This document shows positions 1 to 37,315 of a stretch of DNA of 37,315 nt, piece after piece. The notes beneath the pieces were generated by a model. That model was given only the letters and a program-made list of their open reading frames with translations. It made no database searches and was not told the DNA's origin. This DNA comes from Opitutales bacterium (GTDB lineage: Bacteria > Verrucomicrobiota > Verrucomicrobiia > Opitutales > T3Sed10-336): NCBI GenBank assembly GCA_007132315.1, contig SLOW01000286.1, positions 1 through 37,315 on the forward strand, in the 5' to 3' direction. The position numbers and the translations under genes were made by a program. Position 1 is the stretch's first letter. The number at the start of each line of letters is the position of its first letter.

Positions 1-113
1 CGGTTTGTGCGGACCAGCCGGTTGAGAAAGTCCTCGTTCTTTTCCGGGAGCAACTCCGCGAGAGACAGGTTGAAGTACTGATGGCCGGTATTCGGGAAGA
101 CGTGGAGCTTCAT
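1..113 (-). CDS. hypothetical protein, 5' end only (continues past the window edge)
   Basis: ATG at 113 on the minus strand lies 11 nt downstream of the stop of the 984-aa ORF. It reads MKLHVFPNTGHQYFNLSLAELLPEKNEDFLNRLVRTN with no stop before the window edge. No family recognised. Confidence 0.3.
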   Translation of the reverse strand, partial: MKLHVFPNTGHQYFNLSLAELLPEKNEDFLNRLVRTN

Positions 114-124
114 GGGATCGGGCG

Positions 125-3079
125 TTACTGGGTCACGGTCTCCTCGGCGGGCGCGCCGCGCAATTCATGGTATTCGTCGAGTAGTTGCCGAATTTCTGCG
201 TCCCCGGCCTGTTCGGGGCGTTCCCGCCGCTCCACACCGCGCATCGCCAGGCGTTCGACGTGCCCGCCGGATCCTATCAGCGGTTCCAGGAAGTAGCGGT
301 GGGCGGGCATTTCCGAAGCGGAATCCGGCATTTCCGATTTGGGACCTTCTTCGCCGTAGGTGAGCGAGGTTCCCATGCGCACAGCCAACAGGCGCTGCAA
401 TTGAGCCGGGCTGGTTCCGGCGGTGTCGTATTCGAGCCGTTTGCGGAGCCAGGCGGCGATCTCCTCGCAATCGGGGCGATTGGATTCCACCACGGCGCGA
501 AGGAAATCGCGCAGAGCGGAACCCTGATCGAAGAGCATGTTGCGGCATTCCGCCAGCGAGGAGCTGTTCTCCAGCCGGTCCGCCTGTTCGGCCGCCCAGA
601 TGTCGAACTGCCTTTCGATCAGTTGGGCGGTGACGGCCTTCTTCTGGTCCTGGGTCAATCGGGGAAGGTCGGTGGCGCGAACGTTGAAGAGCTCGCGCAG
701 GAAACGATTCAGGCGTTTCATTTCCTTCTCATCCAATCGTTCAACCGCGTCGCGAGCGGCGCTAAGAAAGGCTTCCAATCGTTCCCGGCGGGTGTCGCGC
801 ACCTCGCGTTCCGGCGCCAGTTCCGGCCAGGAAAGGGCTCCGTTGAGGTCTTGGAACGCGGCTTCAATCTGGCGGGCGATACGCTTCAATCGGTTGTCGT
901 CGCGCTCGCTCAGCGCCCGGACCTGTTCTCGCGCGGCGTCGAAGAAAAATTCGGCTCCGCCGGTGAGTATGTCCGTCAGCATGGCGTCGAAGGACTCCCG
1001 GCTGATCTCTTTTTGAAATTGATCCTGGAAAAGCGATTCCGCGGTGAGATTTTTGTGGCGGGTGGAGCCTGGGGAGAAATCGACTTCAATGCGCGCCCGC
1101 GCCCGATCCGGGGAATTGTGGTCGTGGATGGCGAAGGTGGTGGCCACCTGAGGGTCCCGTATGATGCCGAGGTTCTTGACGATCTGATCGATGACTCCGT
1201 AAATATTGGAATCGTTCGGGTTCTTGGCGAAATTGAGTTTATTGGCCCACCACGTGATGACGAGGTTCAGGGGAAACGGACTTTCGCCTTGAGGATTCTG
1301 CAAATAGCCCGGGGCCAGGTGTCGCCACCAGGTGTTGACCCCGTTGATAATCTGGTCGGCGTTGGGGCAGGCGTAGTGGCTGACGCTCTGAAACACGGAA
1401 AAGGCGTCCATGTTGAGTCGCTTGCCATAGGTGGCGACGATAGACGCGGTTTTCCCCCGCTTGAGTATTTCCCGAAAGAACAATAGGGGGGTAAAGCATT
1501 TCTTGACCCGCGCTTTGTCTTCTTCGCTGGCGTCGCCGGACTCCACCCTGCGCTTTAACTCGGCGATCCGCTTTTCATCTATGATGATACGGTTTTCGAG
1601 GGATTTGGTCTCATTCCCGACGCCGGGGAAATCCAGGATGTCGGCGGACTGGAGAAAAGTCTTGAGGGCGTTGGGACGTTCCGTGTCTTCCGGGAACGGC
1701 CGGTTCTGCAAGTGGTCCATATTGATCGGCACGACCAGCTCCCATACCAGACCTTGCAAGAGGCAGAACTCGTCCGGCGTGGTGCCCGCCCGGTGAGGGA
1801 GATCGGAATCGCAACCGATCAGCACGGCGTCATCGTCGACACGATACCCGAGCCGGCCGATCAGATCCTGTATGATGTATTCCGGGGCTTCCGGGTTCGA
1901 GACGTGCTTGCCGTAGGCGATATCGCTGGCCCCCATGTTTAGGAACAGAGCCGCCGCCTCCAGGGAGCAGCGCAGGGGACGATCGGACCATTCGCCGCCC
2001 GGAGCGAGACGTTCGTCGTAATATTCGGCGAAGGCGCGGAACCACTGTGTGATGGCCGGGGCGTCGTTCCACAAAACTTTTTCCGCAAGCCGCCTGACGA
2101 GGTCGCGTGAGGCGAGCAGCGCCGGCTGTTCGAAGAGGCTTCGGAGGTAAGCCTGCCAGGCGTCGCGGTCGGTGGACAATTCGGTGAACACCGGTTCGTC
2201 CGAGGCGGCCAAATCGTCGAGCACCTCGGACAGACGAAGCAACTCGTCGAAAGCTTTTCTGTCCGGCGACCCCAAATGGTTGTCGGCTTTCTTCAGCAGC
2301 TCGTCGGTAACGCGCTGGATGCGCTCCAGGTCCCAGGCCCTCGGTTTGCGGTCGTTGCTGCCGAGACATTCGGTGCTGTATCCGCGTGCGAGTGCGTGCC
2401 ACAAGTCGTCAAGCTGCACCAGGTGGAGTTCGACCGGATAGTGGGGATCGCGCACATGGTGGTATCCCGGTCGCTCCTCCAAGGCTCCCGGAACGAAACG
2501 CGTCAGGCACGCCGAGCCGTCCATGCCCTTGTTGAAGGGATTGAGCACCATTCGTGTCAGATGGGAGGGCGGAGACTGCGGGTCGGCCTGGCGCGGAGCC
2601 ATGAAGAAAAAATGCTTGCCGTCCGGCCAGTGCAGCCCGGAGCCCTCGCCGTCTTTTTCGGGATCTCCGGAAAAGTGGGCGCCCGCGTCCACATAGGCGG
2701 AGACGATCGTGGACTTGCCGGTTTGCGATGGTCCCCAGATTGCCATTGCGGGCCTTGAACGGCGCAGAGCTTCTTCTCCGCGACGAATGTGTTGACGCGA
2801 ATGCGCGACGTCGAGAAGCCACTTCCCCGGAGGCAGGGCATAGGGATCTTTTCTCCGCGAGCCGTGACGCCAAAACCAATCCTCCAAACGTCTTGTGTAA
2901 TCGAGGTATGCCGGGACTTGGTTCATAACTGGAGTTTCCGAGGTTATGACGATGAAGTCCTTCCGCAAGAAGAAAAGTCTTGTCCGAGCGGATTCGTTTA
3001 GAGAATAGTCTCCTGGCGCCGCGTTGTCTGATACTATGGAAACCGTACCAGCAATATTACCGACTCCGGGCCCCGCCAC
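125..3079 (-). CDS. large (984 aa) split P-loop NTPase of unknown family (dynamin/SrfC-like motif pattern)
   Basis: Longest ORF in this region. Walker A is GPSQTGKS (nt 2711-2734). A hhhD-x-P-G motif, ADILDFPGVG (DFPG at nt 1622-1633), lies ~360 aa downstream. The C-terminal third is Arg/Glu/Leu-rich and helical, and no TM segment is seen. An alternative start is ATG 2926 (MNQVPAYLDY). A short gene follows it 11 nt downstream. Confidence 0.75.
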   Translation of the reverse strand: MAGPGVGNIAGTVSIVSDNAAPGDYSLNESARTRLFFLRKDFIVITSETPVMNQVPAYLDYTRRLEDWFWRHGSRRKDPYALPPGKWLLDVAHSRQHIRRGEEALRRSRPAMAIWGPSQTGKSTIVSAYVDAGAHFSGDPEKDGEGSGLHWPDGKHFFFMAPRQADPQSPPSHLTRMVLNPFNKGMDGSACLTRFVPGALEERPGYHHVRDPHYPVELHLVQLDDLWHALARGYSTECLGSNDRKPRAWDLERIQRVTDELLKKADNHLGSPDRKAFDELLRLSEVLDDLAASDEPVFTELSTDRDAWQAYLRSLFEQPALLASRDLVRRLAEKVLWNDAPAITQWFRAFAEYYDERLAPGGEWSDRPLRCSLEAAALFLNMGASDIAYGKHVSNPEAPEYIIQDLIGRLGYRVDDDAVLIGCDSDLPHRAGTTPDEFCLLQGLVWELVVPINMDHLQNRPFPEDTERPNALKTFLQSADILDFPGVGNETKSLENRIIIDEKRIAELKRRVESGDASEEDKARVKKCFTPLLFFREILKRGKTASIVATYGKRLNMDAFSVFQSVSHYACPNADQIINGVNTWWRHLAPGYLQNPQGESPFPLNLVITWWANKLNFAKNPNDSNIYGVIDQIVKNLGIIRDPQVATTFAIHDHNSPDRARARIEVDFSPGSTRHKNLTAESLFQDQFQKEISRESFDAMLTDILTGGAEFFFDAAREQVRALSERDDNRLKRIARQIEAAFQDLNGALSWPELAPEREVRDTRRERLEAFLSAARDAVERLDEKEMKRLNRFLRELFNVRATDLPRLTQDQKKAVTAQLIERQFDIWAAEQADRLENSSSLAECRNMLFDQGSALRDFLRAVVESNRPDCEEIAAWLRKRLEYDTAGTSPAQLQRLLAVRMGTSLTYGEEGPKSEMPDSASEMPAHRYFLEPLIGSGGHVERLAMRGVERRERPEQAGDAEIRQLLDEYHELRGAPAEETVTQ

Positions 3080-3136
3080 CGAACCGAATCCGGTTGTGGC
3101 CTGCCAGCGCCGTGATCGTTTGCGGCTTGCTCATCA

Positions 3137-4744
3137 TTGACCGAATTCCTCTCTATGGCACTATCCGGTGAACAGGAACTTCTTCTCGAGAAACTCGGAT
3201 TGCCGGAGGACGCCGACGCTGAATCCATTGAGAACGCCTACGCCGAACGCCTCGACCGCTATCGCAAGGACGTTGAGGCGGCCGAAAGCAAGCCGGAGCG
3301 TGTCGCCGCGAAGGACGCGTTGAAACGTTTTCAGGCGCTGGAGTCCAAGGTGGAAGAACTGCTCAAGCCGGCGCGAGCCCGCGCCCACATCCAGCAGGCC
3401 TGGCAATTCATCGAGAACGAAGACAAAGGGACCAAGGTCGCGCGTGCGCGGGCGAAAGTTCGGATTGAAGAGGCCCGAAAACTGTTTTCCGACGGCGAAC
3501 TGCCTGAGGAGATCCGTGTGGAAATCGCCGAAATCGAGGCCATCATCGGTCGCGGGGACGCGCCGGAAGCTTCGCCGGCCGTCCCTGAGGAGGCTCCGGT
3601 TGAATCGCAGACCGAGGCGAAAAAGACGCCGAAAATCGCATGGTCGAGTCCGAATCCCATCATCGAAGGGAAGCCTCTGGGGGACGCGCAGTTGAATGCG
3701 ACCGCCGATGTGGAGGGCGATTTCCATTACGACCCGGGTGTCGGGTCTGTATTGGATCCTGGGATACACCGGTTGTCGGTTGTATTCCACCCGGCGGACC
3801 CGGATCGTTTCGAGCGAGCCGCCGCCGCCGTGCAACTGGTCGTCGAGAAAAAGCCGGTGCTTCCGGCCGAGCCCGAGCGCCCTCCCGTACCCGATCCTCC
3901 TCGTGAGTCCAAACCCGAAACCGAACGGCCGAAGGAGTCCGAAGCGCCGCCGGAACCCGATGTGCCGGAGAAGGCGGTGTCGGAGCCGACCGGTGGAAGC
4001 CGGCTCGTCCGGGCGACGGAGGCGCCCGTCGAATCCCGCTCTTCGGAACAATGCGCCCCGCCGCCGGGCCGGGAGGAAATCGAACCCTGTTCCGTCTTCA
4101 CGCTTTTCGACAAGAGCCGGAAGCGGTGTCATGTATTCGGCGCCGACTCCCTGGTCATAGGGAGAAAGCGCACGGACTGCGACATTCTCGCCCGCGTGCG
4201 CGACGCCGGCGATCCGAGGGAGACGGATCGGCTCAATGTGAGAATCAGTCGGAGACACGCGACGTTGGCACGGGACGGAAACAATGTTGTGTTGTTCGAC
4301 GGCTATCGCGATCCTTCGGGTCGCTGCAGCCCCTCATCCAACGGCGTATATCTGAACCGGGAGCGGGTGCACGACCCGGTTTTCCTTCCACATGACGCGC
4401 GCTCCGAAATTCGGGTGGGTCCGGATCGCCGATTTCCCGGCTGGCGCGCGAGTACGGTGCTGACGTGGCCCGTTCACGATCCTCCGGATCGTTTTTCCTG
4501 TGACCGGAGCGAAGGACCGTGCGGTCTTTTTCTGGAACGCCTGGATGATCCGGGTGAGAATATCCTTATAGTCTGGCGCGCCGTCGATCTGCACGCGTTG
4601 GGCATGACCAAGTTTTCATGGTGGCTGGTGCGGCACGAGGACGGATTCATCTACGGAAATGGAAACCTTTGGCATCCCGTCGAGCCCGGTTGCCTCATCG
4701 GCGCCTGGTCCGTTGGATCGTGGAAAGAAGCCGCCTTTATATGA
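3137..4744 (+). CDS. multidomain FHA-domain protein (FhaA-like architecture)
   Basis: The ORF opens at TTG 3137, and the first ATG is 3155 (MALSGEQ). The N-terminus is J-domain-like (LGLPEDADAESIENAYAERL) but lacks HPD. An Ig-like module follows (KIAWSSPNPIIEGKPLGDAQLNATADVEGDFHYDPGVGSVLDPGIHRLSVVFHPADPDRF), then a Pro/Glu-rich linker. The FHA core is VIGRKRTDCDI..RISRRHATLARDG..SSNGVYLN (about nt 4127-4425). A ~100-aa C-terminal tail follows. Confidence 0.8.
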   Translation: MTEFLSMALSGEQELLLEKLGLPEDADAESIENAYAERLDRYRKDVEAAESKPERVAAKDALKRFQALESKVEELLKPARARAHIQQAWQFIENEDKGTKVARARAKVRIEEARKLFSDGELPEEIRVEIAEIEAIIGRGDAPEASPAVPEEAPVESQTEAKKTPKIAWSSPNPIIEGKPLGDAQLNATADVEGDFHYDPGVGSVLDPGIHRLSVVFHPADPDRFERAAAAVQLVVEKKPVLPAEPERPPVPDPPRESKPETERPKESEAPPEPDVPEKAVSEPTGGSRLVRATEAPVESRSSEQCAPPPGREEIEPCSVFTLFDKSRKRCHVFGADSLVIGRKRTDCDILARVRDAGDPRETDRLNVRISRRHATLARDGNNVVLFDGYRDPSGRCSPSSNGVYLNRERVHDPVFLPHDARSEIRVGPDRRFPGWRASTVLTWPVHDPPDRFSCDRSEGPCGLFLERLDDPGENILIVWRAVDLHALGMTKFSWWLVRHEDGFIYGNGNLWHPVEPGCLIGAWSVGSWKEAAFI

Positions 4745-4844
4745 ATTGGAACCACGGCGATGAGAGATGACTTGAAAGGGAAGCGGGGGTACCCGGTCCG
4801 CCCGCTCCGGAGTCCGGAAATCAACCTCAAAAACGAATCACAAG

Positions 4845-6485
4845 ATGACAGAGGATAAAACGAAAACCCTGGTCGAGGAATGCGACGCGGTTTGGGCGGG
4901 GCTGTCCGACACCGGTCCGACGCGGGATCACAACGAAGACGCTCTTGGTGTGGTCTCCCTGGCCGACGTCAAGAAGCTTCGTGATGCCGGAGAGGGCGTG
5001 CTGTCGTGCCGGCCGCCCGGAGCCTTGTTCATGGTGAGCGACGGGGTTGGCGGAGCTTCCGGAGGTGAAATCGCCAGCCGCCTGGCGGTGCGGGCGGTGG
5101 CGGAGAATCTGGGAGTGCTCGTTGACGAGGAAAACGCGGAGCGCAATCCGGACAGAGCGCGGTTGCTCGAAAGATCCATCGTTCTGGCGAATGGCCGCGT
5201 GCGCCAGGAAGCTTCGGCCCGAGAGGGACTCAAAGGCATGGCGGCCACATTCTCGGGGCTGTGGCTGTTACCGGGGAAAGCCTATATCGGACAGGTGGGT
5301 GACAGCCGCATATACCGCTGGCGCGACGGCCGGTTGGAACAACTGACCCACGATCAATCCGAGGTGGGACGCCTGGTGCGTTCGGGCAAACTGACCGAAC
5401 GGGAGGCGCTCGATTTTCCACGCAAGAACGTTATCGATCAGGCCATCGGTTCCAAGCCGGAGGAGTTTGCGCCGCAGACGGACTGGTTCGAGACCTTGCC
5501 GGACGATGTTTTTCTCCTGTGCAGCGACGGGTTGGTGGAAAACTGGGTGACCGGCGACCTCGCCGAACAGATGGAAAACGCTCTCAGCGGGGGCGGATCC
5601 CTGGGGGAAGCCTGCCGCGGGATCGTGGAGGCGTCGAAGGAATCGTCCGGCAAAGACAATATAACGATGCTCGTCGTTCGCGTCGGTTCCGAGTCAGCCG
5701 GCGAGCCGAACAACGCGACGACAGGAGCCGGTCGCCGTCTTCCGTGGCGAGGGCTCGTGGTCGCCCTCGCGGCGGCATTGTTTACGGCGGCGCTCCTCTA
5801 TGCGATTGTCATGGCACCGGCCGAGGCACGCCACCGCGAGGAGTTGAGCGAGTTCGAGGCCCGGCTGGAAGCACAGCGGGAAGCCGTGGCGGGATGGCGG
5901 GTTACGGCGAGATCGCTGGAGGAGGATCTCGACGAGACCAGCGAGCATCACGAACGGCAACGGGAACGGGCGGCGGACTTGGAAGCGGAAATCAGTCTGT
6001 TGCGCCAGGTTAACGAGGAGATGGCTGAATCCCTGGATTCGCTTCGTGACGAGAAAGATCATCTGGAATCGGACCTCGGGGACCGGATCAGGGAAGCGCA
6101 CGCGCGCCTCGCCGAAAGCGAAGCGGAGTTGAACGAGGCGAGGGAGGTGAGCGACAGCCTCCGAATCAACCTGGAGACGATGGAACACGAAATCGAAGCG
6201 CTGGCGGGCCGAATCGAAGAGCTCGAGGAACGAAACGCTATCGACGAAACGTTGATTGAGGCGTTGCTGGCCGACGGCGAGAGCTCGGCGCTATGGGAGG
6301 AAGTCATCCGCGAGCGTCATGCGCCCCGGGTCGCTTCGGAGGACGCCGGTGCGGCGTGGGCTTCCCAGGACGAACGCCTCAACGAAATCGAATCGAGTTT
6401 CCCGGATGAGGAGGGCAGGGTGAGGGTTTTTCGTCGAATCATGGGACCGTCGGAATACGGAGGGGAAGACACCGGTCCCGATTGA
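4845..6485 (+). CDS. PP2C-family Ser/Thr phosphatase with one TM helix and a C-terminal coiled coil
   Basis: PP2C motifs are present: RDHNEDA, FMVSDGVGGASGGEIAS, GQVGDSRIY, LLCSDGL and DNITMLVVRV. A hydrophobic helix LVVALAAALFTAALLYAIVMAP lies at about nt 5750-5820. It is followed by ~200 aa of heptad-like Glu/Leu/Arg-rich sequence. Confidence 0.85.
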   Translation: MTEDKTKTLVEECDAVWAGLSDTGPTRDHNEDALGVVSLADVKKLRDAGEGVLSCRPPGALFMVSDGVGGASGGEIASRLAVRAVAENLGVLVDEENAERNPDRARLLERSIVLANGRVRQEASAREGLKGMAATFSGLWLLPGKAYIGQVGDSRIYRWRDGRLEQLTHDQSEVGRLVRSGKLTEREALDFPRKNVIDQAIGSKPEEFAPQTDWFETLPDDVFLLCSDGLVENWVTGDLAEQMENALSGGGSLGEACRGIVEASKESSGKDNITMLVVRVGSESAGEPNNATTGAGRRLPWRGLVVALAAALFTAALLYAIVMAPAEARHREELSEFEARLEAQREAVAGWRVTARSLEEDLDETSEHHERQRERAADLEAEISLLRQVNEEMAESLDSLRDEKDHLESDLGDRIREAHARLAESEAELNEAREVSDSLRINLETMEHEIEALAGRIEELEERNAIDETLIEALLADGESSALWEEVIRERHAPRVASEDAGAAWASQDERLNEIESSFPDEEGRVRVFRRIMGPSEYGGEDTGPD

Positions 6486-6636
6486 GGGAAAACCTGCTTG
6501 CCCTGTTTTCCGAGTAGGGAAAAACCTGAAAATTCCAACCCGTAAAGATTGATTTTGACCCGGAAAGTATTTCTGGGTAACAAGAGACTACTCTCGGTTC
6601 GTTTCCTCTTTGTATTACACAAATACCGTCCCCTTT

Positions 6637-7686
6637 ATGTCTTCAAATCGAATAAAAAAACTGTTCTTCCCGGTAATTGCGGGCGTGGGGGTTGTTTTAC
6701 TCACGGGTTGCGGGACCACAGCCGACTACAAAGCACTTCAACCCACCGCCGACGGTATGCCGATCCGGGAGGTGGAGATCACTTCCCCGCCCAACGGAGG
6801 TTCCGGGCCCGAAGGAGATCTCGCTTCGGTCTTGCCGTTGAATTCCGACGGCGTGTTCATCGACACGAGAATCAGTATGAGTCCCATCAACGACGAACTT
6901 GTGTTTTCCATGCACACCGGGCGTCGCTCCTACATGAATGTGTACACTTGGAGAAGCGGCAACGGTGAGGACGCGGGCGAGCCGGTGGATGTCACCCGGG
7001 ACATAGACCGGATCAACGTGGAGCCCACGTTCGATCCCCAGGGGGAATTCATCTACTACTCGTCGAACTACCCGGACGCGCGTTACTGGAAATTGTGGCG
7101 GTACGACCTGGTGGACGGCAGCAGGACTCAGATCAGTGACGATGGTTCCACGGCGCGGGTGGATACGAGCCCAACCCTTTCGCCGGACGGACGGCGAATC
7201 GCCTTCGCATCCTACGACCGCGAAGGTGGACAGTCTCGCATTATCGTTGCCGACTCCGACGGGGGCAACGCCGAGCGGAAGGCCACCGGCCACAGCCCGT
7301 CCTGGTCTCCCAACGGGCGTTTAATCGCCTATGTGTCCACCGATCCGGAATCGGAATTGGACCGCATCATGGTGTTGGATCTGGAGTCGGATACCACCCG
7401 CACGTTGACACGTGGAAGCTACCACGACCGCCATCCGGCTTGGACTCCCGACGGCGAGTTGATCGTGTTTTCCACCAATCGCGTGGTGGACGAGGACGGT
7501 TATAGACATTTTTCCATTTGGCAGATGGATGCTTCCGGCAGAAACGCTCGCCCGTTGACATTCAGCACCTACCACGACATGCGTCCGGTGGTGTCCTCGG
7601 ATGGAGACGCCATATTCTTCGTTTCCAATCGCGGCTCCACTGGCGGTGAGGTGCAGGATTGGCGGATTTGGAGAATTAACCGGTGA
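6637..7686 (+). CDS. TolB-like beta-propeller lipoprotein (PD40-type repeats)
   Basis: ATG 6637 gives MSSNRIKKLFFPVIAGVGVVLLTGC with the lipobox LLTG|C. The ORF track opens earlier, at TTG 6610. PD40-like blades repeat through the protein: SPDGRRIAFAS, SWSPNGRLIAYVS, PAWTPDGELIVFSTNR, VVSSDGDAIFFVSNR. Confidence 0.75.
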   Translation: MSSNRIKKLFFPVIAGVGVVLLTGCGTTADYKALQPTADGMPIREVEITSPPNGGSGPEGDLASVLPLNSDGVFIDTRISMSPINDELVFSMHTGRRSYMNVYTWRSGNGEDAGEPVDVTRDIDRINVEPTFDPQGEFIYYSSNYPDARYWKLWRYDLVDGSRTQISDDGSTARVDTSPTLSPDGRRIAFASYDREGGQSRIIVADSDGGNAERKATGHSPSWSPNGRLIAYVSTDPESELDRIMVLDLESDTTRTLTRGSYHDRHPAWTPDGELIVFSTNRVVDEDGYRHFSIWQMDASGRNARPLTFSTYHDMRPVVSSDGDAIFFVSNRGSTGGEVQDWRIWRINR

Positions 7687-7830
7687 TCGGCTTACGCCGG
7701 TTCGGCCGGCACGGCCGACGTGCCATCGCGTTGGGTTTCGGACGTTGTGGGCGATCCCGGAGCTCCGCTGTCGATTGGAACCCCGGGGTTTTTCAGTAAC
7801 CGCAACCACGACTCCCATTTGAGCGACGAC

Positions 7831-10800
7831 ATGAACGGATCTCCTGAAAGTGGCGACGAAGACGAACTGGAGGTGGGGGAGCTTCTTGGGAATTACCGGA
7901 TCGAGCGCCAGCTCGGTCACGGCGGCATGGGGGCGGTGTATCTCGCGCGGCATGACCGGCTCGGGAGAGAGGCGGCCTTGAAGGTTGTCGCTCGCAGTTT
8001 GACCGTCTCGGGAGAGGAGACGTTTCAAAGGAAGTTTCATGAGGAGGGCGGGCTGATGGCCTCGCTCGAACACGAGCATATCGTTCGTGTGTTCGATGCG
8101 GGAGAGTCTCATGGACGTTACTATTTGGCCATGGAGTACCTGGCCGGCGGGGATTTGGAGGAACGAAAGCGCACTTGCGGGGGCAGACTTCCGCCCGCCG
8201 AAGTCGCGGGTTACCTCGAGCAGCTCCTGGACGCCCTGATTTACGCTCACGGCAAGGATATTGTTCACCGCGACCTCAAGCCGGCGAACTTGCTTCTGAG
8301 TGAGAAGGGCACCATCAAGGTGTGCGACTTCGGCCTCGCGCGGGTTGTGGGGGACACGTTTGAACAGTCGGTCATCGAGCGCAGTCATCTCGCTTCCAGG
8401 GTCGGAGACGCCCGGACCCGGTTGGGGTCGGTGGGCACCGGAGACCGCTCGGGAACCCTTTACTACATGGCTCCCGAGGTATTGAAAGGCAATCCCGCCG
8501 ACGCGCGCAGCGACTTGTACGCGGTCGGGGTGATCGCCTATTACCTCCTGACCGGCGACAAGCCGATCGGCGCTTACAAACCGGCGAGTGCGATCGTCAA
8601 GGGTCTGGACCGGGGCTGGGACAAGTGGTTGAACAAAGTGCTGCAATCCGAACCCGACGACCGAACTCCCAGCGCGCGGGATGCCCTGCACGGGTTGTCG
8701 CGGCTTCGCCGCACACTGAGAGGCGTCAAGGCTCCCGCATCCCCCGCGTCGAATGCGTCGAAAGTCGCGGGTTGGTCGGCGGCGGCGGTCGCGACCATGG
8801 TGCTCACATACTTCGTTCTTCCGGAAGAAACCGGTGTGTTTCACGCCGAAATTGAGAATCCCGGATTACAGGACGACGAACGCTTGGAGATTGTGGTGGA
8901 CCGGCGCGAGGGCAGATCCACACCGCGGGTTTTGGGGAACTTGATATCTTTCGGGCCGGGCGAGAAATTGCGGAATCGCTTGAGAAGACCCTTCCCCGAA
9001 CGCGCGGTGTCATCCGCGGATGGCGGGTTGCGGAAGGAGGTACCCGCGGGGACGCGACGGGTGCTGTTGCGGCACCCGTATCATGTGCCTTTGTCCATCG
9101 ACTTGGAGGTGGATTCGCGCGGATTCGTCAGTGAGACTGTTGAACTGGTGCGGGGGACCGGACGCTTGGAGATGCGATTCGCAATGGCCGAATCCGATCT
9201 TGATCTGTTCAAGACGGAGGGCGGCCCGGTCATTCGCGTCAACGGACAGCCCATGGACGGCTGGTGGCGGGAGGAGTCTTTGTTCGTTGATTCCTTTCCG
9301 GCGGGCCGCGGTGAAGTCGAACTCGATCATCCGTTCTTCGAAGTGAAGAGCTTTACGTATGATATCGAAACCTATGAGGTCCAGGTCGCGGATGTGGAAC
9401 CCGCCCGCAGTACCGGATCCGTGAGTCTCGATCTCGACCCGTCCGACACCGGCTGGCGTGTCGAAGATGATCAGGAGGTTGTCGAAGAGGGAACCGGTCC
9501 CGGCCGGATCGACCTTCCGGCCGGTTCTTTTGTTTTTGTTGCAAGCCGCCGGGGCTTTGAGACGCCGCCGCGATCATTCGTTCTGGAGCGCGGGGACGAA
9601 TTGGCGTTTGAAGAGTCACTGTTTGGCGATATCGCCCTGGAATTCGTCAACGAACGCCTTTTGGGGGACGAAAATCTGAATGTCGCGCTCGAAGGATCGT
9701 CGATTGACTATGTTTGGGACGGTCCCACGGTGCGCCTTTCCGAGATACCTGCCGGAGAATGTGAACTGGTCTTGACGCATCCCAACTATGAGACGCGATC
9801 GCTCACCCTGAACGTGTCGGCCGACAGAGAAACGGATTATGCGTTGGAGTTATCCCGGGGCGAAGGGCGCGTCGAAGTGATCACCGTTCCCGAATCGTTG
9901 GAATGGGTTCTGGAGCATGCCGAGGGTGAAGCCGACCGAGTTGTGGGCGCCGGCGACTGGACGGGGAGCCTCCCCACCGGGGAATACGTTCTCGGCGGGG
10001 AACTCGACGGGTACGAGCCTGTGGAGAAAGAGTTAACGGTCAATTTGAACGAAGACCATCCGATCGCCCTGGAAACGGTCCGAAGCAAAGGCGCGATCGA
10101 CATCGCGATAACCAATCTCGAGGCCGGTCACGATGTTCAACAGGTTGATCTTCGCGTCGGTGGACGAGAGCGGGAATGGACTCGCCGGGATGGGTTGTTT
10201 CGAGTGAACGGAGTTGCCGCCGGTGAACACGAAATTTCGGCGGCTCACCCCAGGGTGGGGCAATCCACGGCGATGACCACGGTGGAGCACAACGAAACGG
10301 CATCGGTGGAACTGACCTTGGGTCAGGTAGACCCCGTGATTTTAGAAATGCCTTCATTCTCACTGGAACACGGAGCCTCTGTAGTTGCCGTGGCCTGGGC
10401 TCCGAACGGTGTCCGTTTGGCAACTTGCGGCGCGGATGGGGTGGTTCGCCTTTGGAATGTTGTGAATCGCGAGGAGATTACGCGGATTGACGGACATGTC
10501 GGAAGGGTCACGTCCGCGGCGTTTTCGCCCGATGGAGACAGATTGCTCACCGGGGGCGAAGATGGAACCGTTCGTGTGTGGGATGCCGCATCCGGAGAAT
10601 CGGTCCGCGATCTCGAATGGACCGGCGGCGGAGTGACCTCGGTGGCGTTTTCGCCCGGCACCGAAAACCTCGCGCTGGCGGGTGGCGAACGCGGGATTCT
10701 ACGCCTTTGGCGCGTAGCCGAAGGCGAGGTTCTGCTGGACCTGGAGGGACACGAGGGAGGGATCAACTCGATCGCGTTTTCTCCATGCGGCGAAAAGGCG

Positions 10801-11238
10801 CTCAGTGGCGCTCATGACAGGACGGCCCGGTTGTGGAGGCTGGCCACGGGAGAGGAATCGACTCCCACTTTTGAGCACCGGCGCCTTGGTGTCAACGCGG
10901 TGGCTTTCTCCGCTGATGGAGAGCGAATCCTGACCGGAGTGAATGACAACACCGCCCGGCTTTGGAGGGCGGAGACGCGCGAGGAATTGCGCGTATTTCT
11001 CGGGCACGAGCACAGCGTGCAGTCCGTGGATTTTTCGTCCGAGGGACAGCGGATACTCACAACCGGCGGTTGGGACGGAACCACACGGGTATGGAACGCT
11101 AATATGGGCTGGGAGTTGTATCGTATCAAAACAAACGGACGTTTTTTGTGCGCCGCCTTTTCGCCTGACAGACGGAGTATGGTCGTGACGGGCAACGCCG
11201 ACGGGGAGGCGGCGATTTGGCTCTTGGATGAGCGATGA
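7831..11238 (+). CDS. Hanks-type Ser/Thr protein kinase with TM helix, ~6 PEGA-like repeats and 7 WD40 repeats
   Basis: Kinase motifs are LGHGGMGAVY, AALKV, HRDLKPANLL, DFGLAR and YYMAPE. The TM helix is VAGWSAAAVATMVLTYFVLP (about nt 8764-8823). PEGA-like units repeat, for example GECELVLTHPNYETRSLTLNV and GEYVLGGELDGYEPVEKELTV. Seven WD40 units (..FSPDG..LLTGGEDGTVRVWD..) span about nt 10363-11235. The start is taken at ATG 7831; the ORF track opens at GTG 7720. Confidence 0.85.
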   Translation: MNGSPESGDEDELEVGELLGNYRIERQLGHGGMGAVYLARHDRLGREAALKVVARSLTVSGEETFQRKFHEEGGLMASLEHEHIVRVFDAGESHGRYYLAMEYLAGGDLEERKRTCGGRLPPAEVAGYLEQLLDALIYAHGKDIVHRDLKPANLLLSEKGTIKVCDFGLARVVGDTFEQSVIERSHLASRVGDARTRLGSVGTGDRSGTLYYMAPEVLKGNPADARSDLYAVGVIAYYLLTGDKPIGAYKPASAIVKGLDRGWDKWLNKVLQSEPDDRTPSARDALHGLSRLRRTLRGVKAPASPASNASKVAGWSAAAVATMVLTYFVLPEETGVFHAEIENPGLQDDERLEIVVDRREGRSTPRVLGNLISFGPGEKLRNRLRRPFPERAVSSADGGLRKEVPAGTRRVLLRHPYHVPLSIDLEVDSRGFVSETVELVRGTGRLEMRFAMAESDLDLFKTEGGPVIRVNGQPMDGWWREESLFVDSFPAGRGEVELDHPFFEVKSFTYDIETYEVQVADVEPARSTGSVSLDLDPSDTGWRVEDDQEVVEEGTGPGRIDLPAGSFVFVASRRGFETPPRSFVLERGDELAFEESLFGDIALEFVNERLLGDENLNVALEGSSIDYVWDGPTVRLSEIPAGECELVLTHPNYETRSLTLNVSADRETDYALELSRGEGRVEVITVPESLEWVLEHAEGEADRVVGAGDWTGSLPTGEYVLGGELDGYEPVEKELTVNLNEDHPIALETVRSKGAIDIAITNLEAGHDVQQVDLRVGGREREWTRRDGLFRVNGVAAGEHEISAAHPRVGQSTAMTTVEHNETASVELTLGQVDPVILEMPSFSLEHGASVVAVAWAPNGVRLATCGADGVVRLWNVVNREEITRIDGHVGRVTSAAFSPDGDRLLTGGEDGTVRVWDAASGESVRDLEWTGGGVTSVAFSPGTENLALAGGERGILRLWRVAEGEVLLDLEGHEGGINSIAFSPCGEKALSGAHDRTARLWRLATGEESTPTFEHRRLGVNAVAFSADGERILTGVNDNTARLWRAETREELRVFLGHEHSVQSVDFSSEGQRILTTGGWDGTTRVWNANMGWELYRIKTNGRFLCAAFSPDRRSMVVTGNADGEAAIWLLDER

Positions 11239-11246
11239 GTCGAAAC

Positions 11247-11277
11247 TTGACAATTTCGGATGTGAGCGTGTTAAGAA
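11247..11277 (+). promoter_or_regulatory. sigma70-like promoter candidate upstream of the small FHA gene
   Basis: TTGACA (11247-11252) is followed after 18-19 nt by TTAAGAAT (11271-11278). This is pattern only, and the promoter consensus for this lineage is unknown. Confidence 0.2.
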
Positions 11278-11426
11278 TGTCATACACAAGGTGCCGATAT
11301 CAATCCTCCGGGGATTGTTCGCATCGGAACAGCGTTTCGTGCTCTCGTGACGCTCCCGTCTGTTCGGGACGATTTTATGGATGCTTTCCTCAATAATAAC
11401 GACCACCCTCAACACAAGGCACTATC

Positions 11427-11798
11427 ATGGCAGCTATCATCGTCGGATCCGGTCCGATGGAAGGCGTTTACCTTCCTTTAAGGCATAAAACGGCCATTGT
11501 CGGTCGCGGCGAAGCCGTCGATCTTCAAATCGTTGAAGACAGTATATCCCGAAAACATCTGCGGATACAGTTTGACACGGACGAAGAGCGATATGTCGCG
11601 CTCGATATGGGCAGCCGCAACGGCTCCTGGATCAATGGCCAACCCTTGAAGAACGAAACATTCCTCCAACCCGACGACGAGATTGTGGTTGGAAACACCA
11701 AGTTGCTTTTTTCCGTAACCGTTCCCAAAGACAAAGCCAACGCGCTGGAGATTTACCAAAGCGCCGGTCAGCGCCGGTACAGCACGCGAAGGGTTTAG
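11427..11798 (+). CDS. small single-domain FHA protein
   Basis: 123 aa. FHA signature: IVGRGEAVDLQIVEDSISRKHLRIQFD..YVALDMGSRNGSWINGQPL..DDEIVVGNTKLLF. Confidence 0.85.
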   Translation: MAAIIVGSGPMEGVYLPLRHKTAIVGRGEAVDLQIVEDSISRKHLRIQFDTDEERYVALDMGSRNGSWINGQPLKNETFLQPDDEIVVGNTKLLFSVTVPKDKANALEIYQSAGQRRYSTRRV

Positions 11799-11969
11799 AA
11801 TGGAAAAATCGCGAACGTTGTTGCCAATAGGTCAAATTTTTCAAATGGATCCGGAAAAGGCAACTCACGCTTCCATCGCGAGTTTAGCACACAAGATGCG
11901 TGCACTGCTCTGGAGGCTGAGGCAACACCGTTAGCATCCCGACGGGATGCCAGGCACGAATTAAATACC

Positions 11970-14180
11970 ATGAAAACCATTCTCCCCACCCGCATATTCT
12001 TAGTCCTGTTTGCGTTTATGGTCGTTTTCGCCATGGCCGACAAAGCGCACACAGAGGATTCTTCCGGGGAGCCGAGTGTCATGGATCTGATCCTGGAGCG
12101 TGCCGTGGAGAATACTGCGGTCGAAGTCGATGGTGTTTGGGTGCCGCTGGTCATTGACGAGATCACCTGGAGAGAAGCGTCTCCGGAAGATTGGCAGGAA
12201 AATCTCCGGTCCAGGATCACATACGCCCAAAGACGTTACGAAGAGCTTGCGGAACGCACGGTCGCGCCCGCTCTGGAGAGGCAGTTCCGCGACGTGGCCC
12301 GCCGTTTTGAGGACGCCTGGGAAGCCCAGGACGTGGAGGAGCTCAACCGTCTCTTTCACACCTTTATCGAAGTGCCGACACCCGGATCCCTGCAGGCGAT
12401 CCAGGTGATCACCGATTCCAAACGACGCGGCGCGAACGCTATAATGGAAGCATTCCGGCGCCACGGGCGGGACGCCGAGGCGGATGCCGTTCGTGACGCG
12501 TTGGAGGCGGACAATCTGATCGCGATGGACGGAGCCATGGGGGATAATCTTCTGGCTGTCGGCCGGTTTCACGATCTCGATATCCTGTTTGTCAGCCTTG
12601 ATTCCGGCCCCGCTACGTTCATTGCCGATTTGGAAACGCCGGTTTTGCGCCGCGAATACGAGCTCGCCGAGGGCGAAGAGCGCCTGACGGCGGAACGAAT
12701 GGAACGTGTCGAATTGAGCTACCGCCGATACCGATTGCGGCAACACGAAAGCCGGGAATGGGAGTTCGCTTTCCGGGCCGGCGATTATTCCGTTGAGCGC
12801 GGTGAGTTTCGATCCGCGCTCGAATTGTCTGCCGAGCACGATGGACCGGAGAACGGTGTCGCCGGTGAAACCGCCTGGGAATTCCGCTTCGATGGACCGG
12901 TCTTGGCGACGGGATCCGGTATGGTGACCGATAAATTGAGGTTCGAACGTCCCGGGGAGTACGCGGTGCGCTTCTCGGGCGAAACCGATTGGCAGTCTCC
13001 GTTTTCCGTCTCGACACGGTTTATGCCGCCGGAGATTGTCACAACCTATCGCGGCGATGAGGGCACGAGGTTGACCGAGGAGCGACTCGAGTTTTCCGGT
13101 GAAGGAGACGATCCGTTCCGCGGGCAGACTGATTTGAGCCGGCACTGGCAATTGGAGGTCGAGGTGACCGACTCGGAAGTCGTGAACGGGCAATACCGGG
13201 CCGCCGCACGTCTCGCGGAAACCCGTGGTGACGGATCGGTTGATGCGGACAGTCTCTCCTGGGAAGTGCGATCTCCCGGAGGCGAGGTCCTGGGTGGCGA
13301 TTCCGGTGGAGAGACGCCGATCATGAGCTTTGAAGAGTCCGATTCTTATGCGTTTAAATTCACTGGTTCGACCGATTGGGATTCGCCGTTTGAGATTACG
13401 GAAGACTTGCCGAATCCGGAAATCGTCCCGGTTTATGACGACGAAGAGGGCAGGACGCTGTCCGAGGAAAGGACGGTTTTCTCCGTTCCGGAAGATGAGC
13501 GGCCGTCGGGCCAGGTGGATATCGTGCGCGATTGGGATTTTCAGGCGGAAGTGGTGGAGCACGGCATTAGCAACGGGCGGTTCGGAGTCATTGTGCGTTT
13601 GAACGAACGGAACCGGGAAGGTTCAGGCCTTCGAGGTCATACCCTGGCGTGGGACGCTTATAACCCGGATGGCAGTCTCTTCCAGTCCGGGCAGGGAACC
13701 GAAACCAGCCTCCTGCCCTTTGACGAAGGCGGCGAGTACTCCATCGAGTTTCTTGGCGAAACCGATTGGCGTTTTCCGTTCCGGATTGCGTATTCTCTGC
13801 GGCATCCCAATATAACCCCGTTCTACTCCGGCGACGAAGGCGGGCGCCTGGTGGCGGAAGAGATGTCTTATGGCGGCGGCGACTCCTCGCCCGAGGATCA
13901 GAGGCGCGAATGGGACTTCGACCTGCAATTGCTCAATGAGCGCATCGTCAACGACGAGTATCAGGCAACCGTGCGCCTGACCGAACGCCGACGGGGGCGC
14001 GGCTTTCAAACCACCGGCTGGCGCGTTCTCGGCCGGGGCGACACCGTTTATGATGAAGGAGATTCCGAACAGGCGAATCTGACTTTCACCGACCCGGGCG
14101 AATACCACATCGAATTGTCCGGTATCACCGACTGGGGCTCCCCATTCACGGTCAGAAGTGTTTTTAATATACAGTTTTAG
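11970..14180 (+). CDS. secreted protein with helical N-domain and four tandem ~129-aa repeats (unknown family)
   Basis: Signal peptide MKTILPTRIFLVLFAFMVVFAMA. Four repeats each end in a G-x-TDW-x-(S/F)PF motif: FSGETDWQSPFSV, FTGSTDWDSPFEI, FLGETDWRFPFRI, LSGITDWGSPFTV. Confidence 0.8.
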   Translation: MKTILPTRIFLVLFAFMVVFAMADKAHTEDSSGEPSVMDLILERAVENTAVEVDGVWVPLVIDEITWREASPEDWQENLRSRITYAQRRYEELAERTVAPALERQFRDVARRFEDAWEAQDVEELNRLFHTFIEVPTPGSLQAIQVITDSKRRGANAIMEAFRRHGRDAEADAVRDALEADNLIAMDGAMGDNLLAVGRFHDLDILFVSLDSGPATFIADLETPVLRREYELAEGEERLTAERMERVELSYRRYRLRQHESREWEFAFRAGDYSVERGEFRSALELSAEHDGPENGVAGETAWEFRFDGPVLATGSGMVTDKLRFERPGEYAVRFSGETDWQSPFSVSTRFMPPEIVTTYRGDEGTRLTEERLEFSGEGDDPFRGQTDLSRHWQLEVEVTDSEVVNGQYRAAARLAETRGDGSVDADSLSWEVRSPGGEVLGGDSGGETPIMSFEESDSYAFKFTGSTDWDSPFEITEDLPNPEIVPVYDDEEGRTLSEERTVFSVPEDERPSGQVDIVRDWDFQAEVVEHGISNGRFGVIVRLNERNREGSGLRGHTLAWDAYNPDGSLFQSGQGTETSLLPFDEGGEYSIEFLGETDWRFPFRIAYSLRHPNITPFYSGDEGGRLVAEEMSYGGGDSSPEDQRREWDFDLQLLNERIVNDEYQATVRLTERRRGRGFQTTGWRVLGRGDTVYDEGDSEQANLTFTDPGEYHIELSGITDWGSPFTVRSVFNIQF
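12639..14177 (+). repeat. four tandem protein-level repeats (period ~129 aa, ~387 nt) inside the 736-aa ORF
   Basis: Repeat boundaries fall at about aa 224, 352, 481 and 611. Shared landmarks are P-(E/N)-I-(V/T)-x-x-Y-x-(G/D)-(D/E)-EG-x-x-L-x-(E/A)-E, W-(E/D)-F and GE/GS-TDW-x-(S/F)PF. The repeats have diverged at the DNA level. Confidence 0.75.
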
Positions 14181-14200
14181 CCACAATAAGTTTAGCCTGA

Positions 14201-14576
14201 AGAATCAAGCGCATTGTTGCAGGCATTCGTAAGCGTTTTGAGCGGACCGTTTTGGTGTTCCGCGCCGACAGTCACCACACCAAGCCGCAGGTGATGGATT
14301 GAATGCGGGAAAACAACGTGCAATGGGTGACGGGGCTCGCCGAAGAAGCGCCTAAACAAGAAATGTTGCGATGTAATCGAACAGGCTCAGCAGGCTTATG
14401 AGAAAAACAAGTGCGAGGGCCATGCGGGCGATGAAGTGCGTCACTTCTGCAGTGGTTTCCACGCGGCCGGAACCCGGAGCCGGTCCGAGCGGGTGGTTTG
14501 CCGTGTGATCGCCGGGCCGCTGGGCGTGGACGTGCGCTACATCGTCACGAGCTTCGAGGGCTGCAACGCGAAGTTG
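14201..14576 (+). pseudogene. IS1380-family-like DDE transposase remnant (internal fragment with in-frame stop and frameshift)
   Basis: One frame reads RIKRIVAGIRKRFERTVLVFRADSHHTKPQVMD*MRENNVQWVTGLAEEAPKQEM. A second frame reads VRHFCSGFHAAGTRSRSERVVCRVIAGPLGVDVRYIVTSFEGCNAKL*. Both match my recollection of IS1380 blocks (RADSGF.., SW..RRVV.R.E...G.D.RF.VT). N- and C-terminal parts are missing. Confidence 0.4.
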
Positions 14577-15280
14577 TAGGCGAGGATTTTCTCGTACATT
14601 TCTTCGCTCACCGATTCAATCCCACGTCGTTCCATTCGGTCGAATGCGAAGCTGTGCTTTACTTTGACAATGAACGCGGCGCTTTGGTCGACCACACTGA
14701 GAATACGTTGATGCACCTTCGCCTTAATGCCATTTTCGACACGGTCACCGGCCTGCTTCATTTTGTGTGATGCCATACCAGATCTTCGTCGATTTGATCG
14801 AGAAGGGCCCGGCAGGCCTCCCGTTGAAGTGACGTCAGATCCGTATTGCCGGGAAGCTCGTCAAACGGGCACAAAACTTTCCTGATGAGCCTCTCGAAGG
14901 TCTTACAGGCGCAAACACCCACCCTCCGATAGCCATTGCGGCGCAACCTCAATAACATGCAACCCATTTTTATTATTCCCGGAAAATCGGGAAGCGGCGG
15001 TGACCGCGGCGGCAGGTCCGTGCGACGAATCCATGACATTCGTTGGAATGACGCTCTCGGTTATGGAGCTAGATCGATGTACCTTAGTACTTAGGATTCC
15101 AGCCTGAATGAACACGATGGAAGCGTATTCTTTGGGCTTAACCGAGTAGCATTCGGGGTAGGCCGGTGGGGCGTCGGTCCCACCAATGAGCGTTACCCGC
15201 ACCCGGACGAAATTAACTTGCCGATGGGCGTGGCTTGTTTTAATCCATAAACAGTTGCCATCCTATAACCGCCATTTATC

Positions 15281-16309
15281 ATGCAACACATCATCATAGC
15301 CGGCTTCGGATTCATGGGCACGATGCACGCCCAGATCTATCAAAAACTCAAACAGGCCCGCATCGTCGCTGTGGTTGACACGGCGACTGCGAGAGCCAGG
15401 GCCTCAATGAAAAAGCTTGGGGTGGAGGCACCGCTCTACGACGATTTGGCCCGCGCACTTGCCGAGGTGGAGGCCGAAGTTGTCGACATCTGCCTGCCCA
15501 CCGACCTGCACCTCTCGAACGCGCTCCTTGCCATCAAGGCGGGCAGGCACGTCTTTTGCGAAAAGCCGATCGCGTTAACGAGCTCAGACGGGTGGAAGAT
15601 AGCAAAAGCAGCCGCCGAGGCCGGTGTTACCGCGCAAGTTGGCCAATGCATACGCTTCTGGCCGGAGTATATGGCCTTCAAGAACCTCCTTGAGTCCGGC
15701 AAAGCGGGCAAACTGGTGAGCCTCACCCTGCAACGCCGCTCCGCACTGCCCAGTCACAGCAGCGACCATTGGCTTCTCGATCCGAAACGTTCCGGAGGGG
15801 CGGCTGTCGATCTCCACATCCACGACACCGATTTCATTCTTTATCTCTTCGGGATGCCGGAGGCGGTTCGTTCGTTCAGTCCCGGGTCAGAACCTTGGTC
15901 ATCCCAGATCTTCACCCAATACCTTTACGAGAGAATTTGCGTGACGGCCGAATGCGGCTGGAACTATCCGCGTAAATGGGGTTTCCAGATGGCTTTTCAA
16001 GCCGTTTTTGAGGACGGTGCGGTGGAATACGACAATGGCGCGGATCCGACGATTACCGTCACCCTTGGCCGGGGACAAAAGAAGCCCTTGCCCTTCAAGA
16101 ACCCCTCCATCGGAAGTTCCGTTACAGGATCCGGTAATGTTTCCGCGCTCGGCGGTTACTTCAACGAGTTGCAAAGCTTCGTTCGCTCCCTCGATGCCGG
16201 GCGCGCTCCAGAAACCGCGACGCCCGACGAGGCCACGCGAAGCCTCGAAATCGTTCTTGCCGAACTTGAATCCGTCAAAACCCGAAAGCAGGTTTCCCTC
16301 AAGCCTTAG
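15281..16309 (+). CDS. Gfo/Idh/MocA-family NAD(P)-dependent oxidoreductase
   Basis: N-terminal Rossmann IIIAGFGFMGTMHAQIY. Family motif AGRHVFCEKPIAL. It is a paralog of the C-terminal half of the 626-aa fusion, with a shared block IRFWPE..GG..DLHIHDTDF. Confidence 0.85.
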   Translation: MQHIIIAGFGFMGTMHAQIYQKLKQARIVAVVDTATARARASMKKLGVEAPLYDDLARALAEVEAEVVDICLPTDLHLSNALLAIKAGRHVFCEKPIALTSSDGWKIAKAAAEAGVTAQVGQCIRFWPEYMAFKNLLESGKAGKLVSLTLQRRSALPSHSSDHWLLDPKRSGGAAVDLHIHDTDFILYLFGMPEAVRSFSPGSEPWSSQIFTQYLYERICVTAECGWNYPRKWGFQMAFQAVFEDGAVEYDNGADPTITVTLGRGQKKPLPFKNPSIGSSVTGSGNVSALGGYFNELQSFVRSLDAGRAPETATPDEATRSLEIVLAELESVKTRKQVSLKP

Positions 16310-16340
16310 AAAGGACGGTTTTCATCCACTCGGAAAAACC

Positions 16341-17189
16341 ATGAAAAAATCTATTAACATCTGGTCTTTCTGTGGTCCTTGGACTCTGGACGAAACATTT
16401 GCCCTGGCTGCCAAGGCGGGCTTTGCCGGTATTGAGCCTGAACTGACGGAAGACGGTCCGATCGGCATGAAGACAGCCGATGAAGACCTTCGCCAGGTCA
16501 ATGTTCTGGCTGAAAAGTATGGTTTGGAGCTGACCGGGCTCGCGACCGGTCTTTACTGGGGTGCCAACGGTGCCAGCGGTGATCCCTCCATTCGGAAAAA
16601 GGCCGCCGCGATCCTCGAGCGGCAAATCCATTGCGCTAAAGTACTTGGCATCGACGCTATCCTCGTCGTGCCCGGGACTGTAGGCGCGGATTTTATCCCC
16701 GATTGCGAGGTCGTGCCTTATGCGGATGTCTCGAAACGCGCCACGGCTTTGATTAAAGACGCGCTCCCCTTGTCAACCGAGGCCGGGGTGACGATCTGCG
16801 TGGAAAACGTTTGGAACAAGTTTCTCCTCAGCCCATTGGAGATGAAGCAGTTCGTCGAACAATTCAAAAGCCCGCAGGTAGGGGTTTATTTTGACGTCGG
16901 CAACACCCTCGCCACCTCTTACCCGGAGCACTGGATTGCCATCCTCGGCAAGCATATCCAGCGCGTCCACTTTAAAGATTATCGGCGCAATGTGGGCACG
17001 GTCGATGGATTCTGCGAACTTTTGTCCGGCGATGTCGATTGGCCTGCGGTGGTGGATGCCCTCAAAGCCGTTGGCTATGATGGGTGGATTGCTCCGGAAA
17101 TGATCCCCCCTGTGCCTTTCTACAAACACCACCCCGAGGTGCTGATCGAAAATACTAAACGTGCGCTGGATGCCATTCTCGACCCGTGA
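16341..17189 (+). CDS. xylose-isomerase-like TIM-barrel protein (sugar phosphate isomerase/epimerase family)
   Basis: ATG 16341 (MKKSINIWSF) lies 29 nt after the GFO stop. The ORF-track start at 16008 would overlap the GFO gene. Typical blocks: AGFAGIEPEL, ICVENVWNKFL, YFDVGN, VHFKDY. Confidence 0.8.
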   Translation: MKKSINIWSFCGPWTLDETFALAAKAGFAGIEPELTEDGPIGMKTADEDLRQVNVLAEKYGLELTGLATGLYWGANGASGDPSIRKKAAAILERQIHCAKVLGIDAILVVPGTVGADFIPDCEVVPYADVSKRATALIKDALPLSTEAGVTICVENVWNKFLLSPLEMKQFVEQFKSPQVGVYFDVGNTLATSYPEHWIAILGKHIQRVHFKDYRRNVGTVDGFCELLSGDVDWPAVVDALKAVGYDGWIAPEMIPPVPFYKHHPEVLIENTKRALDAILDP

Positions 17190-17223
17190 AGGCACTTCCA
17201 AAAGCATAGATTTGTTGAGAAAG

Positions 17224-17355
17224 CCCTGATGTTGCAAACGTGTTCTGGCAAACTCCATTTATTGTGAGGTTTTGAAAATTGCCCAAAATATTCAAAACCT
17301 ACGGGAAAAAAGCATCTTATATACCGTTTGCCAGAACACGTTTGCAACGTTAGGG
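17224..17355. repeat. compound inverted repeat / long hairpin (23-bp perfect outer stem, nested 10-bp stem)
   Basis: GTTGCAAACGTGTTCTGGCAAAC (17231-17253) is the exact reverse complement of 17326-17348. The stem extends to ~30 bp with G-U pairs (17224-17230 with 17349-17355). A nested stem pairs AGGTTTTGAA (17267-17276) with TTCAAAACCT (17291-17300). The element begins 35 nt after the TIM-barrel stop. Confidence 0.8.
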
Positions 17356-17510
17356 AAAGTCCTTCACCCGTGAACGGCACTATTGTGTTCGTGAGTTTAG
17401 GGGGATCGTTTTTTTGATCTTTTCTGCGCGGTGAAAATTGAAGCGGTTGCTGAGTTTCCCGGTACGATGGCGGAACCGGAGAGTTGTTCCTGGGGTGCGG
17501 ATGCGGCATG

Positions 17511-17540
17511 CCGCGTCCGTTCTCGGAACGCGGTTGTTTT
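17511..17540 (+). terminator. candidate intrinsic terminator
   Basis: CCGCGT..ACGCGG forms a stem (17511-17533) and is followed by TTGTTTT (17534-17540). The stem is weak and was judged by eye only. Confidence 0.25.
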
Positions 17541-18016
17541 CATGCGCGGCTCGAAGGCCGATCTTCAGCAGAGTAATATTTCGAATCTGGCGGATCATCG
17601 GTATGTCTTGTCTGGATATTTGTCATCGAGACGTCCGGAATGGTCAGCCTGGACGGGGTTGGGTGCCACTGAAGACGGGCGAGACGTTGCTGGTGCTTCC
17701 ATGCCAGTTTCATCATTTTGTGGACTTTTTGACTATACAGAGCTGGCATGGGCACTGATTCAATGACGAAAATTCTTATCGGTGCCCATCTGGGGGGTCC
17801 GTGGTTGAATCGATACGGTTTAGAGGCTTCGGCAAGGAAGATAGGGCAACGAATGATGTGGTATTTCCGATTGTCTATTATGTATTCCCGGTTCCTGGTT
17901 TTTTCTCTGCCCGGGATTCGTGGTTAAAGGTCGATTCTTGGTTCGGGGTCATCCCGCACGGCGGGGTGCTACGGTCGAGTGCCTGAACCGCGTAGCAGTC
18001 TCATTAGCATCGGATT

Positions 18017-18874
18017 TCATGGCGGGACCGCCGCGGGAAGAATTTCGGTGATTGATGCGGAGAATTCCTCCAGGATAGTCGCGGCGAAACGTTGAGGGCT
18101 GAGGTGCGAATCGTTGACCAGTGAACCGAGGTCGATAGCGTAGGAGAGGCGTTCGACGTTGTCGATGGAGTACGCGTCGAGGAAGGTGGCGTTCGCCAAA
18201 CGGCGTCCCTCGACGGCAGCGTCGTAGCGCTTTCCACCGGTAATTTGGGAATCAAATACGCCGCTCAATGCCGCCGCGAGATTCGGATGAGCGCTGACGT
18301 CGTGAAGCACCTTGCGTTGTTCGGGAAGCCAGTCGAGGCCGCGCCAGACTTCACAGCCGTAGACGTGCCGGGGTTGAAGCGTTTTCGGGAGCCTTCGAAG
18401 CGCTTCAAGTGCGGCAAGAAAAACGCCGACGTGGGTTGCGTGCTTGTCGAAGGGGTTATGGGTGTATACCACCTCAGGTCGCGCTTCTCGCAGGATGGTT
18501 TCGATATCATCGACCATCAGGCTGCGTTGCTCCGCGTTCTTGGCTACGGCACTCGGGTGAGCGAGTTGAGTGATAAAGGCGTACTGCCCAAGGGTTGCGG
18601 CTGTTTTTTGTTCTTCGGAACGGATCGCCTTCATCTCTTCGTCCGTGCAGTCAACGTAAGGGCCGGTGCGGGCACTGCCGGCTCCATCCACGCAGGTGAT
18701 GCCGCCAAACCAGCGGTCCCGGCTCCGGAAGCATTCGAGGATGCCGTGGAGAGCCATGAATTCCAAGTCGTCCTGGTGGGCGCCGATTCCGAGATGAGTG
18801 GTGCGGGAGACCGAGCCTGGAGCAGGAGCGGTATCGGGAACAAAATGATTCTGCTGTAGGTGGGAGAGACGCAT
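18017..18874 (-). CDS. PIG-L/LmbE-family N-acetylglucosaminyl deacetylase
   Basis: LGIGAHQDDLEFMALHG is a variant of the AHPDD motif. THNPFDKHATHVG is an HxDH-like second metal motif. The start lies 3 nt from the stop of the upstream kinase gene. Confidence 0.75.
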   Translation of the reverse strand: MRLSHLQQNHFVPDTAPAPGSVSRTTHLGIGAHQDDLEFMALHGILECFRSRDRWFGGITCVDGAGSARTGPYVDCTDEEMKAIRSEEQKTAATLGQYAFITQLAHPSAVAKNAEQRSLMVDDIETILREARPEVVYTHNPFDKHATHVGVFLAALEALRRLPKTLQPRHVYGCEVWRGLDWLPEQRKVLHDVSAHPNLAAALSGVFDSQITGGKRYDAAVEGRRLANATFLDAYSIDNVERLSYAIDLGSLVNDSHLSPQRFAATILEEFSASITEILPAAVPP

Positions 18875-18877
18875 TGT

Positions 18878-20287
18878 TCAAACTTTCTGCTGAATTTGGG
18901 GCAGGCTGGCGGCGGCGATCGCCTGACCGTGCCGCTTGATCTTTTCGTCAGGGATGTGAAAGGCGATGTTTTCCGACAGTTCGGGGAATTCGGCTTCAAG
19001 TACCGCTCGCGCTTCTTTAAGGATGCGGTCGCCTCCCGTGCCCGAGCTAACGCGGCCCAAAAAGAGGAGATTGCGGAAGTCGTAGAAATTCGCGTAGTGC
19101 GCGAGTGCGTGGCCGAAACAGGTTCCGATAGTCGAATAGACCGCGGCGGCGCGCTCGTCGCCCTGACTCATTTTATCTTGCAGAACCTCCAATTGTTCCG
19201 GCAGAGCGCACTGAGGATCGAATTGAATGCCGGACTCCGGCAAGAGGCGACCGACTCCCTGTTGAGAAAAATACTGTACGCCGCAACCGCGGTCACCGCT
19301 CCATTCGTCGATCGGAGCGTCTGTTCGATAATCAATCGGTGCGAAGGCCAGCTCATTGAGCCAACCAGTAATGTGGCCGTGCGGGTCAACGTAGCCCGCC
19401 GCGAGGCTGGTACCCATGGAAATGCCGAGGATCGCCCCTTGATTGATCGCGTGAGCGCCGACAAGAGCGGTGACGTCGCCGTCGTTGACGATCTCGAAAG
19501 GGATGTCATTCCATTCGCTTTGTAACTCTTGGAACAGCCCCCGAATGGAGCGGTCGAAATCCTCCTGGTTCAGTCCGCGAAAGAGCGATGAAACGCGTGG
19601 CTCGTTATCGATATAAATGCCGGCCGCGCTGCCGCCGATCGCGTCCACTCGGGGCAGGTGGCGGGCGGCGCGTTGAAGGGTGTCGCGGATGCCCGCGCGA
19701 TGATATTCCGGATCGGTTTCAAAGTACGGGTTCCACTTTACCTCCTCGGAGAAGACGAGTTTTCCGTCAATCAATGCGGCGCATTTGCGATCGCTTCCGC
19801 CAAGGTCGAAGCCGATGCGACAGCCATAGAGATGACGCTCTATGTTGGGAGGCGGTTTGCTGGTTGCGGGGTCTGCGATGGGTGGGGCTTCTGTTTCTTG
19901 TTCTACGAAAAAAGGCTCTCGGAAGCAGGTGTCGCCCAAAAAAGCTTCGTCGAAGGCACGGCTACCCGATCGGTGATAGGTTCGGCGCAGTTTCGCCGCG
20001 ATTTCCGGCGCGCCCGCGATGGTGACGCGGTTTCCGCCCCAGGCCCAGAGAAGCGTTTTGACGAGGCGTTCGCTGTAGCGTGCGTTTAATTCCCGGAACA
20101 TCGCTTCGTCGGGCAAAAGTCGGGTGGGAAAGGACCACGCGGATCCGTCCGGGCGGTGGATGGTGAAATGGGTCGGCCGTGTGCCTCGGTGGCTTTCCGT
20201 CATGGAACGGTAGCCGCGATTCCAAAGCGATGCGGGCAGGAACCCCGGGTCGAGTTCAGGGCGAATGAGTGGACCTATCTTGAGCAT
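18878..20287 (-). CDS. ROK-like/ASKHA sugar kinase with ~150-aa N-terminal extension (putative GlcN/GlcNAc kinase)
   Basis: ASKHA phosphate motifs are RIGFDLGGSDRK, VNDGDVTAL and GISMGTSLAAGYV. The classical ROK Cys-rich zinc motif is not seen. The gene sits between nagB-II and the deacetylase with 3-nt gaps. Confidence 0.65.
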   Translation of the reverse strand: MLKIGPLIRPELDPGFLPASLWNRGYRSMTESHRGTRPTHFTIHRPDGSAWSFPTRLLPDEAMFRELNARYSERLVKTLLWAWGGNRVTIAGAPEIAAKLRRTYHRSGSRAFDEAFLGDTCFREPFFVEQETEAPPIADPATSKPPPNIERHLYGCRIGFDLGGSDRKCAALIDGKLVFSEEVKWNPYFETDPEYHRAGIRDTLQRAARHLPRVDAIGGSAAGIYIDNEPRVSSLFRGLNQEDFDRSIRGLFQELQSEWNDIPFEIVNDGDVTALVGAHAINQGAILGISMGTSLAAGYVDPHGHITGWLNELAFAPIDYRTDAPIDEWSGDRGCGVQYFSQQGVGRLLPESGIQFDPQCALPEQLEVLQDKMSQGDERAAAVYSTIGTCFGHALAHYANFYDFRNLLFLGRVSSGTGGDRILKEARAVLEAEFPELSENIAFHIPDEKIKRHGQAIAAASLPQIQQKV

Positions 20288-20290
20288 GGG

Positions 20291-22237
20291 TTATCGGTTA
20301 ATGTCCAATCGTTTGAAGGCCTCGATGGCCTCGTATTCGGCGAGACCGAGAGCGTCATAGGCGGAGGCGGTGGCGCGGTTGAACTTGCTGGCCAGGTTCC
20401 AGGTATTGCCGTCACCATCCTTGCCGAGATTCGGTGACTGATTTCGCTGGGTTTGGTGCTGGTAAATTCCTTGAATCTTGTTTTCAAACTCGTCGGGCGA
20501 GAGCGGGACGGCCATGTCGATTTCATGGGTTTCCCATTCCATTCCCGGTCCCCGGTAGAGCCAGATGTGGCAATCGTTTACCCACGGTTCGGATTGGCTG
20601 GCGGCTAGAGCGCTCCGGAGAATCTCGAAGCAAAGGCCCGGAACGGAGAGAGGATCGTTTCCGAAACCGGTGGCAAAGATCTGGTGGGGGCGGATTTCGC
20701 GCAGAAGTTCAATCAGGCGTTCCACGTCGCTCTCGTCGGGTTGGAAGCTGCGGTAGCGGCCGTTCTCGTAAAAGGGGAGGTCGAGAAAACGGAGTCGCTT
20801 CGAATCGGTGTCGAGGAGGCGGGCTGACGAGCGGCTTTCGGTTCTCCGGATTAATCCTTTTAATTGTCGGATCTCGGCGGGGTCATCACCGAAATCTCCT
20901 TTCTCCCTGAGCTTGCGATCCAGCAGCCGGGCGAATTTCAGGTCATCCGCTGATTCCCGTTTTTCGCCCAATTCGAGCATTAGTTCAATTACGCGCCGGG
21001 CCTCACTGTCTGGCACGGCAAGGTTTCCGGAGGTTAAGTAGGCGACGGTCACATCGTTATTCTGATTGACCAGTCGGTGCAGCGTTCCGCCCATGCAGTA
21101 AATGTCGTCCAAGGGCTCGGGGCTGAGGATCAATGAACGTTTCGGAAACGGTTTTGCTCGTTCCGGGCGATGGCTGTCATCCGCGTTGGGTTTTCCTCCT
21201 GGCCATCCCGTGATGGTGTGCTGAGCGGTATTGAACATCTCGATATTAAGTTCGTAAGCGGAACCTTTTTCGGTCAACAGATCGGCCATACCATTTTCCG
21301 AATAATCCTCTTCGATCAGTTTCAGCAGAGGTTTTCCAGTTTTGCGGGAAAGCCAGAGTACGGCTTTCCGAATCATGGCCGGGCTCCACTCGACCATGCC
21401 GACCAGCCAGGGGTGACGAACGCGTGTCAAATGGCTCGCGGCGGCTTCGTCGATACAAAAGACGCAGTCTGGATGTTTCTGCAGGAAGCTGGCCGGGATC
21501 GCCTCTGTTTGCTGCCCCTCGACCGCTTGGGCGATGACTTCAGCTTTCGCTTCGCCCCAGGCGAGAAGAAAAATCTTGCGGGCGTTGAGGATTGTGGCGA
21601 CACCCATAGTGATCGCGTGGCGGGGAACATTTTTCTCTCCGAGGAAATCCCGGGCCGCATCCCTTCGCGTCAGGCTATCGAGAGTTATCAGCCGGGTGCG
21701 TGAATCCGGCGTGGAGCCGGGTTCGTTAAAACCGATGTGTCCAGTTCGTCCTATTCCGAGGATCTGGATGTCGATTCCGCCGGCTTCGGTGATTGCTTCT
21801 TCATAGGCGTGGCAGGAAGCGAGCACGTCTTCACGAGGTACGTCGCCGTCGGGCAGGTGGCAGTTTTCCGGTTTCAAATCGACCAGATTGAAAAGCTGCT
21901 CCTGCATGAAGCGCCGGTAGCTTTGCGGATGCTCGGGGATGAGCCCGTAATATTCGTCGAGATTGAAGATGATGACGTTTGCGAACGAGAGGCCTTCTTC
22001 GCGATGGCGCCGGATCAATTCCCGATAAAGCCGGACGGGAGTGGATCCGGTGGCCAGGCCAAGGACGGCCGGCTTTCCGGCGGCTTTTCGTGCCGTGATC
22101 AGTTCGCAGATAGCGTCCGCGACCCGGGCGCAAGCCTGGTCCGAGGAGGTGTAAATTGTGGTCGGAATATGTTCGCGCTGGGCGAATTCGAGATTCAAGA
22201 CCTGACGCATTTTGACAGTATGACAGATGCAACGCAT
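20291..22237 (-). CDS. nagB: long-form glucosamine-6-phosphate deaminase (NagB-II: NagB domain plus C-terminal LmbE-like domain)
   Basis: NagB blocks are LGLATGSTP, FNLDEYYGL and ILGIGRTGHIGFNEPGS. The C-terminal ~280 aa are LmbE-like but carry SPEPLDD in place of (A/P)HPDD. An alternative start is ATG 22210 (MRQVLNLEF). Confidence 0.8.
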   Translation of the reverse strand: MRCICHTVKMRQVLNLEFAQREHIPTTIYTSSDQACARVADAICELITARKAAGKPAVLGLATGSTPVRLYRELIRRHREEGLSFANVIIFNLDEYYGLIPEHPQSYRRFMQEQLFNLVDLKPENCHLPDGDVPREDVLASCHAYEEAITEAGGIDIQILGIGRTGHIGFNEPGSTPDSRTRLITLDSLTRRDAARDFLGEKNVPRHAITMGVATILNARKIFLLAWGEAKAEVIAQAVEGQQTEAIPASFLQKHPDCVFCIDEAAASHLTRVRHPWLVGMVEWSPAMIRKAVLWLSRKTGKPLLKLIEEDYSENGMADLLTEKGSAYELNIEMFNTAQHTITGWPGGKPNADDSHRPERAKPFPKRSLILSPEPLDDIYCMGGTLHRLVNQNNDVTVAYLTSGNLAVPDSEARRVIELMLELGEKRESADDLKFARLLDRKLREKGDFGDDPAEIRQLKGLIRRTESRSSARLLDTDSKRLRFLDLPFYENGRYRSFQPDESDVERLIELLREIRPHQIFATGFGNDPLSVPGLCFEILRSALAASQSEPWVNDCHIWLYRGPGMEWETHEIDMAVPLSPDEFENKIQGIYQHQTQRNQSPNLGKDGDGNTWNLASKFNRATASAYDALGLAEYEAIEAFKRLDINR

Positions 22238-22254
22238 CGTGTCCTTGACTTTAT

Positions 22255-22516
22255 CGGACTAAGTTTTGATGTTTTCGGCACTCCGCGTAACATCAGTGTT
22301 CGCCGTTATAAAGCGAAAATCCAATCGCACCGCGCCCTTGTTAGTTCCTAGTTTCTGAAATCTTACGCAAGACTCGCAGGATTATTTTCACGCGTCACCG
22401 GAAACATCTGCCCATCGGATTCGGTGCGCCCGGATATGACCGGTGTTGAGACCTATTGTGATTTCAAACGGACGCCGTCCACCCCGTCGATCGGCCTTGA
22501 CCGAATGCCATTCGAT
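22255..22516 (+). pseudogene. decayed 5' fragment of a Gfo/Idh/MocA oxidoreductase paralog
   Basis: nt 22391-22472 align without gaps to nt 24872-24953 of the fusion gene, with 69/82 identical by hand. The fragment reads LFSRVTGNICPSDSVRPDMTGVETYCDFKR against the fusion's DFSNVTGNIGSSDPVRLDMAGVEAYRDFER. Weaker similarity with stops and frameshifts extends upstream. The fragment ends at the rapZ 3' end. Confidence 0.6.
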
Positions 22517-23392
22517 CTAGCCTTTTGCAGAGTAAAAACGCAAATGTTGATGGTGGGCGGTGACGCGATGGGGCTGGTCCTGCAGCCGTTCGGCCAGCGC
22601 TTCGGTGAGAAAGACCGAGCGATGTTTACCGCCCGTGCAACCAATCCCGATGGAAAGGTAGCTCTTTCCCTCATTGGCATATTCGGGGATCAAAAACCGC
22701 AAATACTCGGTGGTTTTATCTACAAAGGCAGCGGTGCGCGAATCACTGAGAATGTAGTTCTGAATGGGCTTATCGAGGCCGGTTAAATCACGCAATTCAG
22801 AGACGAAGTGCGGGTTATGCAAAAAGCGAACATCGAACAATAAGTCACAGTTAGGTGGAATGCCGTATTTAAACCCAAAGGAGGTGATTTGGATTTGCAT
22901 TCCCGCGGGACTGGTTCCGGAAAACTGATCGTTGATGCGTTGTTTAAGGTCATGAACCGTCATATCCGACGAATCAATGATCGTCGTGACGAGGTCTTTG
23001 AGATCACGTAAAAGCCGGCGTTCACGGACGATGCCTTCGGCTACGCTTTGGGTTGAAAGCGGATGTTTGCGGCGTGTCTCCGAAAAGCGCCGGGTCAGGG
23101 CATCGTCACTGGCCTCGATATACAGAATCTCGGCCTTTGGAAAATCGCGTAGCACTTGTCGAAACGCGTCCGGGTAGTGTTTAACGAAAGCGCTGTCTCG
23201 CAAATCCATGACAATGGCGATCTTCTGAATATCGGAAGGGCCGGCCAAAAAGAGCTGGGTGAGTTTCTCTAGCAACTGAATCGGCAAATTATCAATGGCA
23301 TAGAACCCTAAATCTTCGAGGGCGTTCAAGGCCGTGGATTTGCCTGACCCGGACAGCCCGGATACGATGACAAACTGATTGATCATACACAT
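22517..23392 (-). CDS. rapZ: RapZ/YvcJ-family P-loop RNase-adapter protein
   Basis: MCMINQFVIVSGLSGSGKSTALNALEDLGFYAIDNLP contains the Walker A. The C-terminal block is IGCTGGKHRSV. The start is taken at ATG 23392 or 23386, because the 372-aa ORF-track version adds a low-complexity N-extension. Confidence 0.8.
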   Translation of the reverse strand: MCMINQFVIVSGLSGSGKSTALNALEDLGFYAIDNLPIQLLEKLTQLFLAGPSDIQKIAIVMDLRDSAFVKHYPDAFRQVLRDFPKAEILYIEASDDALTRRFSETRRKHPLSTQSVAEGIVRERRLLRDLKDLVTTIIDSSDMTVHDLKQRINDQFSGTSPAGMQIQITSFGFKYGIPPNCDLLFDVRFLHNPHFVSELRDLTGLDKPIQNYILSDSRTAAFVDKTTEYLRFLIPEYANEGKSYLSIGIGCTGGKHRSVFLTEALAERLQDQPHRVTAHHQHLRFYSAKG

Positions 23393-23881
23393 CGACCTCG
23401 GCGGCAATACCGACCGAGCGCCTGATAGGAAATGGCTTGTGGCCCTCCGAGACGTCGGCTCGGAGTTTGAAGCTGCAAGCGGGCTTTTCCCATACCGGAT
23501 ACTGGCATCTCGGGCTTTGAGGGTCAATCCATTCCGCCTTCCGGAATTGTCCTGTCTCTGGCCTCGGCTTCTCAGAACGCCGCGGGAGAATGTCATTGAG
23601 GAGGCGTCGAGGCTTGGGGTCCGCGGGGTGGACATTTTACACCGTCAAATGGAGTGTGATGATTTGACCTATATTCGCGCCCTTGCCCGGATGAAGGAGT
23701 CGCATCTGTTAAGCAGGGAGCGAATCGCTGAACTGAGTGGGCGCCCGAATATTGCCGAAAAAAGCAAAAAACTCTCCGATAATGTCAAAGCAATGGCTTC
23801 TTGAACCTGTTATGCTGGCGGGCATAAGCTTTCGGTTTTCTTAGCTGCTAATAAGCTAACCAATACGTAATTCAATTTCGC

Positions 23882-25762
23882 ATGTCCTCCTTGCTTGAGC
23901 GAATCGCAATCTGTAGCTGGTCGCTGCAACCTGACAATGCCGAGGCCCTTTTCAACCAGGTAAGGTCAGCCGAAATTCCTCGGGTTCAGCTGGCTCTTGA
24001 CCCATTGCGACTGAATCCGCGCGGTTGGGATCGTTTCCTCGAACGCTGCAGGGACAACGAAATTGAGATCGTCTCGGGCATGTTCGTCACGGAGGGTGAG
24101 GATTATTCTTCCCTGGAGTCGATCCGTCGCACCGGGGGCATTGCTCCTCATGCCACCTGGGAGACGAACCTGAAGAACATTCGGGCGAACGCCGAAATCG
24201 CCGCCGCGCTGGGCTTGAAATTGGTGACCTTTCATGCGGGTTTCATGCCTCACGATCCGAGCGATCCTGATTTTGAAATTCTGATTGGACGAGTTCGGGA
24301 GGTGGCCGATGTTTTTGCTGCCAACGGAATTGAGATCGCCCTCGAAACAGGACAGGAGGAGGCCGAAACCCTCCGTCACTTTTTAAAGGAACTGGGCCGC
24401 GCCGCTGTTGGGGTCAATTTTGATCCGGCCAACATGCTGCTCTATGACAAGGGGGATCCGATCGCCGCGCTGCGCGTGCTGAGCCCGTGGTTGAAACAAT
24501 GCCACATCAAAGACGCGAAAAAAACCCGTCAGCCCGGCACCTGGGGCGAGGAGGTTCCGGTGGGCACCGGAGAGGTCGACTGGCCATCCTTTTTCGACAC
24601 GCTCAGCGAAGTCGGGTTTACCGGCTATTGCGCCATTGAGCGGGAGGCGGGGGAGGAGCGACCGAAGGATATTCGGACCGCGTGGGAATTCGTGGCTCCC
24701 CTGGTTGGCGGTGGGGGTGCGGTTATCCGCTCCACGTCACCTGTTCGGGTCGGGATTGTCGGTACCGGTTTCGTGGCGGCGACGCATATCAAAGCTTATC
24801 AAAGGCTGGAGGGCGCGAAAATCGTGGGGCTTTGCAACCCTAGCGGCCGTAACCTCGACGGAGATTTTTCAAACGTCACCGGAAACATCGGCTCATCGGA
24901 TCCGGTGCGTCTGGATATGGCGGGTGTTGAGGCCTATCGTGATTTTGAACGGATGCTGGCCAATCCTTCCATCGACCTTGTTGATGTTTGTTCGCCCACC
25001 AGTTCCCACGTCGCACAAACGATCGCTGCCCTTCAGGCGGGCAAGCATGTGCTTTGCGAAAAACCGATCGCCAGGAGCGCCGAGCAGGCCCGGACGATGG
25101 TTAAAGCCGCGAGCGAATCGGCCTCGTTCTTCATGCCCGGAATGTGCCTTCGTTTTTGGCCGGAATGGGCGTGGCTGAAGCGGACGGTCGCGGAGAATCG
25201 TTATGGAAAAGTATTGGCTGCCCGCTTCCGGCGCGTCGCCGAACCGCCGTGGTGGGGGCAAGCCAACTACCTTTACGGGAAACACTCTGGTGGGGCCTTG
25301 TTCGATCTGCACATCCATGATACCGACTTCGTCCAATACTGTTTTGGCAAACCGCTTTCCGTCTTTTCCAGCGGTTACTCTAAATTCAGTGGCGCGATCG
25401 ATCACCTCGTCACGCAATATACCATTCCCGGCGGCGGCTTGATTCATGCCGAGGGAGGGTGGGCCATGACCCCAGGCTTCGGCTTCAGCATGGCTTACAC
25501 GGTCAATTTCGAACGTGCTACTGCCGATTATGACATCACCCGAACGGAGGCTCCGCTTCGGCTTTTCGAAGAAGGTCAAGCGCCGCGTGATGTTCGATGT
25601 GGAAGCGACGACGCTTTTTTTCTGGAGCTTAAATCGTTCTTGGATTCGATCCGCTGCGGAAAAGCTTCCTCGACGGTCACTCCGGAGGACGGGGTTGTGA
25701 CCCTGGAGATTTGTGAAGCCGAAGAAGAATCGGTGCAATCCGGCCGGCCGGTGTCTCTTTAA
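23882..25762 (+). CDS. fusion protein: xylose-isomerase-like TIM barrel (N) plus Gfo/Idh/MocA oxidoreductase (C)
   Basis: 626 aa. The N-half carries TIM-barrel blocks (LVTFHAGF, IALETGQE, NFDPANM, CHIKD). The linker is LVGGGGAVIRSTSP. The C-half carries VRVGIVGTGFVAATH and AGKHVLCEKPIA. Confidence 0.8.
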   Translation: MSSLLERIAICSWSLQPDNAEALFNQVRSAEIPRVQLALDPLRLNPRGWDRFLERCRDNEIEIVSGMFVTEGEDYSSLESIRRTGGIAPHATWETNLKNIRANAEIAAALGLKLVTFHAGFMPHDPSDPDFEILIGRVREVADVFAANGIEIALETGQEEAETLRHFLKELGRAAVGVNFDPANMLLYDKGDPIAALRVLSPWLKQCHIKDAKKTRQPGTWGEEVPVGTGEVDWPSFFDTLSEVGFTGYCAIEREAGEERPKDIRTAWEFVAPLVGGGGAVIRSTSPVRVGIVGTGFVAATHIKAYQRLEGAKIVGLCNPSGRNLDGDFSNVTGNIGSSDPVRLDMAGVEAYRDFERMLANPSIDLVDVCSPTSSHVAQTIAALQAGKHVLCEKPIARSAEQARTMVKAASESASFFMPGMCLRFWPEWAWLKRTVAENRYGKVLAARFRRVAEPPWWGQANYLYGKHSGGALFDLHIHDTDFVQYCFGKPLSVFSSGYSKFSGAIDHLVTQYTIPGGGLIHAEGGWAMTPGFGFSMAYTVNFERATADYDITRTEAPLRLFEEGQAPRDVRCGSDDAFFLELKSFLDSIRCGKASSTVTPEDGVVTLEICEAEEESVQSGRPVSL

Positions 25763-25788
25763 AATCTTTTATTTCGATAAAATTCCTT

Positions 25789-27069
25789 ATGAAAACGACA
25801 GTTCGCATCCAGCTCTCCGTCATGATGTTTTTTCAGTTCTTCGTCTGGGGAGCCTGGTTCGTGACCATGGCCACCTACCTCAGTGAAATCGGTTTCAGCG
25901 GGGCGGAAGTCGGGCGGGCTTACAGCACTACGGCGATCGCGGCAATGATTTCACCGTTTTTTGTCGGCATGGTCGCCGATCGCTTTTTCGCGACCGAACG
26001 GGTCCTGGGGGTATTCCACATCCTCGGCGGATTGAGCCTTTTCTGGGCCTCCACGATCACCGATCCCGGCCTCTTTTTCTGGGTTCTGATCCTCCACACG
26101 ATTTTTTATATGCCGACGCTGGCGCTGGTCAACGCGCTCTCATTTCACCAGATGAAAGTTCCGGGCAAGGAATTTCCCCTGATTCGTGTTCTGGGCACGA
26201 TCGGTTGGATTGCCGCCGGCTGGATGATTGTCGCGCTCAGCACGCTCAGCGGGTCAAGTATCGAGGCGACCAACACCCCCCTTCAGCTTGCCGCCGGGTT
26301 CGCGATCCTCCTGGGCGTTTATTGCTTCTTCCTGCCTCACACGCCCCCGAAGGCCGCGGGCAGGAAGGTCACCGCTCGCGACGTGCTCGGGCTGGACGCC
26401 CTTGAATTGATGAAGGAACGTTCTTTCGCGGTCTTCGTGGTCAGTTCGCTTCTCATCTGCATTCCGCTGGCGTTTTACTACAATTGGACGAATCCGTTTC
26501 TCAATGACGCAGGGATGGAGAATCCCGCCGGGAAAATGACGCTCGGCCAGATCTCCGAGGTGCTCTTCCTGCTGGTGATGCCGTTCTTGTTTGTGCGTCT
26601 CGGCGTCAAAAAAATGCTGATGATCGGCATGGCGGCCTGGGTTCTTCGTTACGTGCTTTTTGCCTTTGGGAACAACGAGGCCCTCGTCTTCATGCTTTAT
26701 TCGGGAATTGTTCTGCATGGCATTTGCTACGATTTCTTCTTTATTGCCGGACAGATTTACGTGGACAAGAAGGCCCCCGTCCAGATGCGAGGCGCCGCCC
26801 AGGGATTTATCGCTTTTGTAACGCTCGGGGTCGGGATGTTTATCGGGTTCAATATTTCCGGATGGATTGTCGATCTCAATACGGCGAATGGCATGTATGA
26901 CTGGCGGTCGATCTGGCTGGTTCCATCGTTAATGGCTCTCGCAGTTTTGATCGGGTTCACCCTGATATTTAGAGAGAAAAGTGCGCTTAAAGAAGCAAAC
27001 ATTGATCCCGGCGAGATTCCCCCGCCGGCGGACCCGGCGCCCGCGGATCAAGGCGGGAGAAGTGATTAA
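25789..27069 (+). CDS. MFS transporter, nucleoside:H+ symporter (NupG/YegT-like) family
   Basis: N-terminal signature LSVMMFFQFFVWGAWFVTMATYL. About 12 hydrophobic segments. The start lies 26 nt after the fusion gene stop. Confidence 0.7.
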   Translation: MKTTVRIQLSVMMFFQFFVWGAWFVTMATYLSEIGFSGAEVGRAYSTTAIAAMISPFFVGMVADRFFATERVLGVFHILGGLSLFWASTITDPGLFFWVLILHTIFYMPTLALVNALSFHQMKVPGKEFPLIRVLGTIGWIAAGWMIVALSTLSGSSIEATNTPLQLAAGFAILLGVYCFFLPHTPPKAAGRKVTARDVLGLDALELMKERSFAVFVVSSLLICIPLAFYYNWTNPFLNDAGMENPAGKMTLGQISEVLFLLVMPFLFVRLGVKKMLMIGMAAWVLRYVLFAFGNNEALVFMLYSGIVLHGICYDFFFIAGQIYVDKKAPVQMRGAAQGFIAFVTLGVGMFIGFNISGWIVDLNTANGMYDWRSIWLVPSLMALAVLIGFTLIFREKSALKEANIDPGEIPPPADPAPADQGGRSD

Positions 27070-27108
27070 CTTGACTTGAATGTCTGAGGGTATATTCCAT
27101 ATTCACAT

Positions 27109-27897
27109 ATGAAAAAGCGACACGGCTTCTTTTTTACACGGTGTGTTCCGCGGATTAACTCCCTTGTCTTGGCGATTTCGGCCACCTCCGCGGCGGTGGC
27201 CGCCTTCGGTGATGATACGCCGGAGCGGGACGGCTGGATCACATTGTTCAATGGCGAAAACCTCGACGGATGGCGCGTTTCCGAGGCCGCCGCGCAGTCG
27301 TGGAGTGTGGTCGATGGCGTCATCGATTGTGACCCCAGGAGCACCGTTTCGGGCGAGCGGGATATTTGGAGCAAGGACGCTTTTGGCGATTTTATCCTCT
27401 ACGTCGAGTGGCGTCTCACCGATACCCCGACCGTCGAGACTCGGCCGTTGATAGCGCCTGATGGCGGGCATGTGAAGGATGAAGCTGGTAACGTGGTCAC
27501 GGAGACTTTTCCAAATGCTGATTCCGGGATTTACCTGCGGGGAATGTCGAAGGCGCAGGTTAATATCTGGAACTGGCCGATTGGGTCGGGGGAAGTCTGG
27601 GGGTACCGTACGGACGACAATATGCCTGCCGAAGTCCGCGCCGACGTAACACCACGTATCCGGGCCGACAAAGAGCCTGGCGAGTGGAATACTTTTGTAA
27701 TCACGATGGTTGGTGATCGCCTTTCGGTCTTGTTGAATGGCCAGATGGTGATCAATTATGCACAATTACCGGGTGTCGCAAAAGAAGGACCCATCGGCCT
27801 CCAGTACCACGGCGGATTTAATCACGAGACGGATGAATACGCCCCTGCTTCCAGCCTGGTGCAGTTTCGCAATCTATTCCTGAAAGCGTTGGATTGA
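27109..27897 (+). CDS. secreted DUF1080 (3-keto-disaccharide hydrolase family) protein
   Basis: A signal peptide is followed by GWITLFNGENLDGWRV, W.V.DGVI, FGDFILYVEWR, NSGIYLRG, GPIGLQYHG and VQFRNLFLK. These are typical DUF1080 landmarks. Confidence 0.75.
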   Translation: MKKRHGFFFTRCVPRINSLVLAISATSAAVAAFGDDTPERDGWITLFNGENLDGWRVSEAAAQSWSVVDGVIDCDPRSTVSGERDIWSKDAFGDFILYVEWRLTDTPTVETRPLIAPDGGHVKDEAGNVVTETFPNADSGIYLRGMSKAQVNIWNWPIGSGEVWGYRTDDNMPAEVRADVTPRIRADKEPGEWNTFVITMVGDRLSVLLNGQMVINYAQLPGVAKEGPIGLQYHGGFNHETDEYAPASSLVQFRNLFLKALD

Positions 27898-28255
27898 GAC
27901 GGCTTTTTCAAGCTTCGGCAAAACGGATCCTCGCAAGATTGCGGGCATTCGCGTGGAAAATTGCCGAAATCCGAGGCGCAATGAGGGAAAAATCCTTGTC
28001 GTTAAGGGTGAAGTAGCGGATGCGGACGGTGGGGTGCGTGTTGCTCATAAATTATATTATCAAACTGATAATCAATAACATGAAACCAATTTTTGTTTTT
28101 TCTTCTCAGCTGGAAATTTCGTGGGAAAACATCCTCCATACATTTTCGAGGAAGCTCCGGCTTCTTCAGAAACAGGCAGCGCGTAACGATTTATCTTGAA
28201 TGATGCATCTCTTCGCGGTTATACATTCTTTGCAAATCAGTTTCACGGCTTTATT

Positions 28256-29323
28256 ATGTCTGACACAACCCGGAGTGACGCGTCGCGATTGATTAAGCGG
28301 ACACTTGCCAGTGGCACCTGCGTGGGGGCGCTGCCTACGGTACCGCCTGGGTCGCTCGAGAATTTCCAATACGTCGAGCCCGGCAGCGACTTCCACTTCG
28401 AGGTGGAGCGTTTCGAGGCCAACCCGATCATCCATCGCGAAATGCACGGGATGGTGGGCGACACGGGCGGGCGCGACAGGGGAAACAACATCAACGGGCC
28501 GTCGCTAATCAAGGTGCCGGACTGGATTGAAAATCCGCTGGGCCGGTATTACCTCTACTTCGCGCACCATCACGGGAGTTACATTTACTTGGCATACGCC
28601 GATGCGCTGGAAGGACCGTGGAAGATCCATCATGGAGGCGTGCTGCCGCTGGAGACGACACCCAGCTACGATGGTACTGCTAGCGATCACGTGGCCAGTC
28701 CGGATGTGCACGTGGACCACGAGGAGCGGCGCATCCGCATGTACTACCATGCCGTCCCCATGCCGGGCACGGACTACCAGTACCAGGCGTCGTATGTTGC
28801 GGTTTCGGATAACGGCCTGGACTTCAATCCGTTGGAAGAGATTCTGGGCCTGTTCTACTTCCGTGTCTTCGAGCGAGACGGTTGGTATTATGCCCTGGCC
28901 AAGTACATGAACGACGGAGGTGTGATGTACCGCTCGCGGGATCCGTTAAGCGGATTTGAACAGGGGCGGCGCATTCTACCTCGCGTGCGCCACATGGCGT
29001 TGTGGGAGCACGACGGCATGCTCTACGTGTTCTTCTCACGCGGCGGGGACGAGCCCGAGCACATGATGGTCTCGCGGATCGAAAATCTTGATGACGACTG
29101 GGAGGACTGGAAATTTACCGAGCCTCAGACGGTTCTAAAGCCCGAGAAGGACTACGAGGGCGTCGACCAGCCGATCGAATGTTCGCAGTTCGGTGCGATC
29201 CACCCTTTCGTTCACCAGTTGCGCGATCCCGCGATCTACGAAGAAGACGGACGGTTGTATTTACTCTACTCGGCCGCGGGGGAATGGTCGATCGCCATTG
29301 CCGAACTCCACATTCAAGAATGA
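28256..29323 (+). CDS. putative five-bladed beta-propeller glycoside-hydrolase-like protein (family not resolved)
   Basis: ATG 28256 (MSDTTRSD); the ORF track opens at TTG 28196. Blocks NGPSLIKVPDW..GRYYLYFAHHHG..LAYADALEGPW and RDPAIYEEDGRLYLLYSAAGE..IAIAEL resemble the GH43/GH32/GH117-type fold. This assignment is by eye. Confidence 0.45.
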   Translation: MSDTTRSDASRLIKRTLASGTCVGALPTVPPGSLENFQYVEPGSDFHFEVERFEANPIIHREMHGMVGDTGGRDRGNNINGPSLIKVPDWIENPLGRYYLYFAHHHGSYIYLAYADALEGPWKIHHGGVLPLETTPSYDGTASDHVASPDVHVDHEERRIRMYYHAVPMPGTDYQYQASYVAVSDNGLDFNPLEEILGLFYFRVFERDGWYYALAKYMNDGGVMYRSRDPLSGFEQGRRILPRVRHMALWEHDGMLYVFFSRGGDEPEHMMVSRIENLDDDWEDWKFTEPQTVLKPEKDYEGVDQPIECSQFGAIHPFVHQLRDPAIYEEDGRLYLLYSAAGEWSIAIAELHIQE

Positions 29324-29424
29324 AGGCAAAAATCATTCCACGCCGCCGTCTTCTGGGCACCATGCTCGCCGCTGGGGCCGGCCCTGCCGTGGCCGACACC
29401 GAACCACCCGCGAAGCGGCCTTAG
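29320..29424 (+). pseudogene. orphan Tat-type signal peptide stub (34 codons)
   Basis: Its ATG overlaps the upstream stop (ATGA). It reads MKAKIIPRRRLLGTMLAAGAGPAVADTEPPAKRP then stop. That is a twin-arginine n-region and h-region with no mature domain. Confidence 0.35.
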
Positions 29425-29449
29425 CCTCCATGCTGAAACCGTGACGGGT

Positions 29450-30424
29450 TCATTGGCCTAAATAGGCGCTGTGCTCCTGGTCCGCTTGACGGCGGATTGC
29501 CGCCTTGTCGTCGGCCTTCTCTTCCATCCTTTCGATCAAGAAACGGCCGGTCATTGTCCTGACCTCACCCTCGCTGAGTTCATCCGTGAAGAAAAAGCCA
29601 AACCGGCCGTAATCGCGCCAGGATAATTCTGTCGACCGGTTCTCCGGCCGGTTCAGCTGGGTTACTGAGTACCAGTTTCCGTGTAAAGGATACCGGAAGT
29701 TGACCCAATTGAGTTCGTCCGAAACGATCCGGCCACCTCCCGGCGAGAGGTGAGCGGGTGACCATAGGTACTTGGTATCTCCCCGAACTTCATCGACTTC
29801 CGCATCGGCTCGAAAATGTAAACCGGCGTGCTGCAAGTCTCCATGCAGTTTCAAATCCCGTTTCGCTGTCATTTCGGATCGATGATCCACAACCGTTCTC
29901 CCTCTCATCCGGGTCACTTCAATAGTACGCCGTTCGGCGACCAGCAAACCGTTACTTTCGTCGTCACGGTCGGATGAGAGCCAGTGAATAAGCAGATCGA
30001 GTCGTGCTCCGTCGGAGGTCGCCTCCTTCCGCTCAATGGAAATAAGTTCCATGCGTTCATCGCCTCGGAGGTGCCAGAGATCGTCGGAACCCAGATCGCT
30101 CTGAACCTGATTCCAACCGATGAAAATCCCGCGGTGGTGCGGAAAGCGTCCGCGTGTTTCGCCGTCCGAATCGATGCCGGGATTTGTTAGCCGGTGCCCT
30201 TCTTCGTCGTACACGCTCAAGTAGGGTTTTATCTGCCCTTCTTCTTGCGGGCCGTACACAAAGCCCGCCACCCTCGTCCCATCGTGATCAATCTCTATGA
30301 TCCGTCCCGGTAGTGCATCATTTTCCCGGTCAACAACGGTCCACTCGCTCCATGCAGACGTGTTTAGCGTAAAAATTGCCGTTGCCAGTATCAAGGTTAG
30401 CAATGCTTGGTGTTGATTCTTCAT
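29450..30424 (-). CDS. secreted PmoA-family/DUF6807-like protein
   Basis: Signal peptide MKNQHQALLTLILATAIFTLNTSA. The block RFPHHRGIFIGWNQV..DLWH matches my recollection of the family's HHRG(I/L)(F/W) motif. Confidence 0.5.
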   Translation of the reverse strand: MKNQHQALLTLILATAIFTLNTSAWSEWTVVDRENDALPGRIIEIDHDGTRVAGFVYGPQEEGQIKPYLSVYDEEGHRLTNPGIDSDGETRGRFPHHRGIFIGWNQVQSDLGSDDLWHLRGDERMELISIERKEATSDGARLDLLIHWLSSDRDDESNGLLVAERRTIEVTRMRGRTVVDHRSEMTAKRDLKLHGDLQHAGLHFRADAEVDEVRGDTKYLWSPAHLSPGGGRIVSDELNWVNFRYPLHGNWYSVTQLNRPENRSTELSWRDYGRFGFFFTDELSEGEVRTMTGRFLIERMEEKADDKAAIRRQADQEHSAYLGQ

Positions 30425-30539
30425 AATTAATCAATTCTAGTTTTACAATCAGGTGCACCTGTGAAACTGATGCCGTCCCCGCGGCCTATTAACTTTGCCG
30501 GATGTCGAGGCTGTCAATCCTTAACCGCTCATAATCAGG

Positions 30540-30985
30540 AGGGGGTCGGACGAAGTGTCGCAGACAAAGGATAACCACAACATGTTATCCTCGATTGATT
30601 TTATGTCCAGTATTGCTAAGCTGACTGGAGCGGAATTATCCGATTATGAAATCGACGGGGAAAAATCCGGGGTCTCATTCTTGGTTCTGATGGAGCGGTA
30701 AATCCTCATGACTGCTATTCAATCACCAGGATAGATCAATTCCAGGGGTTGATCAGTGGAGATGGAAAATGGAAATTGATGCTGCCGCACGAGTATCTCA
30801 GTGTGGTTTGGGGTGGCAGGGACGGAGAGCCCGGTACAAACCGTTAGGTTATGATCGACACAGCGCCATTCGATATGGTGCATGACCCCTATGAAAAAAT
30901 AAATGTCATCGATGAGTATCCGGATATCGCTGAACAAATGCTGCGGTATGCAGAAGAACATAGGTCGATCTTTTTCGATGAATAA
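30540..30985 (+). pseudogene. sulfatase C-terminal remnant (frameshift plus in-frame stops)
   Basis: One frame reads SSIDFMSSIAKLTGAELSDYEIDGEKSGVSFLVLMER*. After a frameshift it reads GDGKWKLMLPHEYLSVVWGGRDGEPGTNR*VMIDTAPFDMVHDPYEKINVIDEYPDIAEQMLRYAEEHRSIFFDE*. These match the typical sulfatase C-terminal blocks D..PT...L.G...P....DG.S and L(Y/F)D...DP.E..N. Confidence 0.6.
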
Positions 30986-31278
30986 TACATTGCGTCCCCA
31001 CGAGTTCAAGTCGACTGTTTTAGAAATGAATGCGACAATGGTGCAATCCGACCCACAAAGAGGTTCGTTGGTGCCGAACGCACGTGTCGTGACCTGCCCT
31101 TGAGGCCGCCCTATGTCACAATATGGGGGACCTTCCCGAACCGGGAACTACCCACGAATTTTTCTGAGGAGGCAAAATTTTTAAGGATAAGGACTAACCC
31201 GACGGATTGGGTCGTTATCATTCATAGCGGGGGAACGAGATTGGGTTGGGTTCGCATAGAGTGAACTCGTGAAGGAGT

Positions 31279-31893
31279 TTACATCTTCGGCATGATCCGG
31301 GCCATGTCGTCGTGAGGGCGGGCGATAACGTGGGCGGCGATCAGTTTGCCGAGTGTGCTGACCGCCTGCGCGCCGGCGTCGATCGCGGCTTTGACCGCCG
31401 CCACGTCTCCCTCGATGATGATGGTGACGTAGGCCGCCCCGATCTTTTCTTTGCCGATGAGGCGGACATCGGCGGTTTTGAGCATGGTGTCGGTGGCTTC
31501 GAGGATGGCGGCGAGGCCCTGGGTTTCAAGGATGCCGATTGCTTTGTTGTTTGTTTTCATAGGTGAAGGATCGGGGCGAATTTCGTCGCGTCCCCCGTAA
31601 AGAGCGTTGATGGTCACTGGGCCTGAGTTTAATTGATCGATCCCGGGGGCGAGAGAGGGGAGGAGCGTCGCGACGGGTTCGACCCCCATCCGTTGAGCCT
31701 CGCTGACGCCGACCGCAATGGCTGAATTCAGATCGGCCGGTCCGCTTCCTTGTAATCGGATGAGCACACGTTCGTCCCCGATCGGCTCGAGGCCGAGCAA
31801 GGTGACGTCCGCGGCTTTAAGCATCAACTCGGTCACCATCATAGTGATGGAGAAGAATGGCACTTCGACGAGCGCTATGCTGGCTGTTTTCAC
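31279..31893 (-). CDS. tandem BMC-domain shell protein (BMC-T-like; divergent domain 1, canonical domain 2)
   Basis: Domain 2 (nt 31294-31545) reads AIGILETQGLAAILEATDTMLKTADVRLIGKEKIGAAYVTIIIEGDVAAVKAAIDAGAQAVSTLGKLIAAHVIARPHDD, a close match to the PduA/EutM/CcmK pattern. Domain 1 (nt 31630-31884) reads SIALVEVPFFSITMMVTELMLKAADVTLLGLEPIGDERVLIRLQG. The GTG start overlaps the aldolase stop (TAGTG). The protein has no Cys. Confidence 0.85.
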   Translation of the reverse strand: MKTASIALVEVPFFSITMMVTELMLKAADVTLLGLEPIGDERVLIRLQGSGPADLNSAIAVGVSEAQRMGVEPVATLLPSLAPGIDQLNSGPVTINALYGGRDEIRPDPSPMKTNNKAIGILETQGLAAILEATDTMLKTADVRLIGKEKIGAAYVTIIIEGDVAAVKAAIDAGAQAVSTLGKLIAAHVIARPHDDMARIMPKM

Positions 31894-32915
31894 TACTTGG
31901 GAAGGCGGCTATGGACAACATCGCGAACGATTGATTCGACACGGGCGCGCCATGCGTCAGAAAATTTCGGGTCTCCTTCAGCGGAGTGGACGGTGCAATG
32001 TTTCGCGGCTTCGGGAAATCCGCATTCTGTTAAGACGCAGGCGATGCGGGAGCGAACAACGTCCATCAATTCCAATTCCGCCGGGGCGAGCGGGAACCGG
32101 GCTCGCCCGGTGTCGAACCCCCTGAGCTGATATCCGGCCCGAAAACCTTCGGGGAAATTCGGGGCGTTGACCATCAAGGAAAAGAGATCGAGCAGTTTAA
32201 ACTGCACGTGCCTGGCTGAGTCCCAGTTTCCGCCGACGGTTTCGTGATAAATTTTCATGATGACCTCCGGGACGATTCCCGCGCTGGAGAGCGTGCCGCC
32301 GTCGCCGCCCATGAAGAGGGAGGCGCAGAGGAGTTCCTCCCACCCGATGAGCACTGAAAAATCGGGACGTTGCGGTTTGATCTCATGCAGGACTTGTTGA
32401 AAGCGAGGCATGTCCCGCGAGGTGTCCTTCGTACCGATGATTCGCGGGCAATCGAGCGCCAGGCGTTTGAGGACGGGAACGCTGATCTCGTTGGCGAAGG
32501 CAGGAATATTGTAGATGACAATATCAATCGGAGATTTCGCGGCCAGTTCTCGGAAATAGGTTTCGATGCTCTCCTGGGTCAGTTTGTAGTAATAAGGACC
32601 GGTGATGGATACCGCTCGACATCCGAGGCCGGCGCAGTAGCGGCACATTTCTAGAACGAGGTCGACGTTTGGTTCCGCCGCCCCTGCAAGGATCGGCCGG
32701 CCTCCCGCTTCTTCGGTGACGATTTTGAGGACCCGCTTGCGTTCCTCGTAAGACAGGCGAATGAACTCGCCCATGCTGCCGTTCGGATAGAATCCGGTAA
32801 CCCCTTTGTCGCCAAGCCAACGGATGATGCGGCGAAGTTCCTCTTCGTTGATCCGTCCCTGGTCATCGTAGGGGACGATGTTCGGTACAAAGATTCCTTG
32901 TAATTGACCGGGCAT
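31893..32915 (-). CDS. DHDPS/N-acetylneuraminate-lyase-family class I aldolase with C-terminal extension
   Basis: Family blocks are GFYPNGSMGEF (variant of GTTGE), IVIYNIP and IIGTKDTS (Schiff-base Lys). At 340 aa it runs ~40 aa beyond the usual family length. Confidence 0.8.
   Translation of the reverse strand: MPGQLQGIFVPNIVPYDDQGRINEEELRRIIRWLGDKGVTGFYPNGSMGEFIRLSYEERKRVLKIVTEEAGGRPILAGAAEPNVDLVLEMCRYCAGLGCRAVSITGPYYYKLTQESIETYFRELAAKSPIDIVIYNIPAFANEISVPVLKRLALDCPRIIGTKDTSRDMPRFQQVLHEIKPQRPDFSVLIGWEELLCASLFMGGDGGTLSSAGIVPEVIMKIYHETVGGNWDSARHVQFKLLDLFSLMVNAPNFPEGFRAGYQLRGFDTGRARFPLAPAELELMDVVRSRIACVLTECGFPEAAKHCTVHSAEGDPKFSDAWRARVESIVRDVVHSRLPK
31896..31955 (-). other. putative BMC encapsulation peptide (C-terminal amphipathic helix of the aldolase)
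   Basis: AWRARVESIVRDVVHSRLPK has hydrophobic residues at i, i+4, i+7, i+8, i+11, i+12 and i+16. It is preceded by a linker, ECGFPEAAKHCTVHSAEGDPKFSD. The pattern resembles known encapsulation peptides such as the PduD/PduP N-termini. Confidence 0.5.
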
Positions 32916-32947
32916 GGTGAGAAGCGAAGGTTTTGTCGGAATACGAT

Positions 32948-33790
32948 TCAGGATGTTGGGTCCAAAGAGTAAATACGCCGGGCGTTCCGAGCATAGATTT
33001 TATCCCGGTTCTCCGCGCTCTCCTCCGCGAATATTTCATGAGTGACCTTGACCCATTGGTTCAGTGAGGCGGTCAAATTGCAAACAGGCCAGTCGCCTCC
33101 CCAGACGAGGCGGTCCCAGCCAAAACAATCCACCGCATGTTCGACCCACGGGCGGATCGTTTCGGTTGTAACCGCATCCGGAGGAGAATATGCAGGCAGC
33201 CCCGAGACTTTACAGATAACATTGGGACGGCTCGAGATATCCCGAAGCGAATCGTGCCATGGATCGCGTGCTTCCCCTGCGATGTCGGGCACGCCGCAAT
33301 GGTCGAGAATGAACGAAACATTCGGGCAGGAATCGACCAATTCCGCGGCGATTGTAAGCTGTGCGGGAAGCACGCAAAGGTCGAAGGTTAGGCCGCGCGC
33401 GGCGAGCCGGGCGATGTTTTGCCGGAAACTCGGTAAACGGGAAAGCTCATCCGGCTGGGTGTGGAGAACCCGTCGGATTCCTTTCACCGCAGGGTGATGG
33501 ATTGTATCCAGGTGCGTTTCGAAATCGTCATTTTCCGGACGGGCGGAGGCGATCACCCCGAGTAGCTTGTTGGCCGGATTCTCGGCCATTCGAGAAAAGA
33601 ACCGGGCCTCATCAATCGACTGGGCCCGGTCGACGTCGACCTCCATAAATAAGGTTCCCTCGATATCGAGGCCGGCGGAGGCGTTGCGGTATTCGTCCAG
33701 ACGGAAATTACCTTGCAGAGGAGACAGATTTTCCGTCCAAGGATACTGGAAACGACCCGGGTAGAGGAGATGTTGGTGAGTATCGATCAT
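32948..33790 (-). CDS. amidohydrolase-2 (COG3618-type) sugar lactonase-like protein
   Basis: MIDTHQHLL carries the HxH metal motif at the N-terminus. Other blocks are ILDHCG and VWGGDWP. This matches the pattern of the family that includes L-fucono-1,5-lactonase. Confidence 0.7.
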   Translation of the reverse strand: MIDTHQHLLYPGRFQYPWTENLSPLQGNFRLDEYRNASAGLDIEGTLFMEVDVDRAQSIDEARFFSRMAENPANKLLGVIASARPENDDFETHLDTIHHPAVKGIRRVLHTQPDELSRLPSFRQNIARLAARGLTFDLCVLPAQLTIAAELVDSCPNVSFILDHCGVPDIAGEARDPWHDSLRDISSRPNVICKVSGLPAYSPPDAVTTETIRPWVEHAVDCFGWDRLVWGGDWPVCNLTASLNQWVKVTHEIFAEESAENRDKIYARNARRIYSLDPTS

Positions 33791-33792
33791 AG

Positions 33793-34131
33793 TCAGTCAG
33801 AGTGAAAAACTTCTTCCATTTCCGCCCACCATTCGCCAGGTAAGCGATCGGGGAGGGGGGTCTGGCATGGCTTGCATACTTCCCACCATTCCAGGGTTTT
33901 GGGATCGGCCGCCATCTTGGCCGCGTCTGCCTCGAAGTCGTTCCCAGTGTATTCAAAATAACTAAACAGGTAGTAATTTCCGTCGGGAAGTTTTCGCAAA
34001 TAGATCGAGTAGTTGCGGATGTTGCACTTGTCGATCATCTGCAGGACCTCCGGCCAGACCGCGGCGTGGAGACGTTTGTATTCTTCGATTTTTTCCGGTT
34101 TAAGACCGATTACACTTCCGTAACGCTTCAT
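33793..34131 (-). CDS. rhaM: L-rhamnose mutarotase family protein
   Basis: 112 aa. MKRYGSVIGLKPEKIEEYKRLHAAVWPEVL..IRNYSIYL..LFSYFEY..WW..C is co-linear with the YiiL/RhaM pattern. Confidence 0.8.
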   Translation of the reverse strand: MKRYGSVIGLKPEKIEEYKRLHAAVWPEVLQMIDKCNIRNYSIYLRKLPDGNYYLFSYFEYTGNDFEADAAKMAADPKTLEWWEVCKPCQTPLPDRLPGEWWAEMEEVFHSD

Positions 34132-34146
34132 CGTAATATCCAGGGT

Positions 34147-34674
34147 TCAGGTTTCTTTGTCAGGTACTTCAGCTTCAAAGGCCGCCGGGTTGCGATACTT
34201 GACGGTCTGAAGGTGTTCACAATATAGGGCCAGATCGCCTTCATTCTTAAAGATCTCGTAGCTGGCGCGATAGAGTCCCATTTCCTTATATTTGGGAGAT
34301 TTCTCCAAGTCGGTTTTGATGGTGTAGACCGTGTCGCCGATGAAGACAGGTTTGATAAATCGAAGCTTGTCGTAGCCATAACTGAAGGCGTTCACGCAAT
34401 TGGTGGCGACCAGGCCGAGCCCGACACTGAACACCATCGCTCCGGCGATCAGTCGCCTGCCGAAGAGGCCATCTTCGCGGGCGAAGATTTCGTCGGCCAC
34501 ATACGGATGCATATCGAGGACCAAGGCGTTGAATTGCATCGATTCCCCCTCACCCAGCGTGCGGCGTATTGAACGAATCCTTCGGCCAATCTGGATATCC
34601 TCGTAATACCAGTCTTCGGCGTTCCAAACAGGAATCTCCTTATGTTTGACTGGATCCGGATTGGGATTCTTCAC
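34147..34674 (-). CDS. MaoC-like hot-dog protein lacking the catalytic His (probable non-catalytic partner)
   Basis: The hydratase-2 motif position reads LDMHPYV, so Asp is kept and His is replaced by Val. It shares the block [20 protein letters not shown] with the second MaoC. The GTG start overlaps the CoA-transferase stop (GTGA). Confidence 0.7.
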
Positions 34675-35837
34675 AAGTGAAACTCTTTCTCTACGGATTG
34701 GTTGTGTTGTCCGATGGAGGGTGCGCCTCGGGTGGATTTATAAATGTTGCCGTCGATCCGAATGGGACAGCGAAGCGTTTTCAACGGCGTTCCACCAGAA
34801 CACAAGATTTCCTGTTCCATGTCAAGCGCGCGATAACCCTCGGTTGCCCGCAATACTTTCCAATTCATGACCTCCGCGCACCAAATGTCGGCCGGTTCGA
34901 GGACCGCCAGCCATTCGGTAGTTGTTTTGCTCTTTAGATGATTGCGCAGGATCCCCTTGATCTCATCACGGCGGGTGAACCAACTCTTGGGTTCGGTAAA
35001 CGATTCCAGCGGGGGGCAATCGAGCAGTTTCCCCAAATGAGTCACTGCGCCCATGGCCAAGGCGAGATGCCCGTCGGCGGTGGCGTAGATGCCATAAGGC
35101 GCTCCGAGATAGGCGTGGCCGTTATTCACCGCGCTCCGGCGGGCGGGTTGTTCCCCATCGTTCAAATGGGTGGTGATGACTTCGAACTGCAGGTCGAGGA
35201 TCGACTCCAGCAGGCTCACCTCCACGCGTGCTCCTCTTCCGGATATGCCGCGTCGAACCAGACAGGCGAGGATTCCCTCGACCAGGTGTGCGCTGGCGGC
35301 AAGGTCGGCGACGGCGAGACCCACCGGGACGGGCGGATCGTCCATGTTGCCTGAAAGCCAGCAAAGTCCCGATATCGACTGGGCGAGGAGATCCTGGCCG
35401 GGTTTGGCCGCCCAGGGGCCGTCCGGTCCATAACCGGTCACGGTGCCGAAGATCAGGCGCGGATTGATGCGCGCCACGGTATCGTAATCAAGGCCGAGCT
35501 TTCGCATGACTCCAGGGCGAAAGTTTTCGATCAGGACATCGGCACTTTCAATCAATTTCCGCACTTTCGCCAAATCATCGGCGTCTTTGAGGTCGGCTGC
35601 GAAACCTTCTTTATTGCGATTGATGGAATGAAATAGGGTGCTATCTCCTTCGACCCCCAGATTCGAGATATAGAGCTGGCGGCAGATGTCCCCGCCTCGG
35701 GGCCGCTCGATTTTAATCACCCGCGCACCTAGGTCGGCCAGTCGCATCGCGGCGGCGGGCCCGGCCAGAAATTGGGAAAAATCGAGAACGAGCAGGCCGT
35801 GCAGCGGTTTGTCGGAGGAGTCTGAAGCATTTACCAT
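34671..35837 (-). CDS. family III (CaiB/BaiF) CoA-transferase
   Basis: Blocks: [78 protein letters not shown]. Confidence 0.85.
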
Positions 35838-35866
35838 AACGAGGGAGCGAGTGAGATTGTGTCGGT

Positions 35867-36334
35867 TCAGGTTTGAAGTTCGGGGCTGGACTCCGGTTCG
35901 CGCCGGTTGACCAGCAGGAGGTGTTCACAGGCGAGGACGATTTCATCTCTCTGATTGAAGACCTCGACCAGTTCGCTGACCACTCCTTGCGCGGGTCGCT
36001 TATGCGGACGCTTCTCCTTGACCGCCACCCGGACTCGGATGGTATCACCAATAAAGACCGGCTTGATAAAGCGAAGGCGATCGTAACCGTAGGAAAAGGC
36101 TTCGGCGTTGATCGCACCGGCTGTCATTCCGATGGCGACGCTGAATATCAGTGTGCCGTGGGCGATTCTCTGGTGGAACTCCTGGGTCTTGCACCATTCC
36201 GCATCCATGTGATGCGGATAAAAGTCACCGGTCTGTCCGGCGTGCATGACGATGTCGGTTTCGGTAATGGTTCGTCCGCCGGTTTGGCGGACATGTCCGA
36301 TTTCGTACTCTTCAAAATAGATATTTGTGAACAT
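35867..36334 (-). CDS. MaoC-like (R)-specific enoyl-CoA hydratase/dehydratase (catalytic Asp/His present)
   Basis: The hydratase-2 motif reads [12 protein letters not shown]. It shares the block [20 protein letters not shown] with the first MaoC. Confidence 0.75.
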
Positions 36335-36344
36335 GAGTGGGAAG

Positions 36345-37315
36345 TCAGGTATTGCCCGTCAGGCATTTTTGAAACAAACGATTCAATTCGCGCGCGGTGT
36401 CGGACGGTCTCGTGTGTCCGGCTACGCATGCGTGCGCGATCTGAGTCCCGGCGTCCTGAAAGGCCATGTATCCCGGAAACTGCGGACGCAAGAGAGCGAC
36501 ATCAAGAGTCGGGAGGGTTTCCCGGAAGAAGTTCATGCTGGCCGTATTCACCAATGAATCCGTCCAGGCGCTACGGTGACCCGGCTGGCCGCCCGCTTCA
36601 AAATAGATTCCTTTTTGGATTTCCGGACTTGCGGAGAAGGCGGCATAATCCATCGCGGTCCGTGGGTGCTTCGTCATCGCGGATACGGCAAGTCCGGCTC
36701 CACCCAAGGTGGAGCGAAGGGGGGAGTTCCCATAGGTAATCAATCCCCCCGCCTGCAACGGATGCTTGGTGTAACGCGGTCTTGAGTAATTCGAATAGCC
36801 GTAAGCGAACGGACAATAGGCGGCCCGTGGATCGTCGTCGGCAGTCGACATCCATTCGGCGGTGCGGATCGGGTTGCGCTCCAGGCAGGCCGGATCGCAA
36901 TGGGAAACCAATTCCCGCAAAGCCTCGAGAGCCTGAGATAACGCATCCTCCTCGGCCACCTGTTCCCCGTCGAAAACGCGGCCACCCACGGCTTCGCTGA
37001 ACATATAGGCGTGCATCAGGATATCGATCGGAAACGCCGAGACCGTGACAAATCCCCCTTTTGCGAGAGCGAGCAGATCATCCCAATTTTCGGGAAGTTT
37101 CAGAGCGTAACGTTCGATTAAATCGGGCCTCCAGGTCGCGATCGGGGCGGCTGCATCGGTTGCAAGCGTCCATTGCCGGTCCTTGAAACGGTAACTCGGA
37201 TGGGAGCGCCCGACGGAGTTTGCGGCCTGGTCCGCCAGGAATTCGCCTGACACCCAATCCTCGTAGGGAAGGAGAAGCCCTTCGGTCGCGGCCAACGCGG
37301 TATGCGGATGATCCA
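36345..37315 (-). CDS. family-1 extracellular solute-binding-protein-like protein (N-terminus outside the window)
   Basis: The frame stays open to the window edge (..[20 protein letters not shown]..), so the TTG at 37295 in the ORF track is not necessarily the start. Blocks such as [30 protein letters not shown] resemble SBP_bac_1 proteins. Confidence 0.55.

Follow-up and report, generated by a model that had tools for sequence, protein, structure and literature searches.

Results

Organization of the locus

The window analysed here is the whole of a 37,315-bp contig from an Opitutales bacterium, the protein P0223 being recorded on a contig of exactly this length. At its left end, a truncated srfB homologue and the gene for a large SrfC-family NTPase lie on one strand and face, across a divergent intergenic region, six co-oriented genes for signalling and envelope proteins (Table 1); the stretch from 14 to 37 kb is given over to unrelated sugar metabolism. 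A preliminary description had listed seven genes with their domains, and all of these open reading frames are present where it had placed them. The likely starts differ, however, for the NTPase, the large FHA protein, the lipoprotein and the kinase. The mechanical reading frame of the NTPase extends to a GTG at 3079 and yields the 984 aa first reported, whereas homologues and gene callers favour the ATG at 2926 and a protein of 933 aa. Likewise, the large FHA protein measures 535 aa if read from a TTG at 3137, and the kinase 1172 aa if read from a GTG at 7720. Gaps among the six co-oriented genes range from 100 to 188 bp, so these genes are not tightly packed. A consensus promoter scan of the divergent intergenic region returned nothing above chance, and a promoter and terminator scan was uninformative on operon structure. 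A sister genome has an identical gene order, its repeat protein (P0224) being 78% identical.

Table 1. Features at the left end of the window, with positions counted from the first nucleotide of the contig
Feature	Position	Strand	Remark
srfB homologue, 5' end, 37 codons	1..113	-	cut by contig end
SrfC-family large NTPase, predicted dynamin superfamily type, 933 aa	125..2926	-	
Divergent intergenic region between srfC and FHA gene, 228 bp	2927..3154	.	
Large cytoplasmic FHA protein, 529 aa	3155..4744	+	
PP2C phosphatase, one TM, coiled coil	4845..6485	+	
PD40 beta-propeller lipoprotein, 349 aa	6637..7686	+	
Hanks-type Ser/Thr kinase, PEGA/CarboxypepD_reg-like, WD40, 1135 aa	7831..11238	+	
Small stand-alone FHA protein, 123 aa	11427..11798	+	
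Secreted/periplasmic Ig-repeat protein	11970..14180	+	signal peptide, four repeats

A divergent SrfC homologue paired with SrfB

By profile comparison, the giant P-loop NTPase is a divergent homologue of SrfC (PF10139) that heads a srfC-srfB operon. The window protein has diverged from proteobacterial SrfC so far that Pfam misses it, with no PF10139 (SrfC / Virul_Fac) match even at E values up to 1. Seven of nine distant full-length relatives nevertheless pass the gathering score of that model (29-61 bits against 28.1 bits), on which the Klebsiella SrfC reference itself scores 1010 bits. Aligned to this reference with hhalign, a profile of 72 NTPase sequences gave 96.2% probability (E 2e-9) over 345 columns, with GxSQxGKS, NP..G, DLLDFPG and RGK motifs in common, and the family HMM recognized canonical SrfC of both Klebsiella (E 2e-11) and Cereibacter (E 2e-14). 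Across the 72 homologues, the P-loop GPSQTGKS (G1) and the DFPG motif (G3, DxxG) are invariant. We recovered 84 full-length homologues, all from Opitutales or Opitutaceae, and the family comprises 402 clusters at 50% identity among 1.84 billion proteins.

Sequence searches of the NTPase against solved structures returned no match. Its AlphaFold2 model is of high confidence (pLDDT 90.8). Of the 30 best Foldseek matches in the PDB, more than 20 belong to the dynamin superfamily (SynDLP, Campylobacter DLP, IniA, BDLP, MxA and mitofusin among the top ones), albeit as weak matches with a best E of 3e-4. The bacterial dynamin-like proteins BDLP, DynA, IniA, LeoA, Campylobacter DLP1/2 and SynDLP are the best structural matches, and the predicted layout of SrfC, with a DxxG-containing P-loop domain of large size at the N-terminus and a putative long helical stalk behind it, resembles theirs. 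In contrast to these proteins, SrfC has a putative actin/Hsp70-like ATPase as its partner instead of a second dynamin, the TM-scores stay at about 0.2, and G4 is not evident: no canonical (N/T)KxD motif is seen, and a nearly invariant N522 (PNADQ in the window sequence) follows the next strand.

The partner gene begins with an ATG at 113-111, 11 nt past the srfC stop. Translation of window positions 113-1 on the minus strand, MKLHVFPNTGHQYFNLSLAELLPEKNEDFLNRLVRTN, matches the N-terminus of the gene at the related locus L003; this start had been overlooked in the preliminary description. The downstream genes at L003 and at L002, the locus of the cultured Pelagicoccus sp. NFK12, match PF07520 (SrfB) at E 1.2e-64 and E 4e-67, respectively, and an HMM built here matches canonical SrfB at E 7e-89. 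Of 73 loci, 61 have srfB following srfC and 51 have the Ig-domain protein. On sister contigs the order is srfC-srfB-(coiled-coil protein)-Ig-domain protein. The last of these is a bitopic membrane protein whose Ig-like domain lies in the periplasm, and the coiled-coil protein that often comes before it is membrane-anchored. SrfB itself looks like an actin/Hsp70-like ATPase, a putative fold assignment that derives from motifs only: DLGNTRT, DIGGGTTD and SGKPSE are invariant, matches to MreB, FtsA, EutA and an Hsp70-like chaperone are weak, and those to solved structures reach E values of about 0.5.

Signalling and envelope proteins

Topology prediction bears out the earlier outline of cytoplasmic FHA readers combined with a membrane kinase and a membrane phosphatase that both carry extracytoplasmic domains; as predicted, the parts of the cluster span the envelope. 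The 1172-aa form of the kinase has a Pkinase domain (E 5e-49) with intact HRDLKPAN/DFG/APE motifs, a TM segment at aa 349-367 and an ectodomain composed of a PEGA domain (E 4.4e-8, modest yet above threshold), a CarboxypepD_reg-like domain (E 4.7e-12) and a seven-blade WD40 propeller (E 5e-57). Eight of ten other srf-linked kinases have an FGE-sulfatase domain where the window kinase has WD40, and its input may therefore differ. The phosphatase (546 aa) carries a PP2C domain at aa 17-280 (PP2C_2, PF13672, E 1.6e-16) that keeps the DGVGG/GDSR/DN.T motifs, followed by the TM segment at aa 304-322; the coiled coil beyond it, some 220 aa long, is extracytoplasmic. The lipoprotein, 358 aa in its longer form, has a lipobox (LLTGC) and four PD40 repeats (E 7e-29). 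It had been called TolB-like; the propeller stands, but membership of the TolB family does not, because TIGR02800 matches the propeller part only and scores 135 bits against a cut-off of 343.

Both FHA domains keep the GR, SxxH and NG motifs. The large FHA protein, for which no TM segment is predicted, consists of a helical N-terminus, an Ig-like insert that is not conserved, a linker rich in Pro and Glu, the FHA domain (aa 340-422 of the 535-aa form, nt 4154-4402, Pfam E 2.9e-8) and some 110 aa beyond it, including a conserved C-terminal region of about 95 aa. The small FHA protein matches FHA at E 1.8e-15 and Yop-YscD_cpl at E 1.7e-15, and a similar gene occurs in ten related loci.

The 736-aa Ig-repeat protein had been regarded as a novel repeat protein. 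Behind its signal peptide and an N-terminal domain of about 230 aa, it has four repeats (aa 233-360, 361-489, 490-619 and 620-736; nt 12666-14177) that are 30-37% mutually identical. A model of the repeat unit (pLDDT 76.8, seven strands) matches Ig-like and PKD domains. Its relatives, a family of proteins of about 470 aa, have one C-terminal copy only; the protein is thus an expanded member of this srfC-adjoining partner family, in which a single Ig-like domain was amplified four-fold in a lineage-specific manner.

Conserved linkage across loci

The preliminary description had treated the NTPase and the repeat protein as belonging together with the genes for phospho-signalling. Searched for in both directions, from the NTPase and from the repeat protein, this linkage held, and the genes form a recurrent unit. 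Of 44 Opitutae-type loci, 37 have the repeat family, 30 the large FHA family, 26 a kinase or PP2C (a kinase in 20, a PP2C in 15) and eight the PD40 lipoprotein. Kinase and PP2C genes are rare in the 27 non-Opitutae loci, six of which have a kinase. These numbers describe srf-bearing loci on contigs; kinase and PP2C genes are absent from many loci partly because the contigs are truncated. The reverse search from the repeat domain yielded 19 metagenome loci, with srfC adjacent in all 14 that were informative and the large FHA gene directly after the repeat-protein gene in 18 of the 19. Gene order differs among loci, with adjacency retained. Since the kinase, phosphatase and FHA genes are conserved neighbours of SrfC/SrfB, the locus is the Opitutales variant of this named system, neither a new system nor a cell-wall cassette.

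Comparison with known systems

The combination had been considered impossible to place in any described system. It contains a srfC-srfB operon, and srfB and srfC beside ppkA/tagQRST-like genes, without type VI machinery, were published in 2013 for host-associated Deltaproteobacteria (Campbell et al. 2013, PMC3608642), where Srf genes are thus joined to a signalling set as they are here; the gene set of the window is a lineage variant rather than a new kind of system. The Deltaproteobacterial neighbourhood, known to us by its published description, belongs to another phylum and to other gene families (tagQ/R/S/T, ppkA, ligA); the Opitutales locus, for its part, has the PP2C, two FHA proteins, the Ig-repeat protein and the PD40 lipoprotein.

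In the proteobacterial srfABC clusters (Salmonella, Xenorhabdus, Klebsiella plasmids), homologous SrfC and SrfB genes adjoin each other, a bitopic membrane protein is part of the operon and envelope-sensor genes accompany the cluster, as in Opitutales. Co-precipitation has shown SrfA, SrfB and SrfC to form a complex (PMC6950479). The order differs, being srfA-srfB-srfC in Proteobacteria and srfC-srfB-X in Opitutales, and a clear SrfA was not found there: no family significantly matches Klebsiella SrfA by HMM or hhalign, and its best match, the bitopic Ig-domain protein of the same topology, is weak (hhalign P 0.005, probability 7%, 108 columns). Next in the Klebsiella and Cereibacter clusters come genes for vWA, ABC ATPase, ABC permease and SUMF1 proteins, and TagR/S/T-like genes occur in proteobacterial srf clusters (TagR is COG1262, TagS COG4591 and TagT COG1136; PMC13584744). 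The Opitutales locus is without the vWA, ABC-transporter and stand-alone SUMF1 genes and instead has the Hanks kinase, the PP2C, two FHA proteins, the PD40 lipoprotein and the Ig-repeat protein.

The closest logic to the window module is found in the type VI phosphorylation pathway (PpkA/TagE, PppA, Fha1/TagH, TagQRST) of the Pseudomonas aeruginosa H1-T6SS, Agrobacterium and Serratia. Both combine a membrane-bound Hanks kinase, its sensor domain in the periplasm, with an opposing PP2C and with an FHA reader that is a conserved partner of the machine, the kinase, PP2C and FHA genes being encoded together in the window as in that pathway. A lipoprotein of outer-membrane type and a periplasmic protein, each a possible co-sensor, are also common to both (PMC13584744, PMC3953482). 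TagR-type FGE-sulfatase domains in related srf loci are a further type VI-like feature. The machine under control, however, would be SrfC/SrfB, the kinase ectodomain is PEGA plus WD40 rather than vWA, and the window PP2C is membrane-anchored with a coiled coil. Type VI core genes or domains were found neither in the window nor in related loci, and the window lacks an FGE-sulfatase sensor and a TagS/T ABC pair. Nor are its FHA proteins TagH, as TIGR03354 matches the small FHA protein only, at 30 bits against a cut-off of 120.

Discussion

How might such a cluster work? On the basis of the observed gene content, homologies, topology and linkage, we consider it probable, at roughly 60%, that the region is one arm of an Opitutales Srf-type cluster that is switched by phosphorylation. 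It combines the SrfC/SrfB core with two conserved accessory proteins, namely the large FHA protein of the cytoplasm and the Ig-repeat protein of the periplasm, and with a threonine-phosphorylation module made up of the membrane Hanks kinase, the membrane PP2C, the small FHA protein and the PD40 lipoprotein. Conceivably, the kinase ectodomain senses an envelope cue, perhaps aided by the lipoprotein and the Ig-repeat protein, and the kinase then modifies a threonine, either in a cytoplasmic part of the Srf machine or in the linker of the FHA protein. Binding of this phosphothreonine by the large FHA protein might recruit SrfC/SrfB to the inner membrane or switch it on there, and the PP2C would reset the switch. 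Such logic would equal the gating of type VI secretion by PpkA/PppA/Fha1/TagQRST, applied to a different machine. The target of phosphorylation, the direction of control and the output are the steps that we infer; the output would most likely be remodelling of the membrane or envelope by a dynamin-like motor.

Alternatively, the kinase, PP2C and small FHA protein may be a general signalling module that merely sits beside the Srf cluster, to which only the large FHA protein and the repeat protein belong. Hanks kinases are numerous in Verrucomicrobiota, a kinase or PP2C occurs in only 26 of 44 Opitutae-type and six of 27 other loci, and the loose spacing of the window genes fits this reading as well. 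We nevertheless consider it unlikely, because kinase and PP2C genes directly adjoin cluster genes in at least four different gene orders and recur from Opitutales to Verrucomicrobiaceae (L047, L053, L058), because the kinases usually carry the same FGE-sulfatase ectodomain that is a separate gene in proteobacterial srf clusters, and because the kinase and PP2C of the window lie between two conserved accessory genes, those of the large FHA protein and the repeat protein. Similarity to the actinobacterial fhaA-fhaB-pstP-rodA-pbpA-pknA-pknB string, on which the preliminary description had built, would make the locus a verrucomicrobial counterpart of the FhaA/FhaB/PstP/PknB cassette for cell-wall growth and division, with the NTPase and envelope proteins replacing RodA and PbpA. 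In one string, the two indeed share a pair of FHA proteins, one large and one small, along with a PP2C and a Hanks kinase that both sit in the membrane, and FhaB, Stp1 and PknB are the best NCBIfam names, but the likeness is confined to generic domains. All three equivalogs stay far below their cut-offs (FhaB NF049868, 55.6 against 125 bits; Stp1/IreP NF033484, 171.9 against 230 bits; PknB_PASTA NF033483, 208 against 450 bits, with no PASTA match), and rodA and pbpA are absent anywhere in the window. The large FHA protein lacks the FhaA N-terminal DUF3662, its FHA domain being its only Pfam match; it has a C-terminal extension, and srfC, not cell-wall genes, is what its family accompanies. These membership tests largely refute the actinobacterial reading, which we regard as highly improbable.

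Could the core proteins be exported, or serve in defence? SrfC and SrfB could be secreted toxins or effectors (the 'SrfABC toxin'), and the module might then trigger their export, as has been speculated for Deltaproteobacteria, in which PpkA was proposed to trigger SrfC export (PMC3608642). When produced in E. coli, SrfABC from Xenorhabdus has cytotoxic and insecticidal activity (PMC6950479). Neither a signal peptide nor a TM segment is predicted in SrfC or SrfB, however, secretion-system genes are absent from the window and the related loci, record names identify the carriers as free-living Opitutales of the environment, and the predicted folds are those of mechanochemical NTPases, not of toxins, which makes export unlikely. 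It is likewise improbable that the locus is an anti-phage or conflict system whose dynamin-like protein and kinase shield the membrane during infection. The kinase domain matches the PADLOC kinase models mad6 and PD-T4-6 at E 1e-50 to 1e-66, and the bacterial dynamin DynA has reportedly been linked to phage resistance. Yet such matches are generic for Hanks kinases; PADLOC gave none for SrfC, SrfB, the Ig-domain protein, the FHA proteins, the repeat protein or canonical SrfA/B/C; and the cluster is surrounded by housekeeping genes of sugar metabolism, with no signs of mobile elements.

SrfABC has been annotated as a virulence factor for more than 20 years without a mechanism. Across about 90 related loci, the SrfC/SrfB core looks like a dynamin-type motor joined to an actin/Hsp70-type ATPase; partners in the membrane and periplasm surround it, and Ser/Thr phospho-signalling is coupled to it time and again, although the Verrucomicrobiota concerned are free-living and without a host. 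This setting speaks for a role in the cell envelope, controlled post-translationally, and not for a toxin. More tentatively, and with considerable doubt, Srf clusters might represent a phylum-spanning, phosphorylation-gated envelope machine built from dynamin-like SrfC and actin/Hsp70-like SrfB, with an input module for envelope damage in common with type VI secretion; this module may comprise the kinase, PP2C, FHA protein, FGE-sulfatase/TagR-type sensor and lipoprotein. A corollary would be that the labels 'virulence factor' and 'toxin' are misnomers, and that the Opitutales variant, with its WD40 sensor kinase, membrane PP2C and amplified Ig-repeat protein, is a membrane repair or remodelling device of free-living bacteria. 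The FHA reader dedicated to the cluster, its kinase/PP2C pair and carriers available in culture, Pelagicoccus among them, provide handles on these possibilities.

Results

Genes of the window

All seven ORFs that the preliminary description had reported are present, and the domains given for them are upheld by Pfam search (see the table). As read from the translations, the catalytic motifs are intact in the kinase and the PP2C, as are the phosphothreonine-binding motifs in both FHA domains. A scan for promoters and terminators gave no excess over chance, and neither Rfam nor tRNA searches matched anything in the window. The remainder of the window, from 14 to 37 kb, is unrelated to the cassette; it codes for enzymes of sugar metabolism, RapZ and a nucleoside symporter. 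There, the RapZ homologue carries an N-terminal extension of ~86 aa ahead of its RapZ domain, and the 648-aa protein beside it joins two domains, one glucosamine-6-P isomerase/6-phosphogluconolactonase-like and the other a PIG-L deacetylase. The 1.1 kb directly 3' of the cassette hold no ORF of at least 100 aa on either strand, only fragments of 42-99 aa, and combine a somewhat reduced GC content (~0.55) with the absence of Rfam or tRNA matches; this stretch may represent the remains of a gene or an extended regulatory region.

One segment of the large FHA protein looks by eye Ig-like, of the 'MBG type' (KIAWSSPNPIIEGKPLGDAQLNATADVEGDFHYDPGVGSVLDPGIHRLSVVFHP...) that is usual in extracellular proteins. 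Because it has no Pfam match and is not conserved across the FHA family alignment, it is apparently an insertion into a cytoplasmic protein, specific to this lineage. A J-domain considered at the N-terminus of the same protein was dropped, as the family lacks an HPD motif and is poorly conserved in this part.

Features of the window and of compared loci (starts marked with a dagger rest on homologues and gene callers; sizes and residue numbers of the large FHA protein, the lipoprotein and the kinase are those of the longer ORFs)
Feature	Position (strand)	Size	Content
Edge ORF	starts at 113 (-)		cut by contig edge; 11 bases past srfC stop
NTPase (srfC)	125-2926 (-); start 2926†	933 aa	
Large FHA protein	start 3155†	535 aa	single FHA domain, aa 340-422 (Pfam)
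Ig-like segment of large FHA protein	3629-3850	aa 165-238	
PP2C		546 aa	PP2C (Pfam), one transmembrane helix (aa 304-322), coiled coil
PD40 lipoprotein	start 6637†	358 aa	lipoprotein signal LLTGC, four PD40 repeats (Pfam)
Kinase	start 7831†	1172 aa	Hanks kinase, one TM (aa 349-367), PEGA/CarboxypepD_reg-like beta-sandwiches, WD40 propeller
Small FHA protein		123 aa	FHA domain and nothing else (Pfam)
Repeat protein	11970-14180 (+)	736 aa	signal peptide, four repeats of ~125 aa, 30-37% identical
ORF-poor stretch	14181-15280	1.1 kb	
RapZ homologue and neighbour (pair)	22517-23635 (-) / 20291-22237 (-)		
Second kinase gene, sister contig L003	12707-13249		
SrfA, Klebsiella locus L073	5797-7245		
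Gene 3' of Ig-domain protein gene, locus L001	18555-20525 (-)	656 aa	

A divergent SrfC and its SrfB partner

The sequence of the NTPase alone has no match in Pfam, NCBIfam, PADLOC or the PDB sequences. It has an invariant P-loop (GPSQTGKS) and a DFPG motif. Its full-length homologues number 84, every one from Opitutales or Opitutaceae, and PF10139 (SrfC, 'putative virulence factor') is recognised in a few of them. A 72-member profile matched 402 clusters (50% identity) among 1.84 billion proteins, and seven of nine more distant family members pass the PF10139 gathering score. Against Klebsiella SrfC, the profile aligns with 96% probability over 345 columns, running via the P-loop, an NP..G..S/T..TRF element, DLLDFPG and RGK motifs. 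The AlphaFold2 model built from the 72-member profile alignment is confident (pLDDT 90.8), and its best matches among PDB structures, although weak (best E 3e-4, TM ~0.2), are nearly all members of the dynamin superfamily (SynDLP, Campylobacter DLP, IniA, BDLP, MxA, mitofusins and EHD). No canonical G4 motif is visible. Taken together, the profile alignment, the scores of the distant members and the model matches argue that the NTPase is a divergent SrfC with a predicted dynamin-like architecture.

The window spans a complete contig of 37315 bp and ends inside the operon. The 37 residues of the ORF cut by its edge match the N-terminus of the gene 3' of srfC on the sister contig L003 (SrfC 93% identical), and that gene is a strong match to SrfB (PF07520, E 1e-64). 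Homologue neighbourhoods read srfC-srfB, followed by a coiled-coil membrane protein and a bitopic protein that is ~900-970 aa long and includes a Big_5 Ig-like domain. The motifs DLGNTRT, DIGGGTTD and SGKPSE are invariant in SrfB, which has faint matches to MreB, FtsA, EutA and an Hsp70-like chaperone; against the PDB sequences its profile matched FtsA and MreB only, non-significantly. Judged by its motifs, it would be an actin/Hsp70-type ATPase. On L003 a second kinase gene starts directly 3' of the Ig-domain protein gene, so that in the genome of the window the Srf cluster is probably flanked by a kinase gene at either end, one of them beyond the contig edge. In L001, the 656-aa gene 3' of the Ig-domain protein gene is labelled a kinase by our own HMM; its precomputed Pfam record holds no match.

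An Ig-repeat partner of Srf

Direct searches of Pfam, NCBIfam, PADLOC and PDB sequences with the 736-aa protein were without match, and word-indexed homologue searches, with the protein alone or with a 32-sequence profile, recovered nothing but the protein itself and one relative of 78% identity. Its family came to light once ORFs were called and HMMs iterated on the compared loci. These relatives are ~470 aa long and have in common with the window protein only a C-terminal domain of ~120 aa, in single copy; four copies are present in the latter and in the relative of 78% identity. A single repeat unit, modelled from an alignment of eight repeats, those within the window protein and this last relative (P0224), forms a seven-strand beta-sandwich (pLDDT 76.8) that best matches Ig-like domains of GH2/GH158 enzymes and PKD domains, at E values of at least 1.6e-3. 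What had been described as a novel repeat protein is instead an Ig-repeat protein, secreted or periplasmic, in which a conserved partner of Srf has been expanded in one lineage.

Phospho-signalling genes are recurrently linked to srfC

We compared 67 genome loci and 5 contig loci, in which ORFs were called and then labelled by iterated HMMs seeded with window and sister-locus proteins. Among 44 Opitutae-type loci, many of them truncated, the repeat protein family occurs in 37, the large FHA family in 30, the kinase in 20, the PP2C in 15 (kinase or PP2C in 26), the PD40 lipoprotein in eight and the small FHA protein in seven. Most commonly, the genes run PP2C<-FHA<-repeat protein / srfC->srfB->coiled coil->Ig-domain protein->(kinase); no fewer than four distinct gene orders exist, adjacency being retained in each, and the exact order of the window recurs in a sister genome. 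In 27 loci of other Verrucomicrobiota, Kiritimatiellae and Lentisphaeria the srfC-srfB-Ig-domain core is kept, with a kinase in six; the repeat and large FHA families are absent from these. The reverse search of metagenomes, with the repeat domain motif GxTDWGS[PAV]F and a trimmed repeat-family alignment, yielded 19 loci: srfC is the divergent neighbour in 14 of the 14 having upstream sequence, and the large FHA gene comes next in 18 of the 19. Approached from both directions, the NTPase and the repeat protein thus prove recurrently linked to FHA, PP2C and kinase genes, as the preliminary description had proposed, and the linkage is real.

Discussion

Relation to known systems

The proteobacterial srf clusters (Klebsiella, Cereibacter plasmids) run SrfA-SrfB-SrfC-hypothetical-vWA protein-ABC ATPase-ABC permease-SUMF1. 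The Opitutales form differs in its parts: it encodes a complete Hanks kinase, a membrane PP2C, a pair of FHA proteins, the Ig-repeat protein and the PD40 lipoprotein, while the vWA protein and the ABC pair are absent and no gene is clearly an SrfA. The Ig-domain protein resembles SrfA in topology, and hhalign between them is weak (P 0.005, probability 7%), so that a role as SrfA counterpart is a lead only; the accessory families otherwise match none of the proteobacterial accessory genes. The SUMF1/FGE family, to which COG1262 (TagR) corresponds, forms a separate gene at the end of the proteobacterial clusters. In related loci an FGE-sulfatase domain sits on 8/10 srf-linked kinases, often with PEGA. 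The window kinase, with WD40 instead, is an exception.

In the threonine-phosphorylation pathway of type VI secretion, TagR (COG1262), the TagS/T ABC pair and the lipoprotein TagQ accompany PpkA as kinase, PppA as phosphatase and Fha1 as FHA protein (PMC13584744). Single-cell genomics in 2013 found srfB/srfC beside ppkA, tagQ, tagR, tagS and tagT in host-associated Deltaproteobacteria without type VI machinery, and control of SrfC by PpkA was speculated for them (PMC3608642). The combination, which had seemed impossible to place in any described system, therefore has a described relative, and the window region is a lineage variant of the known, named and mechanistically unsolved Srf system.

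How might the cluster work?

Co-encoded here are a cytoplasmic NTPase predicted to be dynamin-like and an ATPase predicted to be of the actin/Hsp70 type, together with bitopic and periplasmic proteins; SrfC/SrfB have a dedicated cytoplasmic FHA protein and, frequently, the company of a kinase and a phosphatase in the membrane, both with large domains on its periplasmic side. We envision a scenario whereby the kinase would sense an envelope cue and phosphorylate a threonine on a cluster component, the FHA protein would read this mark and assemble or activate SrfC/SrfB at the membrane, and the PP2C would reverse the phosphorylation; by analogy with bacterial dynamins, the output would probably be membrane or envelope remodelling. 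We give this account as a whole a probability of about 0.6. It keeps the linkage and the trans-envelope logic originally proposed. A wider pattern, in which Srf clusters would be phosphorylation-gated dynamin/actin-like envelope machines with a sensor logic common to type VI secretion, would matter if it were true.

Conceivably, the signalling module is a chance neighbour of the Srf cluster: a kinase or PP2C is found in 26 of the 44 Opitutae-type loci, yet adjacency persists through rearranged gene orders, and we regard coincidence as unlikely. In Xenorhabdus, the three Srf proteins co-precipitate and the srf operon is cytotoxic when expressed in E. coli (PMC6950479); Salmonella srfC mutants swarm poorly and swim normally, and FlhDC controls the operon (PMC4219756). 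No mechanism follows from these data. Toxin export appears slightly less probable than coincidence. A defence function is more doubtful again: in PADLOC, SrfC, SrfB, the Ig-domain and FHA proteins, the repeat family and canonical SrfA/B/C had no match beyond coiled-coil noise. Least credible is a cell-wall cassette of the actinobacterial fhaA-pknB type, the analogy drawn in the preliminary description. Only generic domains are in common; the NCBIfam equivalogs FhaB, Stp1/PstP and PknB score far under their cut-offs in the window proteins, and the FhaA N-terminal domain, PASTA, rodA and pbpA are missing from the window.

Further observations on the compared loci

SrfA is named 41 times in a 2026 preprint about protein-kinase-like domains, and also in its abstract (bioRxiv 10.64898/2026.09.18.752743). 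Hhalign gave no support for kinase-likeness in SrfA or in the Ig-domain, coiled-coil, repeat-family or large FHA-family proteins. Klebsiella SrfA is bitopic, with ~165 aa in the cytoplasm, a TM and a Pro-rich periplasmic part. Kinases beside srfC (L002, from Pelagicoccus sp. NFK12, GCA_014803405.1, and L004, L021, L026, L033, L047, L053 and L058) usually have FGE-sulfatase (SUMF1) at their end; that of L047 adds a 3-keto-disaccharide hydrolase-like domain, the sole such case. Two clusters of verrucomicrobial type are labelled 'uncultured Klebsiella sp.' (L037) and 'uncultured Alphaproteobacteria' (L060), the latter with the differing order Ig-domain protein-srfC-srfB-coiled coil.

Follow-up and report, generated by a model that had tools for sequence, protein, structure and literature searches.

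A tandem BMC-T shell gene paired with a tailed class I aldolase suggests a plug-in module of the Planctomycetes-Verrucomicrobia microcompartment

A BMC-T gene overlaps an aldolase gene at the end of an operon

The DNA analysed here (the window) is an entire contig of 37,315 bp. On its minus strand, positions 31279-31893 encode a BMC-T(s) shell protein of 204 aa that starts at a GTG codon, contains two non-permuted BMC domains and lacks cysteine. The adjoining upstream gene (31893-32915, minus strand) encodes a 340-aa class I aldolase of the DHDPS/NAL family (PF00701, 172.6 bits), and the two reading frames meet in a TAGTG junction (31891-31895, minus strand), where base 31893 is common to the TAG stop of the aldolase and the GTG start of the BMC-T gene (...CCC AAG TAG TG AAA). 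An initial annotation of the locus had described this overlap, which amounts to one base. An in-frame stop 5 codons 5' of the GTG leaves no earlier start possible; moreover, alignments with BMC-T homologues of 202-211 aa begin at residue 1-5 of the 204-aa product.

The pair is preceded on the minus strand by a gene for an Amidohydro_2 lactonase resembling L-fucono-1,5-lactonase (32948-33790; PF04909, 160 bits), which remained under threshold against NCBIfam FuconLaconase (123 bits, cut-off 400), and by a gene for a RhaM-family deoxyhexose mutarotase (33793-34131; PF05336, 114 bits). The mutarotase recurs in related loci, and in many of them the Amidohydro_2 lactonase lies directly 5' of the aldolase. 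Pfam searches further assigned a co-operonic trio on the same strand, comprising a MaoC-like gene (34147-34674), a family III CoA-transferase gene (34671-35837) and a second MaoC-like gene (35867-36334); a weakly solute-binding-protein-like ORF (36345-37295, minus strand; PF13416, 28 bits) lies at the contig edge, and the operon probably extends past the contig end at 37315. Neither a sugar dehydrogenase nor a dehydratase gene was present in the 37-kb window. At the opposite end, the next minus-strand gene encodes a DUF6807 protein (29450-30424) and lies 855 bp downstream of the BMC-T gene, in agreement with the earlier placement of the latter as the terminal gene of the operon. The 855-bp stretch 3' of the BMC-T gene contained no Rfam match and no convincing minus-strand terminator.

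To survey the window for other microcompartment genes, we used as tblastn queries the proteins of a Planctomycetes-Verrucomicrobia (PVM) microcompartment locus, namely PTAC, three BMC-H, three BMC-P, AldDH and the class II aldolase, all from the verrucomicrobial locus L086, and the BMC-T gene was the sole match. Pfam scans and recorded gene calls for the other large ORFs of the window were likewise devoid of shell or core genes, and BMC-P queries with EutN, PduN and CcmL, which were perhaps too distant, had the same negative outcome. The absence of further shell and metabolosome core genes, as asserted in the initial annotation, was thus upheld for the contig, to which it applies rather than to the rest of the genome. 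A satellite BMC locus is defined as one or more shell genes, with or without enzymes, that lack the combination of BMC-H and BMC-P (Sutter et al. 2021, PMC8217296). That combination was missing from the 37-kb contig by tblastn, which agrees with the proposed satellite shell locus; its context is of the PVC type (Verrucomicrobiota). A tblastn search of the PLSDB plasmids returned 0 matches.

The shell protein is a tandem BMC-T without cysteine

The product of 31279-31893 matched PF00936 (BMC) over two stretches (121.9 bits against a cut-off of 24.5; E = 1e-35), as expected from the two BMC domains that the initial annotation had read in this single ORF. In the AlphaFold2 model (pLDDT 88.1), DSSP assigned the succession beta-alpha-beta-beta-alpha-beta twice, at residues 5-78 and 118-190, and thereby predicted a non-permuted element order for both domains. 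The top Foldseek match to the whole chain was a synthetic tandem BMC-H fusion (6NER; TMq 0.75), and domain 2 superposed on PduA and EutM with a TMt of ~0.9.

Domain 2 (31312-31545, minus strand; residues 117-194) is PduA-like (E = 5e-26 and ~54% identity to PduA, PDB 3ngk), with the pore loop G-K-E-K-I-G-A-A-Y-V, nearly invariant across the family, and the edge motif A-A-H-V-I-A-R-P-H. Domain 1 (31660-31881, minus strand; residues 5-78) carries P-I-G-D-E-R at the pore-loop position, and its family-invariant residues are K26, E36, G39, E41 and R46. Across the family, pairwise identity averages 0.84 for domain 2 and 0.52 for domain 1, which agrees with the earlier description of the former as near-canonical and the latter as divergent. 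Between them lies a linker (31546-31659, minus strand; residues 79-116) with the conserved motif L-N-x-x-P-x-T-I-N-x-L-Y-G-G-R-(D/E)-E, in which L88, N96, Y99, G100 and R102 are invariant; it was modelled at a pLDDT of 60-80, below the rest of the protein. Two edge lysines, K26 and K139, are invariant in the family, as is the R-P-H motif of domain 2. This conservation of edge motifs points indirectly to a putative pseudohexameric BMC-T trimer that would tile shell facets. The pore of such a trimer would be formed by three Ala of domain 2 together with, from domain 1, three copies of a variable residue and the invariant E41.

We compared the protein with two known tandem shell proteins. CcmO of the beta-carboxysome is similar in having two non-permuted BMC domains, ~205 aa and no Fe-S cysteine, and of the NCBIfam families it aligned best over the full length (residues 3-203); an identity with CcmO was rejected, as the score of 115.5 bits fell under the NF053792 cut-off of 270 and no carboxysome genes occur in the window. 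PduT is also a tandem BMC-T(s), but it has a 4Fe-4S pore cysteine and a short linker, whereas the window protein has 0 Cys and a conserved linker of 38 residues. An identity with PduT was discarded on the same absence of cysteine from which the initial annotation had argued, together with a TIGR02526 score of 47.6 (cut-off 250.3) and a poor whole-chain superposition (TMq 0.41).

The shell-protein class itself has already been catalogued. In the accessible part of the Sutter catalog, the 'T_pvm' / Ts_mud clade consists of tandem BMC proteins of 202-233 aa from Planctomycetes, mostly labelled 'PVM (sat)'; within that part of the tree, no Verrucomicrobia were found in the clade and searches by genus name came back empty, and PduT-type PVM satellites from Opitutus are included. 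The catalog text makes no mention of an aldolase neighbour or of a function for the 'T_pvm' clade (PMC8217296), and no account of the aldolase module came to light in our searches.

The aldolase carries a conserved C-terminal tail

The closest solved structure to the aldolase was the Picrophilus KD(P)G aldolase (4uxd; E = 2e-35). Y135 (YNIP) and K163 (GTKDTS) are invariant across 27 aldolase homologues, and from our knowledge of the DHDPS/NAL family we take K163 to be the Schiff-base lysine and Y135 the catalytic tyrosine. The fold and these presumed catalytic motifs are common to the window enzyme and to the KD(P)G / 2-keto-3-deoxy-sugar-acid aldolases of the DHDPS/NAL family, such as 4uxd. 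The enzyme scored under the NCBIfam equivalog cut-offs. From the neighbouring genes in related loci, we infer that it is a putative 2-keto-3-deoxy-L-fuconate aldolase, which would release pyruvate and L-lactaldehyde.

The enzyme extends by a tail of ~50 aa (residues 291-340) past the end of the matched region of its best solved homologues (289-306 aa), whose matched regions stop near query residue 290 and which have no counterpart of the three tail segments. Directly after the aldolase fold lies the cysteine motif C-x-L-x-x-C-G-F-x-E-A-A-x-x-C (31995-32039, minus strand; residues 293-307), found in nearly all BMC-T-linked aldolases and with C293, C298 and C307 invariant in the homologue alignment. 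It is followed by a poorly conserved linker (31959-31994, minus strand; approximately residues 308-319), modelled as disordered with a pLDDT <50 at residues 310-315; across the family, 16-56 aa with no conservation of sequence separate the cysteine motif from the helix core. Finally, a putative encapsulation peptide, DAWRARVESIVRDVVHSR (31905-31958, minus strand), was predicted by AlphaFold2 as an 18-residue helix (residues 320-337) ending three residues before the C-terminus. The initial annotation overlooked this tail, the most informative feature.

The terminal helix has the conserved pattern V-E-x-I-V-R-x-V-L-x-x-L. Of the 72 aldolases adjacent to a BMC-T, 69 have the motif V-[DE]-x-I-V-[RQ]-x-V-[LMV] at a distance of 3-12 aa from the C-terminus, and a stricter form of the tail motif occurred 40 times among the 1071 ORF products of all loci, every time <=15 aa from the C-terminus. 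Furthermore, the extension is missing in the second DHDPS paralogues of the loci L086 and L088. Encapsulation peptides are described as short (15-20 aa), terminal, alpha-helical and amphipathic segments on BMC-associated homologues of enzymes (Kinney 2012 / Aussignargues 2015; PMC4594438). With its terminal helix and variable linker on BMC-associated aldolases, the tail looks like a segment of the kind covered by this written definition (PMC4594438).

Within the helix, positions 0, 3, 4, 7, 8 and 11 are conserved hydrophobics on one helical face. The Eisenberg moment of the window helix (0.27) was not above that of shuffled sequences (0.30 +/- 0.15), the tails of the family had a median of 0.49 with p<0.05 in 20 of 68 members, and the validated PduP tag ranked no higher on this measure than the window helix. 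Because the hydrophobic moment did not discriminate, we relied on the conserved hydrophobic spacing as evidence for the tail. By this spacing, the validated PduP tag LETLIRTILSEQL (PMC5405515) and the window tail VESIVRDVVHSRL match nearly position by position, and the pattern Phi-x-x-Phi-Phi-x-x-Phi-Phi-x-x-(x)-Phi is common to the Salmonella PduP and PduD peptides and the window tail; the Pdu peptides are N-terminal, whereas the putative peptide of the window is C-terminal and belongs to a different enzyme family. In the PVM locus of L086, the N-terminus of AldDH (ETLVRDIVSEVLGRL) and the termini of PTAC and the class II aldolase are likewise similar to the tail. Covariation of the tail with BMC-T columns, measured as mutual information, was no higher than in the phylogenetic control, the aldolase core (99th percentile 0.57 vs 0.56), and thus provides no specific support for direct binding between tail and tile, nor any evidence against it.

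The gene pair is conserved and adjoins complete PVM loci

The BMC-T is encoded in at least 483 GTDB species genomes, the best 80 being nearly all from Verrucomicrobiota. We examined 82 related loci, at least 77 of which contain a tailed aldolase near the BMC-T gene. The DHDPS aldolase gene lies immediately upstream on the same strand in 73 loci, immediately downstream in 2 and ~6 kb off in another 2, with the same tail throughout, and 4 of the 82 loci have a BMC-T gene without a nearby aldolase. Tight coupling to the aldolase, which the initial annotation had read from a single junction, proved to be a trait of the family: 64 of 71 junctions overlap or leave gaps of <=25 nt (20 overlapping, 44 with gaps of 0-25 nt; median 6). 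An apparent fusion of the two genes in one ORF (L012) was rejected, as a TAA stop separates them. The arrangement extends to planctomycete loci (L088, L170), where the same tailed aldolase is followed by a BMC-T with the domain 2 motif GKEKIGAAYV.

Common neighbours in the related loci are GH29/GH95 fucosidases, a mutarotase, a fuconolactonase-like amidohydrolase, and SDR and MR_MLE (fuconate-dehydratase-like) enzymes, which probably indicate a non-phosphorylative L-fucose route ending in lactaldehyde. The suggestion that the operon serves a different deoxy-sugar from that of the PVM organelle was probably mistaken, because genes for GH29/GH95 enzymes, mutarotase, fuconolactonase-like and fuconate-dehydratase-like proteins in these loci speak for the same sugar, L-fucose. 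The MaoC/CoA-transferase/MaoC trio of the window also stands beside the pair in five other loci (L023, L031, L032, L051 and L060), in one of which (L031) dehydrogenase and dehydratase genes are located upstream of it; in L082 the CoA-transferase is accompanied by a single MaoC gene, and in L063 by none. The CoA-transferase and MaoC genes of the window do not fit a simple fucose pathway.

The PVM bacterial microcompartment has reportedly been the subject of a study by Erbilgin et al. in 2014. It is found in Verrucomicrobiota and Planctomycetota, and its main shell has been described as comprising two BMC-H and three BMC-P proteins and no BMC-T (PMC8217296). Genome and homologue searches revealed no other shell gene within 10 kb in 81 of the 82 loci. 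On three independent contigs (L086, L090 and L095), the aldolase-BMC-T module is fused to a complete PVM locus, lying directly upstream of it in the gene order DHDPS (with tail), BMC-T, PTAC, three BMC-H, BMC-P, AldDH, two BMC-P and class II aldolase. Compared with the window, the BMC-T proteins of these contigs are 50-51% identical over their full length and the aldolases 59-61%; in such PVM-integrated copies, the linker motif of the BMC-T reads NPLYGGRDQ. These contigs support a genetic link of the BMC-T family to PVM core genes, and the connection to the PVM organelle drawn in the initial annotation is thereby substantiated at the level of the family, as distinct from this genome.

Discussion

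Our preferred interpretation, which we hold to be probable though well short of assured, is that the window pair constitutes a satellite module of the PVM organelle, made up of an encapsulated 2-keto-3-deoxy-L-fuconate aldolase and a dedicated shell tile. In this scheme, the non-phosphorylative L-fucose route would end with 2-keto-3-deoxy-L-fuconate, which the class I aldolase would split into pyruvate and L-lactaldehyde. The C-terminal peptide of the enzyme would package it in the shell, such that the toxic aldehyde is released in the lumen and consumed by the PVM aldehyde dehydrogenase, phosphotransacylase and partner enzymes. The trimeric, pseudohexameric BMC-T tile would be inserted into the shell facets, where it would most likely serve as a route for the acid sugar in and pyruvate out, as an anchor for the aldolase tail, or as both. 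The canonical class II fuculose-1-phosphate aldolase would thereby be joined by another signature enzyme, and the organelle would have a second route of entry.

The described PVM microcompartment (PMC8217296) and the window module share taxa, sugar (L-fucose/L-rhamnose) and toxic intermediate (lactaldehyde). Both also have an aldolase as signature enzyme with a C-terminal targeting peptide, putative in the window; that of the PVM class II aldolase has been described on an encapsulated enzyme (PMC4594438). They differ in that the canonical enzyme is of class II (PF00596) and acts on a phosphorylated ketose, whereas the window enzyme is of class I (PF00701) and would belong to a non-phosphorylative route. 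A similar logic, a distal enzyme with its own trimeric shell protein, is seen in the 'EUT modules' (EutABC with an EutL-type BMC-T) on HO/SPU microcompartments, for which it has been proposed that such satellites of signature enzyme and BMC-T widen the substrate range of the main BMC (PMC8217296). Like the window family, these modules are now and then integrated in the main locus; they differ in their enzyme (ethanolamine ammonia-lyase rather than an aldolase), in their permuted BMC-T(sp) as opposed to the BMC-T(s) of the window, and in the type of host BMC.

Given the tail, the aldolase is more likely packaged in the shell than only docked on it or feeding it from outside. An aldolase that stays in the cytosol, with its tail on the outer BMC-T face and lactaldehyde handed through the pore into the PVM shell, would follow the docking tile of the initial annotation. 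This version could claim the same evidence of pairing and coupling, and may draw some support from the shell structures from Haliangium, in which BMC-H-type domains have their termini on the concave, outward-pointing face. We nevertheless regard external docking as unlikely, since the tail is akin to the termini found on presumed luminal enzymes of the L086 PVM locus (AldDH, PTAC and the class II aldolase), the encapsulated PVM class II aldolase itself bears a C-terminal peptide (PMC4594438), and free toxic aldehyde outside the shell would run contrary to the purpose of the organelle. Alternatively, the BMC-T might be a generic permeability tuner, that is, a fucose-induced alternative PVM tile whose adjacency to the aldolase reflects co-regulation and not partnership. 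The lack of covariation between tail and tile would suit such a role, as would the loci with a BMC-T but no nearby aldolase (4/82) and the second copy in some genomes. It becomes distinctly unlikely in view of the specific adjacency of the aldolase in 73/82 loci, with frames mostly overlapping or nearly touching while the other operon genes vary, and of the retention of the pair both inside the main PVM locus and across two phyla.

We also considered an autonomous two-component assembly, in which BMC-T sheets, tubes or small cages would scaffold the tagged aldolase with no PVM shell involved. The 81 of 82 loci without another shell gene within 10 kb could be read in this manner, and the aldolase and BMC-T are linked more tightly to each other than to other genes; however, the pair belongs to a full PVM locus on three contigs, its taxa (Verrucomicrobiota and Planctomycetota) coincide with the PVM range (PMC8217296), and related planctomycete BMC-T(s) proteins in the accessible part of the catalog are labelled 'PVM (sat)', which denotes genomes with a main locus (PMC8217296). 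Moreover, the benefit of a scaffold without downstream aldehyde-consuming enzymes is not obvious, and we judge this arrangement very improbable. Equally slight, in our estimation, is the chance that in many Verrucomicrobiota the tile forms an open sheet or minimal cage that scaffolds the aldolase, perhaps together with a cytosolic lactaldehyde-consuming enzyme, as a shell-independent, two-gene 'mini-compartment' derived from the organelle.

Returning to the satellite module, the pairing suggests a plug-in that brings a second route of fucose breakdown into a known protein organelle. In current models, entry into the PVM organelle depends on a single enzyme, the class II fuculose/rhamnulose-phosphate aldolase. 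Should the proposal be correct, hundreds of species would possess a second, plug-in entry, in which a class I aldolase of the non-phosphorylative route comes with a targeting peptide and a shell tile of its own, and this would be, as far as we found, the first class I aldolase signature enzyme tied to a microcompartment. The module would also provide a compact natural set of tag, enzyme and tile for engineering and for studies of how cargo is matched to shell permeability. The consumption of fucoidan and other algal polysaccharides rich in fucose and rhamnose by Verrucomicrobiota and Planctomycetota, in which PVM microcompartments are considered to play a central part, is one of the links in marine carbon turnover (PMC8857213, PMC8217296).

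As a separate observation, single-domain 'BMC-H' proteins are a repeated outcome of gene callers shortening this BMC-T family, and such shortened calls may bias censuses of shell proteins. For the gene of the window, a 186-aa database call (P0001, starting at ATG19) would, according to the AlphaFold2 model, cost the BMC-T its strand beta1 and part of helix 1.

An aldolase and a tandem shell protein form a conserved pair

The minus-strand ORF at 31279-31893 opens with GTG and encodes a 204-aa shell protein, termed BMC-T here, in which the PF00936 (BMC) profile matched two stretches (Pfam; 121.9 bits, E = 1e-35), bearing out the initial annotation's proposal of two BMC domains in one ORF. An AlphaFold2 model built from an alignment of 27 homologues (pLDDT 88.1, pTM 0.83) predicts that residues 5-78 and 118-190 each fold as a canonical beta-alpha-beta-beta-alpha-beta unit, with a linker of about 38 residues between them. 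Domain 2 matched PduA, EutM and CsoS1 among PDB sequences (E = 1e-21 to 1e-26) and superposed on their folds with a TMt of about 0.9, while domain 1 is divergent with a still recognisable BMC relationship. Mean pairwise identity in the family is 0.52 in domain 1 and 0.56 in the linker but reaches 0.84 in domain 2, in agreement with the earlier description of a near-canonical second and a divergent first domain. The domain 2 pore loop GKEKIGAAY is nearly invariant, and the residues Glu36, Gly39 and Glu41, which surround the pore position of domain 1, are invariant. The best whole-chain superposition was on 6NER, a synthetic tandem fusion of Haliangium BMC-H (TMq 0.75).

The protein contains zero cysteines, as first noted. 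PduT identity was excluded by this absence and by the TIGR02526 score (47.6 vs 250), and the chain superposes poorly on PduT (TMq 0.41); CcmO identity was likewise excluded (115.5 bits vs 270 needed). The protein is a BMC-T(s). In the available text of the Sutter catalog, a published survey of BMC types, the 'T_pvm' clade is mostly labelled 'PVM (sat)', a label that planctomycete DHDPS plus BMC-T satellites fit.

Directly upstream lies a 340-aa class I aldolase of the DHDPS family (PF00701; 31893-32915, minus strand). The final base of its TAG stop is the first base of the BMC-T GTG, so that the TAGTG overlap claimed initially stands, with one shared base. Because the nearest upstream in-frame stop lies five codons before this GTG and homologues of 202-211 aa share the same alignment start, the 204-aa gene model is, judged from sequence, correct.

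Database searches returned more than 3,000 relatives of BMC-T, the best 120 of which are tandem proteins with 55-62% identity, their few named entries being Verrucomicrobia. A GTDB scan with one genome per species put the number of relatives at 483 or more, and almost all of the best 80 loci come from Verrucomicrobiota (Opitutales, Akkermansiaceae/Verrucomicrobiales, Chthoniobacterales, 'subdivision 3' and Kiritimatiellia). Across 82 surveyed neighbourhoods (L002, L004, L006-L085), a DHDPS aldolase was directly upstream of BMC-T on the same strand in 73, directly downstream in two and about 6 kb away in two; one BMC-T was at a contig edge, and four (L070, L078, L079, L083) had no aldolase nearby and occupied unrelated contexts. 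The 71 measurable junctions comprised 20 overlaps and 44 gaps of 0-25 nt (median 6), and all other neighbours were variable. The aldolase-BMC-T pair is thus a widespread, conserved unit. Some genomes carry two BMC-T copies: L040/L042 (JAPLTF01), L038/L078 (CAYRLT01) and L009/L080 (SKLD01).

The aldolase carries a putative encapsulation peptide

The aldolase is far more conserved than BMC-T (75-84% identity among its top 120 matches), and its YNIP tyrosine and GTKDTS lysine are invariant in 27 homologues. Matches to the best solved structures of DHDPS/NAL/KD(P)G aldolases, which have 289-306 aa, stop near residue 290, leaving 50 extra residues in three parts: a Cys motif, a linker and a terminal helix. 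The conserved Cys motif C-x-L-x-x-C-G-F-x-E-A-A-x-x-C (residues 293-307; window 31995-32039, minus strand) lies between the fold end and the linker, with C293, C298 and C307 invariant; in the alignments inspected, the solved homologues stop short of it, and the triad may bind a metal or engage in a disulfide. The linker has no conservation, with pLDDT <50 at residues 310-315, and the distance from Cys motif to helix core ranges from 16 to 56 aa in the family.

AlphaFold2 predicts an 18-residue terminal helix, DAWRARVESIVRDVVHSR. Of the 72 aldolases adjacent to BMC-T, 69 have its core, V-[DE]-x-I-V-[RQ]-x-V-[LMV]-x-x-[LI], ending 3-12 residues before the C-terminus, and so do all four aldolases near, but not directly upstream of, BMC-T. 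A stricter 9-residue motif occurred 40 times among 1,071 ORF products from all loci, every time within 15 residues of the C-terminus, and second DHDPS paralogues in L086 and L088 have no tail extension. The L029 and L042 aldolases have a shorter variant tail (…AAKPDIAAMLARINRRVP) replacing the V-E-x-I-V-R-x-V-L motif.

BMC encapsulation peptides are defined as short terminal helices, preceded by a poorly conserved linker, in BMC-associated homologues; the class II aldolase of the Planctomycetes-Verrucomicrobia microcompartment (PVM) has such a C-terminal peptide after a 23-81-aa linker (PMC4594438). The tail architecture matches these features, while the signs of amphipathicity are mixed: the conserved hydrophobic positions 0, 3, 4, 7, 8 and 11 fall on one helix face, but for the window's helix the hydrophobic moment (Eisenberg) was not above that of shuffles. 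The core also lines up at nearly every position with the PduP tag, which is validated (LETLIRTILSEQL against VESIVRDVVHSRL; PMC5405515).

Gene context points to L-fucose

Recurrent neighbours of the pair include GH29 and GH95 alpha-L-fucosidases, an SSF transporter, a RhaM-type mutarotase, short-chain dehydrogenases, an Amidohydro_2 lactonase resembling L-fucono-1,5-lactonase and enolase-superfamily (MR_MLE) dehydratases. The oxidative, non-phosphorylative route converts L-fucose through fuconolactone and fuconate to 2-keto-3-deoxy-L-fuconate, and we take the neighbour genes to be its gene set. From this context, the aldolase would cleave 2-keto-3-deoxy-L-fuconate to pyruvate and L-lactaldehyde; aldolase and lactonase scores fall under the NCBIfam equivalog cut-offs.

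The BMC-T family is linked to the PVM organelle

A domain 2-only search retrieved a single-domain-looking relative (database record P0316), whose homologues led to L086, a locus from a Verrucomicrobiota MAG. There, an annotated 91-aa protein is in fact a 204-aa BMC-T family ORF overlapping the end of a tailed DHDPS aldolase, and a full PVM locus starts about 0.55 kb downstream, in the order PTAC (PduL), three BMC-H, BMC-P, aldehyde dehydrogenase, two BMC-P and class II aldolase. A metagenome scan with the L086 PTAC returned 80 PVM loci. The arrangement is identical in the two closest, L090 and L095, of which L095 lies on a 265-kb contig. BMC-T proteins of the three loci are 50-51% identical to that of the window over their full length, with a linker motif common to all, and the aldolases are 59-61% identical. 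Termini of similar flavour to the DHDPS tail occur in L086 at the N-termini of the aldehyde dehydrogenase (ETLVRDIVSEVLGRL) and PTAC (VVEHLVRQAVYQRL) and at the C-terminus of the class II aldolase (AVKAITDQIMAQI). Moreover, planctomycete contigs (Phycisphaerae L088 and L089, Thermoguttaceae L170) carry a tailed DHDPS and then BMC-T as a satellite, a shell locus lacking the BMC-H plus BMC-P combination. The PVM link suggested initially is therefore supported at the family level by physical linkage on three contigs, taxonomic range and peptide similarity.

Some PVM main loci are preceded, at a distance of 2-3 kb and on the opposite strand, by a different tandem BMC protein with about 30% identity (L118 3238-3759, L122 206-727, L140 5792-6313; all minus strand), which may be the PduT-type PVM satellite that the catalog lists.

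The BMC-T gene is systematically truncated by gene callers. The public-database call for the window's protein (P0001) has 186 aa and loses strand beta1, and homologues were called as 91-106-aa 'BMC-H' in L086 (9662-10276), L088 (9617-10291) and L170 (about 980-1613), because the callers overlook domain 1, which is divergent, and starts that overlap or are not ATG. Shell-protein censuses may therefore score such proteins as hexamers. On the planctomycete-like metagenome contig L087 (9696-10300), each domain has its own gene, 101 aa for domain 1 and 99 aa for domain 2, and the two abut after a frameshifted tailed DHDPS, either a genuine two-gene version or an assembly error.

A satellite module may add a second signature enzyme

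The best-supported reading is that the pair is a satellite module through which the PVM microcompartment gains a second signature enzyme. The class I aldolase with its tag would be packaged in the PVM shell and release lactaldehyde in the lumen, and the co-translated BMC-T would be inserted into shell facets. The canonical PVM route takes sugar phosphate in and lets DHAP out; here, the tile could be a pore for the acid-sugar substrate and pyruvate or an anchor for the aldolase tail, non-exclusive roles that we consider about equally likely. Candidate elements for either role are the domain 2 pore loop, Glu36/Gly39/Glu41 and the linker motif, which is conserved, and covariation between tail and tile was not above the phylogenetic control.

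Three rival readings use the same proteins differently. BMC-T and the aldolase might form an autonomous two-gene assembly, to be weighed with the finding that the other 81 loci have no shell gene within 10 kb of BMC-T and with the contiguous PVM genes of the three linked contigs. BMC-T might instead be an external docking tile, or a generic permeability tuner, readings to be set beside the likeness of the aldolase tail to the termini of enzymes taken to be luminal in the L086 PVM locus and beside the conserved pairing of the two genes. We favour the satellite module.

The nearest concept is the satellite 'EUT module' (EutABC with an EutL-type BMC-T), which Sutter et al., in the available text, propose to extend the function of other BMC types (PMC8217296). 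The PVM entry there comprises two BMC-H and three BMC-P, with a diagram 'with satellite loci'; this text gives no PF00701 aldolase for PVM, its sole PF00701 mention being MUF2 (PMC8217296). Full-text literature searches combining microcompartments with fuconate, dihydrodipicolinate, PF00701 or non-phosphorylative returned no description of the module, and literature on verrucomicrobial and planctomycete fucoidan use describes the class II route only. The BMC-T class and the PVM organelle are already known. A class I aldolase partner bearing a tag, and the second entry route that it implies, seem not to have been described before.

Other features of the window

The window is an entire contig of a metagenome-assembled genome, and gene searches covered its 37,315 bp. 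Pfam scans and recorded calls on large ORFs found no further shell or metabolosome core gene, and tblastn with a genuine verrucomicrobial PVM gene set matched the BMC-T gene alone, all in line with the initial annotation. Downstream of BMC-T, an 855-bp stretch (30425-31278) has no credible ORF and no Rfam match; a GC-rich palindrome within it (31197-31212) might be the operon terminator, but fails the minus-strand T-run criterion.

The operon also contains a family III CoA-transferase between two small MaoC-like genes of R-hydratase fold (34147-36334, minus strand). This trio recurs with the pair in five other species (L023, L031, L032, L051, L060), and partially in L082 (CoA-transferase and one MaoC gene) and L063 (CoA-transferase only). 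We know of no step in the known non-phosphorylative fucose routes that requires these enzymes; they might handle lactyl-CoA or serve a CoA-dependent pathway variant.

On the plus strand, a signalling cluster (3137-11238) encodes an FHA-domain protein, a PP2C phosphatase, a PD40 beta-propeller protein and a 1172-aa Ser/Thr kinase with fused WD40 repeats. A 626-aa fusion of a xylose-isomerase-like TIM barrel and a GFO/IDH/MocA oxidoreductase (23882-25762, plus strand) adjoins an MFS transporter and a 3-keto-disaccharide hydrolase-like gene; together with 27109-27897 (plus strand), this region suggests a separate oxidative glycoside-cleavage locus.

Follow-up and report, generated by a model that had tools for sequence, protein, structure and literature searches.

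A probable L-fucose/L-rhamnose-type oxidative operon of an Opitutales bacterium pairs a predicted microcompartment-cargo aldolase with its own shell gene

The published routes for the oxidative, non-phosphorylative use of 6-deoxyhexoses finish either with an aldolase, which yields lactaldehyde, or with a dehydrogenase and a hydrolase, which yield lactate (PMC11199699). PVM-type compartments for the same sugars are widespread in the phylum Verrucomicrobiota (PMC8217296, PMC5615132, PMC8857213). We describe here an operon of an Opitutales bacterium. The window is the whole contig SLOW01000286.1 (37,315 nucleotides), and the operon occupies one end of it, with the following genes in upstream-to-downstream order:

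36345 to beyond 37315, minus strand: SBP-like gene; the 5' end (about 60 codons) is lost at the contig end
35867..36334, minus strand: MaoC1, single hot-dog, (R)-hydratase/dehydratase type
34671..35837, minus strand: CoA-transferase, family III (CaiB/BaiF/Frc-type; CoA_transf_3)
34147..34674, minus strand: MaoC2, hot-dog protein without the catalytic His
33793..34131, minus strand: RhaM-family 6-deoxyhexose mutarotase, recurrent in the cluster
32948..33790, minus strand: Amidohydrolase_2 sugar lactonase, L-fucono-/L-rhamnono-lactonase type (Amidohydro_2)
31893..32915, minus strand: aldolase gene, DHDPS family (ORF list)
31279..31893, minus strand: BMC-T gene, two BMC domains (ORF list)

The initial annotation had described eight minus-strand genes with gaps of -4 to 32 nt and had named their domains, and the ORF list and Pfam confirmed this description. 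From the SBP-like gene to BMC-T, the intergenic distances are 10, 29, -4, 15, 2, 32 and -1 nt (ORF list); the MaoC2 gene overlaps the CoA-transferase stop by 4 nt, and the aldolase stop codon TAG shares one base with the BMC-T start codon GTG. Pfam scores were 29 bits for the SBP-like protein (SBP_bac_1/8, weak), 85 for MaoC1, 326 for the CoA-transferase (CoA_transf_3, full length), 42 for MaoC2, 114 for the mutarotase (rhaM), 160 for the lactonase, 173 for the aldolase (DHDPS) and 122 for the two BMC domains, and none of the operon's proteins reached an NCBIfam equivalog cut-off. Dozens of unrelated contigs carry these genes in identical order, so the arrangement is not due to chance.

Analysis of about 170 related loci revealed a conserved oxidative cluster for 6-deoxyhexoses (L-fucose/L-rhamnose). 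Its usual order is IclR, GFO/IDH/MocA dehydrogenase, "SBP", MaoC1, CoA-transferase, (RhaT), MaoC2, RhaM and lactonase, followed by one of two endings: an SDR with an FAH hydrolase, the product being lactate, or a DHDPS aldolase, the product being lactaldehyde. The lactonase gene lies directly upstream of the aldolase gene in most loci, and the lactonase-aldolase-BMC-T triad is preceded by SDR plus MR_MLE, by RraA-like plus UxaA plus SDR, or by GFO plus the CoA module (CoA-transferase, MaoC1, MaoC2 and the SBP-like protein). A RhaT-type symporter is a recurrent neighbour (51 loci), as are GH29/GH95 fucosidases and a GH78 rhamnosidase; further partners include an SDR with a FucD-like MR_MLE dehydratase, a UxaA-type dehydratase, and an SDR with an FAH hydrolase. 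The presence of these expected partners supports the earlier view that the mutarotase, the lactonase and the aldolase for keto-deoxy acids take part in a non-phosphorylative route for 6-deoxyhexoses. The missing sugar dehydrogenase and acid-sugar dehydratase had both been suggested to lie upstream, beyond the contig end. The dehydrogenase part of this proposal was supported, as the closest syntenic relatives have IclR and a GFO/IDH/MocA dehydrogenase immediately before the SBP-like gene. The dehydratase part did not: a classical acid-sugar dehydratase was absent from 28 of 35 well-flanked CoA-transferase-anchored relatives, in which dehydrogenase, lactonase, transporter and end steps were all present. 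Therefore, a classical dehydratase just upstream is not to be expected. Genomes without a local one could encode it elsewhere.

In the proposed route, RhaM would interconvert the sugar anomers, the GFO/IDH/MocA dehydrogenase, whose gene synteny places just past the contig end, would convert the sugar to a lactone, and the Amidohydro_2 lactonase would convert the lactone to an aldonic acid. The acid would be dehydrated to 2-keto-3-deoxy-6-deoxyhexonate, which the DHDPS-family class I aldolase would cleave to pyruvate and L-lactaldehyde. Gene context suggests the identity of the substrate, and the best NCBIfam match of the lactonase is L-fucono-1,5-lactonase (123 bits against a cut-off of 400), its best PDB match being 4DLF. 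The substrate could instead be another sugar with a similar configuration, for instance D-arabinose, L-galactose or one that is methylated or otherwise modified, and the aldehyde would then be glycolaldehyde or glyceraldehyde. Such a substrate would fit the lack of any equivalog-level NCBIfam score, the URO-D or Meth_synt_2 plus PurU genes of some related loci, which hint at O-methyl sugars, and the promiscuity of UxaA-family and FucD-type dehydratases towards D-arabinonate, L-galactonate and L-fuconate, as conveyed by titles cited in PMC11199699. We nevertheless consider it improbable, because RhaM, RhaT and the GH29/GH95/GH78 neighbours all indicate fucose and rhamnose, and because lactaldehyde is handled by a known compartment of the phylum (PMC4207490). 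With moderate confidence, we regard the operon as the distal part of a conserved Verrucomicrobial operon of the oxidative, non-phosphorylative L-fucose/L-rhamnose type with a microcompartment-cargo aldolase.

No part of the cluster is better conserved than the CoA module, which together with the GFO dehydrogenase forms the invariant core. Orthologs of the CoA-transferase, 59-80% identical, occur in Verrucomicrobiota, Chloroflexota, Acidobacteriota, Bacteroidota and Rhizobiaceae, and Asp178 is invariant and aligned with the catalytic Asp of E. coli Frc and YfdE. The MaoC1 motif GDFYPHH (DxxPxH) was found in 74 of 75 orthologs; the protein is about 65% identical to PDB 4FFU, annotated there only as "oxidase", and 64% identical to a homolog on S. 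meliloti pSymB, which is probably the protein of 4FFU. MaoC2 is a very conserved hot-dog protein in which DxxPxH occurred in none of 50 orthologs, the site reading LDMHPYV, and it is probably a non-catalytic partner of MaoC1. The SBP-like gene adjoins the CoA-transferase gene in 81 of 85 loci, with translational coupling to it or to MaoC1. Its full-length orthologs measure about 383 aa, and the N-terminus of all of the approximately 80 orthologs follows the pattern M-x(2-6)-LRGIAWNHTRGF, with no signal peptide or lipobox in any of them. PDB similarity is only weak, to sugar-binding proteins, and no family of ABC permeases or ATPases is a recurrent neighbour of the cluster. A transport role, as first suggested for this protein, was thus not supported. 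Since it has neither a signal peptide nor ABC partners, its sequence indicates a cytoplasmic protein with a periplasmic-binding-protein fold.

The CoA module accompanies both the lactate and the lactaldehyde branch, and it was also seen alone beside a rhamnosidase without any end-step gene. It is not an appendage of the cluster. The pattern of module replacement points to a position upstream, at the dehydration step. We tentatively propose, as the least certain step of the route, that the module dehydrates the sugar acid via a CoA thioester. The CoA-transferase would make an aldonyl-CoA, the MaoC1/MaoC2 pair would eliminate the 3-hydroxyl, and the CoA would be handed to the next aldonate with release of the keto-deoxy acid, a hand-over that we liken to the CaiB/CaiD cycle. 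Three observations speak against a CoA-dependent dehydratase: no aldonyl-CoA is described in the literature, a classical dehydratase and the CoA module occur together in several loci, and many Opitutaceae-type loci have only one MaoC. Moreover, the fucose-type cluster of Sinorhizobium pSymB contains GFO, the 64%-identical MaoC1 ortholog and two MR_MLE proteins, and its CoA-transferase/binding-protein pair lies 20 kb away; the CoA genes are not needed to complete the classical pathway there. This cluster speaks against the view that the CoA module has simply taken the place of the classical dehydratase.

The completeness of the Sinorhizobium pathway would also suit another idea, in which the sugar pathway is cytosolic, the CoA trio further converts a C3-C5 acid product, such as lactate or a compound derived from it, in the form of its CoA thioester (as the initial annotation had suggested for a C3/C4/C5 acid), and the SBP is part of an ABC importer with genes upstream. 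Family III transferases usually take small (di)carboxylic or hydroxy acids as substrates, and the nearest NCBIfam and PDB relatives of this one are succinate-glutarate, oxalate, mesaconate and formyl-CoA transferases. However, lactoyl-CoA, a 2-hydroxyacyl thioester, is not among the 3-hydroxyacyl thioesters on which MaoC-type enzymes act as dehydratases. The importer is at odds with the features of the SBP-like protein described above, and the module is tied to the first enzyme (GFO) rather than to the end steps, and it is present in both branches and, on its own, beside a rhamnosidase. We judge this idea unlikely, and prefer a module that would act at the dehydration step.

The aldolase itself consists of three parts:

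31995..32915, minus strand: TIM-barrel body, residues 1-307, DHDPS/NAL-family class I pyruvate aldolase
31959..31994, minus strand: linker, residues 308-319, variable alignment columns, disordered
31905..31958, minus strand: C-terminal amphipathic helix, residues 320-337, DAWRARVESIVRDVVHSR, predicted BMC encapsulation peptide

In alignment A1 of orthologs the body has a mean column identity of 81%, with K163, Y135 and the GSMGE motif invariant. Its best PDB sequence matches are the KD(P)G aldolase 4UXD and then YagE, and the AF2 model matched NAL, KDG aldolase and DHDPS structures with TM values of 0.82-0.90. We predict activity as a 2-keto-3-deoxy-L-fuconate/-rhamnonate aldolase. In the same alignment the linker is variable and the terminal 18-residue helix conserved; AF2 modelled disorder at 307-319 (pLDDT <50 at 311-315) and a helix at 320-337. 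The motif V-E-x-I-V-R-x-V-[MLVI] was present in 108 of 110 orthologs, with the consensus V-E-A-I-V-R-x-V-[MLVI], which is nearly the same as residues 6-14 of E. coli EutC (IEEIVRSVM); the E. coli peptides translated for comparison were EutC MDQKQIEEIVRSVMASMGQ and EutE MNQQDIEQVVKAVLLKM. The tail is absent from out-group homologs of at most 47% identity (median length 304 aa) and from all solved relatives, these proteins measuring about 290-318 aa. Encapsulation peptides are defined by their properties. The tail matches the published definition (PMC4594438), and we predict that it is such a peptide. The helix might alternatively serve oligomerisation or regulation in this subfamily of aldolases, with an unrelated role for BMC-T: amphipathic helices are common, the loose motif occurred in 23 of 547 other C-termini (about 4%), and the tail was judged from sequence and a model only. 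This seems very improbable given that the strict motif, which nearly equals the EutC peptide, was found in none of 3557 control windows, that the linker is disordered in the AF2 model, and that the linkage of aldolase and shell gene is obligate whichever of the two is taken as the starting point.

That linkage was examined from either gene. Of 55 aldolase-anchored metagenomic loci, at least 41 have BMC-T as the next gene after the aldolase, and BMC-T also follows the aldolase in seven of the CoA-transferase-anchored loci with an aldolase gene. It almost always starts 0-9 nt after the aldolase. Reciprocal look-ups anchored on BMC-T returned the aldolase in 3 of 3 cases, in two of which the pair stood alone among unrelated genes. 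Among the 35 well-flanked CoA-transferase-anchored loci, BMC-T never occurred without the aldolase, nor with the lactate-forming FAH branch alone. BMC-T is a satellite shell gene, translated together with the aldolase gene, and the two look like a fixed, portable cargo-plus-tile cassette. The initial annotation, which had listed BMC-T, overlooked both the two-gene nature of this pairing and the encapsulation-peptide-like tail.

BMC-T is predicted to be a non-permuted tandem of two PF00936 domains, colinear in alignment with PduA and with a tandem BMC-H fusion, and contains no cysteine. Comparison of 50 orthologs showed a canonical second domain (KEKIGAAYVT, ARPHDD) and a divergent first domain with a G-[ND]-E loop. 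The public gene call (186 aa) starts 18 codons too late and loses a conserved N-terminal strand. The protein may dock the aldolase tail and/or provide a pore through which the C6 keto-acid and pyruvate pass. In none of 63 loci was a further BMC gene present within 10 kb. This constant separation from other shell genes, and the frequent position of the pair alone among unrelated genes, would also be expected if the pair acted without a full microcompartment (as sheets, tubes or a minimal scaffold) or were a relic of a lost organelle. We think this has little likelihood: domain 2 retains the canonical edge motifs by which shell proteins tile with one another, the pair has been maintained across wide divergence (BMC-T identity 46-62%), and an aldehyde-forming enzyme, as the aldolase is predicted to be, is the typical signature cargo. 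Moreover, PVM compartments for the same sugars are, as noted above, widespread in the phylum.

We therefore favour a full compartment, for which, since the 37-kb contig holds no other BMC gene, we look to the phylum literature (PMC8217296, PMC5615132). The aldolase would enter as cargo via its flexible linker and amphipathic helix, and the aldehyde-forming step would sit inside a metabolosome, presumably of the PVM type common in the phylum, with the genes for the rest of its shell and for its core enzymes at other sites. The main new point is an aldolase with an encapsulation-type tail and its own shell gene; if this is true, the cassette puts lactaldehyde production inside a microcompartment that is encoded elsewhere.

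Eight co-directional genes on the minus strand, running from 31279 to the contig end, were recovered in the ORF list as the initial annotation had described them, and the tight packing that it reported was also found, with intergenic distances of 10, 29, -4, 15, 2, 32 and -1 nt. Pfam bore out all of its domain calls, SBP_bac_1/8 being matched weakly and the BMC protein proving to be a tandem. None of the operon proteins reached an equivalog cut-off in NCBIfam.

Features of the window
125-3079: large ORF without a Pfam match (984 aa)
3137-11238: signalling cluster (FHA-domain protein, PP2C phosphatase, PD40 beta-propeller protein, and a Ser/Thr kinase of 1172 aa that carries a WD40 propeller)
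11970-14180: large ORF without a Pfam match (736 aa)
15281-17189: a further pair of GFO/IDH/MocA and AP_endonuc_2 genes
18017-22237: PIG-L deacetylase, a 469-aa ORF without a Pfam match, and a 648-aa protein in which PIG-L is fused to a glucosamine-6-P isomerase/6-phosphogluconolactonase-like domain
23882-27897: fusion of a xylose-isomerase-like TIM barrel with GFO/IDH/MocA (626 aa), an MFS transporter of the nucleoside:H+ symporter family, and a 3-keto-disaccharide hydrolase (DUF1080)
30425-31278: 850-nt spacer between the BMC-T gene and a DUF6807 gene
31279-37315, minus strand: operon encoding, in order, an SBP-like protein, MaoC1, a CoA-transferase, MaoC2, RhaM, an Amidohydro_2 lactonase, a DHDPS-family aldolase and BMC-T
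31840-31893, minus strand: the first 18 codons of the longer BMC-T form, from the GTG at 31893

Outside the operon the genes are PVC-typical (among them Ser/Thr kinase-WD40, GFO/IDH/MocA, xylose-isomerase-like, DUF6807, GH43-like), and those at 23882-27897 together with the pair at 15281-17189 look like a sugar oxidation set of the 3-keto-glycoside type. The spacer next to BMC-T has a G+C content of about 0.50, against 0.56-0.60, and contains short ORFs only, for example 30719-31009 (96 aa), with no Rfam family and no convincing terminator. Promoter and terminator scans of the window gave counts equal to the shuffle expectation, and Rfam and tRNA scans of the window found nothing. The window is a whole contig of 37,315 bp. 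An identical aldolase is present on a 14.6-kb twin contig that ends even earlier than the window, and exact look-up found no copy of the CoA-transferase. The closest homologs of transferase and aldolase were 79-84% identical, and all came from MAGs of Verrucomicrobiota, under the labels Chthoniobacter, Akkermansiaceae, subdivision 6 and Opitutales.

By linkage, the aldolase and BMC-T form a fixed, obligate cassette of proposed cargo plus tile. In the window the TAG stop of the aldolase and the GTG start of BMC-T share one G. When the aldolase was used as anchor, 80 metagenomic loci were retrieved, 55 of them with at least 700 nt downstream, and BMC-T was the next gene in at least 41 of these 55, at a spacing of -4 to +30 nt; the constant unit in this set was lactonase-aldolase-BMC-T. 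Look-ups anchored on BMC-T homologs placed the aldolase 4-9 nt upstream in 3/3 cases, and in two of the three the cassette stood alone among unrelated housekeeping genes. Long sequences that carry the cassette include the 2.06-Mb contig of L067 and a 955-kb Akkermansiaceae contig (L174, GCA_024233115.1). A second BMC-domain gene was found within 10 kb in none of 63 loci, and the rest of the 37-kb window likewise holds no second shell gene. Among loci anchored on the CoA-transferase, BMC-T directly followed the aldolase in seven of those that hold an aldolase, and in the 35 well-flanked loci of this set the shell gene never occurred with the SDR/FAH lactate branch alone. The shell gene tracks the aldehyde-forming enzyme. 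As to the gene model, the public BMC-T call (186 aa) leaves out the 18 codons that begin with the GTG at 31893; the longer form, which starts one base inside the aldolase stop, restores an N-terminal ALxxIE.PF motif that is conserved in 50 orthologs.

The aldolase has 340 residues, and its Pfam DHDPS match stops at residue 288. In an alignment of eight orthologs (A1) the body showed a mean column identity of 81% and was followed by a variable stretch and then by a conserved terminal segment. The Schiff-base K163, the catalytic Y135 and the GSMGE motif (G-x-x-G-E) are invariant in this alignment, which places the enzyme in DHDPS/NAL class I; from its context it is predicted to be a FucH-type enzyme that cleaves L-KDF/L-KDR to pyruvate and L-lactaldehyde. 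To the terminal segment we applied the published definition of an encapsulation peptide (EP), an amphipathic helix of 15-20 residues that is attached by a poorly conserved linker and is absent from non-compartment homologs (PMC4594438). Motif counts were made on 110 database orthologs with a GFxEAA anchor. The pattern hydrophobic-x-x-hydrophobic-hydrophobic-x-x-hydrophobic-hydrophobic was present in 108/110, with the consensus V-E-A-I-V-R-x-V-[MLVI]-x-x-L, while the loose form of the pattern was found in 23 of the 547 C-termini taken from other proteins encoded at these loci and the strict form in none of 3557 windows of 45 residues. The N-termini of EutC and EutE are experimentally used encapsulation peptides. 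Translated from the E. coli K-12 eut genes, they read MDQKQIEEIVRSVMASMGQ (EutC) and MNQQDIEQVVKAVLLKM (EutE), and the tails of the window aldolase (RVESIVRDVVHSRL) and of the aldolase of the related locus L040 (SIEEIVREVVRQ) are nearly the same sequence. The hydrophobic residues of the tail follow a 1-4-5-8-9 pattern with a hydrophobic moment of 0.67-0.71, compared with 0.79 for EutC and 0.61 for EutE.

An AlphaFold2 model of the aldolase (36-sequence alignment, mean pLDDT 81.7) showed a TIM barrel followed by a segment of low confidence (307-319) and a helix (320-337); the linker between barrel and tail consists of variable columns, and pLDDT falls below 50 at 311-315. The modelled barrel could be superposed on structures of N-acetylneuraminate lyases, KD(P)G aldolase, YagE and DHDPS, at TM scores (normalised to the target) of 0.82-0.90; the chains of these solved relatives span 283-304 residues and so have no counterpart of the tail. 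Among cluster representatives, which were searched exhaustively, only one group outside the orthologs, 54% identical, had a similar tail, and out-groups at or below 47% identity had a median length of 304 residues and lacked it. Motif, linker, helix and out-group evidence thus agree with the published definition (PMC4594438), by which the tail would be an encapsulation peptide, with targeting predicted from sequence and model. Like the peptides of EutC, EutE and PduP, it forms a helix some 18 residues long that is hydrophobic at positions 1, 4, 5, 8 and 9, has a variable linker, is absent from non-compartment homologs, and is close in sequence to EutC IEEIVRSVM; unlike them, it lies at the C-terminus of a DHDPS-family enzyme. 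The 2015 survey of EP bearers lists no DHDPS-family carrier.

The shell protein carries two PF00936 domains in one chain (Pfam 122 bits), aligns twice to the tandem BMC-H fusion 6NER, and is non-permuted, with domain 2 colinear with PduA residues 9-98. Across 50 orthologs, domain 2 is canonical and PduA-like with conserved KEKIGAAYVT and ARPHDD. Domain 1 has diverged and has a conserved G-[ND]-E loop in the position of the pore, and an inter-domain LYGGRD is conserved. The window protein contains no cysteine, nor do 28 of the 50 orthologs, and it scored 47.6 bits against the eut_PduT model (cut-off 250); a PduT-type Fe-S tile is therefore ruled out. Identity with CcmO was also rejected, on a score of 115.5 bits against an NCBIfam cut-off of 270 and the lack of carboxysome genes.

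A known system for comparison is the PVM (Planctomycetes-Verrucomicrobia) compartment, which occurs in the same phylum and has, as predicted for the cassette, L-fucose and L-rhamnose as substrates, toxic lactaldehyde as an intermediate, and a C-terminal encapsulation peptide on the signature aldolase (PMC4594438). However, the signature aldolase of the PVM belongs to class II (PF00596) and uses fuculose- or rhamnulose-1-phosphate, whereas the window enzyme is of the class I DHDPS family and its predicted substrate a non-phosphorylated keto-deoxy acid. The PVM shell is described as two BMC-H and three BMC-P proteins with no BMC-T, while the window aldolase is paired with a BMC-T and the cassette is encoded away from any other shell gene. 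None of the PVM locus genes sought (PF00596 class II aldolase, BMC-H, the BMC-P triplet, aldehyde dehydrogenase, PTAC) was found in the 37-kb contig or within 10 kb of any cassette. A satellite BMC locus is defined by an insufficient, contiguous set of shell genes together with one or more non-satellite BMC loci in another part of the genome (Axen 2014). The single BMC-T as sole shell gene, as read from the contig, corresponds to the shell complement of that definition (Axen 2014), and in relation to a PVM-like compartment the locus could be no more than a satellite. In the PVM, lactaldehyde is described as being converted to lactyl-CoA, lactyl-phosphate and lactate, or to 1,2-propanediol (PMC8857213). 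In the published BMC catalogs, including that of 2021, PF00701 appears solely as a gene in the vicinity of MUF2 loci and no BMC-T is described for the PVM, and we found no description of an aldolase-BMC-T cassette in the literature.

The setting of the cassette was examined by a scan anchored on the CoA-transferase, which returned 80 genome loci that were mapped by tblastn and de novo ORF clustering.

Genes found in 85 related loci, window included
SBP-like gene: 81/85 loci
MaoC gene (any): 76/85 loci
GFO/IDH/MocA oxidoreductase: 71/85 loci
RhaT-type L-rhamnose/H+ symporter: 51/85 loci
Divergent IclR regulator: 49/85 loci
Amidohydro_2 lactonase: 48/85 loci
SDR: 34/85 loci
RhaM: 26/85 loci
Fumarylacetoacetate-hydrolase-family (FAH) protein: 20/85 loci
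FucD-like MR_MLE dehydratase: 13/85 loci
DHDPS aldolase: 11/85 loci
BMC-T: 7 loci, plus the window

The set corresponds to that of the non-phosphorylating L-fucose/L-rhamnose routes, and glycosidases of GH95, GH29 and GH78 border several of the loci. The keto-deoxy acid has two fates in such routes, aldolase cleavage to pyruvate and L-lactaldehyde or oxidation and hydrolysis to pyruvate and L-lactate (PMC11199699). L-fucose route 1 consists of FucM mutarotase, FucA dehydrogenase, FucB lactonase, FucC dehydratase and FucH L-KDF aldolase, with an analogous route for L-rhamnose. The window matches it in mutarotase, Amidohydro_2 lactonase and class I keto-deoxy-acid aldolase, and related loci supply FucD-like or UxaA-type dehydratases, SDR dehydrogenases and also the SDR plus FAH end of route 3. 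The window nevertheless differs from route 1 in the encapsulation-type tail of its aldolase and the shell protein that accompanies it, in the GFO/IDH/MocA type of the cluster's dehydrogenase and the lack of a linked classical dehydratase, and in the presence of a CoA-transferase, two MaoC proteins and a cytoplasmic binding-protein-fold protein. The lactonase had L-fucono-1,5-lactonase as its best NCBIfam match (123 bits against a cut-off of 400) and scored 62 bits against PDB 4DLF, so that its sequence resembles L-fucono-1,5-lactonase at the family level and not as an equivalog. In the closest syntenic relatives (L005, L006, L009, L010, L015, L019 and L020) a GFO/IDH/MocA gene lies directly upstream of the SBP-like gene, with a URO-D gene in between in L005, and is preceded by a divergent IclR gene; by synteny, the same dehydrogenase and regulator most probably lie beyond position 37315. 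Searches of this dehydrogenase against the PDB gave distant, uninformative matches only. URO-D-family genes occur in L003, L005, L029 and L088, in some clusters between the GFO and SBP-like genes, and in L086 (6209-9139) PurU (formyl-THF deformylase), a Meth_synt_2 protein and an epimerase are inserted into a related cluster. These URO-D or PurU/Meth_synt_2 inserts may provide a demethylation step for O-methylated deoxy sugars.

Three alternative modules precede lactonase-aldolase-BMC-T: an SDR with a FucD-like MR_MLE protein, with or without RhaM; an RraA-like protein with a SAF/UxaA-type dehydratase and an SDR; and, as in the window, a GFO with the CoA module, that is, the SBP-like protein, MaoC1, CoA-transferase and MaoC2. 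The first two each bring a dehydrogenase and a dehydratase. In the second, the RraA-like gene always precedes the dehydratase gene (L088, L091, L097, L100, L106), and L135 has an RraA-like gene without UxaA between MaoC2 and lactonase. The CoA module itself was found in deoxy-sugar clusters of several phyla at 59-80% identity. Of the 35 transferase-anchored loci flanked by 8 kb or more on each side, 28 contained no MR_MLE or UxaA gene, and these 28 still have dehydrogenase, lactonase, symporter and end steps. Examples of genomes whose cluster lacks a dehydratase are Oleiharenicola sp. Vm1 (NZ_CP180537.1), O. lentus and Pelagicoccus sp. SDUM812005. Since dehydration is the missing step and the leftover genes encode a CoA-transferase and a dehydratase-type protein, a CoA-dependent dehydration can be proposed, in which the module would dehydrate the aldonate as its CoA thioester; we regard this as a tentative proposal that is more probably wrong than right.

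The CoA-transferase matches PF02515 with 326 bits over residues 12-379, and its invariant D178 aligns with the catalytic aspartate of Frc and YfdE, which assigns it to family III; its best NCBIfam matches were succinate-glutarate, oxalate and mesaconate CoA-transferases. MaoC1 carries the hydratase-2 Asp/His motif GDFYPHH, kept in 74/75 orthologs, while MaoC2 is very conserved and lacks the motif in all of 50 orthologs. Only MaoC1 therefore qualifies as catalytic, and the sequences suggest a catalytic/non-catalytic hot-dog pair. The carnitine enzymes CaiB/CaiD, as well as FldA/HadA, are CoA-transferase-dehydratase cycles. The operon resembles them in encoding a family III CoA-transferase beside a dehydratase, which would permit an ATP-free shuttle of CoA from substrate to product; it differs in that the partner is a MaoC hot-dog pair and not a crotonase or radical dehydratase, the proposed sugar-acid substrate is unprecedented, and there is an extra cytoplasmic binding-protein-fold subunit.

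Several observations count against a CoA-dependent dehydratase. MaoC1 is about 65% identical to PDB 4FFU, a close MaoC-like relative, and a 64% identical homolog is encoded on Sinorhizobium pSymB. There, in a cluster ordered lactonase, IclR, true ABC importer, MR_MLE, RhaM, GFO, MaoC1 ortholog, SDR, FAH and second MR_MLE, the lactonase, IclR, RhaM, GFO and MaoC1 are orthologous to ours (45-65% identity). This S. meliloti cluster has the SDR plus FAH end, and a CoA-transferase/binding-protein pair lies on the same replicon, 20 kb from the fucose-type cluster; on NC_003078 / NC_020560 the MaoC1 ortholog is at about 751.8 kb and the pair at about 731.3 kb. The cluster differs from ours in its true importer and two MR_MLE genes and in lacking MaoC2, aldolase and BMC-T. 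Moreover, several Verrucomicrobial loci hold a classical dehydratase and the CoA module together, which could mean two sugars degraded in parallel or another role for the module, and many Opitutaceae-type loci have one MaoC only. Given the pSymB arrangement, the co-occurring dehydratases and the single-MaoC loci, we hold the dehydratase reading at a low probability. The initial annotation had offered a different role, in which the CoA-transferase/hydratase trio would process a C3-C5 acid product downstream of the pathway. This appears less likely, as the module is tied to the first pathway enzyme, occurs with both end branches, and can stand alone beside a rhamnosidase, and MaoC chemistry is unsuited to a 2-hydroxyacyl-CoA such as lactoyl-CoA. 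Dehydration of lactoyl-CoA by MaoC was ruled out, the hydroxyl being at the wrong position for the enzyme class. Literature searches found nothing on aldonyl-CoA thioesters or on the Sinorhizobium locus tags, and the GapMind papers contain nothing on the CoA module.

The remaining protein of the module shows weak similarity to sugar-binding proteins, and had initially been read as the binding component of an ABC importer. This reading fails: about 80 orthologs, of about 383 residues, begin M-x(2-6)-LRGIAWNHTRGF without a signal peptide or lipobox, which rules out a transport role, and no ABC permease or ATPase gene recurs among the neighbours of the related loci. The gene overlaps or abuts that of the transferase or of MaoC1. 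A Rosetta-stone fusion of transferase with MaoC or with the binding protein was sought and rejected, since the entries of 546-674 aa (P0002, P0003, P0005, P0096) are two transferase paralogs joined. Tandem duplication of the transferase was seen in Bacteroidota, Acidobacteriota and Pullulanibacillus (L173, L077, L079, L081-L083), and on the Rufibacter plasmid L173 (8841-13637) the binding-protein-fold gene is duplicated too; these sequences suggest a heteromeric transferase in such lineages. On an S. medicae pSymB-like replicon (L172, 7906-11276) the transferase/binding-protein pair directly follows an IS110 transposase and adjoins capsule (kps/rkp) genes, 20 kb from a fucose-type cluster with GFO and MaoC1. 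A recurrent ORF after the transferase ('cluster 18') was discarded, since it proved to be an Arg-rich reading of the RhaT gene in the wrong frame.

In the model that we propose, fucose or rhamnose released by glycosidases would be anomerised by RhaM, oxidised by the GFO dehydrogenase expected upstream, and delactonised by the Amidohydro_2 protein. Dehydration of the aldonic acid would follow, through the CoA module or an unlinked dehydratase. By analogy with CaiB/CaiD, the module would convert aldonate to aldonyl-CoA, eliminate the 3-hydroxyl to give 2-keto-3-deoxyacyl-CoA, and pass the CoA to the next aldonate. The keto-deoxy acid would reach the tailed aldolase inside a microcompartment, with BMC-T as docking tile and/or pore; pyruvate would leave, and lactaldehyde would be consumed by core enzymes of the compartment encoded elsewhere. 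The sequence features and the gene linkage were observed directly, and we infer the substrates, encapsulation, tile function and host compartment; functional statements throughout are based on sequence, models and context. The joint reading, that a portable EP-aldolase/BMC-T cassette plugs a non-phosphorylative route into a BMC and that the CoA module is the aldonate dehydratase, is improbable as a whole. If true, it would be the first sugar-acid CoA-thioester chemistry, and the module would stand in for dehydratases of the enolase superfamily or of the UxaA type in many Verrucomicrobiota, Chloroflexota, Acidobacteriota and Bacteroidota.

Taken separately, the sugar pathway, encapsulation peptides and satellite shell genes have all been described before. 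New with respect to the literature that we found are a class I DHDPS-family aldolase as proposed BMC cargo, linking the non-phosphorylative route to a BMC; the obligate cargo-plus-BMC-T cassette; and a pan-phylum CoA-transferase/MaoC/cytoplasmic binding-protein module in deoxy-sugar clusters. Explaining the CoA module would fill a hole in a pathway that is usually taken to be well known, and CoA-thioester chemistry on sugar acids might come to light. Verrucomicrobiota rank among the main degraders of algal polysaccharides rich in fucose and rhamnose, and it is believed that their microcompartment lets them tolerate catabolism through lactaldehyde. Should the cassette function as we propose, compartments would take in a second signature enzyme of different chemistry, a class I aldolase for a non-phosphorylated sugar acid, together with the shell tile that this enzyme brings along, and one compartment would serve two pathways. 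Metagenome surveys that seek the class II aldolase alone would then undercount this compartment, and the cassette would be a natural, compact case of joint cargo and tile exchange, useful for compartment engineering.

Follow-up and report, generated by a model that had tools for sequence, protein, structure and literature searches.

Microcompartments (BMC) of the PVM type have been reported solely from Planctomycetes and Verrucomicrobia, and they are held to be central to the turnover of fucose- and rhamnose-rich polysaccharides in marine and soil environments. So far they have been described with one entry enzyme, a class II aldolase that acts on phosphorylated ketoses. Tandem shell proteins of 204-211 aa, named 'T_pvm' in the published shell tree, are listed there as PVM satellites, of genomes with main PVM loci. 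Satellites are also known in the form of the 'EUT module' (EutABC plus an EutL-type BMC-T) of HO and SPU, which has been proposed to give an existing organelle an alternative substrate (Sutter 2021, PMC8217296). There is also a metabolosome whose packaged signature enzyme is a class I aldolase, namely SPU with its DeoC-type (PF01791) aldolase (PMC11585597; Sutter 2021 Suppl. Data 2). As for class I aldolases of pfam00701 close to shell genes, the one mention found in the texts concerns the MUF2 loci of Gemmatimonadetes, where a neighbouring protein is Cys-rich in its middle domain and ends in an encapsulation peptide at the C-terminus (Sutter 2021 Suppl. Data 2). A published description of a DHDPS-type aldolase as BMC cargo was not found in the literature searched, which agrees with the initial annotation of the DNA considered here.

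The window, by which is meant the whole stretch of 37,315 nucleotides that was analysed, carries such an aldolase next to a shell gene, within an operon that contains the following features.

31893..32915, minus strand: DHDPS/NAL-family class I aldolase gene, a 340-aa ORF with its stop codon at 31893-31895
32025..32915, minus strand: catalytic TIM-barrel and C-terminal helical domain of the aldolase, aa 1-297 (AlphaFold2 and Foldseek)
31279..31893, minus strand: tandem-domain BMC shell protein of 204 aa, an unpermuted BMC-T (two PF00936 domains, E 1e-35)
32948..33790, minus strand: Amidohydro_2 protein, a putative sugar-acid lactonase (PF04909, E 1e-46)
33793..34131, minus strand: RhaM-family mutarotase (PF05336, E 4e-33), recurrent in related loci
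34147..36334, minus strand: block of MaoC-like hydratase, family III CoA-transferase and MaoC-like hydratase in the same operon (PF01575, PF02515, PF01575)

It is probable that the last ~20 residues of this aldolase are a C-terminal encapsulation peptide that packages the enzyme into a PVM microcompartment, with the satellite module adding a second entry route. Each computational check suggested in the initial annotation came out on the side of this reading. From the anatomy of the tail, its likeness to validated peptides, its linkage to a shell gene and the pathway context, all observed here, we infer the encapsulation itself, the substrate, what the shell tile does and a main locus elsewhere in the genome.

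The window aldolase resembles the PVM class II aldolase in its predicted release of lactaldehyde and in a C-terminal peptide of ~17 aa placed after a linker, and the two come from the same host phyla; the class II linker is enriched in Cys (5.5% in Table 2 of its source paper) and the extension of the window aldolase also contains Cys. The two are nonetheless unrelated in fold and chemistry, with a class I Schiff-base TIM barrel on one side and a class II metal enzyme on the other, and whilst the predicted substrate in the window is a non-phosphorylated sugar acid with pyruvate as co-product, the class II enzyme cleaves a ketose 1-phosphate and yields DHAP. The linker is shorter, with 8-25 aa in the window aldolase family against 23-81 aa in the class II aldolase. 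Unlike the class II enzyme, the window aldolase is satellite-encoded and has its own tandem shell tile.

In having a peptide-tagged signature enzyme and a trimeric tile away from the main locus the window is similar to the EUT module, with the enzyme, the tile (permuted EutL rather than an unpermuted tandem) and the host organelle all being different (Sutter 2021, PMC8217296). The DeoC-type aldolase of SPU differs from that of the window in its aldolase family, sugar-phosphate substrate, N-terminal peptide and type of organelle (PMC11585597; Sutter 2021 Suppl. Data 2). The MUF2 aldolase is not described as peptide-bearing, and its phylum and type of locus are not those of the window (Sutter 2021 Suppl. 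Data 2).

The catalytic part of the window aldolase is matched by PF00701 (DHDPS) over aa 5-288 (Pfam; 172.6 bits, E 1e-50, profile positions 2-283 of 289), and its top solved homologue is the KDG aldolase 4uxd (E 2e-35). When the TIM-barrel was compared with DHDPS, NAL and KDG-aldolase structures of the PDB by Foldseek the TM was ~0.88 per target, with ~290-300 columns covered. Across 58 homologues there is no variation at K163 (GTKD) or Y135 (YNIP), the former lining up with the KD motif in 4uxd, 1o5k and 2vc6, and these residues are the Schiff-base lysine and catalytic tyrosine of the DHDPS/NAL family. Judged by profile, TIM-barrel fold and the conserved lysine and tyrosine, the enzyme is a DHDPS/NAL class I aldolase.

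In most related loci the gene immediately upstream of the aldolase is that for Amidohydro_2, the block of MaoC, CoA-transferase and MaoC genes also adjoins the aldolase in L001, L025, L034, L039, L060, L065, L096 and L104, and the neighbours in the window and related loci include GH29/GH95 fucosidases, RhaT, RhaM, SDR, MR_MLE or UxaA dehydratases and Amidohydro_2. These genes point to a putative non-phosphorylative 6-deoxyhexose route yielding pyruvate and lactaldehyde; such a pathway had been proposed at the outset, and the fucosidases, mutarotase, lactonase and dehydratases of the neighbourhood fit it. Going by this operon context, the aldolase would cleave L-2-keto-3-deoxyfuconate or L-2-keto-3-deoxyrhamnonate.

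A parallel is offered by the non-phosphorylative fucose locus of C. jejuni with its DHDPS-type L-KDF aldolase, as outlined in PMC12566272, citing Watanabe 2020. The L-2-keto-3-deoxyfuconate aldolases FucH of Veillonella ratti and Cj0481 of C. jejuni are there placed in the DHDPS/NAL family, to which the window aldolase belongs (Watanabe 2020, cited in PMC12566272). By its description in that source, the FucH/Cj0481 pathway has the same operon logic of dehydrogenase, Amidohydro_2 lactonase, UxaA-type dehydratase and aldolase, and the C. jejuni locus has an aldehyde dehydrogenase where the window has a shell gene (PMC12566272). Neither FucH nor Cj0481 is known to have a tail.

The shell gene, noted in the initial annotation as following the aldolase immediately, starts at a GTG that overlaps the aldolase stop codon by 1 nt, and the two genes are translationally coupled. 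Its product has two PF00936 domains in one chain and in canonical order, as expected of an unpermuted BMC-T; domain 2 contains GKEKIGAAYVT...GDVAAVKAA...HVIARPH, domain 1 is divergent, and the top PDB match is 6ner, a 'BMC-H tandem fusion'. Homologues of this protein are 200-219 aa long and are encoded directly downstream of a DHDPS gene in all contexts examined.

A main PVM locus is recognised by BMC-H together with a triplet of BMC-P genes (Erbilgin 2014; Axen 2014; Sutter 2021), which the window does not have, and by a PF00596 class II aldolase, an aldehyde dehydrogenase and PduL, for which there was no Pfam match among window ORFs of >=90 aa. A satellite has PF00936 or PF03319 genes, not both, and may or may not include enzymes (Axen 2014; Sutter 2021), and this is the state of the window, where PF03319 is absent and a single tandem PF00936 gene makes up the shell complement beside the enzyme genes, and likewise of all related loci. 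Genes for BMC-H, BMC-P, aldehyde dehydrogenase and PduL were found neither in the 37-kb window nor in the 10-kb surroundings of the aldolase in ~100 related loci, and a search of 1.1 Mb of flanks with BMC-P sequences, those of EutN and of the pentamer from the Klebsiella cut region, gave zero matches. As the ~100 loci contain neither a pentamer nor a second shell gene within 10 kb, the locus is a satellite module; equally, since other shell or core genes are absent from the window and the 10-kb flanks of those loci, a full shell in the carrier genome is an assumption. The window gave no match to Rfam and no tRNA, and a plasmid collection contained no homologue of the aldolase, its shell matches coming from Klebsiella and Acetoanaerobium only.

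The association of tail and shell gene was followed in 81 distinct aldolase homologues of 58-83% identity. A tandem-BMC gene is within 400 nt of the aldolase in 63 and within 2.5 kb in one more. At locus level, which is how the proposed comparison with orthologues lacking BMC genes was carried out, a shell gene lies within 2.5 kb of 64/77 informative tailed homologues and of 0/4 tail-less relatives. The catalytic domains of the tail-less relatives are 80-87% identical to the tailed ones, and one of them (P0442) is in an operon of fucosidase, SSF and lactonase genes, paired with an aldehyde dehydrogenase and with no BMC neighbour. In a tailed clade of 54% identity the shell gene adjoins the aldolase too; a tailed homologue of 35% identity with a Cys-rich linker (P0147) has no shell gene on its contig, which at 4 kb counts neither way. 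The other 13 of the 77 tailed homologues have no downstream shell gene. Their aldolases may be targeted to a main locus some distance away, yet these cases also weaken the argument from linkage.

Such a module might also work alone. Aldolase and tandem-BMC tile could be a self-contained pair in which sheets, tubes or pentamer-less cages of tile scaffold or enclose the aldolase with no classical PVM organelle, and it would be in keeping with this that the two genes are coupled, that other shell genes are missing within 10 kb in ~100 loci, and that the closest solved relative of the tile is the synthetic fusion 6ner. That fusion self-assembles into cages. We regard the pair as unlikely to be self-contained, as 13 tailed aldolases have no neighbouring tile, lactaldehyde made in a cage without aldehyde dehydrogenase brings no obvious gain, the 204-211-aa T_pvm proteins are catalogued as satellites in genomes with main PVM loci, and the tile has a divergent domain 1, as accessory tiles typically do. 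An equally doubtful extension of this idea is a portable and self-sufficient two-gene kit, where the tile alone forms a pentamer-less cage or sheet, the peptide loads the aldolase and the Cys triad perhaps acts in gating. Were this to be so, it would be the smallest natural metabolosome-like system, able to work whether or not a classical organelle is present and movable among sugar operons.

The reading of the tail as an encapsulation peptide of a PVM organelle depends in the first place on what lies beyond the aldolase fold, and the extension can be divided as follows.

31995..32042, minus strand: conserved Cys-containing segment IACVLTECGFPEAAKHC, aa 292-307, found solely alongside the tail
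31941..31994, minus strand: hypervariable linker TVHSAEGDPKFSDAWRAR, aa 308-325, with low pLDDT and variable sequence in the family
31905..31958, minus strand: predicted terminal helix, aa 320-337 (AlphaFold2)
31914..31940, minus strand: encapsulation-peptide-like core VESIVRDVV, aa 326-334 (core pattern and tail profile)

The closing part of the 340-aa ORF, translated from 31896..32027 on the minus strand, reads ECGFPEAAKHCTVHSAEGDPKFSDAWRARVESIVRDVVHSRLPK. Solved homologues are 274-310 aa long and align only to aa ~5-290 of the query, so the extension runs ~45-50 aa beyond any solved DHDPS/NAL structure; that the protein extends past its fold, as the initial annotation had it, is thus confirmed, with the Pfam match ending at aa 288, the solved homologues at ~290 and the fold of the AlphaFold2 model at 297. 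It consists of a conserved Cys-containing segment, a hypervariable linker of 18 aa and a terminal helix, whose core VESIVRDVV ends 6 residues before the C-terminus. In the AlphaFold2 model (mean pLDDT 88.8) the final helix of the fold at 278-297 is followed by a small helix at 301-306, a stretch with pLDDT <50 at aa 310-315 and the terminal helix at 320-337; as the model is of a monomer, packing of the terminal helix into an oligomer interface may occur.

The whole region before the helix had been called a poorly structured linker, a description that suits TVHSAEGDPKFSDAWRAR, variable and of low pLDDT, and fails for the first part, ECGFPEAAKHC, which is strongly conserved and contains Cys. Among 58 homologues there is no substitution of A292, C293, L295, G299 or C307, at least 90% keep C298, and the segment is missing from the tail-less relatives P0391, P0393, P0409, P0416 and P0442. 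The linker itself varies between 8 and 25 aa across the family (median 14, 18 in the window aldolase), is rich in A/R/P/D/S/T/G and gives 155 distinct sequences out of 159.

The helix claim must be narrowed in a similar way. A helix is predicted at 320-337 and hydrophobic residues in the window core have the spacing i, i+3, i+4, i+7, i+8, but the full 18-mer drawn in the initial annotation has a hydrophobic moment of only 0.17, the level of shuffles, and it is the 11-mer core RVESIVRDVVH that is amphipathic (0.67, with the family mean at 0.71, PduP at 0.61 and PduD at 0.82). The terminal helix of the window ranks among the less amphipathic of the family. A strict pattern of hydrophobic-xx-hydrophobic-hydrophobic-xx-hydrophobic-hydrophobic near the C-terminus is present in 176/188 full-length homologues, with slight variants in 5 more, which argues that the tail is no chance feature.

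By the description of encapsulation peptides in Kinney 2012 and Aussignargues 2015, these are short terminal peptides of ~15-20 aa, with an amphipathic alpha-helix as their predicted structure, set on a poorly conserved linker, carried by BMC-associated proteins and absent from non-BMC homologues. The helix at aa 320-337 of 340 is of this length and position, it is predicted as a helix with an amphipathic 11-mer core although not over the 18-mer, the linker is poorly conserved although the conserved segment at aa 292-307 intervenes after the fold, and the distribution of the tail agrees at locus level. The Cys-rich conserved segment is unpredicted by the textbook linker, and counts against the encapsulation-peptide reading.

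The likeness to known peptides, which had been suggested from hydrophobic spacing, was borne out with a profile HMM built from 145 distinct homologous tails. Searched against 17 Eut proteins of E. coli K-12 the profile placed EutC first, at aa 4-17 (KQIEEIVRSVMASM; 18.4 bits, E 4e-7), and EutE second, at aa 3-18. When the eut region of E. coli and the cut region of Klebsiella served as control DNA, translated in six frames into 890 segments, the N-terminal peptide of EutC was again top (18.4 bits, E 2e-5), and among the weaker matches were termini of PduL, EutE and the aldehyde dehydrogenase of cut. The EutC encapsulation peptide MDQKQIEEIVRSVMASMGQ, from ethanolamine ammonia-lyase, has a core IEEIVRSVMASM near-identical to the tail-family consensus VEaIVRxVMxxL, and in both EutC and the aldolase there are three Cys in the extension adjoining the peptide. 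The peptide of EutC alone suffices for targeting. It differs from that of the aldolase in being N-terminal, on an unrelated enzyme and in an organelle, Eut, that belongs to Proteobacteria and Firmicutes. In the 1.1 Mb of flanks, with 2,903 ORFs, high profile scores are restricted to aldolases, with one notable exception. This is the N-terminus of a Zn-alcohol dehydrogenase, which has a 45-aa extension of its own.

The conserved C293, C298 and C307 ahead of the linker could instead mean that the extension is a structural or regulatory element of the subfamily, for example a metal or redox site of the Cys triad with a helix laid across the tetramer, unrelated to encapsulation and with the shell gene adjacent for other reasons. 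A pLDDT of ~80 for the terminal helix, hence a possible contact with the body, and the lack of significant amphipathicity in the 18-mer would suit such an element. This is improbable, as loss of the tail in relatives that are 80-87% identical in the catalytic domain shows that neither fold nor catalysis requires it, both the length and the sequence of the linker are hypervariable, the tail profile specifically finds validated encapsulation peptides, and the presence of the tail tracks that of the shell gene. Chance likeness or a sequence artefact (read-through or frameshift) is highly improbable, for whilst short amphipathic helices are common and the comparison with EutC covers 14 residues, in a set of 120 proteins the core pattern occurs 119 times in the tails and only 3 times in the bodies, and an artefact is rejected by the conservation of the tail in >170 independent metagenomic and genomic sequences at a fixed position and behind a variable linker.

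If the tail is an encapsulation peptide, the amphipathic helix on its flexible linker would dock the aldolase to shell proteins, and by this docking the enzyme would be packaged into the PVM (Planctomycetes/Verrucomicrobia-type) microcompartment. Oxidation of L-fucose or L-rhamnose in the cytosol by mutarotase, dehydrogenase, lactonase and dehydratase would provide 2-keto-3-deoxy-6-deoxyhexonate, which the packaged aldolase would split into pyruvate and L-lactaldehyde within the shell, the toxic aldehyde then being processed by core enzymes of the organelle encoded elsewhere in the genome. The co-translated tandem-BMC protein would be a dedicated shell tile, either as docking partner of the aldolase or as a pore for the sugar acid, and aldolase and tile would be a two-gene satellite module that gives an existing organelle its second entry route.

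This suggests a second way of feeding deoxy-sugars into a lactaldehyde-containing organelle, one that is apparently undescribed. If correct, the organelle of many Verrucomicrobiota would also receive the non-phosphorylative pathway, a class I aldolase of unrelated origin would have gained the same kind of address tag and would travel with its own shell tile, and the metabolosome catalogue would gain a new signature enzyme. The absence of a lactaldehyde dehydrogenase from these operons would be explained, and the tail-less paralogues with a cytosolic aldehyde dehydrogenase could be set against the tailed ones with a shell tile, a comparison provided by nature that would bear on the purpose of the organelle. 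A compact C-terminal tag and its matching tile would also be available for engineering.

The named aldolase homologues and MAGs are mostly of Verrucomicrobiota lineages. Two homologue MAG labels, Hydrogenedentota and Dongiaceae, are outside the expected phyla and may be the result of mis-binning.

The aldolase gene is directly followed by a shell gene, as the initial annotation had stated, with the aldolase stop and the GTG start of the shell gene sharing one base (TAGTG). The features concerned are:

31893..32915, minus strand, DHDPS-family aldolase ORF, 340 aa
31995..32042, minus strand, Cys segment of the aldolase (aa 292-307), from family comparison
31279..31893, minus strand, tandem-BMC shell protein, 204 aa, two PF00936 domains
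34147..36334, minus strand, MaoC / family III CoA-transferase / MaoC block

The Pfam DHDPS domain covers residues 5-288 of the aldolase (profile positions 2-283 of 289), and the enzyme looks active, since Y135 and the Schiff-base lysine, K163 of the GTKD motif, do not vary among homologues. Its solved relatives, namely the KDG aldolase 4uxd, DHDPS, N-acetylneuraminate lyases and YagE, are 274-310 aa long; their sequence alignments span residues ~5-290 and their fold alignments about 290-300 columns. As these alignments stop at ~290, about 45-50 residues are matched by no solved member of the family, which bears out the claim that the protein runs beyond the usual end of the DHDPS/NAL fold. The C-terminus encoded by 31896..32027 (minus strand) is ECGFPEAAKHCTVHSAEGDPKFSDAWRARVESIVRDVVHSRLPK.

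AlphaFold2, given 58 homologues, yields a model (mean pLDDT 88.8) in which the fold closes with helix 278-297, a short helix follows at 301-306, and a low-confidence stretch, with pLDDT <50 at residues 310-315, precedes a terminal helix at 320-337. The linker had been described as poorly structured, which holds for the variable stretch past C307 but not for the segment before it, IACVLxECGFxEAAxxC, which is strongly conserved among homologues with C293, G299 and C307 invariant and C298 kept in at least 90%. The triad C293/C298/C307 is kept in tailed aldolases and absent from tail-less relatives, and a metal or redox role for it is possible. Three Cys are also found beside the EutC peptide of E. 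coli, and an enrichment in Cys has been published for class II aldolase linkers. The truly variable linker is 18 aa long in the window aldolase and 8-25 aa family-wide; 159 family members have 155 different linker sequences, in which A, R, P, D, S, T and G abound.

The amphipathic helix of ~18 aa that had been proposed was likewise upheld in part. The 18-mer originally drawn has an overall hydrophobic moment of 0.17 and is not amphipathic, yet a helix is predicted and its best 11-mer has a moment of 0.67 (family mean 0.71), compared with 0.61 for the PduP peptide and 0.82 for that of PduD, both as quoted in the initial annotation. Conservation centres on the core V/I-E/D-x-I-V-R-x-V-M/L, which reads VESIVRDVV (aa 326-334) in the window. 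Of the 120 top homologues, 119 show its spacing of hydrophobic residues (i, i+3, i+4, i+7, i+8) within their last 30 residues, and only three occurrences fall within the bodies of those 120 proteins.

The suggestion that this spacing resembles that of BMC encapsulation peptides gained support from a profile HMM built from 145 distinct 18-residue tails, which ranked the EutC peptide first in two test sets. Among the 17 translated Eut proteins of E. coli K-12 the best match was EutC residues 4-17, KQIEEIVRSVMASM (18.4 bits, E 4e-7), followed by EutE residues 3-18, both of which are known N-terminal targeting peptides of those enzymes. In the second set, 890 segments from a six-frame translation of the eut region and a Klebsiella choline-utilisation (cut) locus, EutC again led by far (E 2e-5), and the weak matches include EutE, the N-terminal end of PduL and the C-terminal end of the aldehyde dehydrogenase encoded in cut. 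When 2,903 ORFs from the 1.1 Mb flanking related aldolases were searched, only aldolases scored well, with one notable exception in the related locus L021:

L021:3657-4889, plus strand, Zn-type alcohol dehydrogenase, 410 aa, tail-profile match

The match, MNRDQISQIVRQVLKDTGV, lies at the extreme N-terminus and is followed by a P/A/S linker of ~30 aa, with the ADH domain starting at aa 69; the same operon contains a tailed aldolase and a tandem BMC gene. By its sequence the dehydrogenase is another enzyme bearing an encapsulation-peptide-like tag of this type, a single instance among the loci compared. Encapsulation peptides have been defined operationally as terminal, amphipathic helices of about 17 aa with a variable linker, found only in shell-associated homologues (PMC4594438), and the aldolase tail fits this definition.

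A protein search with the aldolase gave 1,663 relatives at E <1e-20, mostly, where the source is named, from Verrucomicrobia, Opitutales, Chthoniobacterales and Kiritimatiellia MAGs, and the tail is present in all of the best 120 (74-84% identity, 331-367 aa). Several other diverged clades also have the Cys segment, linker and helix, and the nearest tail-less 50%-cluster representatives (P0124, P0125, P0128-P0130) are 39-47% identical. A search seeded with a tail-less relative from locus L086 found closer natural controls, the 298-308-aa proteins P0391, P0393, P0409, P0416 and P0442, which are nested in the family and stop just past the last fold helix, with Cys segment and terminal helix both missing. 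In the catalytic domain they share 80-87% identity with tailed members, thus the fold does not need the tail, which close relatives have lost or gained; a structural role for the tail other than targeting seems improbable. No BMC gene lies downstream of the four tail-less relatives with readable context, whereas 64 of the 77 informative tailed ones have it, which at the level of the locus is in line with what the encapsulation reading had anticipated. The P0442 operon (L099/L100 10001-12405) encodes a fucosidase, an SSF transporter, a lactonase and the aldolase, with a convergent PF00171 aldehyde dehydrogenase in place of a shell gene; this is the tailed module's natural counterpart, with the same aldehyde problem solved in the cytosol.

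Shell linkage was counted over 81 distinct aldolases from loci with 10-kb flanks, ten from species-representative genomes and 80 from metagenomes. The tandem-BMC gene lies <=400 nt downstream in 63 and <=2.5 kb downstream in 1 more; 13 are tailed and have no such gene downstream, 3 are uninformative (contig end), and 1 lacks both tail and gene. Conversely, a search from the shell protein gave 3,001 relatives and every shell-gene context examined directly follows a DHDPS gene; a tailed clade 54% identical to the aldolase likewise has a 212-aa BMC neighbour. No pentamer or second PF00936 gene was found anywhere in the flanks, therefore the pair is always a satellite-type module and never part of a main locus of the Planctomycetes/Verrucomicrobia (PVM) type. 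The pair might instead assemble on its own, which we think unlikely. Encapsulation by way of the tail is the reading we consider quite probable, and it was backed by each in-silico test that could be applied.

In alignments, shell homologues of 200-213 aa begin at residue ~3 of the 204-aa ORF, with E10, P12, F13 and S15 conserved, so this longer form is the likely product; the public gene call (P0271) has 186 aa. Of its two BMC domains (31282..31893, minus strand), domain 2 is canonical and highly conserved (GKEKIGAAYVT...GDVAAVKAA...HVIARPH); domain 1 has diverged, and its pore-loop region, which reads EPIGDER in the window, is acidic. Among the ORFs of 90 aa or more in the 37-kb window, Pfam scans found no PduL, no aldehyde dehydrogenase, no pentamer and no further shell gene, and the ~850 nt downstream of the shell gene (30425..31278) hold no convincing ORF, Rfam family or tRNA.

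Upstream of the aldolase, on the same strand, are an Amidohydro_2 protein (putative lactonase), a RhaM mutarotase, the MaoC / CoA-transferase block and a solute-binding protein. Related operons carry GH29 and GH95 fucosidases, RhaT or SSF transporters, RhaM mutarotase, SDR or GFO dehydrogenases, Amidohydro_2 lactonase and MR_MLE- or UxaA-type dehydratases, which is the gene set of a non-phosphorylative 6-deoxyhexose route and fits the lactaldehyde-yielding pathway originally envisaged. Cleavage of a keto-deoxy acid derived from fuconate or rhamnonate gives pyruvate and L-lactaldehyde. We infer that the aldolase is encapsulated, acts on such a substrate and is served by the tile; in the model with most support, the sugar acid would be produced in the cytosol and split by the tagged aldolase inside the organelle, with the tandem tile accompanying it as docking partner or pore. 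L-lactaldehyde is an intermediate thought to be confined by the PVM organelle (PMC8857213; PMC4207490). The operons match the gene set described for the C. jejuni fucose locus, with a DHDPS-type L-2-keto-3-deoxyfuconate aldolase, UxaA, SDR, amidohydrolase and aldehyde dehydrogenase (PMC12566272, citing Watanabe 2020).

PVM loci have two BMC-H and three BMC-P genes, satellite organisation being given in an image only (Sutter 2021, PMC8217296). The window lacks the defining genes and is not a main locus; its genes fit the part of the definition of a satellite locus that concerns gene content, the definition also requiring a main locus elsewhere in the genome. Tandem proteins of 204-211 aa ('T_pvm') were entered as PVM satellites in the shell tree of that study, which has a single mention of pfam00701, for a gene 'nearby' in the MUF2 loci of Gemmatimonadetes. 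The closest functional analogy to the aldolase-tile pair is the 'EUT module' (EutABC and EutL), which has been proposed to let other organelles handle a second substrate (PMC8217296). DHDPS-family enzymes are not among the encapsulation-peptide proteins listed in PMC4594438, which states that no others are known. Literature searches on microcompartments with fuconate/2-keto-3-deoxy, non-phosphorylative or class I aldolase routes gave no description of such cargo, in line with the initial annotation, and the Verrucomicrobiota field studies found describe the class II aldolase route only. Tag logic, organelle and enzyme family are each known; their combination appears to be undescribed, and tailed aldolase with tile is widespread in metagenomes.

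The MaoC / CoA-transferase block recurs beside the aldolase in L001, L025, L034, L039, L060, L065, L096 and L104, often with an SBP_bac_1 protein. The same aldolase-plus-BMC sequence occurs in a 'Hydrogenedentota' and an Opitutales MAG (L006, L007), and a tailed aldolase in a 'Dongiaceae' MAG (L013); contig mis-binning is likely behind these labels, so outliers in taxonomy call for caution. P0049, a metagenomic protein of 353 aa, ends ...VEAIVRNVVARL-IARPHESLSRM..., like an aldolase tail fused to a BMC protein C-terminus, and is probably a deletion or assembly artefact. Elsewhere in the window, 3137..14180 encodes FHA-domain proteins, a PP2C phosphatase, a PD40 beta-propeller protein and a 1,172-aa Ser/Thr kinase with WD40 repeats, a cluster that appears unrelated to the tailed aldolase.
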